A DNA stretch of 64,000 bases from Actinomycetota bacterium (GTDB lineage: Bacteria > Actinomycetota > Acidimicrobiia > Acidimicrobiales > AC-14): positions 41,110 through 105,109 of the forward strand of contig JAXDOC010000014.1 in assembly GCA_034669165.1 (NCBI GenBank), read 5' to 3'. Of the stretch, positions 1 through 64,000 are shown in pieces. The notes under the pieces are model-generated. The model was not told where the DNA came from. It worked only from the letters and a program-made list of their open reading frames with translations, and did not search any database. How positions within the stretch are numbered: the first letter of the stretch is position 1; the number at the start of each line of letters is the position of its first letter. Position numbers and translations under genes: made by a program.

Positions 1-845
1 CCCAGCCCCTCGACATTGGGGCGGCGGCCGGTGGCCACCAGCAGCTCCTCGCCCTCCCATCGGGCCGGCTCCCCGTCCTCACTGCCGAAGACGATCTTGC
101 GGTCGTGGGCCACCGCCACCCGCTCGATCTCCACGTTGAAGTGAAAGTTGACCCCCTCTGACCGGAGCTTGGCCACCAGGATGTCGACCAGATCGGGCTC
201 GTCCCGGGGCAGGATGCGGGGGCCCTTCTGGAGCACGGTGGTGCCGATCCCGAGACGGGTGAAGGCCTGCGACATCTCGGTGGCGATGGGGCCGGCGCCG
301 ACCATCACCATGCTGGCCGGCGCCCGCTCCAGGTCCCACAGGGTCTCGCTGGTGAGGAACCCGGCCTCCTGCAGGCCCTCGATGGGAGGGACCACGGGCC
401 GGCTGCCGGTGCAGATGAGGATGAACCGGGTTTCGAGGTCGCGGTCCTCCCCCGCCGGCCCCTCGCCCAGCACTCGAACCGTGTTGGGGCCCACGACGCG
501 GGCCTGGCCCCGGATGATCTCGACACCGTCGGCCGCGAACCGGTCGGGGTCGTCGTCGGTGGACGCGATCTCCTGCTGGATGGCCCGGATGCGCTTCCAG
601 ACGAGGGACGTGTCGATGTCGGGGGCGAGTGAGGGCAGGCCGTAGGTGTCGGCCACCCGCATGGTGTGGGCCGCCTTGGCCGAGGCGAGGAGGGCCTTGC
701 TCGGGACGCACCCCGTCCACAGGCAGTCGCCGCCGACCCGGCCCCGCTCGACCACAGCCACCCGCAGGCCGATGGTGGCCGCGAACTCGGCTCCGATCAT
801 CCCGCCCGAGCCCATACCGACGATGACCAGGTCGTAGCGCGCCAT
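1..845 (-). CDS. FAD-dependent pyridine nucleotide-disulfide oxidoreductase (dihydrolipoyl dehydrogenase / mercuric reductase-like); C-terminal part lies beyond the window edge
   Basis: Absent from the ORF track because it has no stop inside the window. My translation of the minus strand from the ATG (complement of 843-845) gives MARYDLVIVGMGSGGMIGAEFAATIGLRVAVVERGRVGGDCLWTGCVPSK. This shows a GxGxxG FAD fold followed by the CxxxxC redox disulfide of class I flavoprotein disulfide reductases. Confidence 0.85.
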   Translation of the reverse strand, partial: MARYDLVIVGMGSGGMIGAEFAATIGLRVAVVERGRVGGDCLWTGCVPSKALLASAKAAHTMRVADTYGLPSLAPDIDTSLVWKRIRAIQQEIASTDDDPDRFAADGVEIIRGQARVVGPNTVRVLGEGPAGEDRDLETRFILICTGSRPVVPPIEGLQEAGFLTSETLWDLERAPASMVMVGAGPIATEMSQAFTRLGIGTTVLQKGPRILPRDEPDLVDILVAKLRSEGVNFHFNVEIERVAVAHDRKIVFGSEDGEPARWEGEELLVATGRRPNVEGL

Positions 846-911
846 TTTCCCGACAAGCCCCCCTGTGCTCCCCTGCCGACTGACTGTACCGGGCGCTCCT
901 AGGCTCGGGAG

Positions 912-2138
912 GTGCCTTTCGACCCCCAGTCCGGCGTCGTCGACGTGGTCATGGGGCTGGCGGCGCTGGCCACCCTGGTCACCCTCGTCCGCTCCCGGCG
1001 GACGTTCCTCGCCCTCCAGCTCACCGCCGACGGCAAACGGTTGGCCACCCAGGCGGCGGTGTTCCTGGTCCCGCCGATCGTGGTGCTGATCCACGAACTG
1101 GGCCACGTGGTGGGCGTGATGGCCGTCGGCGCCCGGGTCAGCAGCTTCCACTACGGCTTCTTCGAGGGCGCGGTCGGCTACGTGGGCGACATCACCCCGG
1201 GCCAGGGCTGGTTCGTGTCCCTCCTGGGGAACCTGTTCGGGGCCGCCACCGGCCTGGCCCTGGTCGGGGTGGGGCTGAGCTGGTCCCGCCTCCGACCGGG
1301 GCTGCGCTACGTGCTCATCCTGGGGGGGACGCTCCAGGTCGGCTACGCCCTCGTCGGCTACCCGTTGCTGTCGCTGTCGTCGAACTGGGGCGACTGGGTG
1401 GTCATCTACGACTTCTCGGCCACGCCTGTCCTGAGCTGGGCGACCGCCGGGGTGCACGCGGCGGCGTTGGCCGGGTTGTGGCGGTGGTGGCGGGGCTCGG
1501 TGCGCCACACCCTGTTCGGGATCGGATCGGGAGAGGGCGAACGGGTGGCCGCGGGTCGGCGGGCGGTGCGCGACCACCCCACCGACGAGCGGGCGTGGCT
1601 CGACCTGGCCGGGCTCTACGCCCGCCGGCGCGAGCTGGGCCTGGCCCGGGACACCCTCGACCGGGCCGTCGCGCCCGGGGCCGCGCCCACCGCCGGCGTC
1701 CACCTGGCCCGGGCCCGGGTGGCGATCATGGAGTCCCGCTGGTCGGCGGCGGTGATGGCGGCCGAGGCGGGGGTGAAGGTGGCCGGGCCCGACGACGTCG
1801 AGATCGTCCAGCGGCTGTGGGCCAACCAGGGCCTGGCCCTGGCGTCGATGGATCGGCCGGCGCACGCCCTGGCCGCCTTCGACCGGGTCCAGCCGCCGGT
1901 GGTCGACGACGCCCGCGTCCGCTACGGGCGGGGCGTGGCCCGGCTGGGCGCGGGCGACCCGGATGGCGGCCGGGCCGACCTGGAGGCCGTCGTCCGCGCC
2001 CTCCCCGTCGACAACCTCCTCGGCCGGTGGGCCGCGGCCCGCCTCGCCGGCCGCGTCCCCGACCCCCCCGACGACGCCGACCGCCCCAACTACCTCCGCC
2101 GCTCGGCGTCCCCGCCCGCCCCCATCGCCGGCGTCTGA
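912..2138 (+). CDS. Membrane protein with HExxH metalloprotease motif and C-terminal TPR-like helical region
   Basis: 408-aa ORF with several hydrophobic segments, an IHELGHVVG motif and an Ala/Leu/Arg-rich repeat-like C-terminus. Amino-acid composition is coding-like. Confidence 0.6.
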   Translation: MPFDPQSGVVDVVMGLAALATLVTLVRSRRTFLALQLTADGKRLATQAAVFLVPPIVVLIHELGHVVGVMAVGARVSSFHYGFFEGAVGYVGDITPGQGWFVSLLGNLFGAATGLALVGVGLSWSRLRPGLRYVLILGGTLQVGYALVGYPLLSLSSNWGDWVVIYDFSATPVLSWATAGVHAAALAGLWRWWRGSVRHTLFGIGSGEGERVAAGRRAVRDHPTDERAWLDLAGLYARRRELGLARDTLDRAVAPGAAPTAGVHLARARVAIMESRWSAAVMAAEAGVKVAGPDDVEIVQRLWANQGLALASMDRPAHALAAFDRVQPPVVDDARVRYGRGVARLGAGDPDGGRADLEAVVRALPVDNLLGRWAAARLAGRVPDPPDDADRPNYLRRSASPPAPIAGV

Positions 2139-2166
2139 CGACCTCGAACCGGTTCGACGGGAGCGG

Positions 2167-3177
2167 TCAGGGGAGGACGGGGAGCGCCTGCAGGAGGGGC
2201 TCGAGCTCGGCCTTGGTGGCGACGTTGTCGAGGCGGGCGGTGATCACTCCGTCGCCGCCGACCACGAACACCCACGGCTCGTTGAGGCCGGTGGACTGGT
2301 CGCGGAAGATCCAGTCGGCCGCGGCCTGGTTGACCACCGAGTTCTGGAAGTCGCGCCACACCTCGATGTGGATGAACGTGGCCCGGTCGCCGTAGGCGTG
2401 CGACAACTCCTGCACCATGTCGGTGACCGGCCCGCAGAAGCGGCTGGTGCAGTACACCGGCGTGGCGATCACGACCACCACCGGCCGGCCCGCGCCGAGG
2501 GCGGCCTCCACCGTGGTGGCGTGGAGCTCGGGGTCGGGGATGGGCTGGGTGCCGTCGCTGCCGGCTCGGGAGTCGATGCCGCCGCGGGGCACGTCGGGCG
2601 GCGAGTCCATGGTGAGGTTCTTGGACCGGGGCGCGGCGTCGCCCACGCCGGGGACGAGGTGGTGGTCGAGGACCTCGAAGGCGCCGGTGCCACTCTGGTC
2701 CTCACCGTCGACCGCCACCGTCACCTCGGCCCGCCAGAATCCGGGCTTGTCGAAGCCGACCGAGGCCGCATAGACGCCGCGGGCCTGGGCCCCGCTCACC
2801 AACTGGGGCGCGATCACCCCGACGGGCGAGTCGGGCGTGCCCGGGATCGGCAGGTAGGCGGCCGTCACCGGCGGGCCCGCGACCGGCTCCTTGACGGGAG
2901 CGTCCTTGGTGCCGAGGTAGGTGAAGCGGACGGGCACGGTGCCGAAGGCCAGGATCTGCTGGTCGCCCGACTGCACGCCCACGATGACCCGGGCCGGTGG
3001 TCCGACGACCAGGTCGTAGCTGGCCACCTGGACCACGAGGTCGCCGGTGGGCGACGTGGTGGCGGTGGTCCCGCCCGACGAGCCGTCGTCGGACGAGCAC
3101 GCACCCAGCACGAGGAGCAGGGCCAGGGCCAGCGCCCACGCCAGAGCCGGCCGGCGGGACATCTGCATGCGTGTCAT
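2167..3177 (-). CDS. Lipoprotein with thioredoxin-fold-like C-terminal domain
   Basis: Signal peptide with LGAC lipobox (MSRRPALAWALALALLLVLGACSSDD). The C-terminal segment VVVIATPVYCTSRFCGPV...FIHIEVW resembles TlpA/SCO-like thioredoxin folds. Confidence 0.6.
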   Translation of the reverse strand: MTRMQMSRRPALAWALALALLLVLGACSSDDGSSGGTTATTSPTGDLVVQVASYDLVVGPPARVIVGVQSGDQQILAFGTVPVRFTYLGTKDAPVKEPVAGPPVTAAYLPIPGTPDSPVGVIAPQLVSGAQARGVYAASVGFDKPGFWRAEVTVAVDGEDQSGTGAFEVLDHHLVPGVGDAAPRSKNLTMDSPPDVPRGGIDSRAGSDGTQPIPDPELHATTVEAALGAGRPVVVVIATPVYCTSRFCGPVTDMVQELSHAYGDRATFIHIEVWRDFQNSVVNQAAADWIFRDQSTGLNEPWVFVVGGDGVITARLDNVATKAELEPLLQALPVLP

Positions 3178-3611
3178 TTGGCGCAGGGCGGCAGGGGAAC
3201 CGCAAGTCGGTCGAGGGCGTCCCGGGTGACCGCGACGAGCGGGCCGAGGTCGTCCGCCACCCGGTCCCCGCTGGCCAGGCCAGAGAAGTCGGCCTCCACC
3301 TTCTGCTTGGCCTCCAGCAGGCGGGCGGCGAGGGACCGGTCGACGTCCTCCACCGCCCGGGCGATCAGGTGGAGGGTCGTGTGGGAGCGGTCGAAGAACC
3401 GGGCCTCCGCCGCCTGGGGCCGATCGGGGGCCTCGTCCCGGGCGAGACAGAGGTTGGCCAGCGCGTCGGTCATCTGGGCGACGGGCACCGGGTCGCCGGC
3501 CACGACGATGGTGGGCCCGGTGGTCGGCGGCGGATCGGCCGTGTCGACCTTGACACAGGCCGGCCCCGCGACGAGGAGGACCAGCAGGGCCACCGCGAAC
3601 CGTGGGGTCAC
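3174..3611 (-). CDS. Small secreted or lipoprotein-like hypothetical protein
   Basis: 145 aa with an N-terminal signal-like segment (MTPRFAVALLVLLVAGPAC). Its stop overlaps the start of the downstream lipoprotein gene by 4 nt (3174-3177). Confidence 0.55.
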   Translation of the reverse strand: MTPRFAVALLVLLVAGPACVKVDTADPPPTTGPTIVVAGDPVPVAQMTDALANLCLARDEAPDRPQAAEARFFDRSHTTLHLIARAVEDVDRSLAARLLEAKQKVEADFSGLASGDRVADDLGPLVAVTRDALDRLAVPLPPCAK

Positions 3612-3627
3612 GGCGACGGCAGGCTGC

Positions 3628-4128
3628 TCAGGAAACGGGTTCGGGTTCGGGGGGCGGAGCGGGGTGCACGGGGTGGGCGGGGTGGGCGAACAGCACCTTG
3701 TTGAGGATCACGAACTTGGCGATCCACAGCACCCCGAAGGCGGCCAGGGCGGCGACGTTGACGACCAGCTTCTGACCCAGGTGCGATGACGTAAACGACG
3801 CCGCGTGGCTCTCGGCCCAGTCGGCCGACCAGGTGGACAGGATGAGCCCCAGCAGGGCCATGCCCCAGAAGGGGACGATCTCCTTCATCAGGTGGGACCG
3901 GCCCGTCTTGCCCCATGCCCACGCCCGGTTGAGCTGGTACGACGGCACCGCCGACAGGCACACGGCGATGATGTTCGAGGTGCGGGCCGACCATTGGAAC
4001 TGGGCCACGAACAGGATGACCTGCGAGACCACCACCGAGACGACCGACACCAGGCTGTAGCGGACGAGCTTGCGCCCGCCGGGTGTGCGCGCCCGCTCAA
4101 GCAGGCTGCTGGGGGAGAGGTGCACCAT
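3628..4128 (-). CDS. GtrA-family membrane protein
   Basis: 166 aa with four hydrophobic helices. The pattern LVRYSLVSVVSVVVSQVILF...NRAWAWG...FVILNKVLF is typical of GtrA-like proteins. Confidence 0.75.
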   Translation of the reverse strand: MVHLSPSSLLERARTPGGRKLVRYSLVSVVSVVVSQVILFVAQFQWSARTSNIIAVCLSAVPSYQLNRAWAWGKTGRSHLMKEIVPFWGMALLGLILSTWSADWAESHAASFTSSHLGQKLVVNVAALAAFGVLWIAKFVILNKVLFAHPAHPVHPAPPPEPEPVS

Positions 4129-4203
4129 GTCGATCCTATCGGCACGAAACCGGCGCCGGTGGAGCAGCCCGGCCTGGGTCGATCGACCCCATCCTCGGGG
4201 CCG

Positions 4204-6585
4204 GTGGCAGCCCGGGCGACGCCCGGGTCGGCGCCGGGTCGACGCCCGGGTCGACGCCAGTTTGCTCCTGGCGGCCGGAGTGGTGACACTCGATGGCTCC
4301 CTCTCGCAGCCTGCAAAGGACCGTCGACCACGTCCATTTCCGAGATTCAGGCCGAACAGGCGGTCATCGATCGCGCCTACTCCCGGTTGGAGGCCATGCG
4401 CGACTCAGCCCGCGCCGTCTCCGCCGACGTGCTCGAGACCACGCCCGGTGGCACCCACCAGGCCCGTCTCGAACGCGACGTGCGGGTCCAGCTGACCGAG
4501 CGCCGCCTGGCCGCGCTCCAGGTGGGCGAGGCCGGCCTCGTCTTCGGGCGGACAGACGCGTCCGACGGCGACCGGCGCTACATCGGCCGCCTGGCCATCT
4601 CCGACGAGGACAACGAGCCGCTCGTGGTCGACTGGCGGGCGCCGGCGGCGGAGCCCTTCTACCGGGCCACGCCGGGCGCCCCGATGGGCCTTGTCCGCCG
4701 CCGCCACTTCATCCTCCGGGGCCGCACCCTCACCGGGCTCGACGACGAGCTGCTCACCGCCGAGCCCACCGGCGCCGACCTGGTCCTGGTGGGCGAGGGG
4801 GCGCTGCTGGCCGCCCTCGAGCGCTCGCGTTCGGGGCGGATGGCCGACATCGTGGCCACCATCCAGCGGGAGCAGGACGAGATCGTCCGCTCTCCCCTGC
4901 CCGGCATCGTCGTCGTCCAGGGCGGGCCGGGCACGGGCAAGACCGCCGTCGCCCTCCACCGGGCCGCCTACCTGCTCTACACGTTCCGCTTCCCCCTGGA
5001 GCGGGCCGGGGTGCTGCTCATCGGCCCCAGCCGCATCTTCCTGCGCTACATCGAGCAGGTCCTGCCCGCGCTCGGCGAGCACACCGTCAACCTGGCCACG
5101 CCCGCCGACCTGGTGCCCACGCCCGTCCGGGGCGTCGACGCCCCCGAGGCGGCCCGCCTCAAGGGCGAGGCCCGCATGGCCACCTTCGTCGCCCAGGCCG
5201 TCGTCGACCGCGAGCGGGGCCTGCCCGAGCCCGTCAGCCTGCTGTGGAACGGCCAGCGCATGCGCCTGTCGGTGCGCGACTCCCGCCGCATCGTCGAGGG
5301 GGTCAGGCGCCGCCGGGGCACCCACAACGAACGGCGGGCGCAGCTGGAGCGGTCGGTGGTGCGCCACCTCATGGGCCAGCTCAAGCTGGAGGACGACGAC
5401 ACCGGCCAGGACGCCCGGGAGGCGATCGGGCGGACGCTGCGGGCCGACCGGGCGCTCGTCACCGCCCTCGAGCGGATGTGGCCGGTGCTGACGCCCGAGG
5501 AACTGCTCCACGACCTGTTCGGCTGGCCCGCCCTCGTCCGCCTGGCCGGTCGGGGCGTGCTCGACGAGGCCGAGGGGGCGCTCCTCCACCGACCGCGCTC
5601 GGCCGGCGTGGCCGATGTGCCGTGGACCGAGGCCGACCTGCCCCTCCTCGACGAGGCCATGGTGCACCTCGGCCCCGTCACCCGGCGGCGGAAGGCGGCC
5701 GGGCGCGAGAGCGACGGTCCCGCGGGCTGGGAGCGGGAGAAGGTGGTGGCGGAGATGGGCGAGCTCGACGCCCAGATGCGCCGCGACGTCCTCCGCCACC
5801 TGGAGGACATCGACGGCCGCAGCACCAACGGCGACGAGGAGGGGCTCGAACTCTGGAACCGCACGTTCGGTCACGTGGTGATCGACGAGGCCCAGGACCT
5901 GTCGCCCATGCAGCTGCGCATGGTCGGCCGGCGGGTGCCGAGCGGCTCGCTCACCATCGTGGGCGACCTGGGCCAGGCCAGCGGCTCGTGGGCCCCCCGC
6001 TCGTGGGACGAGGTGGTGGCCCACCTGCCCTCGTCCGACCGGCGCCCGGCCCGGCGGGCGGAGCTCACGGTCAACTACCGCACGCCGTCGGAGGTCATGG
6101 ACGTGGCCGCCCGGGTCCTGGCCGTGGCCGCGCCCGAGCTCACGCCGTCGCGGTCGGTGCGCCAGGCGGGGGTGGAGCCGGTGTTCACCGCGGTCGCCCC
6201 CGACGACGCGGCTGCCCTCGACGCGGCGGTGGTGGAGGCGGCCCGGGCCGAGCAGGAAGCGGTGCCCGACGGGAAGGTGGCCGTGCTCACCGCGCCGTCG
6301 ATGGTGGAGCGGGTCCGTTCGGTGCTGTCGTCTGCGGGGAAGGGTCCAGAGATGCTCGACTCTCCGCTGGCCGTGCTGCCGGTGCAGCAGGCCAAGGGCC
6401 TGGAGTTCGACTCGGTGATCGTGGTCGAGCCGGCCGCCATCGTGGCCGAGCACCCCCACGGCTGGCGGGCGCTCTACCTGGCCCTCACCCGCACCACCCG
6501 CCGCCTGCAGGTCGTGTCGGCCCAATCCCTGCCGGCGGGCCTGGAGCCGTCACCGGTCGAGGACGGCCCGCCACCGGTGCCATGA
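4204..6585 (+). CDS. helD: HelD-type UvrD-like helicase (RNA polymerase recycling ATPase)
   Basis: The N-terminal region SEIQAEQAVIDRAYSRLE...RYIGRLAISDEDNEPLVVDWRAPAAEPFY resembles mycobacterial HelD. A Walker A motif VVQGGPGTGKT and a C-terminal UvrD-like domain (AKGLEFDSVIVVEP) are present. The stop at 6585 is firm. The start is ambiguous: in-frame GTG at 4159 and 4204, TTG at 4387, ATG at 4396, while the homology begins near 4336. Confidence 0.85.
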   Translation: MAARATPGSAPGRRPGRRQFAPGGRSGDTRWLPLAACKGPSTTSISEIQAEQAVIDRAYSRLEAMRDSARAVSADVLETTPGGTHQARLERDVRVQLTERRLAALQVGEAGLVFGRTDASDGDRRYIGRLAISDEDNEPLVVDWRAPAAEPFYRATPGAPMGLVRRRHFILRGRTLTGLDDELLTAEPTGADLVLVGEGALLAALERSRSGRMADIVATIQREQDEIVRSPLPGIVVVQGGPGTGKTAVALHRAAYLLYTFRFPLERAGVLLIGPSRIFLRYIEQVLPALGEHTVNLATPADLVPTPVRGVDAPEAARLKGEARMATFVAQAVVDRERGLPEPVSLLWNGQRMRLSVRDSRRIVEGVRRRRGTHNERRAQLERSVVRHLMGQLKLEDDDTGQDAREAIGRTLRADRALVTALERMWPVLTPEELLHDLFGWPALVRLAGRGVLDEAEGALLHRPRSAGVADVPWTEADLPLLDEAMVHLGPVTRRRKAAGRESDGPAGWEREKVVAEMGELDAQMRRDVLRHLEDIDGRSTNGDEEGLELWNRTFGHVVIDEAQDLSPMQLRMVGRRVPSGSLTIVGDLGQASGSWAPRSWDEVVAHLPSSDRRPARRAELTVNYRTPSEVMDVAARVLAVAAPELTPSRSVRQAGVEPVFTAVAPDDAAALDAAVVEAARAEQEAVPDGKVAVLTAPSMVERVRSVLSSAGKGPEMLDSPLAVLPVQQAKGLEFDSVIVVEPAAIVAEHPHGWRALYLALTRTTRRLQVVSAQSLPAGLEPSPVEDGPPPVP

Positions 6586-7934
6586 TGGCCTCCGTGCCCG
6601 AGCCGGTGGAACAACACCAGCCGCCCGCCAGCTCCCCCGGCCACGTCACGTGGGGGATCGAGCCGGTGGGGCCCCTCCGGGGCGACGTCCGCATCTCGGG
6701 ATCGAAGAACGCGGTCACCAAGCTCATGGTCGCCGCCCTCCTGGCCGACACCCCCAGCGTCGTCCGCAACGCCCCCCGGCTGGGCGACGTCGACATCACC
6801 GCGGGGATGCTGCGCTCCATCGGGGCGGGCGTGGAGATCGACGGCGACACCGTCACCGTCGACCCCGAGCCGGTCACCGGCAGCCGCATCCCGGTGTCGT
6901 ACACGGGCCTCAACCGGGTGCCGATCCTCATGGTGGGGCCCCTCCTCCACCGCATCGGGGAGGCCTTCGTCCCCCTGGTCGGCGGCGACCGCATCGGGTC
7001 CCGCCCCGTCGACTTCCACGTGCAGGCGCTGCGCCACTTCGGCGCCGAGGTCGAGGTCACCGACGAGGGGCTGGAGGCCAAGGCGCTCCACCTCCACGGG
7101 GCCCACTTCGCCCTCCCCTTCCCCAGCGTCGGCGCCACCGAGACGGTGCTCATGACCGCGGCCGTGGCCGACGGCCGCACGATCCTGGAGAACGCCGCCG
7201 TCGAGCCCGAGGTGGTCGAGCTGGCCCTGCTGTTGCAGCGCATGGGCGCCCGCATCGAGCTGCAGCCCGACCGCCGGTTCGTGATCGAGGGTGTGTCCCG
7301 TCTGAACGGCGCCACCCAGCGGCTGGGCGGGGACCGCATCGAGGCCTTCTCCTACCTGGTGGCGGGCCTGGCCACGGGGGGCCGGGTGCGGATCTCGGGC
7401 TGCGGCCAGGACCGGCTGGTGACGGCCATCTCCACCCTCCAGCGCATGGGCGCCCGCTTCGAGATCGACGACGACAGCATCACCTGCGAGGCCGACGTCC
7501 TGCGACCGGCGGCGGTCCAGACCAGCCCCCATCCCGGGTTCATGACCGACTGGCAGCCGCCCCTTGTCGTGTTGTGCACCCGGGCCGCGGGGATGTCGGT
7601 GATCCACGAGACGGTGTTCGAGGACCGCCTGGGCTACGTCGACGCCCTGCGTTCGATGGAGGCGGAGGTGGAGCTGTTCGAGCAGTGCCTGGTGGGCGAG
7701 GCGTGCCGGTTCCAGGAGAGTGGGTCGTCCCACTCGGCCCTGGTCCGGGGCGTTCGGGCCCTGCGGGGGGCGGAGGTGGAGATGCCCGACATCCGGGGCG
7801 CCTTCGCCTATGTCATCGCCGCCGCCACCGCCGAGGGGCCGTCGATCCTCCACGGCGTCCACCACCTGGAGCGGGGCTACGACCAGGCCCTGGCCAAGTT
7901 CTCCGAGCTGGGCCTGCGCATCACGCCGACCTGA
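6582..7934 (+). CDS. murA: UDP-N-acetylglucosamine 1-carboxyvinyltransferase
   Basis: This is the real tail of the 1213-aa track ORF. The ATG at 6582 overlaps the helD stop. Signature segments are GDVRISGSKNAVTKLMVAALLADTPSVVRNAPRLGDVD and GGDRIGSRPVDFH. Confidence 0.9.
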   Translation: MMASVPEPVEQHQPPASSPGHVTWGIEPVGPLRGDVRISGSKNAVTKLMVAALLADTPSVVRNAPRLGDVDITAGMLRSIGAGVEIDGDTVTVDPEPVTGSRIPVSYTGLNRVPILMVGPLLHRIGEAFVPLVGGDRIGSRPVDFHVQALRHFGAEVEVTDEGLEAKALHLHGAHFALPFPSVGATETVLMTAAVADGRTILENAAVEPEVVELALLLQRMGARIELQPDRRFVIEGVSRLNGATQRLGGDRIEAFSYLVAGLATGGRVRISGCGQDRLVTAISTLQRMGARFEIDDDSITCEADVLRPAAVQTSPHPGFMTDWQPPLVVLCTRAAGMSVIHETVFEDRLGYVDALRSMEAEVELFEQCLVGEACRFQESGSSHSALVRGVRALRGAEVEMPDIRGAFAYVIAAATAEGPSILHGVHHLERGYDQALAKFSELGLRITPT

Positions 7935-7980
7935 TCGGTCCGGCGCCGGGGCGTGCGACGGCGGGGCCCGCCTCCGGGCG

Positions 7981-8796
7981 TCAGGCCCGGATCTCGACGG
8001 GGACGCCGATGGGGAGGGTCTCGGCCAACCGGGTGATGGCGTCGTTGTTCATGCGGATGCACCCGTTGCTCACGTCGGAGCCGATGCCGGACGGGTCGCT
8101 GGTGCCGTGGATACCGAACTGGCCGTCGCCGCCGCCGAAGTCGTAGATGACCTCCGAGTACCCCGACAGGCCGTAGGCGTAGGGCCCGTAGGCCGCCTTC
8201 TGCGACGCGAACAGCTCCACGGTGTAGAAGCGCCCGCCGGGGGTGGGCGTGGTGTCCACCCCGACCCCCACCGGCTCCTCGGCCCAGACGGCATCGCCCT
8301 CGAACACGGTGAGCTTGTGGGCGCCGAGCTCGACGACGATGGAGAAGTCGTGGCCGGCGAGGGTGACGTCGGCGCTGCGGATCCACCCGGTAGACCCGTT
8401 GGGCCGGACGGGCACCATCACGTTGAGCCAATCGGTGCGGGCCCCGATCACGAGGAAGACCTGCTCGGAGCCGGACGCACGGGGATTGGGCAGCGTCCAG
8501 GAGACGGGTGTGGCCGCGTCGGGGGCCCCGAAGACGTCGATCGACTCGCCCTTCACCGTCGCCACCAGGTTGCGATGGGGTGAGGCGGTGGTGGCGGTCG
8601 GGAACGCGGGTGGGAGGGGGAGGGTGGTCGCGGGGGCATCGGTGGGGGCGGTCGGAGCGCGGCCCGGGGTGGCCGTGAGTGGCTTGGCGGAGGGCGTCGC
8701 CACCTCGACCGTGTCGCGGGGGGCGGTCCCCGAGCCGAGTGCGGCGAGGATGAGCGCCGCCGCCAGCAGCCCGAGACTCAGGCCCCCCCGACGCAT
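7981..8796 (-). CDS. L,D-transpeptidase (YkuD domain), secreted
   Basis: N-terminal signal or TM segment. The C-terminal motif GIHGTSDPSGIGSDVSNGCIRMNNDAI carries the YkuD catalytic His/Cys. Confidence 0.85.
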   Translation of the reverse strand: MRRGGLSLGLLAAALILAALGSGTAPRDTVEVATPSAKPLTATPGRAPTAPTDAPATTLPLPPAFPTATTASPHRNLVATVKGESIDVFGAPDAATPVSWTLPNPRASGSEQVFLVIGARTDWLNVMVPVRPNGSTGWIRSADVTLAGHDFSIVVELGAHKLTVFEGDAVWAEEPVGVGVDTTPTPGGRFYTVELFASQKAAYGPYAYGLSGYSEVIYDFGGGDGQFGIHGTSDPSGIGSDVSNGCIRMNNDAITRLAETLPIGVPVEIRA

Positions 8797-9064
8797 GTCC
8801 GGATGCTACCGGCGGGCCCTGGCCGAACAGGCCGCGGGCGGCCTGACGTCAGTTGATGTCACGGGCCCACGGTCGCGCTCGAGCCGTGGGCGTCCGGCGG
8901 ACGTCAATGCGCCCGAGCCGGTTCCCACCAACCCCGGCTTCCACGTCGTCTGGCATGTCAGACGGAGGGGTCCGTCGTTGTCATTGCAACTCGATGCTGT
9001 CAATTGACTTCCTTTCATTATTCCGAAATTTTCCGCATTATTTTGCCTATTCTGGCTTGCGTCA

Positions 9065-10237
9065 TTGATCGAACAGGTGTACGATTTGGACGTGCTGGAG
9101 GGTCTGGCCGAGGCGATCGGGAAGCTGCGGGTTCCGTGGAACAGCGCGGCGTTGGTACAGGCCCTAGCCTTGCGGGACCGCCTCGATGCACTGATCGCGG
9201 AGGCGGTCGGCGAGTTCGACGAAGCCCATCTATGGGATATCGACTCGGCCACATCTATGACGGCGTGGTTGCGGGACCAGGCGTCCATGACATCGAATGC
9301 GGCTCATCATCTGGTATCGGTGGCCGGCCGATTGCGGAAGTTGCCGGTGTGCGCCGCCGCCTATCGCGACGGGACGCTGTCGAAGGGTCAGGTCGAGGTC
9401 ATCCTGGCCAAGGTCGACGACGCCACGATCGACGCTTTCGCCGAGGTCGAGGCCGAGCTGGTGTCCCACCTGGCCCCGTTGAGCCTGGCGGGATGTTCGC
9501 GGGCCATGGGCCGGTGGCGAGAGCAGGTGGAGGAGCCCAAGGAATCGCCCGATCCCGAACGCTCGTTGCACCTGTCGGCCACGTTGGATGGCCGCCACGT
9601 CATCGAGGGCCATCTCGACGCCGAGGGCGGGGCCACGGTGGCCGCCGCCCTGGCCCTGGCCACCGTGGAGAATGCCGAGCGAACCCCGGCTGAGCGTCGG
9701 GCCGACGCCCTGGTCGACGTGAGCCGGTTCTTCCTCGATCACCAGCAGACGCACACGGGCGGTCGTGAGCGGCCGCACCTCAGCCTGGTGGCCGACGTGG
9801 AAGCAATTGAAGAAGGACGGGGCGGGCGGGTGGTGGGCGGACCGGCCCTCGACGGGACGACGATGTCGAGACTGCTGTGCGACTGCACCCTGCACCGGGT
9901 CCTGACCAAGGGCCGCTCGGCCATCCTCGACTACGGCACGGCCACGAGGACCATTCCCGCCAACATGTGGAACGCGCTGGTCATCCGCGACGAGCACTGC
10001 CGCTTCCCGGGCTGTGACCGCACGTCAGCCTGGTGCGAAGGCCATCACGTCCGCTGGGTCACCCACGGCGGGGCGACCGAGATCGGCAACCTCGTGCTCC
10101 TGTGCTCCCGCCATCACCACCGACTCCACCAACCCGATTGGCAGGCCAAGCTCCTGCCCGACGCCACCTTCGAGGTCACCGACCCCAACGGGATGGTTCG
10201 GGCCACGTCACCACCACGGGCGGAGCCGTGGTGGTGA
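9065..10237 (+). CDS. DUF222 / HNH endonuclease family protein (REP13E12-like), copy 1
   Basis: The DUF222-like N-terminus is followed by an HNH motif (HCRFPGCDRTSAWCEGHHVRWVTHGGATEIGNLVLLCSRHHHRLH). A near-identical paralog lies at 17572-18756. Confidence 0.85.
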   Translation: MIEQVYDLDVLEGLAEAIGKLRVPWNSAALVQALALRDRLDALIAEAVGEFDEAHLWDIDSATSMTAWLRDQASMTSNAAHHLVSVAGRLRKLPVCAAAYRDGTLSKGQVEVILAKVDDATIDAFAEVEAELVSHLAPLSLAGCSRAMGRWREQVEEPKESPDPERSLHLSATLDGRHVIEGHLDAEGGATVAAALALATVENAERTPAERRADALVDVSRFFLDHQQTHTGGRERPHLSLVADVEAIEEGRGGRVVGGPALDGTTMSRLLCDCTLHRVLTKGRSAILDYGTATRTIPANMWNALVIRDEHCRFPGCDRTSAWCEGHHVRWVTHGGATEIGNLVLLCSRHHHRLHQPDWQAKLLPDATFEVTDPNGMVRATSPPRAEPWW

Positions 10238-10284
10238 CGGGTGCGGCGATGGTCGGCGTCGCCGCGCTTGCGGGCGGGTCGGCC

Positions 10285-11556
10285 TCAGTCGCTCGCGCCG
10301 GGGGCGGGGGGTTGGGGGGGCGTGTCGGGGTCGGGGTACTCGCCGCCGCCCTCGGTGCTGTCGGCGGCACCGCTGTTCTGCTGGGCGATGACGTACTCGT
10401 TGCCGTCCTCGTCCTCGAGGGGGACGCTGGTGACCGCCTCTTCCGTGACTGCCGGGTCCTCGGTGGGTTCGGGTTCGCTCACGCCCGACCCGTCCCCCGT
10501 GGTTGGCTCCATGAAACTCTCGATGTCGGGCTCGGGCGGCGGTCGGCGCAGCTCGAGGTACACCACCTTCACCGACGCCACCACCGGCACGGCCAGCAGC
10601 GCCCCCACCACGCCGCCGGCCGAGACACCGATCAGGGCCGCGGTCATGGTGGCGGGCGGCGAGAGGTGCACCGACTTGCCCACGATCACCGGGCCGAGGA
10701 CGTGGTTCTCGAACTGCAGGTAGAGCACGAAGAGCCCGGCGCAGATGAGCCCGGTGGTGATCCCCTGGGTGAGGCCCAGCAGGACGAACGGGATGCCGCC
10801 CATCGCCCCGCCGATCTGGGGCACGAGGTCGAAGACGGCCACCCACAGGGCCAGCAGCGGGGTGAGGGGGACGCCGAAGAACAGGCCCACGACCAGGATG
10901 AAGAGCCCGGCGATGCCCGCCACCAGGACCGACCCGGCCACGTAGCGGCCCACTGTCTCGTACGCCAGGCGGCCGATGCGGTCGGCCTGCGCCCGCCGAT
11001 GGGGTGGGAAGAGCCGGCGCACCCCCCGGACCAGACGCTCGCCGTCGAGCAGCAGGCTGATCGTGACGAGCAGGGTGAAGAAGAAGGCGATGAAACCGTC
11101 GGCCACCCGCACCGCGGCCTCACCGATGGGGGTGTCGTCGCCCTCGAGGCGGGCGGGCAGGTCCTCGATCCACTGGCGGACCTTGTCAGCCGTGCCCGCC
11201 GCGGCCAGGTCGTCGCCCACCACGGGCAGGGTCTCGATCTGGCCCACCACCTCGTCGAGGTCGCCGCCGAGCTCGCGCCCCTGGCGGATGGCGGGCGGCA
11301 GGAGGAGGGCCATCGCGGCCACGACCACCAGCACCAGGCCCGCCACCACCGCGGCCACGGCCCCCGGCCGGCCCAGGTGCAGCCGCCGTTGGGCGGCCGT
11401 GACGAGGGGCGTCAGGGCCAGCGCGAGGAGCGTCCCGACGGCGAGGACGGTGACCGCCCGGGGCGCGGTGCGGATGAGGTTGGTGACGGCGAGGAGGCCG
11501 ACGAAGGCACCCAGCACCCACGCCACCGACCGCCAGTCGAGGTCGACCTCCCGCAC
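10285..11556 (-). CDS. AI-2E family (PerM/UPF0118) transporter with acidic C-terminal tail
   Basis: This is the C-terminal 423 codons of the 786-aa track ORF. It is a multi-TM protein with ...FDLVPQIGGAMGGIPFVLLGL...YLQFENHVLGPVIVGKSV. GTG start chosen at 11556. The upstream part of the track ORF is antisense to the neighbouring gene. Confidence 0.8.
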   Translation of the reverse strand: MREVDLDWRSVAWVLGAFVGLLAVTNLIRTAPRAVTVLAVGTLLALALTPLVTAAQRRLHLGRPGAVAAVVAGLVLVVVAAMALLLPPAIRQGRELGGDLDEVVGQIETLPVVGDDLAAAGTADKVRQWIEDLPARLEGDDTPIGEAAVRVADGFIAFFFTLLVTISLLLDGERLVRGVRRLFPPHRRAQADRIGRLAYETVGRYVAGSVLVAGIAGLFILVVGLFFGVPLTPLLALWVAVFDLVPQIGGAMGGIPFVLLGLTQGITTGLICAGLFVLYLQFENHVLGPVIVGKSVHLSPPATMTAALIGVSAGGVVGALLAVPVVASVKVVYLELRRPPPEPDIESFMEPTTGDGSGVSEPEPTEDPAVTEEAVTSVPLEDEDGNEYVIAQQNSGAADSTEGGGEYPDPDTPPQPPAPGASD

Positions 11557-11751
11557 CGGGGCCTCGGGACCGCCGCCCCGGCGTCGCCGCCATCGGCTCC
11601 GGCGGCCCTGCGCCCGACTGTCGGTCGCCACCGCGACCGTGTCGTTGACGACGGCGGCGGACGTCCCGGCGGCCGTCTCACCCGCAGCGCGGTCCGGTTG
11701 CGCCGGAGCCGAGGGGAGGCCGGGGTCCGCCACCGTCGGTACTCTACCGAC

Positions 11752-12774
11752 GTGGCGGTCCCCAGGGAACGGCTGTTGATCAGTCCCCGGTCGGCGGTGC
11801 TGGCCGTCGTCATGCTGGGGGCGACCCTCGCCGGGCTGGCCATGGTCGCCGCCTCCCGGCGGGTCATCGGGTGGATCCTGGTGGCGGGCACCTTCGCCGG
11901 CCTGCTCCATCCCATCGTGTCCTGCCTGCAACGCCGCATGCGCCGGGGGCTGGCGGTGCTGATCGTGATGGTGACGCTGGTCGTCACCGCCGGCGTGGTG
12001 ATCTACGGCCTGATCGACGACGTCACCGCCCAGACCGAGCGCCTCCAGGAGGCGGCCCCGGAACGGGCCGAGTCCCTCGAGCGCTCCCCCCGGTTCGGCG
12101 AGATCGCCCGCGACCTCCACGTCGCCGAGCGCACCCGCCGGTTCCTCGACGACCTGCCCGAGCGGTTGCGGGGGGGTTCCACCGCCGACGCCATCCGGGC
12201 CGCCGCCACCCGGGGCGTGGCCTTCCTCGCCACGGGCGTCCTCACCATCTTCTTCCTCCAGCACGGGCCCCGGATCGCGGCCGGCGCCGTCCGCCAGTTC
12301 TCCGAGCCCCGAACCCGGCGGCGGCTCACCCAGCTGGGGCCGGTGGTCTACGCCCGGGCCTTCGGCTACGCCGCCGCCAACCTCACCATGGCCATCGCCG
12401 CCGGCCTCTTCGCCTTCGCCATGGCCCGGGTGGCCGACGTCCCGGGACCGGCCGCGCTCGGGATCTGGGTCGGGCTGTGGGACCTGGTGCCGGTGGCCGG
12501 CGCCCTGGTGGGGGCTTCGCCCATCGTCGCCCTGGCCGCGGTGAGCTCGGGCGGCGACGCGGCCTGGCTGGCCGTGGTCTTCATCGGCTACCAGGTGGCC
12601 GAGAACATGCTGGTGGAGAAGCGGGTGGAGGCCCAGACGGTGCACGTCGGGCCGTTCCTCACCCTCGCCGCGGGCCTGGTCGGCCTGGAGCTGGCCGGCG
12701 TGCCCGGTGCCCTGCTGTCGGTGCTGGCCGTCACCATCGCCATCGCCGCCGCCGACGAGGTGGCGCCGGCGTAG
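11752..12774 (+). CDS. AI-2E family (PerM/UPF0118) transporter, divergent paralog
   Basis: This is the C-terminal 340 codons of the 913-aa track ORF. It is a multi-TM protein with WDLVPVAGALVGASPIVALA...GYQVAENMLVEKRVEAQTV. GTG start at 11752. Confidence 0.8.
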   Translation: MAVPRERLLISPRSAVLAVVMLGATLAGLAMVAASRRVIGWILVAGTFAGLLHPIVSCLQRRMRRGLAVLIVMVTLVVTAGVVIYGLIDDVTAQTERLQEAAPERAESLERSPRFGEIARDLHVAERTRRFLDDLPERLRGGSTADAIRAAATRGVAFLATGVLTIFFLQHGPRIAAGAVRQFSEPRTRRRLTQLGPVVYARAFGYAAANLTMAIAAGLFAFAMARVADVPGPAALGIWVGLWDLVPVAGALVGASPIVALAAVSSGGDAAWLAVVFIGYQVAENMLVEKRVEAQTVHVGPFLTLAAGLVGLELAGVPGALLSVLAVTIAIAAADEVAPA

Positions 12775-12778
12775 ACCA

Positions 12779-13108
12779 TCAGGCGGGGTCGGGGTCGGGC
12801 AGGGTCTCGGAGAGGGTCTTCAAGCGCTCCAACTGGTGCCAGTGGTCGGTGACCCGGCGCATGCCCTCCGGCGTCAGGGCCACGTTGGTGTTGGGCTTCT
12901 TGAGGACGAAGCGCTTCTCGATCGTCACCAGCCCCGCCTCCTCCAGCTTGGTCAGGTGGCTGGACAGGTTCCCCTTGGTCAACCCGGTCGTGCGCTGGAG
13001 GAAGACGAAGTCGGCCGCCTGCACCGACGACAGGACGGTCATGATCGCCAGCCGGCCCGGCTCGTGGATCAGCCGGTCGAGGATCAGGTCGTCCTTAGGT
13101 TGCGGCAT
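12779..13108 (-). CDS. Winged-helix (ArsR-like) transcriptional regulator
   Basis: 109 aa from an internal ATG: MPQPKDDLILDRLIHEPGRLAIMTVL...TTGLTKGNLSSHLTKLEEAGLV. This is a typical HTH-plus-wing signature. Confidence 0.8.
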   Translation of the reverse strand: MPQPKDDLILDRLIHEPGRLAIMTVLSSVQAADFVFLQRTTGLTKGNLSSHLTKLEEAGLVTIEKRFVLKKPNTNVALTPEGMRRVTDHWHQLERLKTLSETLPDPDPA

Positions 13109-13694
13109 GGCTGTCCTCGAGGTCGACGTCGGCGGGCGACCCGAACGTGCGCACCAGGAGGCGGTGGTCGAGCAGTCCCGTGACGATGGCCGCCGCGCCG
13201 ATGATGAGCAGGCCGATGTTGGGGGTGTCGGAGGTGCTCGGGTCACCCCACAGCGGGACCAGGCTCGCCACCAGGACCGCGCCCCAGATGACGACGTGGT
13301 GGAGCCGGAGGCCGACCGTGACCGCGTAGAAGCCCAGCGCCACCGTGGCCCAGGCGATCCCGAAGCCGTTGAGCGGCAGATCGAGCGCCTGGACGAGGAT
13401 CGGACCGCCGATCATCATCGCCACCGCGCCGATGGTGGCGAGAGTGGGGATGTTGCGCATCCGGCCGGTGCGGAGCGTGACCCGTCCGTAGTGGTCGTTG
13501 TAGTACCGCACGCCCAGCAGGTAGAGCCCGCCGGCGAGGACGATGGCCACCGGTACGGTCCACAATTCGCGGAACGGCCCCCATTCCATGTTCCCCAGGC
13601 CGGAGGCGATCAGGACCATCCCGAAGGGGATGGCGAGCAGGCCCCGCAGGTAGTGGTTGCTCGCCGCCGCCGCTTCCAGTTGCTTCCGTTCCAT
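13095..13694 (-). CDS. Integral membrane protein, co-transcribed with the wHTH regulator
   Basis: 199 aa with about 5 hydrophobic helices. Its 3' end overlaps the regulator start by 14 nt. Confidence 0.65.
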   Translation of the reverse strand: MERKQLEAAAASNHYLRGLLAIPFGMVLIASGLGNMEWGPFRELWTVPVAIVLAGGLYLLGVRYYNDHYGRVTLRTGRMRNIPTLATIGAVAMMIGGPILVQALDLPLNGFGIAWATVALGFYAVTVGLRLHHVVIWGAVLVASLVPLWGDPSTSDTPNIGLLIIGAAAIVTGLLDHRLLVRTFGSPADVDLEDSHAAT

Positions 13695-13712
13695 CGCGTT
13701 TTCCGATCTCTC

Positions 13713-13780
13713 AAACTAGTTGGCACCACAAACCTAACGCCGGTGGCCGGCTCACGTCAACTAGTTTGTGGCGCAAACCT
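13713..13780. promoter_or_regulatory. Two 23-bp operator-like repeats, each containing the palindrome AACTAGTT
   Basis: Site A is AAACTAGTTGGCACCACAAACCT (13713-13735). Site B is CAACTAGTTTGTGGCGCAAACCT (13758-13780). They match at 17 of 23 positions. They lie in a conspicuously AT-richer stretch directly upstream of the membrane-protein/wHTH operon start (13694). Confidence 0.3.
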
Positions 13781-13843
13781 GGATATCTACGCCCGCCCGC
13801 AGCGCGGCGCGACCCTCGGCGACCAGCTCCTCCAGCGCCGTGG

Positions 13844-14791
13844 TCACCTGGTCGATCCTGAGGACTGGTCGCCTTCGCCACCGGAGGCCGCGGCCCGTTG
13901 CTCCAGCCAGCGGCGGATGCCGGCGGCGTTGGCGTGGACCCCGTTGAGCGTCTCCAACCGGGCCTGGTCGTCGGCGCCGACGCCGGTGAGGTCGGACCCG
14001 AACGCCTCCGACAGCGCGGCCGGGATGTCCCGCCCCTCCCGCCACGCCGCTTCCGCCACCTCCGCCCACCGGCGCAGGACCTCACCCGCCTCCTCCAGCG
14101 AGTCGGCGGGGTCGCCCGGGATGATCCCGAAGTGGGCCAGGGCCAGGGCGGACGGCCGGCGGGCGGCGAAGCGCCCCAGCGAGTCGAGGGCCAGGTCGAG
14201 GTCGAAGTCGGGCGGCGGGGTGGCGGGCCGGAGCACGCCCACGTCGGGCAGGCGCACGCCGACCGCGTCGCCCACGAAGAGGATCCCCGACTCCGAGTCG
14301 TGCAGTCCCAAGTGGTGCTTGGCGTGGCCGGGCGAGTCGACCGCGGTCAGGGCCCGCCCCGGTCCGACCACGACCTGGTCACCGTCGCCCAGGATCGTGA
14401 TGCGGTCGGCGGGCGTGGGCTCCAGCCGGCCGTACAGCGAGTCGAGGAGGTCGCCGTAGACCCGGGCCGCCGACGCCACCAGCCGGGACGGGTCGGCCAG
14501 GTGGCGGGCCCCCTTCTCGTGCACGTAGACCCGGGCCTGGGGAAAGGCGGCGGCCACGTCGCCCACCCCGCCGGCGTGGTCGAGGTGGATGTGGGTGACC
14601 ACCACGCCGGCCAGGTCGGACGGGCCCAGCCCGTGGTCGGCCAGCGCGGCCAACAGGGCCGGCACCGACGTCTGGCTGCCGGTCTCCACCAGCACCGGCT
14701 CCGGCCCCTCGACCAGGTAGCCGGCGGTCACCCGCTCCCACCCCCCCAGGAGCGTGTCGATCTGGACGACGCCGGGCCCGATGCGCGTCAT
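13844..14791 (-). CDS. MBL-fold metallo-hydrolase
   Basis: 315 aa from the internal ATG at 14791. It has the THIHLDHAGG (HxHxDH) motif and later SPGHAKHH. Confidence 0.85.
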   Translation of the reverse strand: MTRIGPGVVQIDTLLGGWERVTAGYLVEGPEPVLVETGSQTSVPALLAALADHGLGPSDLAGVVVTHIHLDHAGGVGDVAAAFPQARVYVHEKGARHLADPSRLVASAARVYGDLLDSLYGRLEPTPADRITILGDGDQVVVGPGRALTAVDSPGHAKHHLGLHDSESGILFVGDAVGVRLPDVGVLRPATPPPDFDLDLALDSLGRFAARRPSALALAHFGIIPGDPADSLEEAGEVLRRWAEVAEAAWREGRDIPAALSEAFGSDLTGVGADDQARLETLNGVHANAAGIRRWLEQRAAASGGEGDQSSGSTR

Positions 14792-14795
14792 TGCG

Positions 14796-14936
14796 TCAGT
14801 GGCAGCCGGCGTGGCCGCAGTCGCAGTCGTGGACGTGATGGCCCTCGCGGGTCCCGTGCTTCTGGCAGTAGTCGCTGCAGAACCCGTCCTCCCGGGGCTC
14901 GCAGTGGCATCCCTCGTGTCCGCACGTCGCAGCCAT
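14796..14936 (-). CDS. Bacterial metallothionein (SmtA/BmtA-like), 46 aa
   Basis: Absent from the ORF track because it is short. My translation is MAATCGHEGCHCEPREDGFCSDYCQKHGTREGHHVHDCDCGHAGCH, with 9 Cys and 8 His. The pattern resembles SmtA (CxCEPCxC ... YCSxxC ... GCGHxGC). GGGAGG lies 6 nt upstream of the ATG. The stop is 4 nt before the MBL gene start. Confidence 0.7.
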   Translation of the reverse strand: MAATCGHEGCHCEPREDGFCSDYCQKHGTREGHHVHDCDCGHAGCH

Positions 14937-14995
14937 ATGTGTCCTCCCGGTGGGCGCCCGTTCGACCTTCGACCGATATCGGTCAGGCTAGAGGC

Positions 14996-15601
14996 GTGAA
15001 ACCGCGTGAGCGCACGACCATTTCTCCCCTCGGCGCACTGTTCCGGGGGACGACGGCGGGGGCGGTCGGCACCGCGGCCATGGACCTGCTCCTCTACCGC
15101 CGCTACCGGCGGGGCGGCGGCTCCCAGGGCCTCTGGGAGTGGGAGCTGTCGGGCGGCCTCTCCGATTGGGACGGGGCGCCCGCGCCCGCTCTCGTCGGCC
15201 GGCGGCTGGTGGAGGGCCTGTTCCAGATCGACCTGTCCCCCCGCTGGGCCCGGACGATGAACAACCTCACCCACTGGGGCTTCGGAAAGCTCTGGGGCGG
15301 CGGGTACGGCCTGGTGGCGGGGTCGACCACGATGCCCCCGGTGTTGTCCGGCCTGGCCCTGGGGTCGGTAGTGTGGGGCCAGGGCTACGTCGTGCTGCCC
15401 CTGGCCAAGCTGTACCGGCCGATCTGGGAGTACGACGCCAAGACCCTGGCCAACGACTACAGCGCCCACCTCGTCTACGGCGTGACGACCGCCCTCGCCT
15501 TCCGGGCGTTGACCGCCGGCGGGAAGCCGACTCCAGGAGGTCGTGTCCGCGGGCCCTGTCGACGCTCCAAGGGGCGGGAAGGGGCGCTCGCGGCCGCGTA
15601 G
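14996..15601 (+). CDS. Hypothetical membrane-associated protein
   Basis: This is the tail of a 567-aa track ORF. The coding-like part starts near the GTG at 14996 (VKPRERTTISPLGALFRGTTAGAVGTAAMDLLLYRRY...WGFGKLWGGGYGLVAG...). The start is uncertain. Confidence 0.5.
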   Translation: MKPRERTTISPLGALFRGTTAGAVGTAAMDLLLYRRYRRGGGSQGLWEWELSGGLSDWDGAPAPALVGRRLVEGLFQIDLSPRWARTMNNLTHWGFGKLWGGGYGLVAGSTTMPPVLSGLALGSVVWGQGYVVLPLAKLYRPIWEYDAKTLANDYSAHLVYGVTTALAFRALTAGGKPTPGGRVRGPCRRSKGREGALAAA

Positions 15602-15694
15602 ACCCGGCGGCCTTCACGCGGCCGACAACCGACCCGTCCGGTCCGGACCGACGGTCGCCGCTGGTGGGTCGGGACGGGCCGTACCCTGGCGGCG

Positions 15695-17152
<1,458 letters not shown>

Positions 17153-17159
17153 CCGCCGC

Positions 17160-17286
17160 GTCGGCGGCGGTGACGGGGCGGCGGTGACGGGGCGGCGGTG
17201 AGGGGCGGCGGTGACGGGGGCGGCGGTGACGGGGGCGGCGGTGACGGGGCGGCGGTGAGGGGGCGGCGGTGAGGGGGCGGGGGCGG
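17160..17286. repeat. G-rich tandem repeat, about 8 copies of a 13-15 bp unit GGCGGCGGTGA(C/G)GGG
   Basis: Read directly from the sequence. The GGTGA cores recur at spacings of 14, 14, 13, 15, 15, 14 and 14 nt, starting immediately after the pyk stop codon. Confidence 0.9.
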
Positions 17287-17571
17287 GTCCGGCCGCACGA
17301 AGGCGCGGTGTAGCGGGCGCCGGCGTGAGGAAGGTCCGGGCGGTGGCAAATGCTCCGGCGGCGAAGAGGACCGGTGCGCCCCCGGCGGGCGGGCCGCCAG
17401 GAAGGGACCCCGCCGGCAGCCGGGCCCGCCCTGTCCATCCCTACCAGGCGTCGGCAGCGGTGGTCCCGGCATTGCCGAGGCGGCCCCTCCTGTGCGAACT
17501 TCGATGGAAGCATTGCCAAGCGCTGAGCTGAGCGCTATACGACCACAGATTCTGTCTCTATTTGGCTCAAT

Positions 17572-18756
17572 TTGCTTGCGTCATTGGTCGAACAGGTGTA
17601 CGATTACGGTGTGCTGGCGGACCTGGCCGAGACGATCGAGACGCTGCGGATACCGACCGATAGTGCATCGATTGCGCAGGCTGTCGCCTTGCGGGATCGA
17701 CTCGACGCCCTGATCGCGGAGGCCGTAGGCGAGTTCGACGCTGCGCAGCTGTGGGATATCGACTCGGCAACATCTATGACGGCTTGGTTGCGGGACCAGG
17801 CGTCCATGACATCGAACGCGGCGCATCATCTGGTGTCGTTGGCTGGCCGATTGCGGAAGTTGCCCGTGTGCGCCGCCGCCTATCGGGACGGGACGTTGTC
17901 GAAGGGCCAGGTCGAGGTGATCCTGGCCAAGGTCGACGACGCCACGATCGACGCCTTCGCCGAGGTCGAGGCCGAGCTGGTGTCCCACCTGGCCCCGTTG
18001 AGCCCGTCGGGATGTTCGCGGGCCATGGCCCGGTGGCAAGACCAGGTCGAGGAACACAAGGACTCCGCTGACCCCGAGCGTTCGCTGCACCTGTCAGCGA
18101 CATTGGACGGGCGTCACGTCATAGAGGGACACCTCGACGCCGAGGGCGGAGCCACCGTGGCCGCGGCGCTGGCTCTGGCCACCGTCGATGATCCCGATAG
18201 GAACCCGGCCGAGCGCCGGGGCGACGCATTGGTCGACGTGAGCCGGTTCTTCCTCGACCACCAGAAGACCCCCACGGGCGGTCGTGAGCGACCGCACCTC
18301 AGCCTGGTGGCCGACGTGGCTGCGATGGAGGAAGGACGGGGCGGACGGGTGGTGGGTGGACCGGCCCTCGACGGCACCACGATGTCGAGATTGCTGTGCG
18401 ACTGCACGCTGCACCGGGTGCTGACCAAGGGCCGCTCGGCCATCCTCGACTACGGCACGGCCACGAGGACCATCCCCGCCAACCTGTGGAACGCACTGGT
18501 GATCCGCGACGAGCACTGCCGCTTCCCGGGCTGTGACCGCAAGTCAGCCTGGTGCGAAGGCCATCACGTGCGCTGGGTCACCCACGGCGGGGCGACCGAG
18601 ATCAACAACCTCGTGCTCCTGTGCTCCCGCCATCACCACCGACTCCACCAACCCGATTGGCAGGCCAAGCTCCTGCCCGACGCCACCTTCGAAGTCACCG
18701 ACCCGAATGGGATGGTCCGGGCCACGTCGCCACCAAGGGCGGAGCCGGGGTGGTGA
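17572..18756 (+). CDS. DUF222 / HNH endonuclease family protein (REP13E12-like), copy 2
   Basis: 394 aa, collinear with copy 1 and with the same HNH motif. The DNA I aligned by eye is mostly identical. The shared sequence begins at CTTGCGTCATTG(A/G)TCGAACAGGTGTACGAT. Confidence 0.85.
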   Translation: MLASLVEQVYDYGVLADLAETIETLRIPTDSASIAQAVALRDRLDALIAEAVGEFDAAQLWDIDSATSMTAWLRDQASMTSNAAHHLVSLAGRLRKLPVCAAAYRDGTLSKGQVEVILAKVDDATIDAFAEVEAELVSHLAPLSPSGCSRAMARWQDQVEEHKDSADPERSLHLSATLDGRHVIEGHLDAEGGATVAAALALATVDDPDRNPAERRGDALVDVSRFFLDHQKTPTGGRERPHLSLVADVAAMEEGRGGRVVGGPALDGTTMSRLLCDCTLHRVLTKGRSAILDYGTATRTIPANLWNALVIRDEHCRFPGCDRKSAWCEGHHVRWVTHGGATEINNLVLLCSRHHHRLHQPDWQAKLLPDATFEVTDPNGMVRATSPPRAEPGW

Positions 18757-18858
18757 CAGGTGATGATCGGGCGGGGGCGACCGGCGGAGCCGCGCCGCGC
18801 CGCGGCAACGCACCGCGACCGCCCTCCGGAGCACGAACAGCGTTCCGAGAAAGCACTA

Positions 18859-18945
18859 ATTGGCAGACAAAGCTCCTGCCCGACGCCACCTTCGAAGTCA
18901 CCGACCCGGGCCCCGTCGCCACCAAGAGCGGAGCCGGGGTCGTAA
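18859..18945 (+). pseudogene. Orphan duplicate of the 3' end of the HNH gene
   Basis: ATTGGCAGACAAAGCTCCTGCCCGACGCCACCTTCGAAGTCACCGACCCGGGCCCCGTCGCCACCAAGAGCGGAGCCGGGGTCGTAA repeats 18656-18756 (WQAKLLPDATFEVTDP...), with a 14-nt internal deletion (GAATGGGATGGTCC) and a few substitutions. Confidence 0.6.
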
Positions 18946-18992
18946 GGGATGAGTGGCACGAGCGCAGCCGAGCTCGTGGCTTCGACGCGGCG

Positions 18993-19328
18993 TCAGCGGG
19001 CGCCGGGTACTTTTCGGCCCCGGTCGGTGGCCACCTTGCGAGCCTCTCGGAGCACGAACAGCGGCCCGAGGGGGACGTAGTACCCGGCCACGTAGATCGA
19101 CGCGCACAAGGCGAGGACCCAGAGGAGCTTGCTCATCCAACCGTGCCGGACGGGCTTGGCGGCAGGCGAGACGACCCACGCCGCCGCGGCGACGAGGACC
19201 AGCGTGGTCAAGATGTTGACGGTCAGATGCCAGGGGTCATCCCACTCCACCATGTCCTCCATGTTGGTCGCGTCCCACCGATCCTCGTTGTCCCACCCGG
19301 TCGGCATACTGGTCGGCATGGCTGACAA
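18993..19328 (-). CDS. Small membrane protein (hypothetical)
   Basis: 111 aa with an acidic, Trp-rich N-terminus and two hydrophobic helices (LTVNILTTLVLVAAAAWVV, LLWVLALCASIYVAGYYV). The start is uncertain because the first codons overlap the divergent ogt start. Confidence 0.5.
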   Translation of the reverse strand: MSAMPTSMPTGWDNEDRWDATNMEDMVEWDDPWHLTVNILTTLVLVAAAAWVVSPAAKPVRHGWMSKLLWVLALCASIYVAGYYVPLGPLFVLREARKVATDRGRKVPGAR

Positions 19329-19830
19329 CGACGCCTACGCCCCTGTCGACACCCCCATGGGGCCCGTTTTCGTGGCGTGGAACGACCACGGGGTGTGCCG
19401 GGTGGAGCCGGGAACCGATGCGGCCCGGTTCGAGGCCGACTTCAAGGCCCAGTTCGGGCGGCCGGTCACCCGGGCCGAGGGCGGGGTTGCGCCGGACGTG
19501 ACTGCCGACCCCAAGGTGCCGATCGACTGGCGAGGTGTGCCCGAGTTCGACCGGGCCGTCCTCACTGCCATCCGGGCCGTCCCGGCGGGCGACGCCTGGA
19601 CCTACGGCGAGGTGGCCGAGGCCATCGGCAAGCCGGGCGCGGCCCGGGCCGTGGGCGGGGCCCTCGGCCGCAACCGGGTGCCGGTGATCGTCCCCTGCCA
19701 CCGGGTGGTGGCGGCCAACGGCCTGGGCGGCTTCGGCCTCGGCCTCGACGCCAAGCGGGCGCTGCTGGCGGCAGAGGGCTACCCCGCCGGCACCACCCAG
19801 GGCCGTTTGCTCCCCGGAGCGCCCGGGTAG
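19318..19830 (+). CDS. ogt: Methylated-DNA--protein-cysteine methyltransferase (MGMT/Ogt family)
   Basis: 170 aa from the internal ATG. It has the PCHRVV active-site motif and TYGEVAEAIGKPGAARAVGGALGRN. Confidence 0.85.
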   Translation: MADNDAYAPVDTPMGPVFVAWNDHGVCRVEPGTDAARFEADFKAQFGRPVTRAEGGVAPDVTADPKVPIDWRGVPEFDRAVLTAIRAVPAGDAWTYGEVAEAIGKPGAARAVGGALGRNRVPVIVPCHRVVAANGLGGFGLGLDAKRALLAAEGYPAGTTQGRLLPGAPG

Positions 19831-19840
19831 CGCGCCGGGC

Positions 19841-20446
19841 GTGGCGAAATCGGTCGACACCCTGCGAGCCGAGGCCGCCGGGTGCCAGGCCTGCGACCTG
19901 TGGAAGGCGGCCTCCCAGACCGTCTTCGGCGAGGGGCCGGCCCACGCCGACCTCATGCTGGTCGGCGAACAACCGGGTGACCGGGAGGACGTGGAGGGCC
20001 ATCCGTTCGTCGGTCCCGCCGGCGCCCTCCTCGACCGGGCCCTCGACGAAGCCGGCATCGACCGGGCCACGACCTACCTCACCAACGCGGTGAAGCACTT
20101 CAAGTGGACGGCCAAGGGGAAGCGCCGCATCCACCAGAAGCCCAACGCGGCCGAGGTCGAGGCGTGCCGGCCGTGGCTCGACGCCGAGGTCGAGGCCGTC
20201 CAGCCCAAGATCGTCGTCGCCCTCGGCGCCACCGCGGCCCAGGCTCTCCTGGGCAAGGACTTCCGGGTCACCCGGCACCGGGGCGAGTTCTTCGACCACT
20301 CCAATCGGCCGACGATCACCGCCACCGTCCACCCGTCGTCGATCCTACGGGCCCGCGACGATGACGCTCGCCACCGGGAGATGGCCGCCTTCGTCGACGA
20401 CCTGCGCACCGTGGCCAAGAGGTTGACCGAGGTGTCCGCCGGATAA
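19841..20446 (+). CDS. udgX: Family-4-type uracil-DNA glycosylase of the UdgX subgroup
   Basis: Motifs present are GEQPGDREDVEGHPFVGPAG (motif A), NAVKHFKWTAKGKRRIHQKP (the KRRIH loop characteristic of UdgX) and HPSSIL (motif B). Cys residues for an Fe-S cluster are present (CQAC..., ...ACRPW). Confidence 0.85.
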   Translation: MAKSVDTLRAEAAGCQACDLWKAASQTVFGEGPAHADLMLVGEQPGDREDVEGHPFVGPAGALLDRALDEAGIDRATTYLTNAVKHFKWTAKGKRRIHQKPNAAEVEACRPWLDAEVEAVQPKIVVALGATAAQALLGKDFRVTRHRGEFFDHSNRPTITATVHPSSILRARDDDARHREMAAFVDDLRTVAKRLTEVSAG

Positions 20447-20457
20447 GGTCCGCCCCC

Positions 20458-21396
20458 ATGCAGGACGGCAGCCGCAAAGCGATCATCGCCGCGTTCTTCG
20501 CCAACCTCGGGATCGCCATCGCCAAGTTCGTGGGCTTCCTGCTCACCGGGGCGACGTCGATGCTGGCCGAGGCGGTGCACTCGGTGGCCGACAGCAGCAA
20601 CCAGGGGCTCCTGCTCCTCGGCGGCAGCAAGGCCCGGCGGCGGGCCGACGTGGAGCACCCCTTCGGCTACGGCCGGGAGCGGTACTTCTGGTCGTTCGTC
20701 GTCGCCCTGGTGATCTTCATGCTGGGCTCGCTGTTCGCCCTGTTCGAGGGCGAAGAGAAGATGCGCCACCCCCACAAGCTCGAGTCGGTGCCGATCGCCG
20801 TGGGCATCCTCCTGGTCGCCATCGCCCTGGAGAGCTACTCACTCCGGACCGCGGTCAAGGAGAGCCGCCACACCAAGGGCGACCAGTCGTGGTGGAGCTT
20901 CATCCGCCACTCGAAGATCCCCGAGCTGCCCGTGGTCCTGCTGGAGGACGTCGGCGCCGAGATCGGCCTCTGCTTCGCCCTGGTCGGGATCGGCCTGGCC
21001 GAGATCACCGGCAACGCCCGCTTCGACGCCGCCGGCACCCTGGCCATCGGCGTGCTCCTGGGCGCGATCGCCGTCATCCTCATGATCGAGATGAAAGGCC
21101 TGCTCATCGGCGAGTCGGCGACCCCCGAGATGGTGGCCAAGATCCGGGCCGCCATGGAGGGCGACCCGGGCGTCCGCCGGCTGATCCACCTCCGGACCCA
21201 ACACCTCGGCCCCGACGAGCTGCTGGTGGGGGCGAAGCTCGAGCTCGACACGGATCTCGACTTCCCGCAGGTGGCGGAAGCCATCGACCGGGTGGAGGCG
21301 TCGGTCCGGGCCGTCGTGCCCGAGGCCCGGGTCATCTACATCGAGCCGGACATCACCCGCCCGCAGGAGCCGGAGCCGGTCGCCAGCGGCGCCTAG
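20458..21396 (+). CDS. Cation diffusion facilitator (CDF) family metal efflux transporter
   Basis: The N-terminus AIIAAFFANLGIAIAKFVGFLLTGATSMLAEAVHSVADSSNQ is typical of CDFs. It has six TM segments and a C-terminal cytoplasmic domain. Confidence 0.85.
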   Translation: MQDGSRKAIIAAFFANLGIAIAKFVGFLLTGATSMLAEAVHSVADSSNQGLLLLGGSKARRRADVEHPFGYGRERYFWSFVVALVIFMLGSLFALFEGEEKMRHPHKLESVPIAVGILLVAIALESYSLRTAVKESRHTKGDQSWWSFIRHSKIPELPVVLLEDVGAEIGLCFALVGIGLAEITGNARFDAAGTLAIGVLLGAIAVILMIEMKGLLIGESATPEMVAKIRAAMEGDPGVRRLIHLRTQHLGPDELLVGAKLELDTDLDFPQVAEAIDRVEASVRAVVPEARVIYIEPDITRPQEPEPVASGA

Positions 21397-21773
21397 CCCG
21401 TCACCTGGACCGTCCCACCCTCGGAGTCGGACCCGCCCGGGCACTTGGTGGAGTAGCTGCCGGCGGCCAGGGTGAGGGAGAAGCTGCGGTCGGCGCCGGG
21501 GATGACGTTCTCCACCTCGCCCAGGATGCGAGTGCCGGTGAGGACCTCGAACTCGGTGACCGCCGCCGTCCCCTGGTTGGTGACGTGGAACTTCGTCGGC
21601 CCCGGCGGGGTGGAGATGGCGCGGGGCTCACAGCCCTTGTCGGACAGGGTGACCTCGATGGTGGGCCCGGCGCCCGCCGTGGCCGTCCCTTTGGGTCCCG
21701 AGTCGGACGAGCAGGCGGCCACCAGGAGCGGCACCACCAGGAGGGCGGCCGTGGCGAGCAGGCGTCTGGGCAT
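21393..21773 (-). CDS. Cupredoxin-like lipoprotein (EfeO N-terminal-domain-like)
   Basis: Lipobox LLVAACSSDS. The segment IEVTLSDKGCEPRAISTPPGPTKFHVTNQGTAAVTEFEVL...GSYSTKCPGG resembles the EfeO Cup domain. It lies directly downstream of the FTR1 permease. Confidence 0.65.
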   Translation of the reverse strand: MPRRLLATAALLVVPLLVAACSSDSGPKGTATAGAGPTIEVTLSDKGCEPRAISTPPGPTKFHVTNQGTAAVTEFEVLTGTRILGEVENVIPGADRSFSLTLAAGSYSTKCPGGSDSEGGTVQVTG

Positions 21774-21797
21774 GAGAGGTCTCCGATGCTCGAAGGG

Positions 21798-22646
21798 TCA
21801 GGCGACGGCCGGAGCCGTTTGAATGGACTTGGGCGGAGCCGGCTTGCGGCGCGACGACCGGAGCACGAACAGGGTGACGGGCACGAAGTACACCAGCCAG
21901 CCGAGGCCCTCGATCACGGTCGGCTTGGGTTGGATGCCGAGCACGCCCGTGAGCAGGGCCGACTGCACCGAGCCGGGCTTGATGAGCCAGCTCAGGTCGA
22001 CCAGCTGGCCCTGGCCGAACTGGATCCAGCCCGCCTCGTGGCCGGTGTGCATGGCGAACGACACCAGCCCCGCGGCCACCAGCACCAGCACCAGCCCGGT
22101 GGCGGTGAAGAACTTGGACAGGTTGATCTTCACCCCGCCCTTGTAGATGGCGTAGCCGATGACCACGGCCACGGCGATGCCGAGGAGAGCGCCGGCGCTC
22201 GACGCGGCTCGGTTGGCCGACGCCTGGAAGGCGGAGAGGAGGAACACCGCCGTCTCCAGTCCCTCCCGGAGCACGGCCAGGAAGGCCATCGCCACCAGGG
22301 CGAACACCGACCCCTCGGCCACCGCCGCGCCGGCCCGGGCCTCCAGCTCCTTCTTGAGGCCCCGGGCGTTGCGCGCCATCCACACGACCATCGACGTGAC
22401 CATGGCCACCGCCACCAGGGCGATCACCGTCTCCAGCCCCTCCTGCTGCTTCTGGGGGAGGTTGCTGTCGACGATCTCCAGGACCACCGCGGCCGCGGCG
22501 CAGATGCCGACGGCGACGACGACGCCCAACCAGACCCAGCGCAGCTGGCGGGACGCCCCCCGCTGGCGCAGGAAGGCGGCGACGATCCCGACGATGAGCG
22601 ACGCTTCGACGCCTTCGCGGAGTCCAATGACGAAGGTAGGGAGCAT
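21798..22646 (-). CDS. efeU: FTR1/EfeU-family high-affinity iron permease
   Basis: Two RExxE motifs (REGVE and REGLE) sit in TM helices. The protein is multi-TM. Confidence 0.85.
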   Translation of the reverse strand: MLPTFVIGLREGVEASLIVGIVAAFLRQRGASRQLRWVWLGVVVAVGICAAAAVVLEIVDSNLPQKQQEGLETVIALVAVAMVTSMVVWMARNARGLKKELEARAGAAVAEGSVFALVAMAFLAVLREGLETAVFLLSAFQASANRAASSAGALLGIAVAVVIGYAIYKGGVKINLSKFFTATGLVLVLVAAGLVSFAMHTGHEAGWIQFGQGQLVDLSWLIKPGSVQSALLTGVLGIQPKPTVIEGLGWLVYFVPVTLFVLRSSRRKPAPPKSIQTAPAVA

Positions 22647-22728
22647 TGAACGACCTCCGGAGGCTGCCCCAAGTGTTGACCTAAGGCGACCCTAAGTCCT
22701 CGGCTCGGTCACTTCAAGGCGGGGCCGT

Positions 22729-25145
<2,417 letters not shown>

Positions 25146-25246
25146 CTGCCAGCTTGGCACACGCCAGGAGCCAACTCGCCTGTAACGGCACGGCCCGGAG
25201 TGGGACGACATTCCCGTCAATCCGATACAGAAGAGGTGGAGGCGAG

Positions 25247-26272
25247 ATGTCCGACGCAGCGGTGTACGTGCAGACGAACGAGCAGGAGAACCGGGTGGTC
25301 GCGTTCCTCCGGGCAGGCGACGGCGGCCTGACCGAGCTCGGCTCCTACCCCACCGGCGGTGCCGGCGACGCCAAGCCCCACCTCACGTCGCAGGGCTCGG
25401 TGGTCCTGGCCGGAGACGGTCGGCACCTCGTCGTCACCAACGCCGCCAGCGACGATGTCTCCGTCTTCACGGTGGGCGCCGGCGGCGAACTGGAACTGTC
25501 CGGGCGGACCCCCTCCGGACCGGCTCCGAAGAGCGTGGCCGAGCACCATGGCCTCGTCTACGTCCTCAACACCGGCTCGGCCACGGTGACCGGCTTCCGG
25601 CTGGGCGAAGGTGGCCTCAAGCCGATCGCGGGCGGGGAGATGTCGTTGTCGGCGCCCGACGCCGACGGCGCCCAGGTCGGCTTCACGCCTGACGGCGCCG
25701 CGCTCGTCGTCACCGAGCGGAGCGCCAACCAGATCGCCTCCTTCGCCGTCGGCGGCGATGGGACCCTCGGACCGCTGCACGCGGTGGCCTCGGCGGGCCC
25801 CACGCCCTACGGCTTCGCCATCACGAGCGGCGGCACCCTGGTCGTCACCGAGGCGTTCGGCGCCCAGAAGGGGGCGGCCGCGGCCTCGTCGTACACGGTC
25901 GACGGAACGGTGGTCACCCCGGTGACGCCGTCGGTCGGCAACGGGCGCAGCGAGATCTGCTGGGCCGTCGTCACCGCCGACGGCAGCCACGCCTTCACCA
26001 CCAACTTCGCCGACGGCGCCGTGTCCCGGTACGGAATCGGCACCGACGGCAGCCTCACCCTGGAGGACGCCACCGCGGGTGTCACCGTCGACGGGCGCAC
26101 CGGCCTGCGCGACCTCGGTCTCACGGCCGACGGGGCGTTCCTGTACGCGGTCGATGCCGACTCGGGCTCCGTCTACGGCTGGGCCGTCGACGGCGACGGA
26201 TCACTCACGCCTGCCGGCTCGACGGCCGCAGGCGGCCTGCCGGCGACGGTGGCCGGCCTGGCCGCCGGCTGA
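25247..26272 (+). CDS. Lactonase-like 7-bladed beta-propeller protein
   Basis: 341 aa from the internal ATG, with AGAGGTGGAGG upstream. Repetitive blades have the pattern G..P..v....dG..l.v.n. Confidence 0.7.
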   Translation: MSDAAVYVQTNEQENRVVAFLRAGDGGLTELGSYPTGGAGDAKPHLTSQGSVVLAGDGRHLVVTNAASDDVSVFTVGAGGELELSGRTPSGPAPKSVAEHHGLVYVLNTGSATVTGFRLGEGGLKPIAGGEMSLSAPDADGAQVGFTPDGAALVVTERSANQIASFAVGGDGTLGPLHAVASAGPTPYGFAITSGGTLVVTEAFGAQKGAAAASSYTVDGTVVTPVTPSVGNGRSEICWAVVTADGSHAFTTNFADGAVSRYGIGTDGSLTLEDATAGVTVDGRTGLRDLGLTADGAFLYAVDADSGSVYGWAVDGDGSLTPAGSTAAGGLPATVAGLAAG

Positions 26273-26279
26273 GCCGCCC

Positions 26280-26723
26280 ATGCGCCTCGAACCCCTGTAC
26301 CGGGCCACGTTCGCGCCCACCGAGCGGTGGAGCATCGAGCTGGCCGGGACCCACGGCGTGGAGGGACAGGGTTTCCTGCTGGTGGAGGGGCGCTCGGAAG
26401 GACGGCTCTCCGGGCGCCTCCGCGCCGCCAACTACCCCCGCACGCGCGCCGACGGCACCCTCACCCCGGACTTTCGGGGCGTGATCGAGACCGACGACGG
26501 CGCCACCGTCCTGTTCGCGTGGCACGGGTACGGCCGGGCCGCGGCCGGGGGCGAGCCGGGGCGGCTGGTCGGCAGCCTCACCCATCTGAGCGACGATCCC
26601 CGCTACCACTGGCTGAACGACGCCGTCTGCGGCCTCACCGGCGAGGTCCGGCCCGCCGCCGACGGGAGTGGCTTCGTCGTGGCCGTCGAGGTGGCCGAGC
26701 TGGTCTGGGAGCCCGCCGGCTGA
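26280..26723 (+). CDS. Small hypothetical protein (DUF3237-like)
   Basis: 147 aa from the internal ATG at 26280. Composition is coding-like. The family assignment is from memory of similar sequences only. Confidence 0.55.
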   Translation: MRLEPLYRATFAPTERWSIELAGTHGVEGQGFLLVEGRSEGRLSGRLRAANYPRTRADGTLTPDFRGVIETDDGATVLFAWHGYGRAAAGGEPGRLVGSLTHLSDDPRYHWLNDAVCGLTGEVRPAADGSGFVVAVEVAELVWEPAG

Positions 26724-26841
26724 CCAGCCGGGGTGTCCCAGGCCCCGATCGTGCGAGAAATGGCTCCGCCGGGCGTTGTCGCGAGAGATGATCGCGGGCG
26801 AAGACGTCTCTCCGCAGCAACTATCCCTTGGAGGACCCCAG

Positions 26842-27852
26842 ATGGCACCGATCCTCGAAGCCCGGGGGCTCACCAAGAAGTTCAAGACGACCGAGGCCCT
26901 GGCCGGGCTCGACCTGACGGCCGAAAGGGGCCAGGTCACCGCCGTTCTCGGTCCCAACGGGGCGGGCAAGACCACGTTCATCCGCATGGTGGCCACCCTC
27001 CTCCAGCCCGACGCCGGCACCCTCACCGTCGCCGCCATCGACGCCCTGGCCGAGCCGGCCAAGGTCCGCCACGCCATCGGCCTGGCCGGCCAGTCGGCGG
27101 CAGTCGAAGCGGCGATGTCGGGACGGGAGAACCTCGAGTTGATCGGCCGCCTGTTCGGTCACGACCCCAAGCAGGCCAAGGCCAGCGCCCAGGTCGTGCT
27201 CGAGCGACTGGGCCTCACCGACGCCGGCGACCGCCTCGTCCGCACCTACTCCGGCGGCATGCGGCGCAAGCTCGACGTTGGGGCCAGCCTGGTCGGCGCC
27301 CCCGAGCTGCTCCTGCTCGACGAGCCCACGACCGGCCTCGACCCCCGCAGCCGCAACGAGCTGTGGGAGATCATCCGCGACCTCGTCGCCGCGGGCACCG
27401 ACGTCCTGCTCACCACCCAGTACCTCGACGAGGCCGACCAGCTGGCCGCCCACATCGTCATCATCGACCACGGGAAGTCCATCGCCGACGGGACGGCCGA
27501 CCACCTCAAGTCCCTGGGTGGTGCCGACGTCGTCCAGGTCCACGTGGTCGACCCGGCCGACCTCGATCGCACCGTGGCCGCGCTCGGCCCCCTCGGCGCG
27601 GAGCCGCCCCGGGTCGACGTGCCCACCCGGTCGGTCACCGTCCCTGTCCACGACGGCTCGGCCCAGCTGCTGGAGGCGGTCCGAGTGCTCGACACGCTCG
27701 GGATCGCCGTCGCCGACATCGGCCTGCGCCGGGCCACGCTCGACGAGGTGTTTCTCAAGCTGACGGGCAGACCCGCGGAGGCCGCGCCTGAGGCCGGCGC
27801 CGAGGGGACGGACGAGACCAAGAGCCGCAAACGTCGCGGCCGGGCCGCCTGA
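26842..27852 (+). CDS. ABC transporter ATP-binding protein (DrrA-like)
   Basis: Walker A GPNGAGKTT, signature YSGGMRRKL and Walker B LLLLDEPTTGLD are present. GGAGGA lies upstream of the ATG at 26842. Confidence 0.9.
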   Translation: MAPILEARGLTKKFKTTEALAGLDLTAERGQVTAVLGPNGAGKTTFIRMVATLLQPDAGTLTVAAIDALAEPAKVRHAIGLAGQSAAVEAAMSGRENLELIGRLFGHDPKQAKASAQVVLERLGLTDAGDRLVRTYSGGMRRKLDVGASLVGAPELLLLDEPTTGLDPRSRNELWEIIRDLVAAGTDVLLTTQYLDEADQLAAHIVIIDHGKSIADGTADHLKSLGGADVVQVHVVDPADLDRTVAALGPLGAEPPRVDVPTRSVTVPVHDGSAQLLEAVRVLDTLGIAVADIGLRRATLDEVFLKLTGRPAEAAPEAGAEGTDETKSRKRRGRAA

Positions 27853-27868
27853 GCCGGGAGGAGAGCCC

Positions 27869-28714
27869 ATGACTGCCACCACCCCCGACACCGCCGGCGC
27901 GGTCGCCCCCCGCCGCGACCTTCCCCGCCCGACCAAGCCTGCCGGGTTCCTCACGACCGTCTTCGGCGTCGCCCGGCGCACGGTGCTGCGCAGCGTGCGG
28001 ACGCCCCAGGTCTTCGTGATCGGCATGATCCAGGGCGCCATGTTCCTGCTCATCTTCCGCTACGTGTTCGGCGGCGCCATCCCCATCAACGGGATCCGTT
28101 ACGTCGACTTCCTCGTACCCGGCTTCGTCGGCACGGGCGTCCTGTTCTCGGGCATGACCGCCTCCATCGGGGCGGCCGAGGACCTGTCCGAAGGGCTGTT
28201 CGATCGGCTGCGGTCGCTGCCCATACCCCGCCTGGCCGTCGTCTCCGGCCGGGTGGTCGCCGACACCGCCCTGGGCACCATCGGGCTGATGGTGACGGTC
28301 ACCGTCGGCTTCGCGGTGGGCTTCCGCTCGTCGGCCGGCATCCTCAACCTTTTGGCGGCGGTGGGCCTGTGCGTGGCGGCCGCCTTCGCCTTCACCTGGC
28401 TGTTCGTGTGGCTGGGGATCACCGCCGGCACCCCCCAGGCGGCCCAGAGCATCGGCCTGTTGGTGTTCCCGTTCACGTTCGTATCCAGTGCCTTCGTGCC
28501 GGTGGAGTCGATGCCCGGCTGGATGCAGGGCTTCGCCCGGAACCAGCCCCTCACCCAGATCGTCAACGCGGTCCGGGCCTTGAGCCTGGGCGACAAGGCC
28601 CAGGCCGCGCTCGGCCACCCGGCCGGCTACTTCGCCATCCGCTCACTGTTGTGGTGCGCGCTCTTCGTCGTCCTGTTCGCGCCCCTCGCCGCTCGGAAGT
28701 ACCAGAAGGGGTGA
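27869..28714 (+). CDS. ABC-2 type transporter permease (DrrB-like)
   Basis: 281 aa with six hydrophobic helices, immediately downstream of the ATPase. Confidence 0.8.
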   Translation: MTATTPDTAGAVAPRRDLPRPTKPAGFLTTVFGVARRTVLRSVRTPQVFVIGMIQGAMFLLIFRYVFGGAIPINGIRYVDFLVPGFVGTGVLFSGMTASIGAAEDLSEGLFDRLRSLPIPRLAVVSGRVVADTALGTIGLMVTVTVGFAVGFRSSAGILNLLAAVGLCVAAAFAFTWLFVWLGITAGTPQAAQSIGLLVFPFTFVSSAFVPVESMPGWMQGFARNQPLTQIVNAVRALSLGDKAQAALGHPAGYFAIRSLLWCALFVVLFAPLAARKYQKG

Positions 28715-28732
28715 CGGTAGGGTCGGGGCGGC

Positions 28733-29755
28733 ATGTCCTCCCCGACCGCCCTCTTTCTGGACGCCTGCTGGGGCAAGCCGGTGGCCCGGACGCCGGTGTG
28801 GTTCATGCGTCAGGCGGGACGGTCGCTGCCCGAGTACCGGGCCATCCGGGAGCGGCACGGGATGTTCGACGTGATCCGCACGCCGGAGCTGGCGGCGGAG
28901 GTGACGATGCAGCCGGTGCGGCGCCTCGGCGTCGACGCCGCCATCCTCTTCTCCGACATCGTGGTGCCGCTGACCGCCATCGGCATCGACATCGACCTCG
29001 CCCCCGGGCCGGTGGTGGCGGAGCCGTTCACGTCGGCGGCCGACCTCGACCGGCTGCGGCCGTTGCAGCCGGAGACCGACATGCCGTACGTCCTGGAGAC
29101 GGTGAAACTGCTGGTCAGCGAGCTCGACGTGCCGTTGATCGGCTTCGCCGGGGGGCCGTTCACCCTGGCCACCTACCTCATCGGGTCGTCCAAGGAGCAG
29201 ACCAAGGCCAAGGCCTTCATGCACTCGCAGCCCGAGTTGTGGGCCCAGCTGCTGGACCGGCTGGCCGACATCGTGCTGGCCTCCCTGCGGGCGCAGGTGG
29301 GGGCGGGAGCCGCCGCGGTGCAGCTGTTCGACTCGTGGGCCGGCGTTCTCAGCCCGGCCGACTACCGCCGCCACGTGCTGCCCGCCACCCGCAAGGTGCT
29401 GGGGGGACTGGCCGACCTGGGCGTGCCCCGCATCCACTTCGGAGTGGGCACCGGCGAGCTGCTGGAAGCGATGCACGAGGCGGGAGCCGACGTGGTGGGC
29501 GTCGACTGGCGGGTGCCCCTGGAGCGGGCCCGGGGCCGGCTGGGCGACGAGGTCCCGGTGCAGGGCAACCTCGACCCCGCGGTGTGCCTGGCCGGGGACT
29601 GGGACACCGTCGCCGGCGCCACCCGGGCCGTGCTCGACGCCAACGGGGCCCGGCCCGGCCACGTCTTCAACCTGGGATGGGGCGTCCTGCCCGACACCGA
29701 CCCCGACGTCCTCCGGCGGGTCGTCGACCTGGTGCACACGGAGACCGGTGGCTGA
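28733..29755 (+). CDS. hemE: Uroporphyrinogen decarboxylase
   Basis: The N-terminus RTPVWFMRQAGRSLPEYR is the HemE signature. 340 aa. Confidence 0.9.
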   Translation: MSSPTALFLDACWGKPVARTPVWFMRQAGRSLPEYRAIRERHGMFDVIRTPELAAEVTMQPVRRLGVDAAILFSDIVVPLTAIGIDIDLAPGPVVAEPFTSAADLDRLRPLQPETDMPYVLETVKLLVSELDVPLIGFAGGPFTLATYLIGSSKEQTKAKAFMHSQPELWAQLLDRLADIVLASLRAQVGAGAAAVQLFDSWAGVLSPADYRRHVLPATRKVLGGLADLGVPRIHFGVGTGELLEAMHEAGADVVGVDWRVPLERARGRLGDEVPVQGNLDPAVCLAGDWDTVAGATRAVLDANGARPGHVFNLGWGVLPDTDPDVLRRVVDLVHTETGG

Positions 29756-30680
29756 CCCCGACGTCCAGCCGGGGCCGGTCGGCGTGCTGGTCATGGCCTA
29801 CGGCACGCCGGCCACGCCTGCCGACATCGAGCCGTACTACACCCACGTCCGCCGGGGCCGGCCCCCGACGCCCGAGCTCCTCGACGACCTCACCCGCCGC
29901 TACGACGCCATTGGAGGGACGTCGCCCCTCCTGGAGCGGACCGCGGCCCAGGCGGCGGGAATCGCGGCCGCCCTCGGCGACGGGTTCGTGGTCGAGCTGG
30001 GCATGAAGCACGCTCCGCCGTTCCTCGAGGACGGGGTGGCGGCGCTGGCGGCGAGGGGTGTGACCAGGGCGGTGGGGCTGGTGCTCGCCCCCCACTACTC
30101 GTTCCTGTCGGTGGGGCAGTACGGGGAGCGGGCGACGGCCGCCGGTGCCGAGCACGGCGTCGAGATCCTCATGGTCGACTCGTGGCACACCGCCCCCGGC
30201 TACCTCGACCTGCTGGCCGGGTTCGTCGACAAGGCCGTCGCGTCCCTTCCCCACAAGAAGCCCGACGTGGAGGTGGTGTTCACCGCCCACAGCCTGCCCG
30301 CCTTCATCGAGGCGTCGGGCGACCCGTACCCCACCCAGGTCCGGGAGACGGCCATCAGCGTGGCCATGCGGGTGCCCCATCCGCGCTGGTCGACGGCGTG
30401 GCAGAGCGCGGCCCGCACCGGCGGGACCGAGCCGTGGCTGGGGCCCGACATCCTGAGCGTGCTCCCCCAGTTGGCGAACGCCGGCGCCCGGGGCGTTGTG
30501 GTCTGCCCGTGCGGGTTCACGTCCGACCACCTGGAGGTCCTCTACGACCTCGACATCGAGGCGGCCAAGATGGCCGACGCCATGCGCCTCGACTTCGTCC
30601 GCACCCCGTCACCCAACGACCACCCCGCCCTGTGCGCCACCCTGGCCGACGTGGTGCGGGCCCGTCTCGCCGCCGGCTGA
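29748..30680 (+). CDS. hemH: Ferrochelatase (coproporphyrin ferrochelatase type)
   Basis: VLVMAYGTP...YYTHVRRGRPP...IGGTSPL and the C-terminal CPCGFTSDHLEVLYDLD are present. It overlaps hemE by 8 nt. Confidence 0.9.
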   Translation: MADPDVQPGPVGVLVMAYGTPATPADIEPYYTHVRRGRPPTPELLDDLTRRYDAIGGTSPLLERTAAQAAGIAAALGDGFVVELGMKHAPPFLEDGVAALAARGVTRAVGLVLAPHYSFLSVGQYGERATAAGAEHGVEILMVDSWHTAPGYLDLLAGFVDKAVASLPHKKPDVEVVFTAHSLPAFIEASGDPYPTQVRETAISVAMRVPHPRWSTAWQSAARTGGTEPWLGPDILSVLPQLANAGARGVVVCPCGFTSDHLEVLYDLDIEAAKMADAMRLDFVRTPSPNDHPALCATLADVVRARLAAG

Positions 30681-30688
30681 CGGCTGCC

Positions 30689-32098
30689 GTGCCAGCCGAG
30701 GTGGCGGGCGGCCGGCCCCACGTCGTCGTCGTGGGGGGCGGGATCACCGGCCTGGCCACGGCCTGGTTCCTGCGGGACCGGGCCCGGGTGACGGTGCTGG
30801 AGGCCGACGGTCGCCTCGGGGGCAAGATCCGCACGTCGTCGCTGGGCGGGGTGCCGGTGGAGGAGGGGCCCGACACGTTCCTCGCTCGCGTCCCCCACGC
30901 CTGGGCTTTGGCCGCGGCCCTCGAGGTGGAGACGGTCACGCCGGCCACGGGCAAGGCCTTCGTCTGGACCCGGGGCCAGCTGCGGCGGCTGCCGGAGGGG
31001 CAGGTGCTGGGCGTGCCCGTCGAGCTGGGGCCGCTGCTGCGGTCGGGAGTCCTGCCGCCGGCGGCGGTGGCCCGGGCCGGCCTCGACCTGGTCCTCCCCC
31101 GCCGGCGGCCGGGCCTGAGCGCCGACCCGTCGGTGGCCGAAGTGATCGGGTCGAGGATGGGCCAGGGCGTGGTCGACCGGCTGGTGGAGCCCCTGGTGGG
31201 GGGGATCAACGCGGGCCGGGCCGACGACCTCAGCCTGGCCGCCACCGCCCCCCAACTGGCCGAAGCCGCGGCCGGATCCCGGAGCCTCATCCTCGGCCTG
31301 CGCCGCCGCCGACCGGCGCCGAGCATCACCGCCGGCCCCCTGTTCCTGGGGATCGCGGGGGGCCTCGGACGGCTGGTCGACCGCTTGGCCGCGGGGCTGG
31401 CCGAGGCCGGCGTCGAGATCTGCACCGACACCGCGGTGACGGCCATCGAGGCCGACGGCACCGGCGGTGGGTACCGGGTGGTCACCGCCGACGGGATGAC
31501 GCGGGCCGCGGCGGCCGTGGTCGTCACCGTCCCCGCCTTCGCCGCCGGGCCCATGCTGAAGGCGGCGGTGCCGGCGGTGGCGGCCGACCTCCAACGCATC
31601 CGGTACGCGTCGGTGGCGGTGAGCACCCTCGCCTACCGGCCGGAGGACGTGACGTCCCCCCTCGACGGGGCTGGCTTCCTCGTGCCCCGGGTCGACCGCC
31701 GGCTGATGACGGCCTGCACGTGGTCGACGTCGAAGTGGCCGGCGCTGGCGGAGAGCGGGTTGGTGCTGGTCCGGGCCTCCGCCGGCCGGTCGGGCGACGA
31801 CCGCTTCGCCGACCTGGCCGACGACGAGCTCGTCGACCACCTCCACCGGGAGCTGGCGGCCGTCATCGGCGTCCGCCGCCCGCCCGTGACCAGCCTCGTG
31901 TCCCGGTGGCCGAGGGGCTTCCCCCAGTACCAGCCCGGCCACCAGCGGCGGGTCGACCGCATCGAGGCCGGCCTGGCCGCGGCGCTCCCCGGCGTGGTCG
32001 TGGCCGGCGCCGCCTACCGGGGCCTGGGCATCGCCGCCTGCGTCCGCCAGGCGGAGGAAGCGGCCGATGCCACCGCCGCGCGCCTGGCAACCGTCTGA
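30689..32098 (+). CDS. hemY: Protoporphyrinogen/coproporphyrinogen III oxidase (HemY/CgoX)
   Basis: This is the real tail of a 638-aa track ORF. GTG at 30689. FAD fold VVVVGGGITGLATAWFL...LEADGRLGGKI. Confidence 0.85.
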   Translation: MPAEVAGGRPHVVVVGGGITGLATAWFLRDRARVTVLEADGRLGGKIRTSSLGGVPVEEGPDTFLARVPHAWALAAALEVETVTPATGKAFVWTRGQLRRLPEGQVLGVPVELGPLLRSGVLPPAAVARAGLDLVLPRRRPGLSADPSVAEVIGSRMGQGVVDRLVEPLVGGINAGRADDLSLAATAPQLAEAAAGSRSLILGLRRRRPAPSITAGPLFLGIAGGLGRLVDRLAAGLAEAGVEICTDTAVTAIEADGTGGGYRVVTADGMTRAAAAVVVTVPAFAAGPMLKAAVPAVAADLQRIRYASVAVSTLAYRPEDVTSPLDGAGFLVPRVDRRLMTACTWSTSKWPALAESGLVLVRASAGRSGDDRFADLADDELVDHLHRELAAVIGVRRPPVTSLVSRWPRGFPQYQPGHQRRVDRIEAGLAAALPGVVVAGAAYRGLGIAACVRQAEEAADATAARLATV

Positions 32099-32117
32099 GA
32101 GGTGGGAAAATAGGAGG

Positions 32118-32804
32118 ATGCTCCAGCGGAACCGGGACGAGAGGGTCGTGGTGATGCGCCCCCGGTCCCGTTCGGGATGGGTGATCTTCGGCGCCATCGT
32201 CTTCTGCGGCATCCTCGCCTTCACCGGCGCCCTGGGCAAGCTCCTGCCCTCGATCCCCAACCCCTTCTCCAGCCGCACCGTCGACCGCACCCAGCCCGCC
32301 CTCCTTCAAGCCATGGAGGACCTGAGCAACTACCAGGCCGCGGCGGGCAACTTCCAGGTCCTGGTCGACACCGAGAAGGACGCCAAGTTCCTGCCCTCGG
32401 TCATCCGGGGCGAGCGCACCACCTACTCGGCGGCCGGCTCGGTCGACGCCTCGGTCGACTTCTCCAACCTCGACGCCCAGTCGATCATCGTCTCCGAGGA
32501 CCGGCGGACGGTCACCATCTCGCTCCCCGCTCCGACGCTGGCCGAGCCCACCCTCGACCTGGAGAACAGCCAGGTCATCAGCCGCGACCGGGGCCTCCTC
32601 GACCGCCTGGGCTCGGTCTTCTCCGACTCCCCCACCGGCGAGCGGGAGCTGCAACTGGCGGCCCTGGAGAAGATGAAGGCGGCGGCCGCAGCCAGCGACC
32701 TCGCAGCCCGGGCCGAGCAGAACACCCGCCAGATGCTCGAAGCCCTCCTGGGCACCCTGGGGTTCACCAGCGTCACCGTCACCTTCGTCCCCAGCCCCGC
32801 CTGA
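32118..32804 (+). CDS. DUF4230-like membrane-anchored protein
   Basis: AGGAGG lies before the ATG at 32118. One N-terminal TM helix is followed by a soluble domain. Confidence 0.6.
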   Translation: MLQRNRDERVVVMRPRSRSGWVIFGAIVFCGILAFTGALGKLLPSIPNPFSSRTVDRTQPALLQAMEDLSNYQAAAGNFQVLVDTEKDAKFLPSVIRGERTTYSAAGSVDASVDFSNLDAQSIIVSEDRRTVTISLPAPTLAEPTLDLENSQVISRDRGLLDRLGSVFSDSPTGERELQLAALEKMKAAAAASDLAARAEQNTRQMLEALLGTLGFTSVTVTFVPSPA

Positions 32805-32823
32805 CGAACCTACGATCGGGGGG

Positions 32824-34209
32824 ATGACGGCCGACCAGATCGTGGTCCGTTCGCCGTATGACGGCGCCGAGGTGGGACGGGTACCGAAGTGCACCGCGGG
32901 CGACGTCGACCGGGCGGTGGCGGCCGCCGGGGCCGCCCTCGAGAAGGGCCCGCTCCCGCCGTGGCGGCGGGCGGAGATCCTCGACGCCGCCGCCCGCCTC
33001 CTCGCCGAGCGGGAGGACGCCTTCGCCCGCACCATCGCCCTCGAGTCGGCCAAGCCCCTCAAGACGGCCCGGGTCGAGGCTCAGCGGGCCGTCTCCACCT
33101 TCACCTTCGCCGCCGTCGAGGCCCGCCGCCTCACCGGCGAGATGGTACCGATCGACGCCACCGAGATCGGCGAGGGCCGCCTCGCCTTCACCCTCCGGCT
33201 CCCCATCGGCGTGGTCGGGGCGATCTCGCCCTTCAACTTCCCCCTCAACCTGGTGGCCCACAAGCTGGCGCCGGCCATCGCCGCCGGCTGCCCGGTGGTG
33301 CTCAAGCCGGCCAGCCAGACCCCGCTCACCGCCGTCGCCCTGGCCCACCTCCTCGTGAACGACGCGGGCCTGCCCGCCGACTACCTCCACGTCGTCACCG
33401 GCAGCGGCGCCGACGTGGGCGAGGCCCTCGTCCGCCATCCCGACGTGGCCTACCTCACGTTCACCGGCTCGGGCGAGGTCGGGTGGGCGATCAAGGAACG
33501 GGCCGGGCGCAAGAAGGTGGCCCTCGAGCTGGGCAACAACTCGCCCGTCATCATCGAGGCCGACGGCGACTGGCGGGCCGCGGCCAAGGCCGTCGCCGCC
33601 ACCGGCTTCGCCCACGCCGGCCAATCGTGCGTGTCGGTGCAACGGGTCTTCGTCCACCAGTCGGTGGCCGGCGAGTTCACCCACGCCCTCGTCGCCCACG
33701 TGGAGGACCTCGTCGTCGGCGACCCCCTCAACGAGTCCACCGACGTGTCCGCCCTCATCTCCACCGACGACCGCGACCGGGTGGTGGCCTGGGTCGAGGA
33801 GGCGGTGGCCGACGGGGCCCGGCTGCTCACCGGCGGCCGGGTGGGCGACGACGGGCTGCTCCGGCCGACGGTCCTGGCCGACGTCACGCCCGACATGCGG
33901 GTGTGCCGGGAGGAGGTGTTCGGCCCGGTGGTGGCGGTCCAGGCCTACCAATCCACCGACGAGGGTCTGCGCCTGGCCGACGACACCCGGTACGGCCTGC
34001 AGGCGGGCATCTACACGTCCAACCTGGCCACCGCCCTGCGGGCCGCCCGCGAGCTCCACTTCGGGGCGGTCCTCGTCAACGAGGTCCCGACGTGGCGGGC
34101 CGACCAGATGCCCTACGGCGGCGTCCGGGCCAGCGGCAACACCAAGGAGGGCCCCGCCGCCGCCGTCCGGGAGATGACCGAGGAACGGCTGGTCGTCATC
34201 AAGGCGTGA
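32824..34209 (+). CDS. NAD(P)-dependent aldehyde dehydrogenase
   Basis: VVGAISPFNFPLNL, ELGNNSPVII (catalytic Glu) and GQSCVSVQRV (catalytic Cys) are present. 461 aa. Confidence 0.9.
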   Translation: MTADQIVVRSPYDGAEVGRVPKCTAGDVDRAVAAAGAALEKGPLPPWRRAEILDAAARLLAEREDAFARTIALESAKPLKTARVEAQRAVSTFTFAAVEARRLTGEMVPIDATEIGEGRLAFTLRLPIGVVGAISPFNFPLNLVAHKLAPAIAAGCPVVLKPASQTPLTAVALAHLLVNDAGLPADYLHVVTGSGADVGEALVRHPDVAYLTFTGSGEVGWAIKERAGRKKVALELGNNSPVIIEADGDWRAAAKAVAATGFAHAGQSCVSVQRVFVHQSVAGEFTHALVAHVEDLVVGDPLNESTDVSALISTDDRDRVVAWVEEAVADGARLLTGGRVGDDGLLRPTVLADVTPDMRVCREEVFGPVVAVQAYQSTDEGLRLADDTRYGLQAGIYTSNLATALRAARELHFGAVLVNEVPTWRADQMPYGGVRASGNTKEGPAAAVREMTEERLVVIKA

Positions 34210-35647
34210 CCCGCTGGAACAGGCGCACGCCGTCGACCACGCCGACCAGGAGGTAGTGGCGGACGATCTCGTCCCAGAGGAACGTCTCCTCCAGCGGGTG
34301 GAGATCGGAGTGGCGGATCGAGGCCGGGCCGGTGTCGACGATGAGGTCGGGCGGGGTGGCGGCGATGTCGGCGGCCAGGAAGGCCCACGCCCCGGGCACG
34401 CCGTCGGACGCCTCCACCGCGGCCGCGTCCCGTCCCCCCGAGTTCCCGGTGATGAAGCCGGTGTGGATGAAGCGGGTGGCCGGCTCCCGGTTGGCGGCCC
34501 AGTAGATCTCGGGGTACTCGCCCCAGACGAAGATGCGGTCCTCGGGCGTGGTCAGGTCCCGCACCCGGTCGGCGACGTCGCGGTAGGGGATGATCCCCCG
34601 GGCGTTGGGCGGGGAGAAGCCGAAGACCCACATGGCCACGACCGGCACGGCCAGTCCGGCGACGGCCAGGCGCCACTGCCTGAGGACGGTGGGCAGTCCC
34701 ATCGCGCCGATGAGGGCCAGGGGCGGGACGAGTTGCAGGTAGTAGTGGCCGAAGAAGCGGAACCCGGCCAGCACCGCCACCGCGCCCCCGCCGAGCCAGA
34801 GCCACAGGTCCCAGTCGACCCGGCCCCGGCGGCGGGCGACCACGCAGCACCAGATGAGCACCGCGTTGAGGGCTACGAAGGCCGACGTCATCCCGAGCCC
34901 CCGGAGGACGGACGCCAGCAGCGATCCCCGCAGGGCCAGGTAGCCGCCGTTGCCGGTGACCGTCCACAGGAGGAAGTCCCGGGGCCCGAAGGCGGCGGCG
35001 GTGACCCCGATGAGCGCGGCCGCGGCCGCCCCGGCCCGGGCCACGGCCTGCCACCCGGACGCTCGGAAGAGGAGGAACGCCACCGGCAGGGCGGTGAGGA
35101 ACGCGGTCTGCTTGCACAGGCAGGCGAGGGCCAGGCACAGCCCAGCCAGCACCGCCTTCCCCCGGCCCGCGGCCACGACGGCCGCGGTCATGGGCAGGAG
35201 CATGAAGAGCTCGAAGCCGGCGGCCTGGGAGTCGGCCGGGAAGTTGGCCGCGGTGCCGGCCAGGAGGAACACGCCGGCGGCGACGGCCGCGGTCCGGTTC
35301 CCGGTACGTCGCTTCGCCTCCAGGGCCAGGAGGAGGGCGGTGCCGGCCAGCGCCAGGCAGCCGACGGCCCGCACCGGACGGAGGTCGCGCCGGCCGGTGG
35401 CGTCGAAGACGGCGGCGTAGAGGTAGGGGACGGCGGGGGGCTTGCGGTCGGCCGTCTCGTGGTAGAGGGTGCCGCCCCGCTGGATCTCCATGGCCATGGT
35501 GGCCAGGCTGGCCTCGTCGGAGTTGAACAGCCGCCCGACCAGACCGGGGACGTGGAGGAGGAGGGCGGCGGCGGTGAAGGCCAGGGCCAGGCGGACGGCC
35601 CACCGGCGCTCGGAGGTCGTCGCCGACGCCGACTGGCGGACGCTCAC
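34199..35647 (-). CDS. GT-C fold glycosyltransferase (family 39 / ArnT-PMT-like)
   Basis: 482 codons at the 3' end of the 1203-aa track ORF. The GTG start at 35647 overlaps the upstream stop (GTGA). It is multi-TM with an N-terminal SDEASLATMAMEIQRGGTLYHETADRKPP loop. Confidence 0.7.
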   Translation of the reverse strand: MSVRQSASATTSERRWAVRLALAFTAAALLLHVPGLVGRLFNSDEASLATMAMEIQRGGTLYHETADRKPPAVPYLYAAVFDATGRRDLRPVRAVGCLALAGTALLLALEAKRRTGNRTAAVAAGVFLLAGTAANFPADSQAAGFELFMLLPMTAAVVAAGRGKAVLAGLCLALACLCKQTAFLTALPVAFLLFRASGWQAVARAGAAAAALIGVTAAAFGPRDFLLWTVTGNGGYLALRGSLLASVLRGLGMTSAFVALNAVLIWCCVVARRRGRVDWDLWLWLGGGAVAVLAGFRFFGHYYLQLVPPLALIGAMGLPTVLRQWRLAVAGLAVPVVAMWVFGFSPPNARGIIPYRDVADRVRDLTTPEDRIFVWGEYPEIYWAANREPATRFIHTGFITGNSGGRDAAAVEASDGVPGAWAFLAADIAATPPDLIVDTGPASIRHSDLHPLEETFLWDEIVRHYLLVGVVDGVRLFQRVTP

Positions 35648-37596
35648 GCCCGGACCGCCTGGCCGTCGTCCGACGGGATACGTCTCGGGGCCGGATCGAC
35701 GGCCGCGACCGCGACCGCCGCCGGCCAGGCGACGGCGAGGACGGCGGCGGCCACGTTCAGACCCGAGTCGTTGAGCACGGAGCCGAGCACCGCCGCGGCC
35801 AGGACCGCATACGCCCCGAACCGAAGCGGGGGACGGGTGCCGGGCGACCAGCGGGTGACGACGAGGGCGGCGGCCGCGATCAGGACCAGGTTGGCCATCG
35901 GCGCCTTGATGGTGGCGACGGCCCGGGTGGCCTTGCGGACGATCTCGTCGCCCAGGCCGTCGCCCCCCACGCTCTTGGCCAGGTGGGTCTGCGAGCCGGC
36001 GTCCCGGGCCAGGTCGACGGCGACGAACAGGCCCAACGCCAGGGCCGCGGCCACACCCAGGAGGAGGACGTGGCGGAGGGTGACCCGCGCCCGCCGGGCC
36101 CCCAGGAGCACCAGCCCGTAGGCGGGGACGGCGAAGAGCACGCCGCCGACGTCGGCCCCGAACTGGGGGGCGCCCCCCGCCACCACGCCCGCGGCCATAG
36201 CCCCGGCCACCCACGGGACCGCCCGCCGGCCCCACCGGTCGATGGCCAGGGCGCCGGCCACGACCAGCCCGGCGGCGAGGAAGCCGGAGCCGATGTTGCC
36301 CACCCCGAAGAAGCGGCCGGCGACCACCGGGGAGTTGCCGAAGGGCGCGTCGATTTGGAGGGGGCTGCCGAAGAAGGCGTCCACCGCCACGACCGCCGCG
36401 GTCAGCGCGGCCAGGGCCCCGACGGCGAGCACCGCGTCGCTCCGGGGGCGGGCGCGGGCCAGGGCCACCCCGCCCAGCGCGATCACGGCCGCCACCAGTC
36501 CACCGACCGCCAGCCCCACCCACGCCCCGCCCCGCCACCACGGGACGAGCATCATGAGCAGGCTGGCCGGGGGGATGGCCAGCAGGATGCAGGCGACCAC
36601 CGTCCGGGCCCGGCGCCAGCGCACGGCCACGAGCGCCCCGAGCAGGTGGAGCACGACGAACAGCCACACCAAGGCGGTGCGCGACCGGTCCGACGTCCAC
36701 GTGCGCCGGTCCCGTTCGACGAGGTCTGGGCGCCCGACGGCGGCGGTCGGCGTGACGACCCCGCCTCCCACCGTCGACGGCGGCGCCACACCCGCCAGGT
36801 GCAGGAACGTCCGGCTCACGTCGGGGAGGGTGGCCAGGTGGTCGTCGTGGGTCGAGGGTGAGCCGAGGCCGGCGGAGCCCAGGCCACAGGCCGGCGAGGC
36901 GGCGAGGACGCCCAGGTGCCGGTTCTCGTCCGGCGTGGAGGCACTGACGACAAGGGCGCACGTGCCGTCGAGGACCCCGAGGACTTCGGGCAGGCCGGCC
37001 GGGACGGCCACCACCAGGGCGTCGGCCCCGGAGCCCAGCGCCGCCTCCAGGCCCGCCATGGTGCCCGGGAAGCTCGGGGGCAGGGTCCCGTCGGAGCTCA
37101 CCGCAACCGCCGCCGCTTCGCTGTTGTCCCCCAGGGTGCCGACCAGGGCCAGCTCCCGGCCGTCGGCCCGGAAGGCGCCGCCCACCGAGCCCAACGCCCC
37201 GCCGTAGTGGAGCCCCCGGTCGTGGTCGACCAGCTCGTCCCACGCCGCCAGCCGCAAGCCGCCCCCGTCCACGGGCTCCCCCCGGCCCACAGCCGCCTCC
37301 GCACCTTCGGCCGGCGCGCCCGACCGCGCCCCCTTCCCCAGCGTGAGGTAGACGTCGGCCGCCCCCGACCGGGACCCGGCCGTGCGCATCGACAGGTTGG
37401 CCTTGGCGTAGCCATCCAGCGCCGGCGGCGCCGCCCCCCAGACGAGGTCGCGCACCAACACCATCGCCACCGGCCGCCGGGCGTCGGTACCGGCCGCCGC
37501 CGCCGACGCGGGCGGGCCCGACCCCATCGTGAGCCCCAGGACGCAGACGGCCCCCACCAGGACGGGCGCGCCGCGTCGGCGTCCGGAGGTCATCAT
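35644..37596 (-). CDS. Large integral membrane protein with signal peptide (hypothetical)
   Basis: 650 aa from the MM start at 37596 (MMTSGRRRGAPVLVGAVCVLGL). An extracytoplasmic N-terminal domain is followed by about 9 TM helices. It is translationally coupled to the glycosyltransferase. Confidence 0.6.
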   Translation of the reverse strand: MMTSGRRRGAPVLVGAVCVLGLTMGSGPPASAAAAGTDARRPVAMVLVRDLVWGAAPPALDGYAKANLSMRTAGSRSGAADVYLTLGKGARSGAPAEGAEAAVGRGEPVDGGGLRLAAWDELVDHDRGLHYGGALGSVGGAFRADGRELALVGTLGDNSEAAAVAVSSDGTLPPSFPGTMAGLEAALGSGADALVVAVPAGLPEVLGVLDGTCALVVSASTPDENRHLGVLAASPACGLGSAGLGSPSTHDDHLATLPDVSRTFLHLAGVAPPSTVGGGVVTPTAAVGRPDLVERDRRTWTSDRSRTALVWLFVVLHLLGALVAVRWRRARTVVACILLAIPPASLLMMLVPWWRGGAWVGLAVGGLVAAVIALGGVALARARPRSDAVLAVGALAALTAAVVAVDAFFGSPLQIDAPFGNSPVVAGRFFGVGNIGSGFLAAGLVVAGALAIDRWGRRAVPWVAGAMAAGVVAGGAPQFGADVGGVLFAVPAYGLVLLGARRARVTLRHVLLLGVAAALALGLFVAVDLARDAGSQTHLAKSVGGDGLGDEIVRKATRAVATIKAPMANLVLIAAAALVVTRWSPGTRPPLRFGAYAVLAAAVLGSVLNDSGLNVAAAVLAVAWPAAVAVAAVDPAPRRIPSDDGQAVRA

Positions 37597-37674
37597 CCGG
37601 TCGCCGAGCGTAGTGAGCCGAATGGTCGCCGCCTCGGCGGACAGGACGGTCCCGGTTCTCCGTACTGTTGGGTC

Positions 37675-37766
37675 GTGGCCGCGCCCCGACTCCTGCCCAT
37701 GCTCGCCGGGGGCAGCGGGCCGCCGCCGAACCCGGACGGGTGGATGTTCGAGCCCAAGCTCGACGG
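37675..37766 (+). pseudogene. 5' fragment of a disrupted ATP-dependent DNA ligase (up to the KLDG of the KxDG motif)
   Basis: It reads V-AAPRLLPMLAGGSGPPPNPDGWMFEPKLDG and then breaks. It is parallel to the N-terminus of the intact ligase at 45621 (SPPRLLPMLAGGSGFPTNPDAFQLEPKLDGQR). Confidence 0.8.
37762..37766. repeat. GACGG junction core, left copy
   Basis: The same pentanucleotide lies at the right junction (47130-47134). This is either a target duplication or the crossover core. Confidence 0.55.
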
Positions 37767-37800
37767 TTCTCCGCACAGACGGGATGTGTCTCAGAGCGGC
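37767..37800. repeat. Left terminal inverted repeat of the element
   Basis: TTCTCCGCACAGACGGGATGTGTCTCAGAGCGGC. It shares TCCGCACAG(A/T)CG and TGTGTC(T)CAGAG blocks with the reverse complement of 47081-47129. Confidence 0.55.
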
Positions 37801-37882
37801 GGCTACTCAAACGGCTGTGAGGCGACTCAAGAGCTGCGACTCGAGTCCAGCGGCGGCGTGCGAGCGGTCTGGAGGTACAGAC

Positions 37883-38443
37883 CTACGGGTCGTGCGTTGC
37901 CAATGGCAATCGCTTCACGAACAACCGTTCCGCCAGGACGGCGATCACCTTGAAGCCCCACGTCGAGAAGACCGGCATGGTGACCGCTTCCTCACGAGTC
38001 GCCGGGCGGAGGGGCGTCGCCCCCTCGTAGAGCATGACGGTGCCGCCGCCGCGGTGGGTCACCTGGCGTAGGCCGCGGATTCCGTCAAGAGCGAGATCGC
38101 GGTGGCCCAGGATCGAGCGACCGTTCTTCTGGATCGTCAGGACGTGCGCCCAACCCTGCGCGACGACGTATCGGCCCGCGATGTCGATCGGTGTCGGCAG
38201 ATCATCACCCTCCCAGTCCATAAGGGCAGCGAGGAACGTCCGGCTGTTTCCGGGGAAGTAGTCGTCCGATTCCCTCTTGATCCCCAGGACCCGGCCGCAT
38301 GCCCACCTGCCGTCGCTCAGCGGGACACCCCAGAATTGGCCCGGCAGAAGGTAAGCGTTCGACTTGGGCTCGAACGGGTACTCCGACGCGGCCACGCCGC
38401 ACGATAAGTGATCGCGTGGCGGGGAGGGTTCACGCTTACCCAC
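37883..38443 (-). CDS. Hypothetical protein (element cargo)
   Basis: 186 aa with coding-like composition (YLLPGQFWGVPLSDGRWACGRVLGI...). I cannot place it confidently in a family. Confidence 0.5.
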   Translation of the reverse strand: MGKREPSPPRDHLSCGVAASEYPFEPKSNAYLLPGQFWGVPLSDGRWACGRVLGIKRESDDYFPGNSRTFLAALMDWEGDDLPTPIDIAGRYVVAQGWAHVLTIQKNGRSILGHRDLALDGIRGLRQVTHRGGGTVMLYEGATPLRPATREEAVTMPVFSTWGFKVIAVLAERLFVKRLPLATHDP

Positions 38444-38579
38444 GGAGCCACGGCACCGAGACTCGGGGCTCGCCCGTCGTCAAGTAGGGCACCATGGACA
38501 CGTCAACCGTCATGACGAGTTCGTCTCCCTGGCACGCCCTCACGCCCTCGGTGATGTCCTCGCGGCCGAGATCTACCGG

Positions 38580-39032
38580 GTGAAGATGCCGACCAGGGCC
38601 CAGCAGCCCTGGATTCTCGGCGGCATCGCCCTCCTCCTTGGGGTCCTCGCCATCAGCACCGGCGAATACTGGGTCTGGTCCCGGTTCGTGCTCGGTGCAA
38701 TCGCCGGCCTGGTCCTGGTGGCATTCATGGTGCTCCGTCGGTTGCGCCGGGAGCCAAATCTCGTCCTCCTGGCTCTCGTGCCCCCTGAGCTGCTCGTTCT
38801 TCGGGTGACGTTCCTGTCGACGCGCTGGAAGGTGATCGACGAGATCGGTCACTGGAGTTTCGACGAGATCGAGGCTGTCCCCGGTGGGGAGGTCCTGGCG
38901 CTGAACCTGATCCTGCCGAACCAGGATTCGCTCGACCTCACTCCTCTGGCTGTCTCCCGGGACGCCTCGCAGATCTCGGCGGCCGTCACCGATGCGGGTG
39001 TTGAGCCGAGGGGCCGACCCAGTGGCGGGTAG
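38580..39032 (+). CDS. Hypothetical two-TM membrane protein (element cargo)
   Basis: 150 aa with two N-terminal hydrophobic helices followed by a small soluble domain. Confidence 0.5.
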   Translation: MKMPTRAQQPWILGGIALLLGVLAISTGEYWVWSRFVLGAIAGLVLVAFMVLRRLRREPNLVLLALVPPELLVLRVTFLSTRWKVIDEIGHWSFDEIEAVPGGEVLALNLILPNQDSLDLTPLAVSRDASQISAAVTDAGVEPRGRPSGG

Positions 39033-39228
39033 GGGCCGCAACTTCGCCTGAGGCACCCGACGGAACCGACGCGTTCCATCTCCGTCGGGCCGGCTCGGTT
39101 TCCCGCTCGGCCTGACCTCAGGTAGGCCAGCTGCCGGCATACGCGCTCTTGCTGACGCCCACCAGCGGGGGCGGCCGCCAGCAAAGTGTGGTTCGCCTAC
39201 GAGGCCCGGATGTTGTATCAACAGGTCG

Positions 39229-39765
39229 ATGGGGCTTATGGCACGACTGGACGCCCTCGATCGCCGCTTCGGGAATGACATCGGTCGTGCTCGGTCGGGA
39301 TCGGGCCGGGCCGAACATTCGCTCGCGTACGGTGTCATTGCCTTAGGCGTGCTTGTCGGCGTGACGCTGCTCGCCCTCAGCGCTTGGAATGGCCACCGTG
39401 ACAGGCGAATCGCAGATCGCCTACGCCACGACGGAGTTGAGGTCGATGCCGTGATCGTCGACGCTCGGACGGCTTACGAGCTCAAGGGGGAGAATGAGCT
39501 GAAGGTTGCCTTCGATGCGAGTGCTGGTCAGCACGTGGAGACGTGGGTGACCGTCAGCCACCCCTACCCACTGGGGCCCACTCGGATCCGGTACTTGCGC
39601 ACCGATCCCAAAGAGGCTCGCCTCCTCGACGACCCCACGCCCCGAGAACACGACTTTCTCGCCCGCGTGATCATCCTCCTGGTTATGGGTTTGATCGGCT
39701 TCGGGATATTCCGCGCCTGCAGGGGTTTCGATCGAATGTTGGGATCGCATCCCAAGCCTCGCTGA
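39229..39765 (+). CDS. Hypothetical membrane protein with DUF3592-like architecture (element cargo)
   Basis: 178 aa arranged as TM helix, beta-rich soluble segment, then a C-terminal TM helix. Confidence 0.5.
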   Translation: MGLMARLDALDRRFGNDIGRARSGSGRAEHSLAYGVIALGVLVGVTLLALSAWNGHRDRRIADRLRHDGVEVDAVIVDARTAYELKGENELKVAFDASAGQHVETWVTVSHPYPLGPTRIRYLRTDPKEARLLDDPTPREHDFLARVIILLVMGLIGFGIFRACRGFDRMLGSHPKPR

Positions 39766-39847
39766 TCACGACTCGGCGTTTCGAGGGCTCCGGCGCTTTG
39801 CGGAGCATCCCTGGCGGCTGACCCAGCGCTGGATACGGTCGGGGTGA

Positions 39848-41242
39848 GTGGAGCTCTTCCTCTCCCGGCGGGAGCTCCTCACGGTCGATGCCTCGATCGA
39901 GGTTCTCGGCGTGCCCGAGCGGATGCCGTTCATCCTCGGCGACGACGGCTCCTACGACCTGCGCCTCAACCAGTTCCTCCGCGAGCTTCCGACCATGGGC
40001 GTGCGGGCCGAGAAGAGCTGGCTGGCCTACGCCCGGGACCTGCTCACCTGGATCCGCTTCCTCGCCGAGCGGCGCAGCCGGACGGTGTGGCTGGCCGAGC
40101 AGGCTGACGTCGCCGCCTTCCACCGGGCCCGGCGCCTCGGCCCGCCGGAGACGGCGGTGTCGTCGGGGACCTGGGACCGGGGCATAGCCACCCTCGACAA
40201 GTTCTACCGGTGGGCCGTCGCCCACGGCCACGTGGAGCGGCTCCCGTTCTCCTACCGGGCCCCTCGGGCGGCGGCGTTCCTGCCCGGCCGGCGCCATCCC
40301 GAGCCGGTGAACCTGGCCAAGGAGCGCCAGGGCCGGCGCCGCCCGCCTGGCTTCCTCTCGGTCGGCGACTACCTCGTCTTCCGCGACGTCGGCCTGCGCG
40401 GTCGCCTGCCCGACGGTTCGGCCGACCCCGCCTTCCGGGGCCGCAACGGCCACCGCAACGCGCTCTTCGCCGAGCTGCTCGTCACCACCGGCATGCGGCT
40501 CAGCGAGGCGGCAAGCTTGCTCCCGGTCGAGCTCCCGCCCCCGGGGTCGGCGAAGTCGGCGCTCCTCGAGCTGGCACCGGTGGTCTGCAAAGGCGGACGG
40601 GGGCGCACCGTGCGCGTCCCGGCGAGGGTGCTGCGCTCGATCAGCGGCTATGTCGACCTCGAACGGCAGAACGCCGTGCTGGGGCACCGCCCAGAGCCCG
40701 ACGGCGAGCCTCAGGTCGTCGGGGCCGACGCCCGGTCCTGCTGGGTGGCGGTGGAGGGCCGGCGCTTCCGGGTGCGCCTGGCCAGGATGACGCCGGCCCA
40801 CCGCCTGGCCGCGGTCGAGGTCGACGAGTCGGGCCGGCGGGCTCCGATGGCACTGTGGCTGGGCGAGGGCGGCGCGCCCGTCTCGCCCCGGGCCTGGGAG
40901 GCGGTCTTCCATCGGGCCAGCGCCCGATGCCGGGAACTGGGCCATGCGATCGACGCCAGCCCGCACACGCTGCGCCACACCTTCGCCGTCCACATGCTCT
41001 CGCTGCTCATCCGAGAGCAGATCGCCTCGGTCGAGGGAGCCGCTCCCGACCCCGCCACCGCTCCCTACCGGCGACTCCTGGGCGACCCTCTGCAGCACCT
41101 CCAGCGGCTGCTCGGACACCGCAGCGTCGCCACGACCTACATCTACCTGGACAGCCTGGCCGAGGCGCAATGGCTCGTCGACGACGCCATCGACCGCTGG
41201 TCCAGGGAGATCGGCCCCGAGGCCGGCGATGTCGTCGCCTAG
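39848..41242 (+). CDS. Tyrosine recombinase/integrase (trio gene 1, canonical catalytic motifs)
   Basis: 464 aa with TTGMRLSEAASL (Arg I), SPHTLRHTFAVHM (HxxR) and LLGHRSVATTYIYLD (His and catalytic Tyr). Confidence 0.9.
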   Translation: MELFLSRRELLTVDASIEVLGVPERMPFILGDDGSYDLRLNQFLRELPTMGVRAEKSWLAYARDLLTWIRFLAERRSRTVWLAEQADVAAFHRARRLGPPETAVSSGTWDRGIATLDKFYRWAVAHGHVERLPFSYRAPRAAAFLPGRRHPEPVNLAKERQGRRRPPGFLSVGDYLVFRDVGLRGRLPDGSADPAFRGRNGHRNALFAELLVTTGMRLSEAASLLPVELPPPGSAKSALLELAPVVCKGGRGRTVRVPARVLRSISGYVDLERQNAVLGHRPEPDGEPQVVGADARSCWVAVEGRRFRVRLARMTPAHRLAAVEVDESGRRAPMALWLGEGGAPVSPRAWEAVFHRASARCRELGHAIDASPHTLRHTFAVHMLSLLIREQIASVEGAAPDPATAPYRRLLGDPLQHLQRLLGHRSVATTYIYLDSLAEAQWLVDDAIDRWSREIGPEAGDVVA

Positions 41243-43070
41243 CCCGGCCGGCGTCAGTCGTGGTCGGAGGCGGGTCACCTTCGAGCCGGAGGCCGAGCCG
41301 GAGAAATCGAAGGTCACCTCGGTGGGCTTCGTGCGCCACACCCTGGTCTTCGACGAGGGCAAGACGCTCTCCCTCGACTACACCGGCCTGCCGTGTCCCC
41401 GGCTGGTCCGCCACCTGACCGCCGCCCTGGCCAGCCGGGCCGGCGTCGGCGGCGGGCACCTCACCATCGGGACGGGGCGGATGTACGGCAGCGCCATCCG
41501 GGCCTTCGTGCCCTTCATCGCCGGCCGCTACCCGGCCCGGGTGCGATCGTTCGACGCCAGCGATCTCACCGCCGCCGACATCGACGCCTTCGAGGAGGCG
41601 CAGCGAAGTCGTCTGCCGAGCGACAGTGGCACCCCTTACCTCCGCGTGGGCTCGGTGGTGCGGCTGCTGCGCGTCCTGGCCGAGGGCGGTCAGGTCGCCT
41701 TGCGAACCGACCTGCTGGCCCGCCTCGACTACGTGGCCAACGGCCTCAAGGGCCACTCCACCCCCCGGGACGCCTACAGCCCGGCGGAGACGTCGAGGCT
41801 CCGGGACGCCTGCCGGGCCGACGTCCTGGCCATCATCGAACGGCTCACCGTCACCGGCGAGCAGCGTCTGGCAACGGGTTGCGAGCCTGTCGGCCGTGGC
41901 TGGAGAGTGCCCGAGAACGTGATGTGGCACATCGATCGCCACGGCCCCGTGCGCGAAAGCGAGCTCCAGAAGCACCAGGGCCGTCTGAAAGTGGGCTTCC
42001 GCATCGCCGACCTGAACAAGCTGCTCTATCCGACGAGGGCGGACCTGGTGCCGTTCCTGCTGCTACTGGCGCTGGAGAGCGGCCTTGAGCTCGAGGCGTG
42101 CAAGGAGCTGCGGGCCGACTGCCTCGGCACGGCCACCGGCGGGCGGGTCGAGATCCACTACCGCAAGCGCCGGGCCGGGTCCTATCAGTGGCGGTCGTTG
42201 TGGGTCCGCGACGCCGGGATGTTCTCGCCCGGGCGGCTGGTCCGCATCGTGCTGCGCCTGACCAGCCGGGCCCGGGCCCATTCGGGTTCGGAGTGGCTGT
42301 GGCTCTCGGTGCACAATCCGCGCGTCACCCGCCCGACCTTCACCGTCGGATCGAGTCTCTTCACCAGCTTCGTCGCCCGTCACGGCCTGTGCGCCGACAG
42401 CGGGGACCCTCTGTCGCTGCAGCCCGTCCGGTTGCGCAAGACCTACAAGGCCGGGCGCTATCTCATCACCCAGGGTCAGCTTCCGGACTTCGCCGGCGGA
42501 AGCCACACCGAGACCGTCGCCGGCGACCACTACGGGGCCATCGAGGCCCTGCGGCCGTTCCACGAGGCGGCGATCGAGCGGGCCCTGCTCGAAGCCGTCG
42601 CCGTCGGCCGGGCCTGCAAGGTGGTCACGGCCGAGCAGGAGACGGAGCTGGCCGCCGACCCGGCGCTGGGCAGTGAGGTGCTCGGTGTCGCACCGGCGGA
42701 GGTCCAAGCGTTCCTGGGGGGGGAGCAGGACGTCTGGCTGTCGAGCTGCCGGGACTTCTTCGATTCGCCCTTCGGGACTCCGGGCTCGGCCTGCCCCACC
42801 CCGTTCTGGGCCTGCCTGGGGTGCTCCAACGCCGTCATCACGACCCGGAAGCTTCCTGCCCTGCTGTCGTTCCTGGCCCACATGGTCGAAGCGAGGACCA
42901 GGATGGCGGCCGAGCCCTGGGCCGCCACCTACGGCGAGGCACACCGCCTGCTCACCGAACACGTCCTGCCCCGATTCCCGCCGGCGGTGATCGCCGCCGC
43001 CCAGGCTGCGGCCAGTGTGGAGCCCAGCCTCGTCTATCTCCCACCGCAACTGCGAGTGGGCCGACCGTGA
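41229..43070 (+). CDS. Large tyrosine-recombinase-family protein (trio gene 2, degenerate motifs)
   Basis: 613 aa. The ATG at 41229 overlaps gene 1 by 14 nt. Box-II-like segments are LQPVRLRKTYKAG and GSHTETVAGDHYGAI. The C-terminal Cys cluster is CPTPFWACLGCSNAVIT. Confidence 0.7.
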   Translation: MSSPSPAGVSRGRRRVTFEPEAEPEKSKVTSVGFVRHTLVFDEGKTLSLDYTGLPCPRLVRHLTAALASRAGVGGGHLTIGTGRMYGSAIRAFVPFIAGRYPARVRSFDASDLTAADIDAFEEAQRSRLPSDSGTPYLRVGSVVRLLRVLAEGGQVALRTDLLARLDYVANGLKGHSTPRDAYSPAETSRLRDACRADVLAIIERLTVTGEQRLATGCEPVGRGWRVPENVMWHIDRHGPVRESELQKHQGRLKVGFRIADLNKLLYPTRADLVPFLLLLALESGLELEACKELRADCLGTATGGRVEIHYRKRRAGSYQWRSLWVRDAGMFSPGRLVRIVLRLTSRARAHSGSEWLWLSVHNPRVTRPTFTVGSSLFTSFVARHGLCADSGDPLSLQPVRLRKTYKAGRYLITQGQLPDFAGGSHTETVAGDHYGAIEALRPFHEAAIERALLEAVAVGRACKVVTAEQETELAADPALGSEVLGVAPAEVQAFLGGEQDVWLSSCRDFFDSPFGTPGSACPTPFWACLGCSNAVITTRKLPALLSFLAHMVEARTRMAAEPWAATYGEAHRLLTEHVLPRFPPAVIAAAQAAASVEPSLVYLPPQLRVGRP

Positions 43071-45211
43071 CCGTCGTCCGCCCGACACCCGTCACGCCGG
43101 CGACATCGCCCCACTACCTTCCCGACGCACCCGTGCTGCGCGGCCGCCTGCTGGGCGATTCCGCCCTTCCCGCCTTCCGCCGCGGACGTGGACTGCCCGA
43201 CGATCGGCCACCGGTCTTCGGCGACGACGTGTGGCCTCTGGGCTGGGCCCACACCCGCCGCAACGTCGAGCCATCGACGCTGCTGGTCGACTTTCGTGGC
43301 ATCGAGGCGCCCGTGCGGCGGCTGACGGCGAAGGAGTATCTCTACGCCCGGCTCAACGAGCGGGTGATGGGGATCAAGTGCACCCTCCCTGTCCAGATAG
43401 TCCGCCAGGAGCTCAATTTCCTCCTCGCCTTCTTCGCCTTTCTCGACAACCAGCAGGGGGCTATGGCGCTGGGCGAAGTGGACCAGGAGGTGCTCGACGC
43501 CTACCGCCTGTGGTGTCAGGCCGGCACGAGCGGCAGGGGCGCCCCGATCGGGGCCGCCGCGGTGGCGAGCTACATCTCCGTCACCATCCGCCTGGCCCTT
43601 TGCGGCGAGTTCCTGAGCCAGGACCGCCTGCAGATCATGCCGTGGCGTGGGCGGTCGGCCTACGTCGTCGCCGGAGTGGTGGAGCGGACCGAGAACGCCA
43701 CCCCCCGCATCCCTGAGGCGGTGCTGGGGGCGCTGCTGCGCTGGGCGCTGTTCTATGTGGAGGTCGCCGCCACGGACATCCTGGCGGCGAGCAACGAGCT
43801 CGCCCAGCTGGAGGCCCGCCTGAGGACTCCCCCGGGCCCGTCAGCCCAGCTATCGGCCTGGATCGAGACCCGACGGGCAGCCGGACGGGGAATCCCCGCT
43901 CTGGCGGTGAAGGGGGATGGCGCGTCGGAGCGACGGCTGTCAGCCAACACCAACCTCGTCCGCCGGATGGCGGGTCTGCCGGGTCGCTCTCTCGACTCTG
44001 ACTGCTGCCAACGGATGCTGAGGGACGCCGTCAACGAGTTGGGACTCGAGCTGGGGGGCCTCGACACCGCGGTCTCGCCGGACCCGTCGACCGGTCGGCC
44101 ATGGCGATCGCCCTTCACTCCCAAAGACCTGCGCGTTGAGCGACGAATGGTGCAGGCCGCCTGCTACATCGTGTGCGCCTACCTGTCGGGCATGCGGGAC
44201 TCCGAGCTGCAGGAGCTGCGCCGGGGCTGCCACGTCGTCCAGCGCAGCGCCGACGGCGTGATCGGCCACCACAAGCTGCGTGGCCAGGTGTTCAAAGGTC
44301 GCGGCGCTCAGGGCGAGGAGGCGTCCTGGGTCGTGATCGACCCGGTCGTGCGGGCGGTGGAGGTCCTCGAGGCCATGCACTCCCACGACCATCTGCTCAC
44401 CTCCCCGAGCCACGACGTCTACCCCAGCCCGGCCGTCCGGTCGGGCGATCTCACCGGAGGCGCCAGACTCGGCCCCTCGGTGGTGAGGCTCATCAACGAG
44501 TTCCGGGATCATCTCAACGCCACCCAGGGCGAGGGGGGTGAGGCCGCCGTCCCCGACCACGAGGGCCGGCCGTGGCACTTCACCACCGGCCAGTTCCGCC
44601 GCACGCTGGCATGGCACATCGCCCACCAGCCCTTCGGAATCGTCGCCGGCATGCTCCAGTATCAGCACGTGTCGGTGGCGACCTTCGAGGGCTACGTTGG
44701 CCAGAGCCCCTCCGGGTTCCAGCGGGAGGTGGAGGCCGAACGCAGGCTCGCGGCCCTCGACGACCTGGTCGACGACTACCGGGACCATCTGGCGGGCCTG
44801 CCGTCGACGGGTGGGGGTGCGGCCAAGCGCAACGCCGTGTTCGCCCACGTTCACGACAGTCTCGACGACTCAGGGCCGGTGGTCGACGACGCCCGCTTGC
44901 GGGCCATGCTCAAGCACGCGGCCCGGACGCTCTACCCCGGGGTCCTCAACGACTGCTTCTTCGAGCGCGACGGCGCGCTGTGCCTCCGATCCTTCGGCGA
45001 GGGCGCCAACGAGCCGCTGCTCCCGCTCTGCCAGCCCAACCGCTGCGGCAACTCCGTCATCACCGACGGCCACGTCACGAGCTGGAAGCACGCCATCGGC
45101 GAGGTCAGAGTCCACCTCCGCCAGAAGGACCTGAGCCAGAACCAGCGCCACGCCCTGAAAGCCAAGCTCTCCGAGATGGAGGCGGCCATCGCTCCGCTCG
45201 ACCAGCCGTGA
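43067..45211 (+). CDS. Large tyrosine-recombinase-family protein (trio gene 3)
   Basis: 714 aa. The GTG at 43067 overlaps the gene 2 stop (GTGA). Motifs are YLSGMRDSELQEL (Arg I-like), TTGQFRRTLAWHIA, and LQYQHVSVATFEGYVG (His/Tyr). The C-terminal Cys cluster is CFFERDGALC...CQPNRCGNSVIT. Confidence 0.8.
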   Translation: MTVVRPTPVTPATSPHYLPDAPVLRGRLLGDSALPAFRRGRGLPDDRPPVFGDDVWPLGWAHTRRNVEPSTLLVDFRGIEAPVRRLTAKEYLYARLNERVMGIKCTLPVQIVRQELNFLLAFFAFLDNQQGAMALGEVDQEVLDAYRLWCQAGTSGRGAPIGAAAVASYISVTIRLALCGEFLSQDRLQIMPWRGRSAYVVAGVVERTENATPRIPEAVLGALLRWALFYVEVAATDILAASNELAQLEARLRTPPGPSAQLSAWIETRRAAGRGIPALAVKGDGASERRLSANTNLVRRMAGLPGRSLDSDCCQRMLRDAVNELGLELGGLDTAVSPDPSTGRPWRSPFTPKDLRVERRMVQAACYIVCAYLSGMRDSELQELRRGCHVVQRSADGVIGHHKLRGQVFKGRGAQGEEASWVVIDPVVRAVEVLEAMHSHDHLLTSPSHDVYPSPAVRSGDLTGGARLGPSVVRLINEFRDHLNATQGEGGEAAVPDHEGRPWHFTTGQFRRTLAWHIAHQPFGIVAGMLQYQHVSVATFEGYVGQSPSGFQREVEAERRLAALDDLVDDYRDHLAGLPSTGGGAAKRNAVFAHVHDSLDDSGPVVDDARLRAMLKHAARTLYPGVLNDCFFERDGALCLRSFGEGANEPLLPLCQPNRCGNSVITDGHVTSWKHAIGEVRVHLRQKDLSQNQRHALKAKLSEMEAAIAPLDQP

Positions 45212-45624
45212 GCAGCGTCAGCCCGGCCGCCGAGCAGGCGCTGCAGGAAGCCCTGGGCCGTCTCGGCGAGGGCCGACCGCTGCGATCCGACGGCGCCCTC
45301 ACCGTCTCGGGCCTGGCCGTCGAGGCGGGCGTCAGCCGGTCGACGGCCAACCGGGCCAGCACCGTCCTGGCCGCCCTGCGAGCGTTGCGGTCGGCCGCTG
45401 AGTCCCGGCCCACGCCCGCCAGCCCTGCCAGTGACGAGCGGACGGCTCGCATCGAGATGGAGCTCCTGCGCCGGGCCCACGGGCAGCGGGTGGCGGCGCT
45501 GGAGGCCTCGATCGACACCCTCGCTCAGCACGTTCAGGTGCTCACCCTCGACAATGAGCGGCTGAGGAGGACCGTTGCAACGTATGCAGGGAACGTGACG
45601 CCGATGAAGGACGCCGAGCCGTGA
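45208..45624 (+). CDS. Small HTH plus coiled-coil protein (TnpC-like position)
   Basis: 138 aa. The GTG overlaps the gene 3 stop (GTGA). It has an HTH-like segment LTVSGLAVEAGVSRSTANRA and a C-terminal heptad-like region (IEMELLRRAHGQRVAALEASIDTLAQHVQVLTLDNERLRR). Confidence 0.65.
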   Translation: MSSVSPAAEQALQEALGRLGEGRPLRSDGALTVSGLAVEAGVSRSTANRASTVLAALRALRSAAESRPTPASPASDERTARIEMELLRRAHGQRVAALEASIDTLAQHVQVLTLDNERLRRTVATYAGNVTPMKDAEP

Positions 45625-46643
45625 CCGAAGCCGAAGCCTCGGGCTCGCCCCCGCGCCTGCTCCCAATGCTCGCCGGCGGCAGCGGCTTCCCGACCAACCC
45701 CGACGCCTTTCAACTAGAGCCCAAGCTGGATGGCCAGAGGGTGATCGGGATCAGCGAACCCGCCGGCGTTACCTTGCTGAACCGTCGGGGCGGCGAGATC
45801 ACCGCCACCTATCCCGAGCTGGCCGGGCTGGCCGAGGCCCTGGCGCCGCACTCGGCCGTGCTCGACGGCGAGATGGTCACGTTCAACGAGAAGGGCCAGA
45901 CCAGCTTCCAGCGCCTCCAACGGAGGATGCACGTCAAGCAGCCGACGGCCCGTCTGCTCGCCGATACGCCGGTGTCGTTCGTCGTGTTCGACGTGCTGTG
46001 GCTCGACGGGGAGCTGCTCGTCGACCGCTCGCAGTCCGAGCGGCGGACGATCCTCGACGGCCTCGGGATCAAGGGACGGGCGTGGCAGACCGCCCCCGTC
46101 CTCGCCGCCACTCCCGAGGAGCTGATGGACGCCTGCCGTCAGCTCGGCCTCGAGGGATTCATGGCGAAACGACGCGACGCGCCCTACCTTGTCGGCCGCC
46201 GGTCGTCGGCCTGGTCGAAGATCAAGTGCGGCCGCCGACGGGAGTTCGTGGTCGGCGGGTGGTCCACCGGGAGCGGCTCCCGGGAGACCAGCATCGGTTC
46301 CCTGGCCCTTGGCGTCTATGACGTGACTCCCGAGGAGGCGGAGCGCGAAGGGCGGCCGCCGCGCCTCTTCTATACCGGCCAGGCCGGCTCGGGCCTCAAC
46401 GAGGAGATGATCCAGCGGCTCACCCGTCTCTTCGCCGAGATCGAGGAGCCGACGCCCGCGTTCGTCAACCCGCCGAGGGCGCCGCTCCATTGGGTCCGGC
46501 CCATGCTGGTCGTCGAGATCGCCTACACCGAGGTCACCGACGGCGGAACCCTTCGCCAGCCCTCGATCAAGGGCCTCCGGACCGATGTCATCGCCGACGA
46601 GGTGACGTTCGACGACGAGCTGGCGACGTGTTTCTCGAGGTGA
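45621..46643 (+). CDS. ATP-dependent DNA ligase, ligase-domain only (LigD-LigDom/LigC-like), element-borne and intact
   Basis: 340 aa. The GTG overlaps the upstream stop (GTGA). The EPKLDGQR adenylation motif, FDVLWLDGE, EGFMAKR, WSKIKC and an OB-fold C-terminus are present. Confidence 0.9.
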   Translation: MTEAEASGSPPRLLPMLAGGSGFPTNPDAFQLEPKLDGQRVIGISEPAGVTLLNRRGGEITATYPELAGLAEALAPHSAVLDGEMVTFNEKGQTSFQRLQRRMHVKQPTARLLADTPVSFVVFDVLWLDGELLVDRSQSERRTILDGLGIKGRAWQTAPVLAATPEELMDACRQLGLEGFMAKRRDAPYLVGRRSSAWSKIKCGRRREFVVGGWSTGSGSRETSIGSLALGVYDVTPEEAEREGRPPRLFYTGQAGSGLNEEMIQRLTRLFAEIEEPTPAFVNPPRAPLHWVRPMLVVEIAYTEVTDGGTLRQPSIKGLRTDVIADEVTFDDELATCFSR

Positions 46644-46713
46644 CTATCCCCTTGGCCCGCGTCGTCGTTCATCCTGGAGGCGTGACCAAACTCACCCTGG
46701 GCCCCCCTTTGAG

Positions 46714-47070
46714 ATGAGCACGCCGCATGGCGACTTCCCTCGAGTGATGAAGGCGCTGGCGAACGCGCCCATCGGGACGCTCCGGGAGCTCCTCTTCAGG
46801 ATCTGCGTTATGGCCCTGGTATGCACCGTTTGGCTTGCGCGCACCTGGGCTGGAGCCATTTTCGGAACGCTGATCTTCGTGATGGCGCTGGTGGGGGGCC
46901 GCGCCGCACAACTACGAGCGGAGCAAGACGGCCGTGTTGAGCAGGAGCGGCTGCAGCAGGAAAAGTTCCGGTCCAAGGTCCACGGATGGGCCGCGGGGAC
47001 CCGCATCATGTTCTTCTTGTTCGTCCTCGGATTCCTGGCGTGGATGGTGTTCGACCTCTTCGCGGCGTGA
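46714..47070 (+). CDS. Small membrane protein (element right arm)
   Basis: 118 aa with three hydrophobic helices, in a less GC-rich region. Confidence 0.5.
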   Translation: MSTPHGDFPRVMKALANAPIGTLRELLFRICVMALVCTVWLARTWAGAIFGTLIFVMALVGGRAAQLRAEQDGRVEQERLQQEKFRSKVHGWAAGTRIMFFLFVLGFLAWMVFDLFAA

Positions 47071-47080
47071 TCATGGGACC

Positions 47081-47129
47081 GGGCTCTCTGACACACCTGT
47101 CCCTGGTGACACACGACTGTGCGGATAAC
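47081..47129. repeat. Right terminal inverted repeat of the element
   Basis: The reverse complement is GTTATCCGCACAGTCGTGTGTCACCAGGGACAGGTGTGTCAGAGAGCCC. It matches the left-end blocks TCCGCACAG and TGTGTC(T)CAGAG. Confidence 0.55.
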
Positions 47130-48050
47130 GACGGCCAGCGCATCATCGCCGTCGTGGAGGACGGCCACGTCGTCCTCGTCAACCGGCGGGGCCTGGAGGC
47201 CACCGCCACCTTCCCCGAGCTGGAAGGCATGGCCGGCGCCCTCGCCCCCCACGCGGTCGTCCTCGACGGGGAGGTGGTGGCGTTCAACGAGAAGGGCCAG
47301 ACCAGCTTCCAGCGCCTGCAGCGGCGGATGCACGTCGTCCAGCCGACGTCCCGGCTCCTGGCCGACACGCCCGTGTCCTTCGTCGCCTTCGACGTCCTCT
47401 GGCTCGACGGCGAGCTCCTCGTCGACCTCCCCCAATCCGAGCGCCGCCGGATCCTCGACGGGCTCGGGCTGAAAGGCCGGGCCTGGCAGACGGCGCCCGT
47501 CCTCGACGCCACGCCGGCCGAGCTGGTCGACGCGTGCCGCGAGGCGGGCCTGGAGGGGTTCATGGCCAAGCGGGTCGACGCCCCCTACCTCCCCGGCCGG
47601 CGCTCCACCGCGTGGTCGAAGATCAAGTGCGGCCGGCGGCGGGAGTTCGTGGTCGGCGGGTGGTCGACCGGCACCGGTTCGAGGGAGTCGAGCATCGGGT
47701 CGCTCGCCCTCGGCGCCTTCGACGTGACCCCCGACGAGGCCGAGGTCGCCGGCCGCCAGCAGCGGCTTTTCTACGTCGGTCAGGCCGGGTCCGGGCTCAA
47801 CGAGGACATGATCCGCCAGCTCACCCGCCTCTTCGCCCAGATCGAGGAGCCGCTCAGCCCGTTCGTCAACCCGCCCCGGGCCAAGCTCCACTGGGTTCGC
47901 CCGCTGCTCGTGGTCGAGGTCGCCTACACCGAGGTCACCGAGGCGGGCACCCTCCGCCAGCCGTCGATCAAGGGCCTGCGCACCGACGTCATCGCCACCG
48001 ACGTGACCTGGGACGACGAGTTGGCCGAGGCCTTCGCCGGGCGCACCTAG
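47130..48050 (+). pseudogene. 3' portion (from DGQR of the KxDG motif to the stop) of the disrupted chromosomal ATP-dependent DNA ligase
   Basis: It reads DGQRIIAVVEDGHVVLVNRRG... to the stop. It is collinear and gap-free with residues after KLDG of the element ligase. It has no N-terminal LLPMLA...FEPK segment of its own. Confidence 0.85.
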
Positions 48051-48129
48051 GCCGAAAAGGCGTTTCCCGGTGGGCTTCCGGGGAAGGAAAGCACTCAGAG
48101 CAAGGCGGGGATCACGAAGGGAGAAGGGT

Positions 48130-48360
48130 TTGTCGAATGGCGCCCATGAACTGAGCCTGGAAGACCTCGAAGCGGAGGAAGCCACCGCGCTCCCCGAGCG
48201 GGAGGCCATGTCGAAGGTCCACCTCGGCGCGGGGTTGGGCATCGACAACTTCGCCATGCCGATCAACGAGGCCACGGCCATGAACATCAACTCGACGGAC
48301 GCCGTCGCCATCGCCGACGCCGACCAGATCGTCATCATCACCCAAGCCGACGTGGACTAG
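48130..48360 (+). CDS. Small acidic peptide, paralog 1 (leader-like N-terminus plus Ala/Asp/Asn/Ile-rich C-terminus)
   Basis: A TTG start at 48130 is preceded by GAAGGGAGAAGGG. The sequence is LSNGAHELSLEDLEAEEATALPEREAMS-KVHLGAGLGIDNFAMPINEATAMNINSTDAVAIADADQIVIITQADVD. Confidence 0.6.
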   Translation: MSNGAHELSLEDLEAEEATALPEREAMSKVHLGAGLGIDNFAMPINEATAMNINSTDAVAIADADQIVIITQADVD

Positions 48361-48372
48361 GAGGACGAACCC

Positions 48373-48693
48373 ATGAGCCAGACCCAGAAGCCCGAGATGT
48401 CCCTCGAGGAGATGGACGAGGAGTCCGCCGCCGCTCTCCCCGACCGGGAGGCGATGTCGCTGCTCGACCTTGCCCTCAACCTCGACCTGGCCCTCGACCT
48501 GGCCGCACCGGTCGACGCGGCGGTCGCCGCCAACGCCAACGTGGCCGCCCCGATCGACGCGGCCGTGGCCGCCAACATCGCCTCCGTCGGGTCGGAGGCC
48601 ACCGCCGTCGCCGACCAGGACTCCGTGATCATCCAGGAGCTCGACGGCACGGCCATCGCCAACGCCACCCAGGGCGCCACCATCGAGCAGTAG
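48373..48693 (+). CDS. Small acidic repeat peptide, paralog 2
   Basis: AGGAGG lies upstream. The sequence is MSQTQKPEMSLEEMDEESAAALPDREAMS-LLDLALNLDLALDLAAPVDAAVAANANVAAPIDAAVAANIASVGSEATAVADQDSVIIQELDGTAIANATQGATIEQ. Confidence 0.7.
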   Translation: MSQTQKPEMSLEEMDEESAAALPDREAMSLLDLALNLDLALDLAAPVDAAVAANANVAAPIDAAVAANIASVGSEATAVADQDSVIIQELDGTAIANATQGATIEQ

Positions 48694-48725
48694 CTCGCCC
48701 GACCACTTTTTGGAGGAGAACCCCG

Positions 48726-49106
48726 ATGAATGAAGCAACTGGTCTTACCGACGCCGAGCTCGAGTCCCAGGACGTCACCGCCGTTCCCGACCGGGAGGCG
48801 ATGTCGGTGCTGGACGCCCTCGACCCGGCGGCACTGCTGGGGACGTCGCTGCTCAACGTCGACGTCGACCTCAACCTCGACGCCGACGTGGCTGCGCCCA
48901 TCGACGCCGCCATCGCCGCCAACGCCAACGTGGCCGCACCGATCGACGCCGCCGTGAGCGCCAACGTCCTGTCCGTCGACTCCGACGCGGCCGCCCTGGC
49001 CGACCAGGACTCGCTCATCGCCCAAGACCTCGACGGCACCGCCATCGCCACCGCCATCCAGGACGCCGGCATCGACCAGGGCGGCGCCAGCGCCGCCGCC
49101 GGCTGA
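48726..49106 (+). CDS. Small acidic repeat peptide, paralog 3
   Basis: GGAGGAG lies upstream. The sequence is MNEATGLTDAELESQDVTAVPDREAMS-VLDALDPAALLGTSLLNVDVDLNLDADVAAPIDAAIAANANVAAPIDAAVSANVLSVDSDAAALADQDSLIAQDLDGTAIATAIQDAGIDQGGASAAAG. Confidence 0.7.
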   Translation: MNEATGLTDAELESQDVTAVPDREAMSVLDALDPAALLGTSLLNVDVDLNLDADVAAPIDAAIAANANVAAPIDAAVSANVLSVDSDAAALADQDSLIAQDLDGTAIATAIQDAGIDQGGASAAAG

Positions 49107-49147
49107 GCTGACGGTCGCTCCGTACCTCCGCCTCCCGGACCCTGACG

Positions 49148-50896
49148 ATGACGCAGCAGATGGACGAGACGGTCCGCATCGCCCGGGCACCCGGGAGGCA
49201 CGGCGACCGGAAGCCGGCCCGTGAACGGCCCCCCCGTCGTGGAGACGGTCGCGAGACCGATGCCAGCGTTCCCCAGCTGGCCAGCGGGGTCGAGCTCATC
49301 GGCGAGTACGAGGCATCGGGCTACAAGGAAGCCCCCTGCCTCGTGCGCCGGGCCGACGGCCAGACGATCCAGCTGACCCCCCTGCTCTACGCGACCCTCG
49401 AGCAGATCGACGGCCAGCGCGACGTGTCCCAGATCTCCACCGCCCTGGGCGAGCGCCTGGACCGGCCGGTGAGCGCCGACAACGTGCGCTACCTGGTGCA
49501 CGAGAAGCTGCGCCCGGCGGGCGTGGTCAAGGACCGCGACGGGCGCGACCCCGAGGTGCAGAAGGCCAATCCCCTGCTCGCCCTCCGCCTGCGCCTCCAG
49601 ATCACCGGCGAGCAGGCGACGAACCGCCTCACCGCGCCCTTCGCCATCCTGTTCCGGCCGTGGGTGGTCGTGCCGGTGGTGGCCGGATTCGTGGCGGTGG
49701 TGGCGTGGGTGATCGGTTCTCGGGGCGTGGGGGCCGGCGCCCGCCAGCTCCTCTACTCGCCGGGCCTGATGCTGCTCACGTTCGCCCTCACGATCCTTTC
49801 CGCCTCGTTCCACGAGTTCGGCCACGCCGCCGCCTGCCGCTACTCGGGCGGACGACCGGGGGCGATGGGCTGCGGCCTCTACCTGGTGTGGCCCGCCTTC
49901 TACACCGACGTCACCGACGCCTACCGCCTCGACCGCCGGGGCCGCCTGCGCACCGACCTGGGCGGCCTCTACTTCAACGCCATCTTCGCCCTCGCCACCT
50001 TCGGCGTGTGGGCCCTCACCGGCGTCGAGGCCCTCCTGCTGCTCATCCCATTGCAGGTGCTGCAGATGGTGCACCAGCTGCTGCCGTTCATCCGCATGGA
50101 CGGCTACCACATCCTCTCCGACCTGGTCGGGGTGCCCGACCTGTTCGCCCGCATCAAGCCCACGCTCCTCGGCTTCGTGCCCGGCCGCCGCCACCAGGAG
50201 AAGGCGGCGGTGCTGAAGCCCTGGGTGCGGGTGGTCGTCGCCCTGTGGGTGCTCACGGTCGTGCCCCTGCTGCTCTTCAGCCTGCTGACGGTCGTGATCT
50301 CGGCCCCCCGCATGGTCGCCACCGCGTGGGACTCGATCGGCCTCCAGTGGCGGGTCGTCCGCATCGCCTTCGACACCCACAAGTGGCTGACCGTGCTCGT
50401 CGGCGGGCTGGGCGTGATCGCCCTCGCCCTCCCCGTCCTCGGCTCGGGCTACGCGGTGGGCCGGTTCGGCCGCCGGGCCGGCTCGTGGGGATGGTCGCAG
50501 GCGGGGGAGATCCGTTTCGGCCGACCGATGATGGCGCTGCTGACGGTGGGTCTGGCCGGCGCGCTGGCGTTCACCTGGTGGCCCAACGGCGAATATCGCC
50601 CGATCCAGCCCGGCGAACGGGGCACCGTCACCGACGCCGTCGCCGCCGTGTCCGACGTGGGCACGGGTCGGCCCGGCCTCACCCCGGAGACGGAGGCCGA
50701 ACTCGACGGTGCCCCCAGTCAGGCGTGGAACCTGAGCCAGGGCCCGACCGAGGAGGCGCCCCCGCCGGAGGAGGTCGTCGACGACCCGCTGACGCCCGCC
50801 GGCGACCAGTCCCCGACCCCCACCACCACCATCGCCGGCTCCGGCGACGACGAGCCGTCCTCCAACTCTGTCCCGCCGACCACCACGGCCGGCTAA
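49148..50896 (+). CDS. M50/site-2-protease-family membrane metalloprotease with an N-terminal PqqD/RRE-like domain and a Pro/Thr-rich tail
   Basis: HEFGH and the second S2P motif LLPFIRMDGYHILSD lie in TM helices. The N-terminal soluble segment is QLTPLLYATLEQIDGQRDVSQISTALGERLDRPVSADNVRYLVHEKLRPAGVV. Confidence 0.8.
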   Translation: MTQQMDETVRIARAPGRHGDRKPARERPPRRGDGRETDASVPQLASGVELIGEYEASGYKEAPCLVRRADGQTIQLTPLLYATLEQIDGQRDVSQISTALGERLDRPVSADNVRYLVHEKLRPAGVVKDRDGRDPEVQKANPLLALRLRLQITGEQATNRLTAPFAILFRPWVVVPVVAGFVAVVAWVIGSRGVGAGARQLLYSPGLMLLTFALTILSASFHEFGHAAACRYSGGRPGAMGCGLYLVWPAFYTDVTDAYRLDRRGRLRTDLGGLYFNAIFALATFGVWALTGVEALLLLIPLQVLQMVHQLLPFIRMDGYHILSDLVGVPDLFARIKPTLLGFVPGRRHQEKAAVLKPWVRVVVALWVLTVVPLLLFSLLTVVISAPRMVATAWDSIGLQWRVVRIAFDTHKWLTVLVGGLGVIALALPVLGSGYAVGRFGRRAGSWGWSQAGEIRFGRPMMALLTVGLAGALAFTWWPNGEYRPIQPGERGTVTDAVAAVSDVGTGRPGLTPETEAELDGAPSQAWNLSQGPTEEAPPPEEVVDDPLTPAGDQSPTPTTTIAGSGDDEPSSNSVPPTTTAG

Positions 50897-50919
50897 CCAC
50901 CAGCGTGATCACCAAGGAG

Positions 50920-51504
50920 ATGCCGATGAACCGCTTGGTCCGCAACCTTGTCAGCATCGTCGTCGCCGCCGGCGTCGTGCTCGCCCCCACCGCCGCCGGT
51001 GCCAGGGACGAGAACGTCGTGTACGCCGTGAACCGCACCGACGGCAGCGCTCTGGTGCGGGCGAGCGTCGACTACCGGAAGGTGAACAACGGCAAGGTCG
51101 AGGAGGAGAACCGGGCCTACGCGGTGGCCCAGTGCGTCGGCTGCCGCACCCTCGCCGCCGCCTTCCAACTGGTCCTCGTCACCAAGCCGCCGACGATCCT
51201 CGCCCCCCAGAACGAGGCCGTCGCCGTCAACAACGAGTGCGACACGTGCGTGACCTGGGCCTCGGCCAAGCAGATCGTCGTCGAGACGGGCGGGAAGGCG
51301 GAGCTGACGAAGTCCGGCCGGGACCGGTTGGAAGGGGTCGAGAACGGCCTGGAGTCCCTGCAAGAGGGGATGATGGACAAGAGCCTCGAGCAGCTGTCCG
51401 CCGAGATCGACTTCTGGTTCGCCGAGTTCCTCGACGTCGCCCAGACCGAGATCGAGCGCACCGACGGCGGCCACAACGACGCCCGGGTGATCGCCAGCCG
51501 GTAA
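50920..51504 (+). CDS. Secreted protein with two CxxC motifs (hypothetical)
   Basis: AAGGAG lies before the ATG at 50920. Signal peptide MPMNRLVRNLVSIVVAAGVVLAPTAAGA. CVGC and CDTC motifs are present. Confidence 0.65.
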   Translation: MPMNRLVRNLVSIVVAAGVVLAPTAAGARDENVVYAVNRTDGSALVRASVDYRKVNNGKVEEENRAYAVAQCVGCRTLAAAFQLVLVTKPPTILAPQNEAVAVNNECDTCVTWASAKQIVVETGGKAELTKSGRDRLEGVENGLESLQEGMMDKSLEQLSAEIDFWFAEFLDVAQTEIERTDGGHNDARVIASR

Positions 51505-51508
51505 ACGC

Positions 51509-52084
51509 CTAGGACGCGCCCACCGGCTCGATGCCGAGGTCGCGGTAGGTCAGCAGGGCGCGGAACGGCACCCCGAGCTCGGCGAAGATGGCGGCGGTGG
51601 CCGGTCCCCGGTCGACCATCGCCGTCACCCCCACCACCTCGGCCCCGGTTTCCCGGACGGCGTGGTAGGCGTCGAGCACCGACCCGCCCCGGGTGACCAC
51701 GTCGTCGACCACGAGCACCCGCACGCCCGGGCCCAACGTGGCCCCCTCGACCCGGCGCTTGGTCCCCCGCTCCTTGGCCGCCTTGCGCACCACGAACCAG
51801 GCCCGGTCGGCGACCATGGCCACCGCGTGGGAGAAGTGGTCGGCGCCGAGGGTGAGCCCACCCACGGCGTCGAAGTACCACCCCTCCTCGGCCGCCATCT
51901 GGACCAGTGCCTCACCGGCCAGGCGCAGGTCGGCCCCGCGGGCGAAGGCGCGCTTGTTGTCGATGAAGTCCCGGCTCCAGTCGCCCGAGGCCAGCTGCAC
52001 CGGCTCGTCGAGCTGGAGGTGCCCCTTGGCCAGGATGATCTCGACGAGGGCCTGTCGGACCTCGGCGAGGGGGCGGGGCGGCAT
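51509..52084 (-). CDS. pyrE: Orotate phosphoribosyltransferase
   Basis: 191 aa. The PRPP-binding motif VLVVDDVVTRGGS and the overall PyrE-like layout are present. Confidence 0.8.
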   Translation of the reverse strand: MPPRPLAEVRQALVEIILAKGHLQLDEPVQLASGDWSRDFIDNKRAFARGADLRLAGEALVQMAAEEGWYFDAVGGLTLGADHFSHAVAMVADRAWFVVRKAAKERGTKRRVEGATLGPGVRVLVVDDVVTRGGSVLDAYHAVRETGAEVVGVTAMVDRGPATAAIFAELGVPFRALLTYRDLGIEPVGAS

Positions 52085-52182
52085 CTCCGCCGAATACTAC
52101 GATCCGACTCGAGGACCCGCCGGGCGAAAGGGGGTGCGGCACGAGCGAGCAGCCCGGTCCGGCGGCGGACGGACCCCAACGT

Positions 52183-55100
52183 GTGCGCATCCCCGCCGTC
52201 GTCGGCCAGCGGGCCGCCGGCCTGGTGGGCCGGGTGTGGGCCCTGCGGCAGGTGGCGGAGTGGCTCGACGCCGGCGCGGAGCGGCTGTTCCTGCTCACCG
52301 GCGAGCCGGGGGCGGGCAAGTCGGTGCTGGCCGCCTGGCTGGCGGGGGCGGGTCCGGCGCCCGCCGAGCCTGACGCGGCCGCCGCCCTCGAGCGGGTGCG
52401 GGCGTCCTGGTCGGCCGGCTGCTTCTGCATGACCCGGGGCCAGGACGGGGCCGACATCACCCCCGCCTGGTTCGTCACCAGCCTGGTCAAGCAGCTCTCC
52501 GCCCGTCACCCGGCCTTCGCCGACGCCTTCCTGCGGGTCAACGCCCCCGAGCTCATCCACCAGGAGGTCGGGGCCAACCAGGGCACCGTCGTCGGCCACA
52601 TCGGCGACCTCGACGTGAAGCTCCCCGACGCCGGCGACCGCTACGCCCAGGGCGTGGTCGAGCCGCTGCGGGCCATGGCCGAGGCCCATCCCGACCAGAC
52701 CTTCGCCATCCTGGTCGACGGCGTCGACGAGGCGTTCGTGGGCCCCGAGCCCACGGTGTTGTCGCTCCTGGCCCGGTCGGGGAGCCTGCCCGCCAACGTC
52801 CGCTTCTTCGTCACCAGCCGCTACGAGCGCAGCCTGGTGACCCAGCTGCAGGACGGGTTCGGGGGCGACGTCCGCCACCTCGACCTGTCCTCCGGCGACG
52901 GGGCCGCCCGCAACGAGGAGGACGTCCGCCTGTTCGTCCGGGCCCGGCTGGCGACGGTCGACCCGGCCGCGTCCGACGCCGTGGTCGAGCAGCTGGCCCA
53001 GCAGGCGGCGGGCAACTTCCTCTTCATCGACTTCCTCCTCGACGAGCTGGCCAAGGGCACCCGCACGCTCACAGACACCGCCGAGCTGCCCACCGGCCTG
53101 TTCGACCTCTACCGCCAGTACCTGCAGCGCATCGTCCCCGGGTTCGCAGAGCGGGAGCGGGGACCGGAGTGGGGCGACCACTACCAGCCGCTCCTGGGCA
53201 GCATCAGCGTGGCCCTGCCCGCCGCCCCCGCCGACCACCTCCTGCGCTGGCTGGAATGGGACGACGACGACCTCAGCCGCTTCCTCCAGACGGTCGAGCA
53301 GGTCACCGAGTGGGAGCCGGCCGCCGACGCAGCCGTGGGGGAGGGCGGCGCGGGTGGCGCCGGCGGATGGCGCCTCTACCACCGCTCCCTGGCCGACTTC
53401 CTGGGCACCCGCTACCTCGACGACCGGGGCTCCGACAACCGCTTCTACGTGGCCCCGCCCAAGCAGCACGACCGCATCGTCCGCCACTACCAGAAGGCCC
53501 GGGCCGACCTGTGGGGCGGCGACTGGGCCAACTGCGACGACGGTTACTGCCTGCGCAACCTCGTCCGCCACCTGGCGGCCAGCCTGCCCGCCCTGGAGAA
53601 GCCGGCCGACAAGGCCGCCCGCACCGGCGAGCTGTTCGACGTGGTCCTCGACCCCGGTTTCCGCGCCCGCCAGCGGGAGGTCCCGGGGGGGCCGGCGGCG
53701 ATGTACGACGACGTCCGCACCGCCATCGAGCTGGGCCTCGCCGCCCCAACGGCGGGAGGCGACGACCGGCTGGTTGGGCTGGTCGAGACCATGGCGGTGG
53801 CGCCCGAGGTCGAGCTGCGGGGCCTGGCCGCGGAGGCGCTGGTGCGGCTGGCGGCGCGGGACGCGGCCGACGGAACCCGCCGGGCCCTCGACACCATGGT
53901 CGAGCTGCTGGCCACCGACTCGGCCGACGCCTGGAACGTGGTCCTCAAGACCGCCGCCTCCCTGCCCGGGCCCGGCGGCCTCGACGTCTTCCGCCGGGCC
54001 GCGGCCGACGAGCGAGAGGCCCTGCGCCAGGCGGCCGGCCTGTACGCCTACCTCCAGTGGCGGCCCGACGACCCCAACTGCCTGCCCGTCCGGCTCTACG
54101 CCGACCTGGTGCCGACGGTGACCATCACCGGGCAGATCCTCCACCAGAAGGATCGCCTGGTGCTCGACTTCCTCGCCGGCCTGTCGATCATGGTCTACGT
54201 CAACCACCCCGACCGGCCCGAGGTCGTCGACCAGACCGCCACCCTCTTCTACGAGCTGCTCAAGAACCGGCTCAAGCTCCACCTGCTCAACCTGAAGGCG
54301 TTCGTCAAGATCGCCACCCCGGTGGTGGCCCAGGTGTACTCCAAGCGCCTGCTCGACGCGGCCCTGTTCAGCGGGTTCCAGGACGCGGGCGAGTTCTTCG
54401 CCGCCGACCGGAAGGCCATCGAGCGGGTGGTCCCCCTCGTCGACCCGGCCACCGACATCCTCTCCCGGGGCGACGACCTGGCCGCCCTCCTCCAGTCGCC
54501 CCTCGCCCTGTCGCGGATGGTGGGCTCGATGGTGCTGGCCATCCACGCCTTCCACGACCCGGCCGGCACCGATCCGTTCGTCCGGGACCTGTTCGGGCGC
54601 CTCGACGACACCGGCCGGCGGTGGACGCTGTGGGCCTACGCGGTGCTGATCGAGAAGGCGCCCCCGGCGTGGACGCCGCTGCTGGAGGACCTCACCCGCC
54701 AGTTCGTGGCGGAGAACCGGGCCGCCTTCCTGTCCGCCGACGGCGGCACCCGGGTGCCGTTCGACATCGACCTGCTCCCCCTGGGCCTGGCCTACGGCAA
54801 GCAGGGCGGCCCCCTGACCTACTTCGAGACGCTCCTGGCCGGCGCCGACGCCACCATGCTCCCCCGCGTGATCCGGGGCCTGGCCGCGGTCGGGTTTTAC
54901 CAGCCCCAGGCGGTGCTGCAGACCCTGCGCACGTCGGTGCCGAACCTGCTCGATCCGGCCCTGGAGGACAGCTTGGCCACCACCCTGGCCACCATCCGGG
55001 TGCTCCACGCCGACACCGTCGACCTGTTCCTGCGTGACGTCGGCGCTCCCGACCGGCTCCGGCAGCTGGTGGCGGAGCGGGGCGACATCGAGCTGGTCCG

Positions 55101-55305
55101 CCGCTACATCGTGTGGATGGGCTTCTACAACAACGGGGTCCACCAGGCCCTTTTCCACCCCAAGATGCGGGTCGGCCTGCTGGCGGTGATCCTCGATGCC
55201 CTGGCCACGGCCAAGAACGACAAGGCCTTCGTCCGCCAGATCACGCCCGGGCCCATGAACCTGGCCCGGGAGGCCGACTACCACCTGGAGCGGTGGACCG
55301 AGTGA
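52183..55305 (+). CDS. NACHT-type STAND NTPase with a long C-terminal helical-repeat (sensor-like) region
   Basis: 1040 aa, GTG start. Walker A LTGEPGAGKSVL, Walker B FAILVDGVDE (the NACHT-typical DGxDE) and FFVTSRYE (the NACHT TSR motif) are present. About 700 aa of alpha-helical repeat-like sequence follow. Confidence 0.85.
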   Translation: MRIPAVVGQRAAGLVGRVWALRQVAEWLDAGAERLFLLTGEPGAGKSVLAAWLAGAGPAPAEPDAAAALERVRASWSAGCFCMTRGQDGADITPAWFVTSLVKQLSARHPAFADAFLRVNAPELIHQEVGANQGTVVGHIGDLDVKLPDAGDRYAQGVVEPLRAMAEAHPDQTFAILVDGVDEAFVGPEPTVLSLLARSGSLPANVRFFVTSRYERSLVTQLQDGFGGDVRHLDLSSGDGAARNEEDVRLFVRARLATVDPAASDAVVEQLAQQAAGNFLFIDFLLDELAKGTRTLTDTAELPTGLFDLYRQYLQRIVPGFAERERGPEWGDHYQPLLGSISVALPAAPADHLLRWLEWDDDDLSRFLQTVEQVTEWEPAADAAVGEGGAGGAGGWRLYHRSLADFLGTRYLDDRGSDNRFYVAPPKQHDRIVRHYQKARADLWGGDWANCDDGYCLRNLVRHLAASLPALEKPADKAARTGELFDVVLDPGFRARQREVPGGPAAMYDDVRTAIELGLAAPTAGGDDRLVGLVETMAVAPEVELRGLAAEALVRLAARDAADGTRRALDTMVELLATDSADAWNVVLKTAASLPGPGGLDVFRRAAADEREALRQAAGLYAYLQWRPDDPNCLPVRLYADLVPTVTITGQILHQKDRLVLDFLAGLSIMVYVNHPDRPEVVDQTATLFYELLKNRLKLHLLNLKAFVKIATPVVAQVYSKRLLDAALFSGFQDAGEFFAADRKAIERVVPLVDPATDILSRGDDLAALLQSPLALSRMVGSMVLAIHAFHDPAGTDPFVRDLFGRLDDTGRRWTLWAYAVLIEKAPPAWTPLLEDLTRQFVAENRAAFLSADGGTRVPFDIDLLPLGLAYGKQGGPLTYFETLLAGADATMLPRVIRGLAAVGFYQPQAVLQTLRTSVPNLLDPALEDSLATTLATIRVLHADTVDLFLRDVGAPDRLRQLVAERGDIELVRRYIVWMGFYNNGVHQALFHPKMRVGLLAVILDALATAKNDKAFVRQITPGPMNLAREADYHLERWTE

Positions 55306-56342
55306 CGACGTGGGCGCCGGTGGTCCGTCGTCACCGGCGGTTGCAGGCGGTGGGCCTGTTCGTCCGCCTGTCGGCGCTGGGGACCACGCTGGCGGTGGTC
55401 TTGCTGGGGGCGGCGTCGGTGTCGCCCGCCCTGCCGTGGGCGACGGCCGCCGTCCTCGTGATCGTGGCCGTCGGGTTCCACGTCTACTTCTTCGTGTCGA
55501 ACGACGTGATCGACCTTCCAGTGGACCGCCTCGAGCCCCGACGGGCGGTGAGCCCGCTGGTCCGGGGGACGATCAGCCGCGGCGCGGCGCTGGCCATCGC
55601 CCTGGGCGCGGTGCCGGTGACGCTGGCCGTGGCCGGCGCCGGGCCGGGAGGGGCGAGAGCGTGGTGGGCGCTGATCGTGTGCTTCGCCCTGATGACCGTC
55701 TACAACCTGCTCAACAAGCGGACGTCGGTGCCGTGGCTGCTCGACCTGGTCCAAGGCGTGGGGTGGGCCGCGTTCTTCCTCTACGGCGCCGCCACCCGCG
55801 GTTCGTGGACGCCACTCACCTGGTGGTCGGCCGCCTTCTGGGTCGGGTTCATGGTGCTGGCCAACGGCGTCCACGGAGCGCTGCGGGACGTGGCCAACGA
55901 CGCCCGCTGCGGTGCCCGCACCACCGCCATCGCCATGGGCGCGAGGGCCGACGCCGACGGGCGGGTTGTTCTCCCCCGCGGTGTGGTCGCCTACGCCTGG
56001 GCGCTGCACGTCGGGCTGGTGGCCATCGTCCTCGGGGCGTGGGCGTTCGGCGACCTCGGGTACGGCGCCGTGGCGCGGGGCGGGACGCTCGTCGCCGTCC
56101 TCGGGCTGGGGGCGACCGGGGCGTGGGCCCTGTCGGCCGCCGCGATCAGTGACGGCGACCCGGAGCCGCTGCGCCTGGCCGGCACCCTGCACCTCCTCCT
56201 GCTGATGGCGATGCCGGTGGTCCTGCTGCTCCCGTGGTTGGCGACCGGGTTCCGGCTGGTGGTCGTGGTCGGCTTCCTCGCCCCGTTGGCCGCCCTCGGC
56301 TGGCTGCCCGACACGGTCAGGTGGGTGCGCCGGTGCCGCTGA
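55302..56342 (+). CDS. UbiA-family prenyltransferase (integral membrane)
   Basis: 346 aa. The GTG at 55302 overlaps the NACHT stop (GTGA). Asp-rich motifs NDVIDLPVDR and RDVANDARCGARTTAI are present. About 8-9 TM helices. Confidence 0.8.
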   Translation: MTTWAPVVRRHRRLQAVGLFVRLSALGTTLAVVLLGAASVSPALPWATAAVLVIVAVGFHVYFFVSNDVIDLPVDRLEPRRAVSPLVRGTISRGAALAIALGAVPVTLAVAGAGPGGARAWWALIVCFALMTVYNLLNKRTSVPWLLDLVQGVGWAAFFLYGAATRGSWTPLTWWSAAFWVGFMVLANGVHGALRDVANDARCGARTTAIAMGARADADGRVVLPRGVVAYAWALHVGLVAIVLGAWAFGDLGYGAVARGGTLVAVLGLGATGAWALSAAAISDGDPEPLRLAGTLHLLLLMAMPVVLLLPWLATGFRLVVVVGFLAPLAALGWLPDTVRWVRRCR

Positions 56343-57757
56343 CCCGCTTCCGCGACCTCGTCCTCCTCGCCGACCAGGTGAAGGTGCGCGACGGGCGGCT
56401 GGCGTCGTTCGTGGTGCGCGTGTTCGAGTCGCCCGCCGGCGAGGGCGAGCAGGCGGAGCGGGTGAAAGTGCCGAGTGACCTGGACGTTCGCGTCGGTTGG
56501 CTCGACCGGCGCCAGATCGACGCCGACCTGGGGGCCCAGATCGAGCTCGGTACGATCCTCGGTCTCCTCCTCCTTCCGCCCTACGCCCGGGGGCTCTTCC
56601 AGGCCAGCCTGGCTGTGCCGGCGAACGACGAGGGGCTCCGGGTCCGGCTGCGGCTCGACCCCGCCCTGGCCGATGTCCCGTGGGAGCTGGCCTGGGTGGC
56701 CCGTCACCAAGGGGAGCCGACGGCGGCCGGGTTCCTCGCCCTCGACCCCCGGATCTCGATCGTCCGCCACGAAGCGGTGGCCACGCCGGTCCCCTCCGTC
56801 TCGGCCGAAGTCGCTGGGCGGCGGGTCGTCGTGGCGTTGGCCAGTCCCGACGGCTACCCGCCGTTGCCGTCACTGGCCGCCGAGCGGGAGGCGCTGTCCG
56901 AGGCCCTCGACGGCGTGGCCGGGGTGACGGCCACGTTCGTCGACGACGCCACCCCGGCGTCCGTCCTCGACGCCCTGTCCGCCGGCGCCGACATCTTCCA
57001 CTTCTCCGGTCACGGCACGGCCGACGGGGGCGTCGTGCTGGCCGGCGCCGACGGCACCGCGCAGGTGGTGCCGGCCGACCGCCTGGCCGAGATGGTCCAG
57101 GCCAAGGGCGTGCGCCTGGCCGTGCTCGGCGCCTGCGACACCGGCCGCCGGGACGACCACAACGTGTGGGGGGGCGTGGCCGCGGCCCTCGTGGAGCGGG
57201 GCGTGCCCGCGGTGGTGGCCATGCAGTTCACCATTGGCGACCGGAAGGCGGCCGCCTTCGCCAGCGCCCTCTACCGGGCTCTGGTGGCGGGCCTCACCGT
57301 CGACGAGGCCGTCGCCCTCGGCCGCACCGCCATCCGCACCGTCTCCACCGATGCCCAGGCTGACGTCCGCGACTGGGCCGTCCCCGTCCTCTACCTGCGG
57401 GATCACGGCGGGCGGGTGTTCGAGCCGGTGTCGTCGGCCGCCGCCCGGGCCGAGGCCGAGGCCGGGTCCGCCCACCTCTACCAGCAGCGGGTGGGGACGG
57501 TCTCCGCCGGCGGCCTGGTGCTCGGCGCGCTCCTGGGAGCCGGGTCCACCGAGAGGGTGGAGATCGACCAGGACGCGGAGCGGGTCGACGGACGGTTGAT
57601 CGGCGTCGTCGGCCCCGGCGAGGGCAGCGTCCACGTCGACCAGGACGTCGAGGTGGTCGGCGAGGGGGGACTCGTCCTCGGCGGGGCCACCTCCCCCGAG
57701 GACGCGGCCCGAGCCATGGAGCTGCTCCGGGGCGTCCCGCCAAAGGACGACGGTTGA
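56333..57757 (+). CDS. CHAT-domain (caspase-like) protease
   Basis: 474 aa. The GTG at 56333 overlaps the UbiA gene by 10 nt. ...LADVPWELAW..., the catalytic His (IFHFSGHG) and Cys (LAVLGACDTG), and AVVAMQFTI are present. Confidence 0.85.
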   Translation: MPLTRFRDLVLLADQVKVRDGRLASFVVRVFESPAGEGEQAERVKVPSDLDVRVGWLDRRQIDADLGAQIELGTILGLLLLPPYARGLFQASLAVPANDEGLRVRLRLDPALADVPWELAWVARHQGEPTAAGFLALDPRISIVRHEAVATPVPSVSAEVAGRRVVVALASPDGYPPLPSLAAEREALSEALDGVAGVTATFVDDATPASVLDALSAGADIFHFSGHGTADGGVVLAGADGTAQVVPADRLAEMVQAKGVRLAVLGACDTGRRDDHNVWGGVAAALVERGVPAVVAMQFTIGDRKAAAFASALYRALVAGLTVDEAVALGRTAIRTVSTDAQADVRDWAVPVLYLRDHGGRVFEPVSSAAARAEAEAGSAHLYQQRVGTVSAGGLVLGALLGAGSTERVEIDQDAERVDGRLIGVVGPGEGSVHVDQDVEVVGEGGLVLGGATSPEDAARAMELLRGVPPKDDG

Positions 57758-57785
57758 CCGTACGATCGATGGGCAGGAGGTAGCC

Positions 57786-58583
57786 GTGGCTCGATCGATG
57801 TGGTCCGGGGCCATCAGCTTCGGGCTGGTGAACGTGCCGGTGAAGCTCTACAGCGCGGTGTCGCCCAAGGACGTCCGCTTCCACCAGATCGACGCCAAGA
57901 GCAAGTCGCGGGTGAAGCAGAAGCGGGTCTCGGCCGCCACCGGCGAGGAGGTCCCCTACGAGGACATCGTCAAGGGCTACGAGCTGGGCCCCGACACCTA
58001 CGTGATGATCTCCCCCGAGGAGCTCAACGCCCTCGACCCCAAGGCCACCCGGTCGATCGACATCGAGGACTTCGTCGACCTCGACCAGATCGACCCCATC
58101 TACTACGACCACCCGTACTACCTGGCGCCCGACAAGGGCGGGGCCAAGGCCTACGTCCTGCTGCGGCGGGCGATGCAGGAGACGAACAAGGTGGGAATCG
58201 CCCGGGTCGTGCTGCGGACCAAGCAGTACCTGGCCGCCATCCGGCCCCTGGGGCGGGCCCTGGTGCTGGAGACGATGCTCTACCCCGACGAGGTCAACCC
58301 CCTCGACGACCTCGAGGTCCCCGGCGACGAGATCGAGGTCACCGAGCGGGAGGAGAAGATGGCCCGCCAGCTCATCGACTCGCTCACCACCGACTTCGAC
58401 CCCGACAAGTACAAGGACGACTACCGCGAGCGGGTCCTCCAGCTCATCGAGCAGAAGGCCGCCGGCCAGGAGATCGTGGTCGAGGAGGCCGCCGACGACG
58501 CCCCCAAGGTCGTCGACCTCATGGCCGCCCTGGAAGCCAGCCTGGCCGCGGTCAAGAAGGGCAAGCCCGCCGACAAGAAGTAG
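57786..58583 (+). CDS. ku: Ku protein (NHEJ DNA end-binding)
   Basis: AGGAGG lies upstream of the GTG. MARSMWSGAISFGLVNVPVKLYSAV...YYLAPDKGGAKAYVLL and a Lys-rich C-terminus are present. Confidence 0.9.
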   Translation: MARSMWSGAISFGLVNVPVKLYSAVSPKDVRFHQIDAKSKSRVKQKRVSAATGEEVPYEDIVKGYELGPDTYVMISPEELNALDPKATRSIDIEDFVDLDQIDPIYYDHPYYLAPDKGGAKAYVLLRRAMQETNKVGIARVVLRTKQYLAAIRPLGRALVLETMLYPDEVNPLDDLEVPGDEIEVTEREEKMARQLIDSLTTDFDPDKYKDDYRERVLQLIEQKAAGQEIVVEEAADDAPKVVDLMAALEASLAAVKKGKPADKK

Positions 58584-58761
58584 GAGGCCCGCCAGGCGTC
58601 GACTCGGCGAGCGAGTGGCACCTGTGGGCCCTGGGAGGGACCTCTCGCGCCATTTGCTCGGCCGGCCGCGACGGGGGTGCCAGCCGCCTCCGAATCGGGT
58701 AGTGGAAAGACACACCCGTTGAGCCGCCAGCGACGTGTCCTGGTCGAGAAGAGAGGTTCGC

Positions 58762-59562
58762 ATGCGTGCCGTCCGCTGGGTGGGTGTCGCAGCCGCCCTG
58801 GCCCTGGGTTCGGCCGCCTGTGGGGTGAACCTCCTCCAGCAGGGCGCCAGCCCCGCCACCACGACCGCGCCGGCCACCACCGCTCCCCCGCCGTCGACGA
58901 CGGTGGCGCCCGAGCCGCCGCTGGCGGTCCCGGAGGCGGGACTGGGCGAGGGAGACAGCGGCGAGGTGGTGGCCGCGCTCGAACGGCGCCTCGACGCCCT
59001 CCACTACGACGTGGGCGCGGTCGACGACCTCTTCGACGCCGACACCGGCCAGGGCGTGACCGCATTCCAGAAGGTCAACGACCTGCCCCGCACCGGACGG
59101 GCCACGCCCGACGTGGCCGCCCGCCTGACCACGGCCCAACCCCCGGCCGCCATCGTCGGCGCCGGCGGGGCCACCCGGGTGGAGGTCGACCTGCCCCACC
59201 AGGTTCTCTTCCTCTACCAGGGCGGCAACCTCGACCGGATCCTCTCCATCTCCACCGGCTCCGGTGAGGACTACTGCTCGACGGAGCACTGCGGCACCGC
59301 CCTCACCCCTCCCGGCAGCTACCGGGTGCACTACCAGGTCGACGGTTGGGACTCGGGCCCCCTGGGCGACCTCTACAACCCCGTCTATTTCGACCCCGAG
59401 ATCGGCCTCGCCATCCACGGGGCCGAGGAGGTCCCCGCCGACCCCGCGTCCCACGGATGCGTCCGCATCTCACTGGCCGCGGCGGAGTGGTTCCCCGACA
59501 AGGCGCCCAAGGGCACCCCGGTCTACATCTCCGACGGCCAGACCGCCCTGCAACCGGTCTAG
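58762..59562 (+). CDS. L,D-transpeptidase lipoprotein with peptidoglycan-binding domain
   Basis: Signal peptide and lipobox-like ALALGSAAC. PG_binding-like segment GDSGEVVAALERRLDALHYDVG...TGQGVTAFQKVNDL. YkuD motif IHGAEEVPADPASHGCVRIS. Confidence 0.85.
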   Translation: MRAVRWVGVAAALALGSAACGVNLLQQGASPATTTAPATTAPPPSTTVAPEPPLAVPEAGLGEGDSGEVVAALERRLDALHYDVGAVDDLFDADTGQGVTAFQKVNDLPRTGRATPDVAARLTTAQPPAAIVGAGGATRVEVDLPHQVLFLYQGGNLDRILSISTGSGEDYCSTEHCGTALTPPGSYRVHYQVDGWDSGPLGDLYNPVYFDPEIGLAIHGAEEVPADPASHGCVRISLAAAEWFPDKAPKGTPVYISDGQTALQPV

Positions 59563-60401
59563 AAGAGACCGCGCATCAGCAGACCCCACGCCACGAGACC
59601 GAAGTGGCGATCGAGCCGGCTCATCACCCGCGCCTCCCCTTGGAGGTCTCCGTCGCTGCGCCGGATGACGAGTCGCTCCGCGCTCTCCCACGCCTCGTCC
59701 CGGGCCTTCTCCACGACGAAGTTGTTGACGAAGTCGAGAGCCCGGGCCACGAAGCCCTCGTCGATCTGGTCGACCAAGCCATCGGTGAACTCGTCCCGCA
59801 GGACCTTGTACTTCATGGCAAAGATGGTGTTGATCCCGTCGTAGTCGAGGCGCTGCTCCCCATGACCGAGAGGCGCTTCGATCACCTCGCACGTCGTCAC
59901 GAGGGCCGCCGCCAGGTCGTAATTGATGTGGGCGTTCACGCCTGCGACGGCGAACTGGATGGGTGCGACTTTCCGGTCTCCCCGTCGCTCGAGCAGCGCT
60001 TTCCACACTCGTGGCACCTCGCCCTCACGCGTCCCCCAGGCTCGGAGGGCGTCGAAGTACCGGTTGGCGAAGGCGACATCGAGCCGGTCGAGAAAGTCGA
60101 AATCGGCGAACCGGCCCGTCCGCAACCAGTCGGCGACCTCGCAGGTGATGACGGTGTAGAGCTTGTTGAACTCGGCCAACCCGTCGTGCTGGGGCGCGGC
60201 GGCATTGATGGCTCGCATGCGATCGATGGCCTCGGCCACGGTCGTGACCGGCTCCCTGATGATCTCCTCGTCTGTCGAGATCCGATCGTCGAAGTCCGGG
60301 TCGATCATGTCCGGTGGTCCGGACCCCTCATCGAAAGCGACGGAGAAACCGGTCACGTCGTCGGGGGGAATCGGGACTCCATCATCCGCCGTAGTTGTCA
60401 T
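59559..60401 (-). CDS. Hypothetical protein (DUF5995-like)
   Basis: 280 aa from the internal ATG at 60401. Composition is coding-like (AVAGVNAHINYDLAAAL...). The family name is from memory only. Confidence 0.55.
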   Translation of the reverse strand: MTTTADDGVPIPPDDVTGFSVAFDEGSGPPDMIDPDFDDRISTDEEIIREPVTTVAEAIDRMRAINAAAPQHDGLAEFNKLYTVITCEVADWLRTGRFADFDFLDRLDVAFANRYFDALRAWGTREGEVPRVWKALLERRGDRKVAPIQFAVAGVNAHINYDLAAALVTTCEVIEAPLGHGEQRLDYDGINTIFAMKYKVLRDEFTDGLVDQIDEGFVARALDFVNNFVVEKARDEAWESAERLVIRRSDGDLQGEARVMSRLDRHFGLVAWGLLMRGLF

Positions 60402-60462
60402 GGCGGCGGACGCTAGCAACGGGCCTCGGCGGGTGCCAGCGATTCCAAGCAATACTGGCGGC

Positions 60463-63400
60463 GTGCCTGGCCGAGCTCTCAGCGCACCGTTTCTCGGGCG
60501 GACGAAGGAATTGGAACAGCTCTCGGCAGCACTTGGCCGGGCCGCGGCCGGTGAGCCCAACGCGGTCATCGTCGGGGGCGATGCAGGGGTGGGCAAGAGC
60601 CGGTTGGTGGGCGAGTTCTGTCGCCAGGCGACCACATCGGGGGCGTGGGTCCTCGTCGGGAGCTGCATCGAGGCCACCGACGACGGGGTGCCCTACAGCC
60701 CCATCGCCGAGGCCCTGCGCCACCTGATGCGGGCCACGTCGGCGCCGGAGCGGGACGACGTGCTCGGGCCCGGCGCCCAGGAGATCGCCCGCCTCGTCCC
60801 CGAGCTCCGCCGCACCCTCGAGCCGGAGCCCGACCACGGCCCGGCCGGCCCCGCCTTCCGCTCCCGGCTGTTCGAGACGGTGCGCGACATCCTCGGCCGC
60901 CTCGGCCAGCGGGCGCCGGTGCTGCTGGTGGTGGAGGACGCCCATTGGGCCGACAGCTCCACCCGCGACCTGCTCACGTTCCTCCTCGTCAACCTCCTGC
61001 GGGAGCCGGTGCTGGTCGTGGTCACCTATCGCAGCGACGAGCTGCCCCGCCGTCATCCGCTGCGGCGCTACCTGGCCGAGCTCTACCGCCGGGGCCGGGT
61101 CGACCGCTTCGAGCTCGCACCCTTCGACCGCGACGAGCTGGTGGCCCAGCTCACTGGCATCCGCGGCCAGCCGCCCGCGCCCGACCTGGTCGACGCCATC
61201 TGGCGGCGGTCCGAAGGCAACCCGTTCCACGCCGAGGAGCTGCTCGCCACCGCCGACGAGGACGAGGACGCGCTGCCCCTCACGCTCCACGACATGCTCA
61301 CCGCCCGCCTGGGCGTGGTCTCGCCCGCGTCGCAGCGGGTACTGCGGGCGGCGTCGGTCGGCGGCGGCGAGGTCGCCCACTGGATATTGGGGGCGGCCAC
61401 CGGCATCGACGACGACCAGCTCGACGACGCCCTGCGGGAGGCGATCGACCACCAGCTGCTCGTCTTCGACCCCGACCGCCGCACCTATCGCTTCCGGCAC
61501 GCCCTCCAGCGGGAGGTGGCCTACGGAGAGCTGCTGTTCGAGGAGCGGACCCGTCTCCACAGCCGCTACGCGGAGGCGCTCAGCCTCCACCCCGAGCTCG
61601 CCGGCACCGTCAGCGAGCGGGTGGCGGAGGTGGCCTACCACTGGTACGCCGCCCAGCGGGCCGACCGGGCCGTGCCCGCCCTGGTCGAGGCGGCGGCGGT
61701 GGCCGAGGGCCTCCACGGCTTCGCCGAGGCCCAGCGTCACTACGAGCGGGCCCTGCAACTCTGGAGCAGGGCCAACGACCCCGAGCGCCTCGTCGGCTGC
61801 AACCGGCCGACGCTACGGGCCCGGGCCGCGGAAGCCGCTCACCTGGCGGGTGACCACGACCAGGCGCGGGTCCTCGTGGGCAAGGCCCTCACCGGGGTCG
61901 ACCCGTCGGCCGACCCGGTCGGGGCCGGCCTGCTCCACGAATCGCTCGGTCGCTACCTGTGGGCCGCGGGCGAGACCGAGGCCGCCCTGGTCGCCTACGA
62001 GGAGGCGGTGGCCCTGGTCGGGGCGGGGGCGGGGCAGGTGGCGGAACGGGCCCGGGTGGTGGCGTCGGTGGCCCAGGCCCTCATGCTCGCCGGCCGCTAC
62101 CGCGAGTCCCGGCGCCAGGCGGAGGAGGCGGTCGAGCTGGCCCGCAGCCTCGACTCCCGACCCTACGAGGGCCAGGCCCGGGCCACCCTCGGCGCCGTCC
62201 TCGTCCTGCTCGGGGAGGACGAAAGCGGGATCGCCCACCTCCGGGAGGCCATCCGTATCCTCGACGGTAACGGCCGCCCCGACGATGTCGGCCGGGCCTA
62301 CCTGAGCCTCTCCGAACTGCTGTCGGGCCCGCTCAACAGGGTCGACGAGGCCGTGGCCACCGCCATGGAGGGCTTGCAACGGGTGCGGGAGCTGGGCATC
62401 GACCGCGTCCACGGCGTGTCCCTGCTGGCGGCGGCTTCCAACGGGCTGTTCCGCCTCGGCCGGTGGGACGAGGCCGATGCCATGCTCGACGAGGCCATGG
62501 CCCTGCGCCCGAGTGGCACCGCCGCCATCGACCTGTACCTGGCCCGGGGCCGGATGTCGGTGGGGCGGGGGCGGTTCGTCGACGCCGCGACCGACCTCGA
62601 CACCGCCCGGGCGCTGTCGGCCCGGGCCCTCGCCCCCCAGTACCGCGCCCCCCTGAGCACCCTCACGGCAGGGCTGGCCCTGTGGGAGGGCGAGCTGGAC
62701 AAGGCGTGCGACGCGGTGGAAGAGGGGCTGAAGGCGATCAGCGGCACCGACGACCCCTGGTTCGGCGCCCCGTTGATCTGGCACGGGCTGCGGGCCCAGG
62801 CCGACCGGGCCGAGCGGGCGCGGGCCCGCCAGTCGGAGGCGGAGCTGGCGTCGGCCCGTTCGACGGCTGCTGACCTGGTGGCCGACATGGACCGGCTGGT
62901 GGCGGCGTCCCAGAGCCTGCCCTTCGCCTACGCCGGCATCATCGACGCCTACCAGCGCCTGGCCCGGGCCGAGCAGGCGCGGGTCGACGGCTTCCCGTCG
63001 CCGCCGCTCTGGGAGGAAGCGGCCGCGGCCTGGGACGCAGTGGGCCAGCCCTATCCGGCGGCCTACGCCCGCTACCGGGGCGGCGAGGCCACCCTCTACC
63101 TGCGGGAGGGCGGGGGGGCGGCCGCCGCCGCCCGCCTGCTCCGGGAGGCGCACGCCACCGCGGTGGCGTTGGGCGCGGCGCCGTTCCAGGCCGAGATCGA
63201 GCGGCTGGCGACCCGGGCCCGGGTCACCCTGACGTCGCCCGACGAGCCGGCGCCGCCCGCCGAGCCCGAGCCGGCCCCGTTCGGCCTGACGTCCCGGGAG
63301 CGGGAGGTGCTGGGCCTCATCGCCGGGGGGGCGTCGAACCGCACGATCGCCACCGCCCTGTTCATCAGCGAGAAGACGGCCAGCGTCCATGTGTCCCACA

Positions 63401-63477
63401 TCCTGGCCAAGCTCGGGGTCACGAGCCGGGTCGAGGCCGCGTCCGTCGCCCACCGCATGGAGTCCGCCCAGAAGTAA
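60463..63477 (+). CDS. Large ATP-binding LuxR-family transcriptional regulator (LAL/MalT-like)
   Basis: GTG at 60463. An N-terminal P-loop (VGGDAGVGKSRL), a long TPR-like middle region and a C-terminal LuxR HTH (LTSREREVLGLIAGGASNRTIATALFISEKTASVHVSHILAKLGV) are present. Confidence 0.85.
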   Translation: MPGRALSAPFLGRTKELEQLSAALGRAAAGEPNAVIVGGDAGVGKSRLVGEFCRQATTSGAWVLVGSCIEATDDGVPYSPIAEALRHLMRATSAPERDDVLGPGAQEIARLVPELRRTLEPEPDHGPAGPAFRSRLFETVRDILGRLGQRAPVLLVVEDAHWADSSTRDLLTFLLVNLLREPVLVVVTYRSDELPRRHPLRRYLAELYRRGRVDRFELAPFDRDELVAQLTGIRGQPPAPDLVDAIWRRSEGNPFHAEELLATADEDEDALPLTLHDMLTARLGVVSPASQRVLRAASVGGGEVAHWILGAATGIDDDQLDDALREAIDHQLLVFDPDRRTYRFRHALQREVAYGELLFEERTRLHSRYAEALSLHPELAGTVSERVAEVAYHWYAAQRADRAVPALVEAAAVAEGLHGFAEAQRHYERALQLWSRANDPERLVGCNRPTLRARAAEAAHLAGDHDQARVLVGKALTGVDPSADPVGAGLLHESLGRYLWAAGETEAALVAYEEAVALVGAGAGQVAERARVVASVAQALMLAGRYRESRRQAEEAVELARSLDSRPYEGQARATLGAVLVLLGEDESGIAHLREAIRILDGNGRPDDVGRAYLSLSELLSGPLNRVDEAVATAMEGLQRVRELGIDRVHGVSLLAAASNGLFRLGRWDEADAMLDEAMALRPSGTAAIDLYLARGRMSVGRGRFVDAATDLDTARALSARALAPQYRAPLSTLTAGLALWEGELDKACDAVEEGLKAISGTDDPWFGAPLIWHGLRAQADRAERARARQSEAELASARSTAADLVADMDRLVAASQSLPFAYAGIIDAYQRLARAEQARVDGFPSPPLWEEAAAAWDAVGQPYPAAYARYRGGEATLYLREGGGAAAAARLLREAHATAVALGAAPFQAEIERLATRARVTLTSPDEPAPPAEPEPAPFGLTSREREVLGLIAGGASNRTIATALFISEKTASVHVSHILAKLGVTSRVEAASVAHRMESAQK

Positions 63478-64000
63478 GGGCCCGAAAGTAAGGGTCCATT
63501 CCGGCCCAGGTAAGGCATCCTCCCGATGCGCCGGTCGGGCCACCCGACGAAACTCTGTCCCAGGCGGGTGCAACCACTCGACCAGCCAGGATGACGGTTT
63601 CAGCAGTGATCGCAACACCGGAGGACACGGCGGAAAGGTCGAATCCGGGCGGCGGGGCGATCAGTGCGGCGGAGAAATCGTCGACCTGGTTGGTCGGCTG
63701 GAGCATTTGCCGGTTCGACGGGTTTCGCCAGTGGCGATTGCGATCGGGGGGTCGCTGAACATGACTTGTCTTCGACGTTGCCGGGCCCGACGGCCTGGAT
63801 CTGCCTGCACCGCCGACCGCGGCCTCAACCGCCCGTCCCGGCCTCCGACCACGGGCCTGTGCCCATCTCGTCCGCCACGTCTTCGGGCGTCGTGGTGTCG
63901 GCCACTCGGCCGTTCACCGACGACCGACGTCGTGGCCACAACCTCCGCGATCGGGTCCCCGATCGTCGAGTAGCAGGCCGGGGTGGAGGCGACGGGACGC

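Follow-up and report, generated by a model that had tools for sequence, protein, structure and literature searches.

A UbiA-family prenyltransferase encoded between a STAND NTPase and a CHAT protease: a candidate NLR-type conflict system

NLR and STAND systems vary in their N-terminal part, the effector, and sense through C-terminal repeats. A CHAT or other clan-CD protease serves as the sensor output in bacterial gasdermin systems, in CHAT- or caspase-like systems, and in type III CRISPR systems (Craspase, SAVED-CHAT), as it may in the locus described here, and the gasdermin-type systems also offer an analogy for a membrane-acting operon partner. The sensors of Avs (antiviral STAND; Gao et al. 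2022) systems reportedly bind phage terminase or portal directly, with no membrane enzyme needed. In common with the present family, Avs systems join three parts, an effector, a STAND NTPase, and a sensor made of C-terminal helical repeats, and exchange their effectors as modules.

The bNACHT proteins (Kibby et al., 10.1101/2022.07.19.500537; Cell 2023) are NACHT-type STAND NTPases that carry the Walker B signature D[GAS]hDE, which defines the NACHT clade. Like the family described here, they possess C-terminal super-secondary-structure repeats that are presumed to be the sensor, have relatives with N-terminal conflict-type effectors (TIR, peptidases, kinases), and are enriched in multicellular or filamentous bacteria. 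The NTP-dependent EAD conflict systems (Kaur, Burroughs, Iyer, Aravind; eLife 2020, PMC7159879; 2021, PMC8195603) likewise resemble the present family: they are built around a STAND NTPase, draw on effectors of the caspase-like (CHAT), TIR, and trypsin types, fused or recruited in trans, and are biased toward actinobacteria, Chloroflexi, cyanobacteria, and myxobacteria.

Gene structure and domain content of the locus

The locus lies in a window of 64,000 nucleotides, the whole stretch of DNA that was analyzed, and contains the following features.

52183..55305, + strand: gene 1, 1040-aa STAND NTPase without a fused effector (MEA2900966.1, exact NCBI match, annotated 'hypothetical protein')
52300..52323, + strand: Walker A motif GEPGAGKS, aa 40-47, read in the sequence
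52708..52731, + strand: Walker B motif ILVDGVDE, aa 176-183, with the NACHT-clade signature (DGVDE)
52804-52827, + strand: sensor-1-like motif FFVTSRYE, aa 208-215, downstream of Walker B
53908..55302, + strand: C-module, aa 576-1040, an all-helical ARM/HEAT-like solenoid (from homologue layouts and AF2)
54772-54801, + strand: conserved C-module motif LLPLGLAYGK
55120-55146, + strand: conserved C-module motif GFYNNGVHQ
55302..55305, + strand: GTGA start/stop overlap of the NTPase and UbiA genes
55302..56342, + strand: gene 2, 346-aa UbiA-family intramembrane prenyltransferase (MEA2900967.1; PF01040)
55500-55529, + strand: UbiA Asp-rich motif 1, NDVIDLPVDR, aa 67-76
55701-55724, + strand: UbiA motif YNLLNKRT
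55863-55901, + strand: UbiA motif 2, NGVHGALRDVAND, which includes RDVAND (aa 195-200)
56333..56342, + strand: 10-nt overlap of the UbiA and CHAT genes (UbiA stop TGA 56340-56342, CHAT start GTG 56333)
56333..57757, + strand: gene 3, 474-aa CHAT protease, clan CD, caspase-like (MEA2900968.1; PF12770)
56999-57016, + strand: CHAT catalytic His motif HFSGHG, aa 223-228
57128-57145, + strand: CHAT catalytic Cys motif GACDTG, aa 266-271
from ~57401, + strand: Gly/Val-rich repeat tail of CHAT, ~115 aa

An ORF check confirms that these are three overlapping real genes, read in three different frames. The GC content at the third codon position is 0.97 for the NTPase, 0.95 for UbiA, and 0.94 for CHAT, and by this measure the switch in coding frame falls exactly on the junctions. 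An antisense ORF of 1219 aa (51625-55284) and other overlapping ORFs were rejected as high-GC artefacts. A Shine-Dalgarno-like GGAG lies 11 nt 5' of the UbiA GTG start. The GTG at 56333 lies in the reading frame of CHAT. A second possible start, GTG 56321, would lengthen the overlap to 22 nt; this is the layout called in the orthologous locus L001, where the NTPase is 75% identical. These data confirm the overlaps described in an earlier sequence-only reading.

The gene 1 product is a NACHT-type P-loop switch without a fused effector. All three hallmark motifs named in that reading are present, in addition to the clade signature, and there is no room for an N-terminal effector, because Walker A is already reached at residue 40. 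The protein matches the Pfam family NPHP3_N (PF24883, 4e-12, above gathering), AAA_16, and AAA_lid_TANC1, while NACHT itself (PF05729) scores only 16.5 bits against a gathering threshold of 26.7. The NTPase domain is followed by a helical/winged-helix region and then by the C-module. The roughly 700 aa of helical repeats proposed earlier are indeed helical, but resolve into a region of about 270 aa and a discrete alpha-solenoid of 465 aa.

This C-terminal solenoid is a separable, novel module. It is a separate ORF in two loci (L002, L007), is fused behind CHAT-NTPase in four others (L004, L008, L018, L019), and is fused to other STAND proteins elsewhere. Its 28 homologues are mostly stand-alone, and none (0/28) contains a Pfam domain. 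The module occurs in 416 clusters among 1.84e9 representatives, nearly always in C-terminal position, and has a third conserved motif, a C-terminal RWT. The AF2 model is of high confidence (pLDDT 91.7, pTM 0.91), a sequence search of the PDB gave no match, and Foldseek returned only generic solenoids (TM 0.2-0.3). The C-module is presumed to be a sensor or adaptor that is genetically coupled to UbiA.

The gene 2 product matches PF01040 (5e-18; 65.6 bits, gathering 34.2), and its AF2 model (pLDDT 92) has the canonical UbiA fold, with ApUbiA (4od4), AfUbiA (4tq4), DGGGPS (6m31), and DPPR synthase (8j8j) as the best Foldseek matches. It shares with the characterized superfamily (ApUbiA 4OD4/5, AfUbiA 4TQ3-6, DGGGPS 6M31, DPPR synthase 8J8J) this family assignment, a polytopic all-helical modeled fold, and two Asp-rich Mg2+/diphosphate motifs. 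The sequence-only reading had called the enzyme intact on the basis of NDVIDLPVDR and DVANDARCG, both of which were found; moreover, NDxxDLxxDR, Yx4K, and RDxxND are invariant across 46 homologues at identities down to 30%, predicting a catalytically intact enzyme. A housekeeping identity was tested with a negative outcome, as no NCBIfam equivalog came near its cutoff (top score 48.7 bits vs 269) and the clade is rare. Judged by sequence, gene 2 thus belongs to a dedicated, non-housekeeping clade, which no PADLOC model covers.

The gene 3 product matches CHAT (PF12770, 1e-34) and Peptidase_C25 (2e-7), and the His/Cys dyad noted previously was located in both motifs. Its repeat tail is common to free-standing CHATs only. 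Compared with the CHAT heads found in CHAT-NTPase-C-module fusions, the protease shows 36-40% identity (E 1e-42 to 1e-62), which assigns it to the same subfamily, and these fusions tie the separate CHAT of the window to the NTPase.

Conservation and genomic setting of the NTPase-UbiA pair

The first comparison set comprised contexts L001-L008, and the NTPase-UbiA adjacency was seen again in unrelated genomic contexts at UbiA identities of 70, 50, 41, 40, and 35%. The clade is patchy, with 69 species-level loci among 185,579 species representatives, and its hosts are Acidimicrobiia, Chloroflexota, Myxococcota, Cyanobacteria, Acidobacteriota, Gemmatimonadota, Gammaproteobacteria, and Bacteroidota. 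A STAND NTPase is encoded directly upstream on the same strand at 42 of the 57 evaluable species-level loci, in at least seven phyla, and the C-module is present at 30 of these 42 loci. The other 15 loci have no adjacent STAND gene, and at four loci without a STAND gene the clade stands beside lipid enzymes only (L034, L044, L055, L050). A survey anchored on the C-module, in a metagenome collection different from the UbiA-anchored one, found UbiA adjoining at 41 of 50 loci (42 with one at ~1 kb), and about 16% of C-module loci were without UbiA. Co-occurrence outside the window is thereby established for the pair, although the link is not obligate. With the start codon taken as that nearest to the stop, the spacing is at most 30 nt in 57/72 C-module/UbiA loci, and the 4-nt overlap of the window is seen in 17/72. 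Together, these results show that in nearly all cases the C-module, or a TPR array in other subclades, lies directly 5' of a gene of this UbiA clade, usually with near-abutting or overlapping stop and start codons. The mirror-tree correlation of UbiA with the C-module (r = 0.55) is no better than that of UbiA with the NTPase (0.54), and the former vanishes among distant pairs. A seeming NACHT-C-module-UbiA fusion (P0078) was rejected as a read-through artefact of genetic code 25.

The N-terminal output domain is freely exchanged while UbiA is constant. Pfam heads on the NTPases include Pkinase, Trypsin_2, TIR_2, CHAT, and Guanylate_cyc, of which kinase and cyclase are the most frequent (19/42), and CHAT is a separate neighbor at some loci and fused to the NTPase at others. 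In a rough NJ tree, heads swap between sister UbiA lineages, whereas the grouping of UbiA into subclades matches the kind of sensor present, C-module or TPR. The constant core is the STAND NTPase with its C-terminal sensor plus UbiA, not the trio; at least five heads, CHAT among them, can replace one another. The placement of UbiA between sensor and protease holds for Acidimicrobiia-type loci and L007 and is no general rule.

UbiA is often followed by a second UbiA (UbiA2, DGGGPS-like), a CrtI/CrtO- or HpnE-like oxidase, a DesA-like desaturase, or a CruF-like PF04240 protein, and UbiA-UbiA2 fusion proteins exist. At some loci, the CrtI-like and CruF-like neighbors recall the LyeJ-CruF-CrtD bacterioruberin trio, LyeJ/CrtEb being a lycopene elongase of the UbiA superfamily. 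Catalytic conservation and the accessory lipid enzymes are equally compatible with UbiA as an effector. Patatin phospholipases are found at some loci, and L043 encodes a homotypic EAD7 pair, which resembles the EAD systems and is a precedent for trans-recruitment within the family.

Most hosts belong to lineages that are pigmented, phototrophic, or filamentous, and flanking genes are ordinary metabolic genes. In Acidimicrobiia, the locus is vertically inherited at a fixed chromosomal position, and the whole block is syntenic in close relatives; the Ku, ligase, and PRTase genes are lineage-specific neighbors only. The neighborhood analysis gave no signal for the suggested enrichment in defence islands, and the viral contigs searched held no copies; consequently, nothing ties the system to phage. 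The proposal of a candidate novel NLR-type conflict system is nevertheless supported: neither of the two computational tests suggested with it, a lack of co-occurrence elsewhere and a housekeeping affiliation of UbiA, refuted it.

Possible roles of the prenyltransferase

The reading that is tentatively preferred, at a little less than even confidence, is an NLR-like STAND NTPase signaling system of the conflict or programmed-cell-death type, with a sensor arm coupled to a dedicated prenyl-lipid enzyme and a CHAT output. Judging from the domains that occur in the family (TIR, CHAT, trypsin, patatin, C11, EAD7), its role may be in conflict or antiphage defence. UbiA is constant and tracks the C-terminal domain, and would therefore lie on the input side. 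UbiA would be embedded in the cytoplasmic membrane, its active site turned toward the cytoplasm like that of UbiA proteins with known structures, and would make or turn over a specialized prenyl-lipid, either by itself or together with tailoring enzymes where these are encoded. The C-module may dock on UbiA or bind its lipid product, placing the NTPase at the membrane with its on/off state set by lipid or enzyme. A perturbation such as infection, damage to the envelope, or a collapsing prenyl-diphosphate pool would alter this input; the NTPase would then exchange nucleotide, oligomerize, and recruit and activate CHAT, possibly via the CHAT repeat tail, and active CHAT would cut cellular targets, leading to growth arrest or death. 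An analogous metabolite-monitoring STAND protein has been predicted for GUN4 and tetrapyrroles (10.1101/2022.07.19.500537).

Alternatively, UbiA may be a constant membrane-directed effector that the STAND oligomer turns on via the C-module, with UbiA2, oxidase, and desaturase where present, either draining an essential prenyl-phosphate or prenyl-diphosphate pool (e.g., the C50/C55 carrier) or building a membrane-disrupting lipid, with CHAT, TIR, or kinase as a second or amplifying output. The strict conservation of the catalytic motifs, the varied tailoring sets and UbiA-UbiA2 fusions, which suggest that the product matters, and the patatins, also membrane-directed effectors, speak for this possibility, and effectors that deplete metabolites are well known from bacterial immune systems. 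However, canonical N-terminal effectors are already present and swap while UbiA does not, and in known conflict systems effectors are what diversifies. In addition, the coupling of UbiA is to the C-terminal domain, where NLR-type architectures have their sensor, and its occurrence beside lipid enzymes without a STAND gene is odd for a dedicated toxin, making this role unlikely.

A rather improbable alternative is that the locus is no conflict system, but a STAND-regulated pathway of membrane-lipid homeostasis or stress (light, oxidative, envelope stress, development) in filamentous or multicellular bacteria, in which the NTPase senses a physiological cue, the kinase, cyclase, or protease head signals, and the enzymes of the UbiA cassette alter isoprenoid lipids or pigments. 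The predominance of kinase and cyclase heads, accessory genes resembling carotenoid/isoprenoid tailoring enzymes, the host lineages, the metabolic flanks and vertical inheritance in Acidimicrobiia, and the absence of phage copies in the viral contigs searched are consistent with such a pathway. Against it stand a signature conflict/PCD repertoire (TIR, CHAT, trypsin, EAD7-TIR-FGE, Peptidase_C11, patatin; Kaur et al. 2020, PMC7159879), head shuffling between sister lineages, which is typical of an arms race and not of housekeeping regulation, and the rarity of the family.

That UbiA is a mere membrane anchor or scaffold, its chemistry irrelevant, would fit the constant adjacency, the tight translational coupling, and the tethering of some bacterial NACHT proteins to the membrane by TM segments (10.1101/2022.07.19.500537), but is very improbable given that no catalytic residue varies in the two Asp-rich motifs or the central Y/K motif and that lipid-tailoring genes co-occur. 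The chance presence, between two unrelated genes, of a UbiA with housekeeping duties in the quinone, haem O, or decaprenyl-phosphate pathway is effectively refuted by the NCBIfam result and both neighborhood surveys, which found the pair in unrelated contexts, and by the stop/start overlaps, even though synteny of the whole block, Ku and ligases included, means that conservation within close Acidimicrobiia alone proves nothing.

Comparison with described systems

The sequence-only reading knew of no system with a membrane prenyltransferase beside sensor and protease, and this view is upheld: a full-text search of the literature on bacterial STAND/NLR systems, like PADLOC, yielded no UbiA partner, and the NTPase-UbiA-CHAT family is apparently undescribed. 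Kibby et al. (10.1101/2022.07.19.500537) do not mention a UbiA, prenyl, or lipid partner, and PMC7159879 and PMC8195603 do not mention UbiA, prenyl, or isoprenoid components. Unlike bNACHT proteins, the window NTPase is without a fused effector and ends in a domain from a new family of alpha-solenoids, and its family has a near-constant, dedicated UbiA operon partner; an antiphage activity is putative here. The family differs from EAD systems in adding the C-module-UbiA pair and a lipid-tailoring cassette, and a Pfam search detected no EAD in the window proteins. PADLOC Avs models gave no significant match to the window proteins, and in contrast to Avs, the family couples UbiA to the sensor end. 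The PADLOC SAVED_CHAT model matched weakly (3e-6) within the CHAT domain only, and no gasdermin, SAVED/CARF, or CRISPR context was found at the locus. Within the UbiA superfamily, the clade reaches no characterized subfamily model and is distinguished by the extended motifs EPRRAxSPLVRG and NGVHGxLRDxxND and by the divergence of its last ~90 aa; no other UbiA subfamily is known to be operon-coupled to STAND NTPases. Where gasdermin-type systems deploy a pore-former, the membrane partner encoded here is an enzyme with intact catalytic motifs.

Coding structure and identity of the three proteins

The sequence-only reading had proposed that overlapping NACHT NTPase, UbiA prenyltransferase and CHAT protease genes form a novel NLR-type conflict system. 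The GTGA overlap claimed for the first two genes (55302–55305) and the 10-nt overlap claimed for the last two (56333–56342) are both present, and every motif that was quoted is found in the three proteins. The genes are as follows.

52183–55305, + strand: NTPase gene, GC3 0.97
55302–56342, + strand: UbiA gene, GC3 0.95
56333–57757, + strand: CHAT gene, GC3 0.94

The window contains many long spurious ORFs because its GC content is ~72%. Both junctions of the trio are exact points at which the coding frame, followed by GC3, switches. A GGAG lies 11 nt 5' of the UbiA GTG, and the CHAT gene has an alternative start at 56321, a start of that kind being called in the orthologue at L001 (loci with relatives of the trio genes are numbered with L, individual relative proteins with P). 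A 1219-aa antisense ORF covering nearly the whole NTPase gene (51625–55284, − strand) shows no coding-type GC3 when read in its own frame and was rejected as a high-GC artefact. A scan for sigma-70 promoters and intrinsic terminators found none, a result that is uninformative at 72% GC. The three proteins are NCBI entries MEA2900966-68 from an 'Actinomycetota bacterium' MAG, where they are labelled hypothetical, UbiA family and hypothetical, and their nearest relatives are in Acidimicrobiia MAGs.

The NTPase contains a Walker A motif of the form GxxxxGK[ST] (GEPGAGKS, aa 40–47) and, in Walker B, ILVDGVDE (aa 176–183), which conforms to D[GAS]hDE, the pattern that sets NACHT apart from other STAND clades (Kibby et al., 10.1101/2022.07.19.500537). 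The NACHT assignment is therefore supported by the Walker A and DGVDE signatures but not by the NACHT profile, as PF05729 scores below gathering (16.5 vs 26.7 bits). The NPHP3_N profile PF24883 is above gathering (46.9 vs 24.8 bits, 4e-12; Pfam), AAA_16 is also matched, and PF05729 is passed by the relatives L027 and P0087. The strict D[GAS]hDE motif is present in only 9 of 37 UbiA-linked NTPases; Chloroflexi forms carry DALNE in its place, and the L026 protein is of the NB-ARC type. Since Walker A already begins at residue 40, the window NTPase has no fused N-terminal effector, as had been stated. It possesses a C-terminal alpha-solenoid, CHAT is a separate gene in the window, and N-terminal effector domains (heads) are seen in relatives. 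No significant match to the Avs families was obtained for the NTPase with PADLOC, the only hits being P-loop-only matches to mad8 (0.012) and PDC-M16A (0.025).

BLAST and phmmer comparisons of the proteins encoded 5' of UbiA homologues identify aa ~576–1040 of the NTPase as a discrete module, referred to here as the C-module. It occurs as a separate ORF of 462–471 aa in L002 and L007, and behind a fused CHAT-NTPase in L004 and L008, where Walker A is located at about residue 445. The C-module contains no Pfam domain and gave no match in a PDB profile search. Its model is an all-helical solenoid (pLDDT 91.7) for which a fold search returned generic ARM/HEAT proteins only (TM 0.2–0.3) and no enzymatic or known ligand-binding fold. 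Relatives number 416 among 1.84e9 representative proteins (152 at E ≤ 1e-30), and the module is nearly always at the extreme C-terminus of 950–1400-aa proteins or else stands alone.

The UbiA protein matches PF01040 at 5e-18 (65.6 vs gathering 34.2 bits; Pfam), and its Asp-rich motifs, NDVIDLPVDR and RDVAND, agree with the superfamily pattern NDxxDxxxD plus DxxxD. A word-indexed search of 5.8e9 proteins recovered 46 relatives (98–30% identity), almost all metagenomic, among which NDxxDLxxDR, RDxxND and a central Yx4K(R) are invariant. The AF2 model (pLDDT 92, pTM 0.91) has the canonical polytopic all-helical UbiA fold; Foldseek returned 4od4 (E 1e-6, TM 0.60/0.73), 4tq4, 6m31 and 8j8j, the best matches being ApUbiA, AfUbiA, DGGGPS and DPPR synthase, and a PDB profile search also gave matches. 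The concern that this protein might be a housekeeping enzyme was not borne out, as no NCBIfam equivalog cutoff is reached (best PRK12884.1, 48.7 vs 269 bits) and the cutoffs for the UbiA, MenA/MqnP, CyoE/CtaB, DPPR synthase, DGGGPS and ChlG subfamilies are all missed. PADLOC has no model for this UbiA. Taken with the small number of relatives, the invariant motifs, the canonical model and the lack of an equivalog or PADLOC model indicate that UbiA is a predicted active enzyme of an orphan clade.

The CHAT protein matches PF12770 at 1e-34 (120.6 vs gathering 24 bits; Pfam) and possesses the reported His/Cys dyad (HFSGHG, aa 223–228; GACDTG, aa 266–271). It misses the HetF cutoff (NCBIfam NF045509, 40.8 vs 1200 bits), and does not fit the SAVED-CHAT/Craspase proteins, which have a SAVED or TPR-Csx29 module and a CRISPR/CBASS context: the PADLOC SAVED_CHAT match (3e-6) is limited to the CHAT region (aa 174–366). 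No cas or CBASS genes lie near the trio, and no gasdermin was found by Pfam or PADLOC in the locus genes or neighbours. Against the CHAT heads of NTPase fusions, the free-standing window CHAT shows 36–40% identity (E 1e-42 to 1e-62), a resemblance that links it to the NTPase as a predicted functional partner. The C-terminus of the window CHAT (aa ~357–474; 57401–57754) is a Gly/Val-rich repeat tail of ~115 aa (…VSAGGLVLGA…VGEGGLVLGG…), which has no Pfam match, is common to free-standing CHATs (window, L002, L003, L007) and is missing from the NTPase-fused CHAT heads. This tail may serve for docking or polymerisation, as a beta-solenoid-like element.

Recurrence of the NTPase–UbiA pair and its surroundings

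Co-occurrence outside the window was found for the NTPase–UbiA pair, which recurs with UbiA homologues of 70, 50, 41, 40 and 35% identity. Each of these is preceded by a 1000–1370-aa protein that ends at or overlaps the UbiA start, and the surroundings are unrelated. The idea of a conserved trio was upheld only in part: the pairing of NTPase and UbiA extends across phyla, but CHAT is only one of several heads. A search by motif through 185,579 species, each represented by a single genome, gave 69 UbiA-anchored loci in Acidimicrobiia, many filamentous Chloroflexota, Myxococcota, Cyanobacteria, Acidobacteriota, Gemmatimonadota, Gammaproteobacteria and Bacteroidota. Among the 57 evaluable loci, each with at least 3.5 kb upstream, seed HMMs built locally showed a STAND NTPase encoded directly 5' of UbiA on the same strand in 42 (74%). 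The C-module is present in 30 of these, and the remaining STAND partners carry TPR-type sensors (TIR-NB-ARC-TPR, cyclase-AAA_16-TPR). Scanning of metagenome contigs with the C-module as anchor gave 57 loci; the system UbiA adjoins the C-module in 41 of the 50 with room downstream, and in one more it is ~1 kb off. The C-module and UbiA are separated by ≤30 nt in 57/72 loci and have the same 4-nt overlap as in the window in 17/72, with the caveat that the start codon nearest to the stop was picked. One relative, L058, belongs to the named isolate Oscillochloris trichoides DG6, in which a PK-NACHT-C-module protein is paired with UbiA.

Two further indications were rejected. A mirror-tree comparison of UbiA and the C-module gave a Mantel p=0.001, but is uninformative as proof of co-evolution because the UbiA–NTPase signal is equally strong and that of distant pairs is weak. 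A seeming Rosetta-stone fusion of NACHT, C-module and UbiA (P0078, NJM07624.1) is a genetic-code-25 translation artefact: under code 11, two in-frame TGA codons (L024 2900, 2912) part the genes, and reading through both of them yields the 1366-aa protein annotated as 'UbiA family prenyltransferase' (L024 2900–2914). The L024 contig (63% GC, binned as Candidatus Gracilibacteria) is probably mis-binned.

The genes around the trio in the window include the following.

45621–46643 and 46986–48050: LigC-like ATP-dependent DNA ligases, tandem paralogues upstream of the trio
48007–49103: two or three small paralogous ORFs
49148–50896: 582-aa protein, after the small paralogues
57786–58583: Ku, 29 nt 3' of CHAT
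60163–63477: 1104-aa AAA_16-TPR-LuxR (LAL-type) regulator, a second STAND-like ATPase, 2.4 kb downstream

The NHEJ gene set flanks a ~9.7-kb stretch holding the trio, is kept in close Acidimicrobiia MAGs and is missing from distant loci; at L001 it additionally includes a LigD Prim-Pol. The small ORFs belong to a ~106-aa family that matches the adjacent ORFs 48007–48357 and 48150–49103, and the 582-aa protein has no Pfam or PADLOC match; this block is kept whole in Acidimicrobiia relatives. A regulator homologous to the LAL-type protein occupies the same relative position at L001. Ku, the two LigC-like ligases, a divergent PRTase-like gene, the 582-aa protein and YkuD were rejected as parts of the system because they are kept only in the close Acidimicrobiia block and are missing from all distant loci.

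Heads, effectors and lipid enzymes of related loci

The architectures of representative relatives (Pfam) include Pkinase-NACHT-C-module in Chloroflexales and Trypsin_2-NB-ARC-C-module in a cyanobacterium, along with TIR_2-NACHT-C-module, CHAT-NACHT-C-module, TIR_2-NB-ARC-TPR and Guanylate_cyc-AAA_16-TPR. In the genome set, the heads are kinase (14), none (11), TIR (9), cyclase (5), CHAT (2) and trypsin (1). A rough NJ tree shows that UbiA subclades track the sensor type (C-module or TPR), and that heads are exchanged between sister UbiA lineages (CHAT at L004 vs TIR at L119; trypsin at L026 among CHAT forms). These results establish an NLR-type switch with a separable C-terminal solenoid, a constant, intact-motif UbiA that is tied to the C-terminal end, and interchangeable N-terminal outputs, with CHAT as the output in the window lineage.

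The core composition of the family is that of the Kaur/Aravind conflict systems: a STAND protein accompanied by caspase-like, TIR or trypsin effectors, whether as fusions or as neighbouring genes. At L043, a downstream effector carries an EAD7 recognized by Pfam, and the N-terminus of the NTPase matches this domain with 44% identity over 62 aa.

L043 6850–9900: NTPase with C-module
L043 11171–12496: EAD7-TIR-FGE-sulfatase protein

With this homotypic EAD7 the family is putatively one of the EAD-type conflict systems described by Kaur et al. 2020 (PMC7159879). No EAD was detected by Pfam in the window NTPase or CHAT. FGE-sulfatase and C-type-lectin folds are reported as targets of diversity-generating retroelements in STAND systems (10.1101/2023.09.22.558884).

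Peptidase_C11 and patatin genes are found in several loci. Extra CHAT paralogues and Peptidase_C11 are convergent to the STAND–UbiA operon at L018 (13192–18900, − strand) and L003 (14585–19334, − strand), with three CHAT paralogues in the L018 cluster and a patatin in that of L003; these clusters suggest a local build-up of protease and phospholipase effectors. A protein family of ~250–307 aa with no Pfam match is encoded just 3' of UbiA or UbiA2 (a second UbiA-family gene) in TIR- and CHAT-headed loci (L004 12075–12833, L008 11014–11937; also L020, L033, L068, L075, L114, L119 and L128). The window lacks this family, which may provide another accessory component.

One or more lipid-enzyme genes are often beside or 3' of UbiA: UbiA2, a flavin oxidase (CrtI/CrtO-family or HpnE-like), a DesA-like desaturase and a CruF-like PF04240 membrane protein. 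UbiA2 is a canonical UbiA whose nearest model is of the archaeal DGGGPS type (125–157 vs cutoff 296 bits). UbiA and UbiA2 are fused in single chains of 602–605 aa (P0029, L007 3467–5275; P0027), and UbiA is fused to NUDIX in P0042 (518 aa). Such fusions suggest that prenyl groups are transferred in sequence or by a heteromer, and that the substrate or product bears a diphosphate. The window carries a minimal form of the system, with none of the lipid accessory genes. A CrtI-like match at ~30.7 kb was considered as a source of carotenoid substrate and rejected, as it is hemY, beside hemE and hemH, in a haem cluster (28733–32100).

28733–29755: hemE (URO-D)
29748–30680: hemH (ferrochelatase)
~30.7–32.1 kb: amine-oxidase-family match, consistent with hemY

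A proposed place for UbiA in the switch

Animals, plants, fungi and bacteria have STAND/NLR proteins in common as a switch in innate immunity and programmed cell death; the N-terminal part of these proteins varies and acts as the effector, and sensing falls to the C-terminal repeats. UbiA, which is constant, tracks the C-terminal domain and would therefore be on the input side. To our knowledge, the C-terminal repeats of every characterised STAND/NLR read protein, nucleic acid or soluble metabolite. The preferred reading, an architectural argument held at slightly less than even confidence, is that UbiA or its prenyl-lipid product would be what the C-module reads, as input or platform, at the inner membrane face; perturbation would release NTP-dependent oligomerisation, and CHAT would be activated. 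A precedent for the monitoring of metabolites is the predicted GUN4-STAND protein (Kibby et al., 10.1101/2022.07.19.500537).

UbiA could instead be a constant membrane-directed effector. Its invariant catalytic motifs suit such a role, its constancy while the heads are exchanged and its tie to the sensor end do not, and this reading is considered rather unlikely. A STAND-regulated lipid-remodelling pathway with no part in conflict is improbable. The lipid-enzyme genes are in keeping with it, as are the mostly metabolic flanks and the lack of viral copies; against it stand the conflict-type effectors, EAD7-TIR-FGE among them. Recurrent embedding in defence islands was not seen: 136 flanking ORFs from 21 diverse loci are mostly metabolic and give no clear signal, and their sporadic defence-type matches (RT/DRT, Cas1, ThsB-like TIR, patatin, extra CHATs) are raw counts. 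PADLOC detected no known or candidate system among the three proteins or the window neighbours, and no defence genes are among those neighbours. No copy of the system occurs in 2.9 M viral contigs, and megablast found no plasmid match to the 5.6-kb locus. A role for UbiA as a mere membrane anchor would suit its tight and constant adjacency to the NTPase but leaves its invariant motifs aside, and is very unlikely. Adjacency by chance is barely credible given the recurrence in unrelated surroundings.

A bolder proposal is also more doubtful than the preferred reading. The family may be a new class of bacterial NLR whose activating or repressing ligand would be an endogenous prenyl-lipid, made locally by a dedicated intramembrane UbiA with optional tailoring by UbiA2, desaturase or oxidase. 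The system would thus act as an immune sensor based on a lipid second messenger or on 'guarded lipid-carrier metabolism'. In this scheme the C-module would be a solenoid domain of a new kind that reads the lipid or the enzyme and can be joined to NACHT or NB-ARC switches with CHAT, TIR, kinase, trypsin or cyclase outputs. The literature found, in which subscription journals are thinly covered, describes no UbiA–STAND partnership, no C-module and no lipid cassette; its only reference to UbiA, in the Lipocone preprint, is to another operon, that of YfiM-1.

The association is unexpected as well as strong and broad, and it concerns a small system. An intramembrane prenyltransferase with intact motifs accompanies the sensor end in at least seven phyla and alongside five kinds of output. 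Should this coupling prove functional, membrane isoprenoid chemistry would be the input (or constant output) of an NLR-type switch or, alternatively, bacteria would have a new way to monitor lipid-carrier/isoprenoid metabolism. The orphan UbiA clade would also gain a role, as would a new domain family of ~465 aa whose 416 clusters have no Pfam model. The question is directly testable because the system is compact (three genes, 5.6 kb), the point mutants are obvious and a relative is in a named isolate. The window system has no match to any Avs or PADLOC model; in its working logic it is like the bNACHT/Avs NLRs or the Kaur/Aravind conflict systems, and its NTPase carries the motifs that define NACHT.
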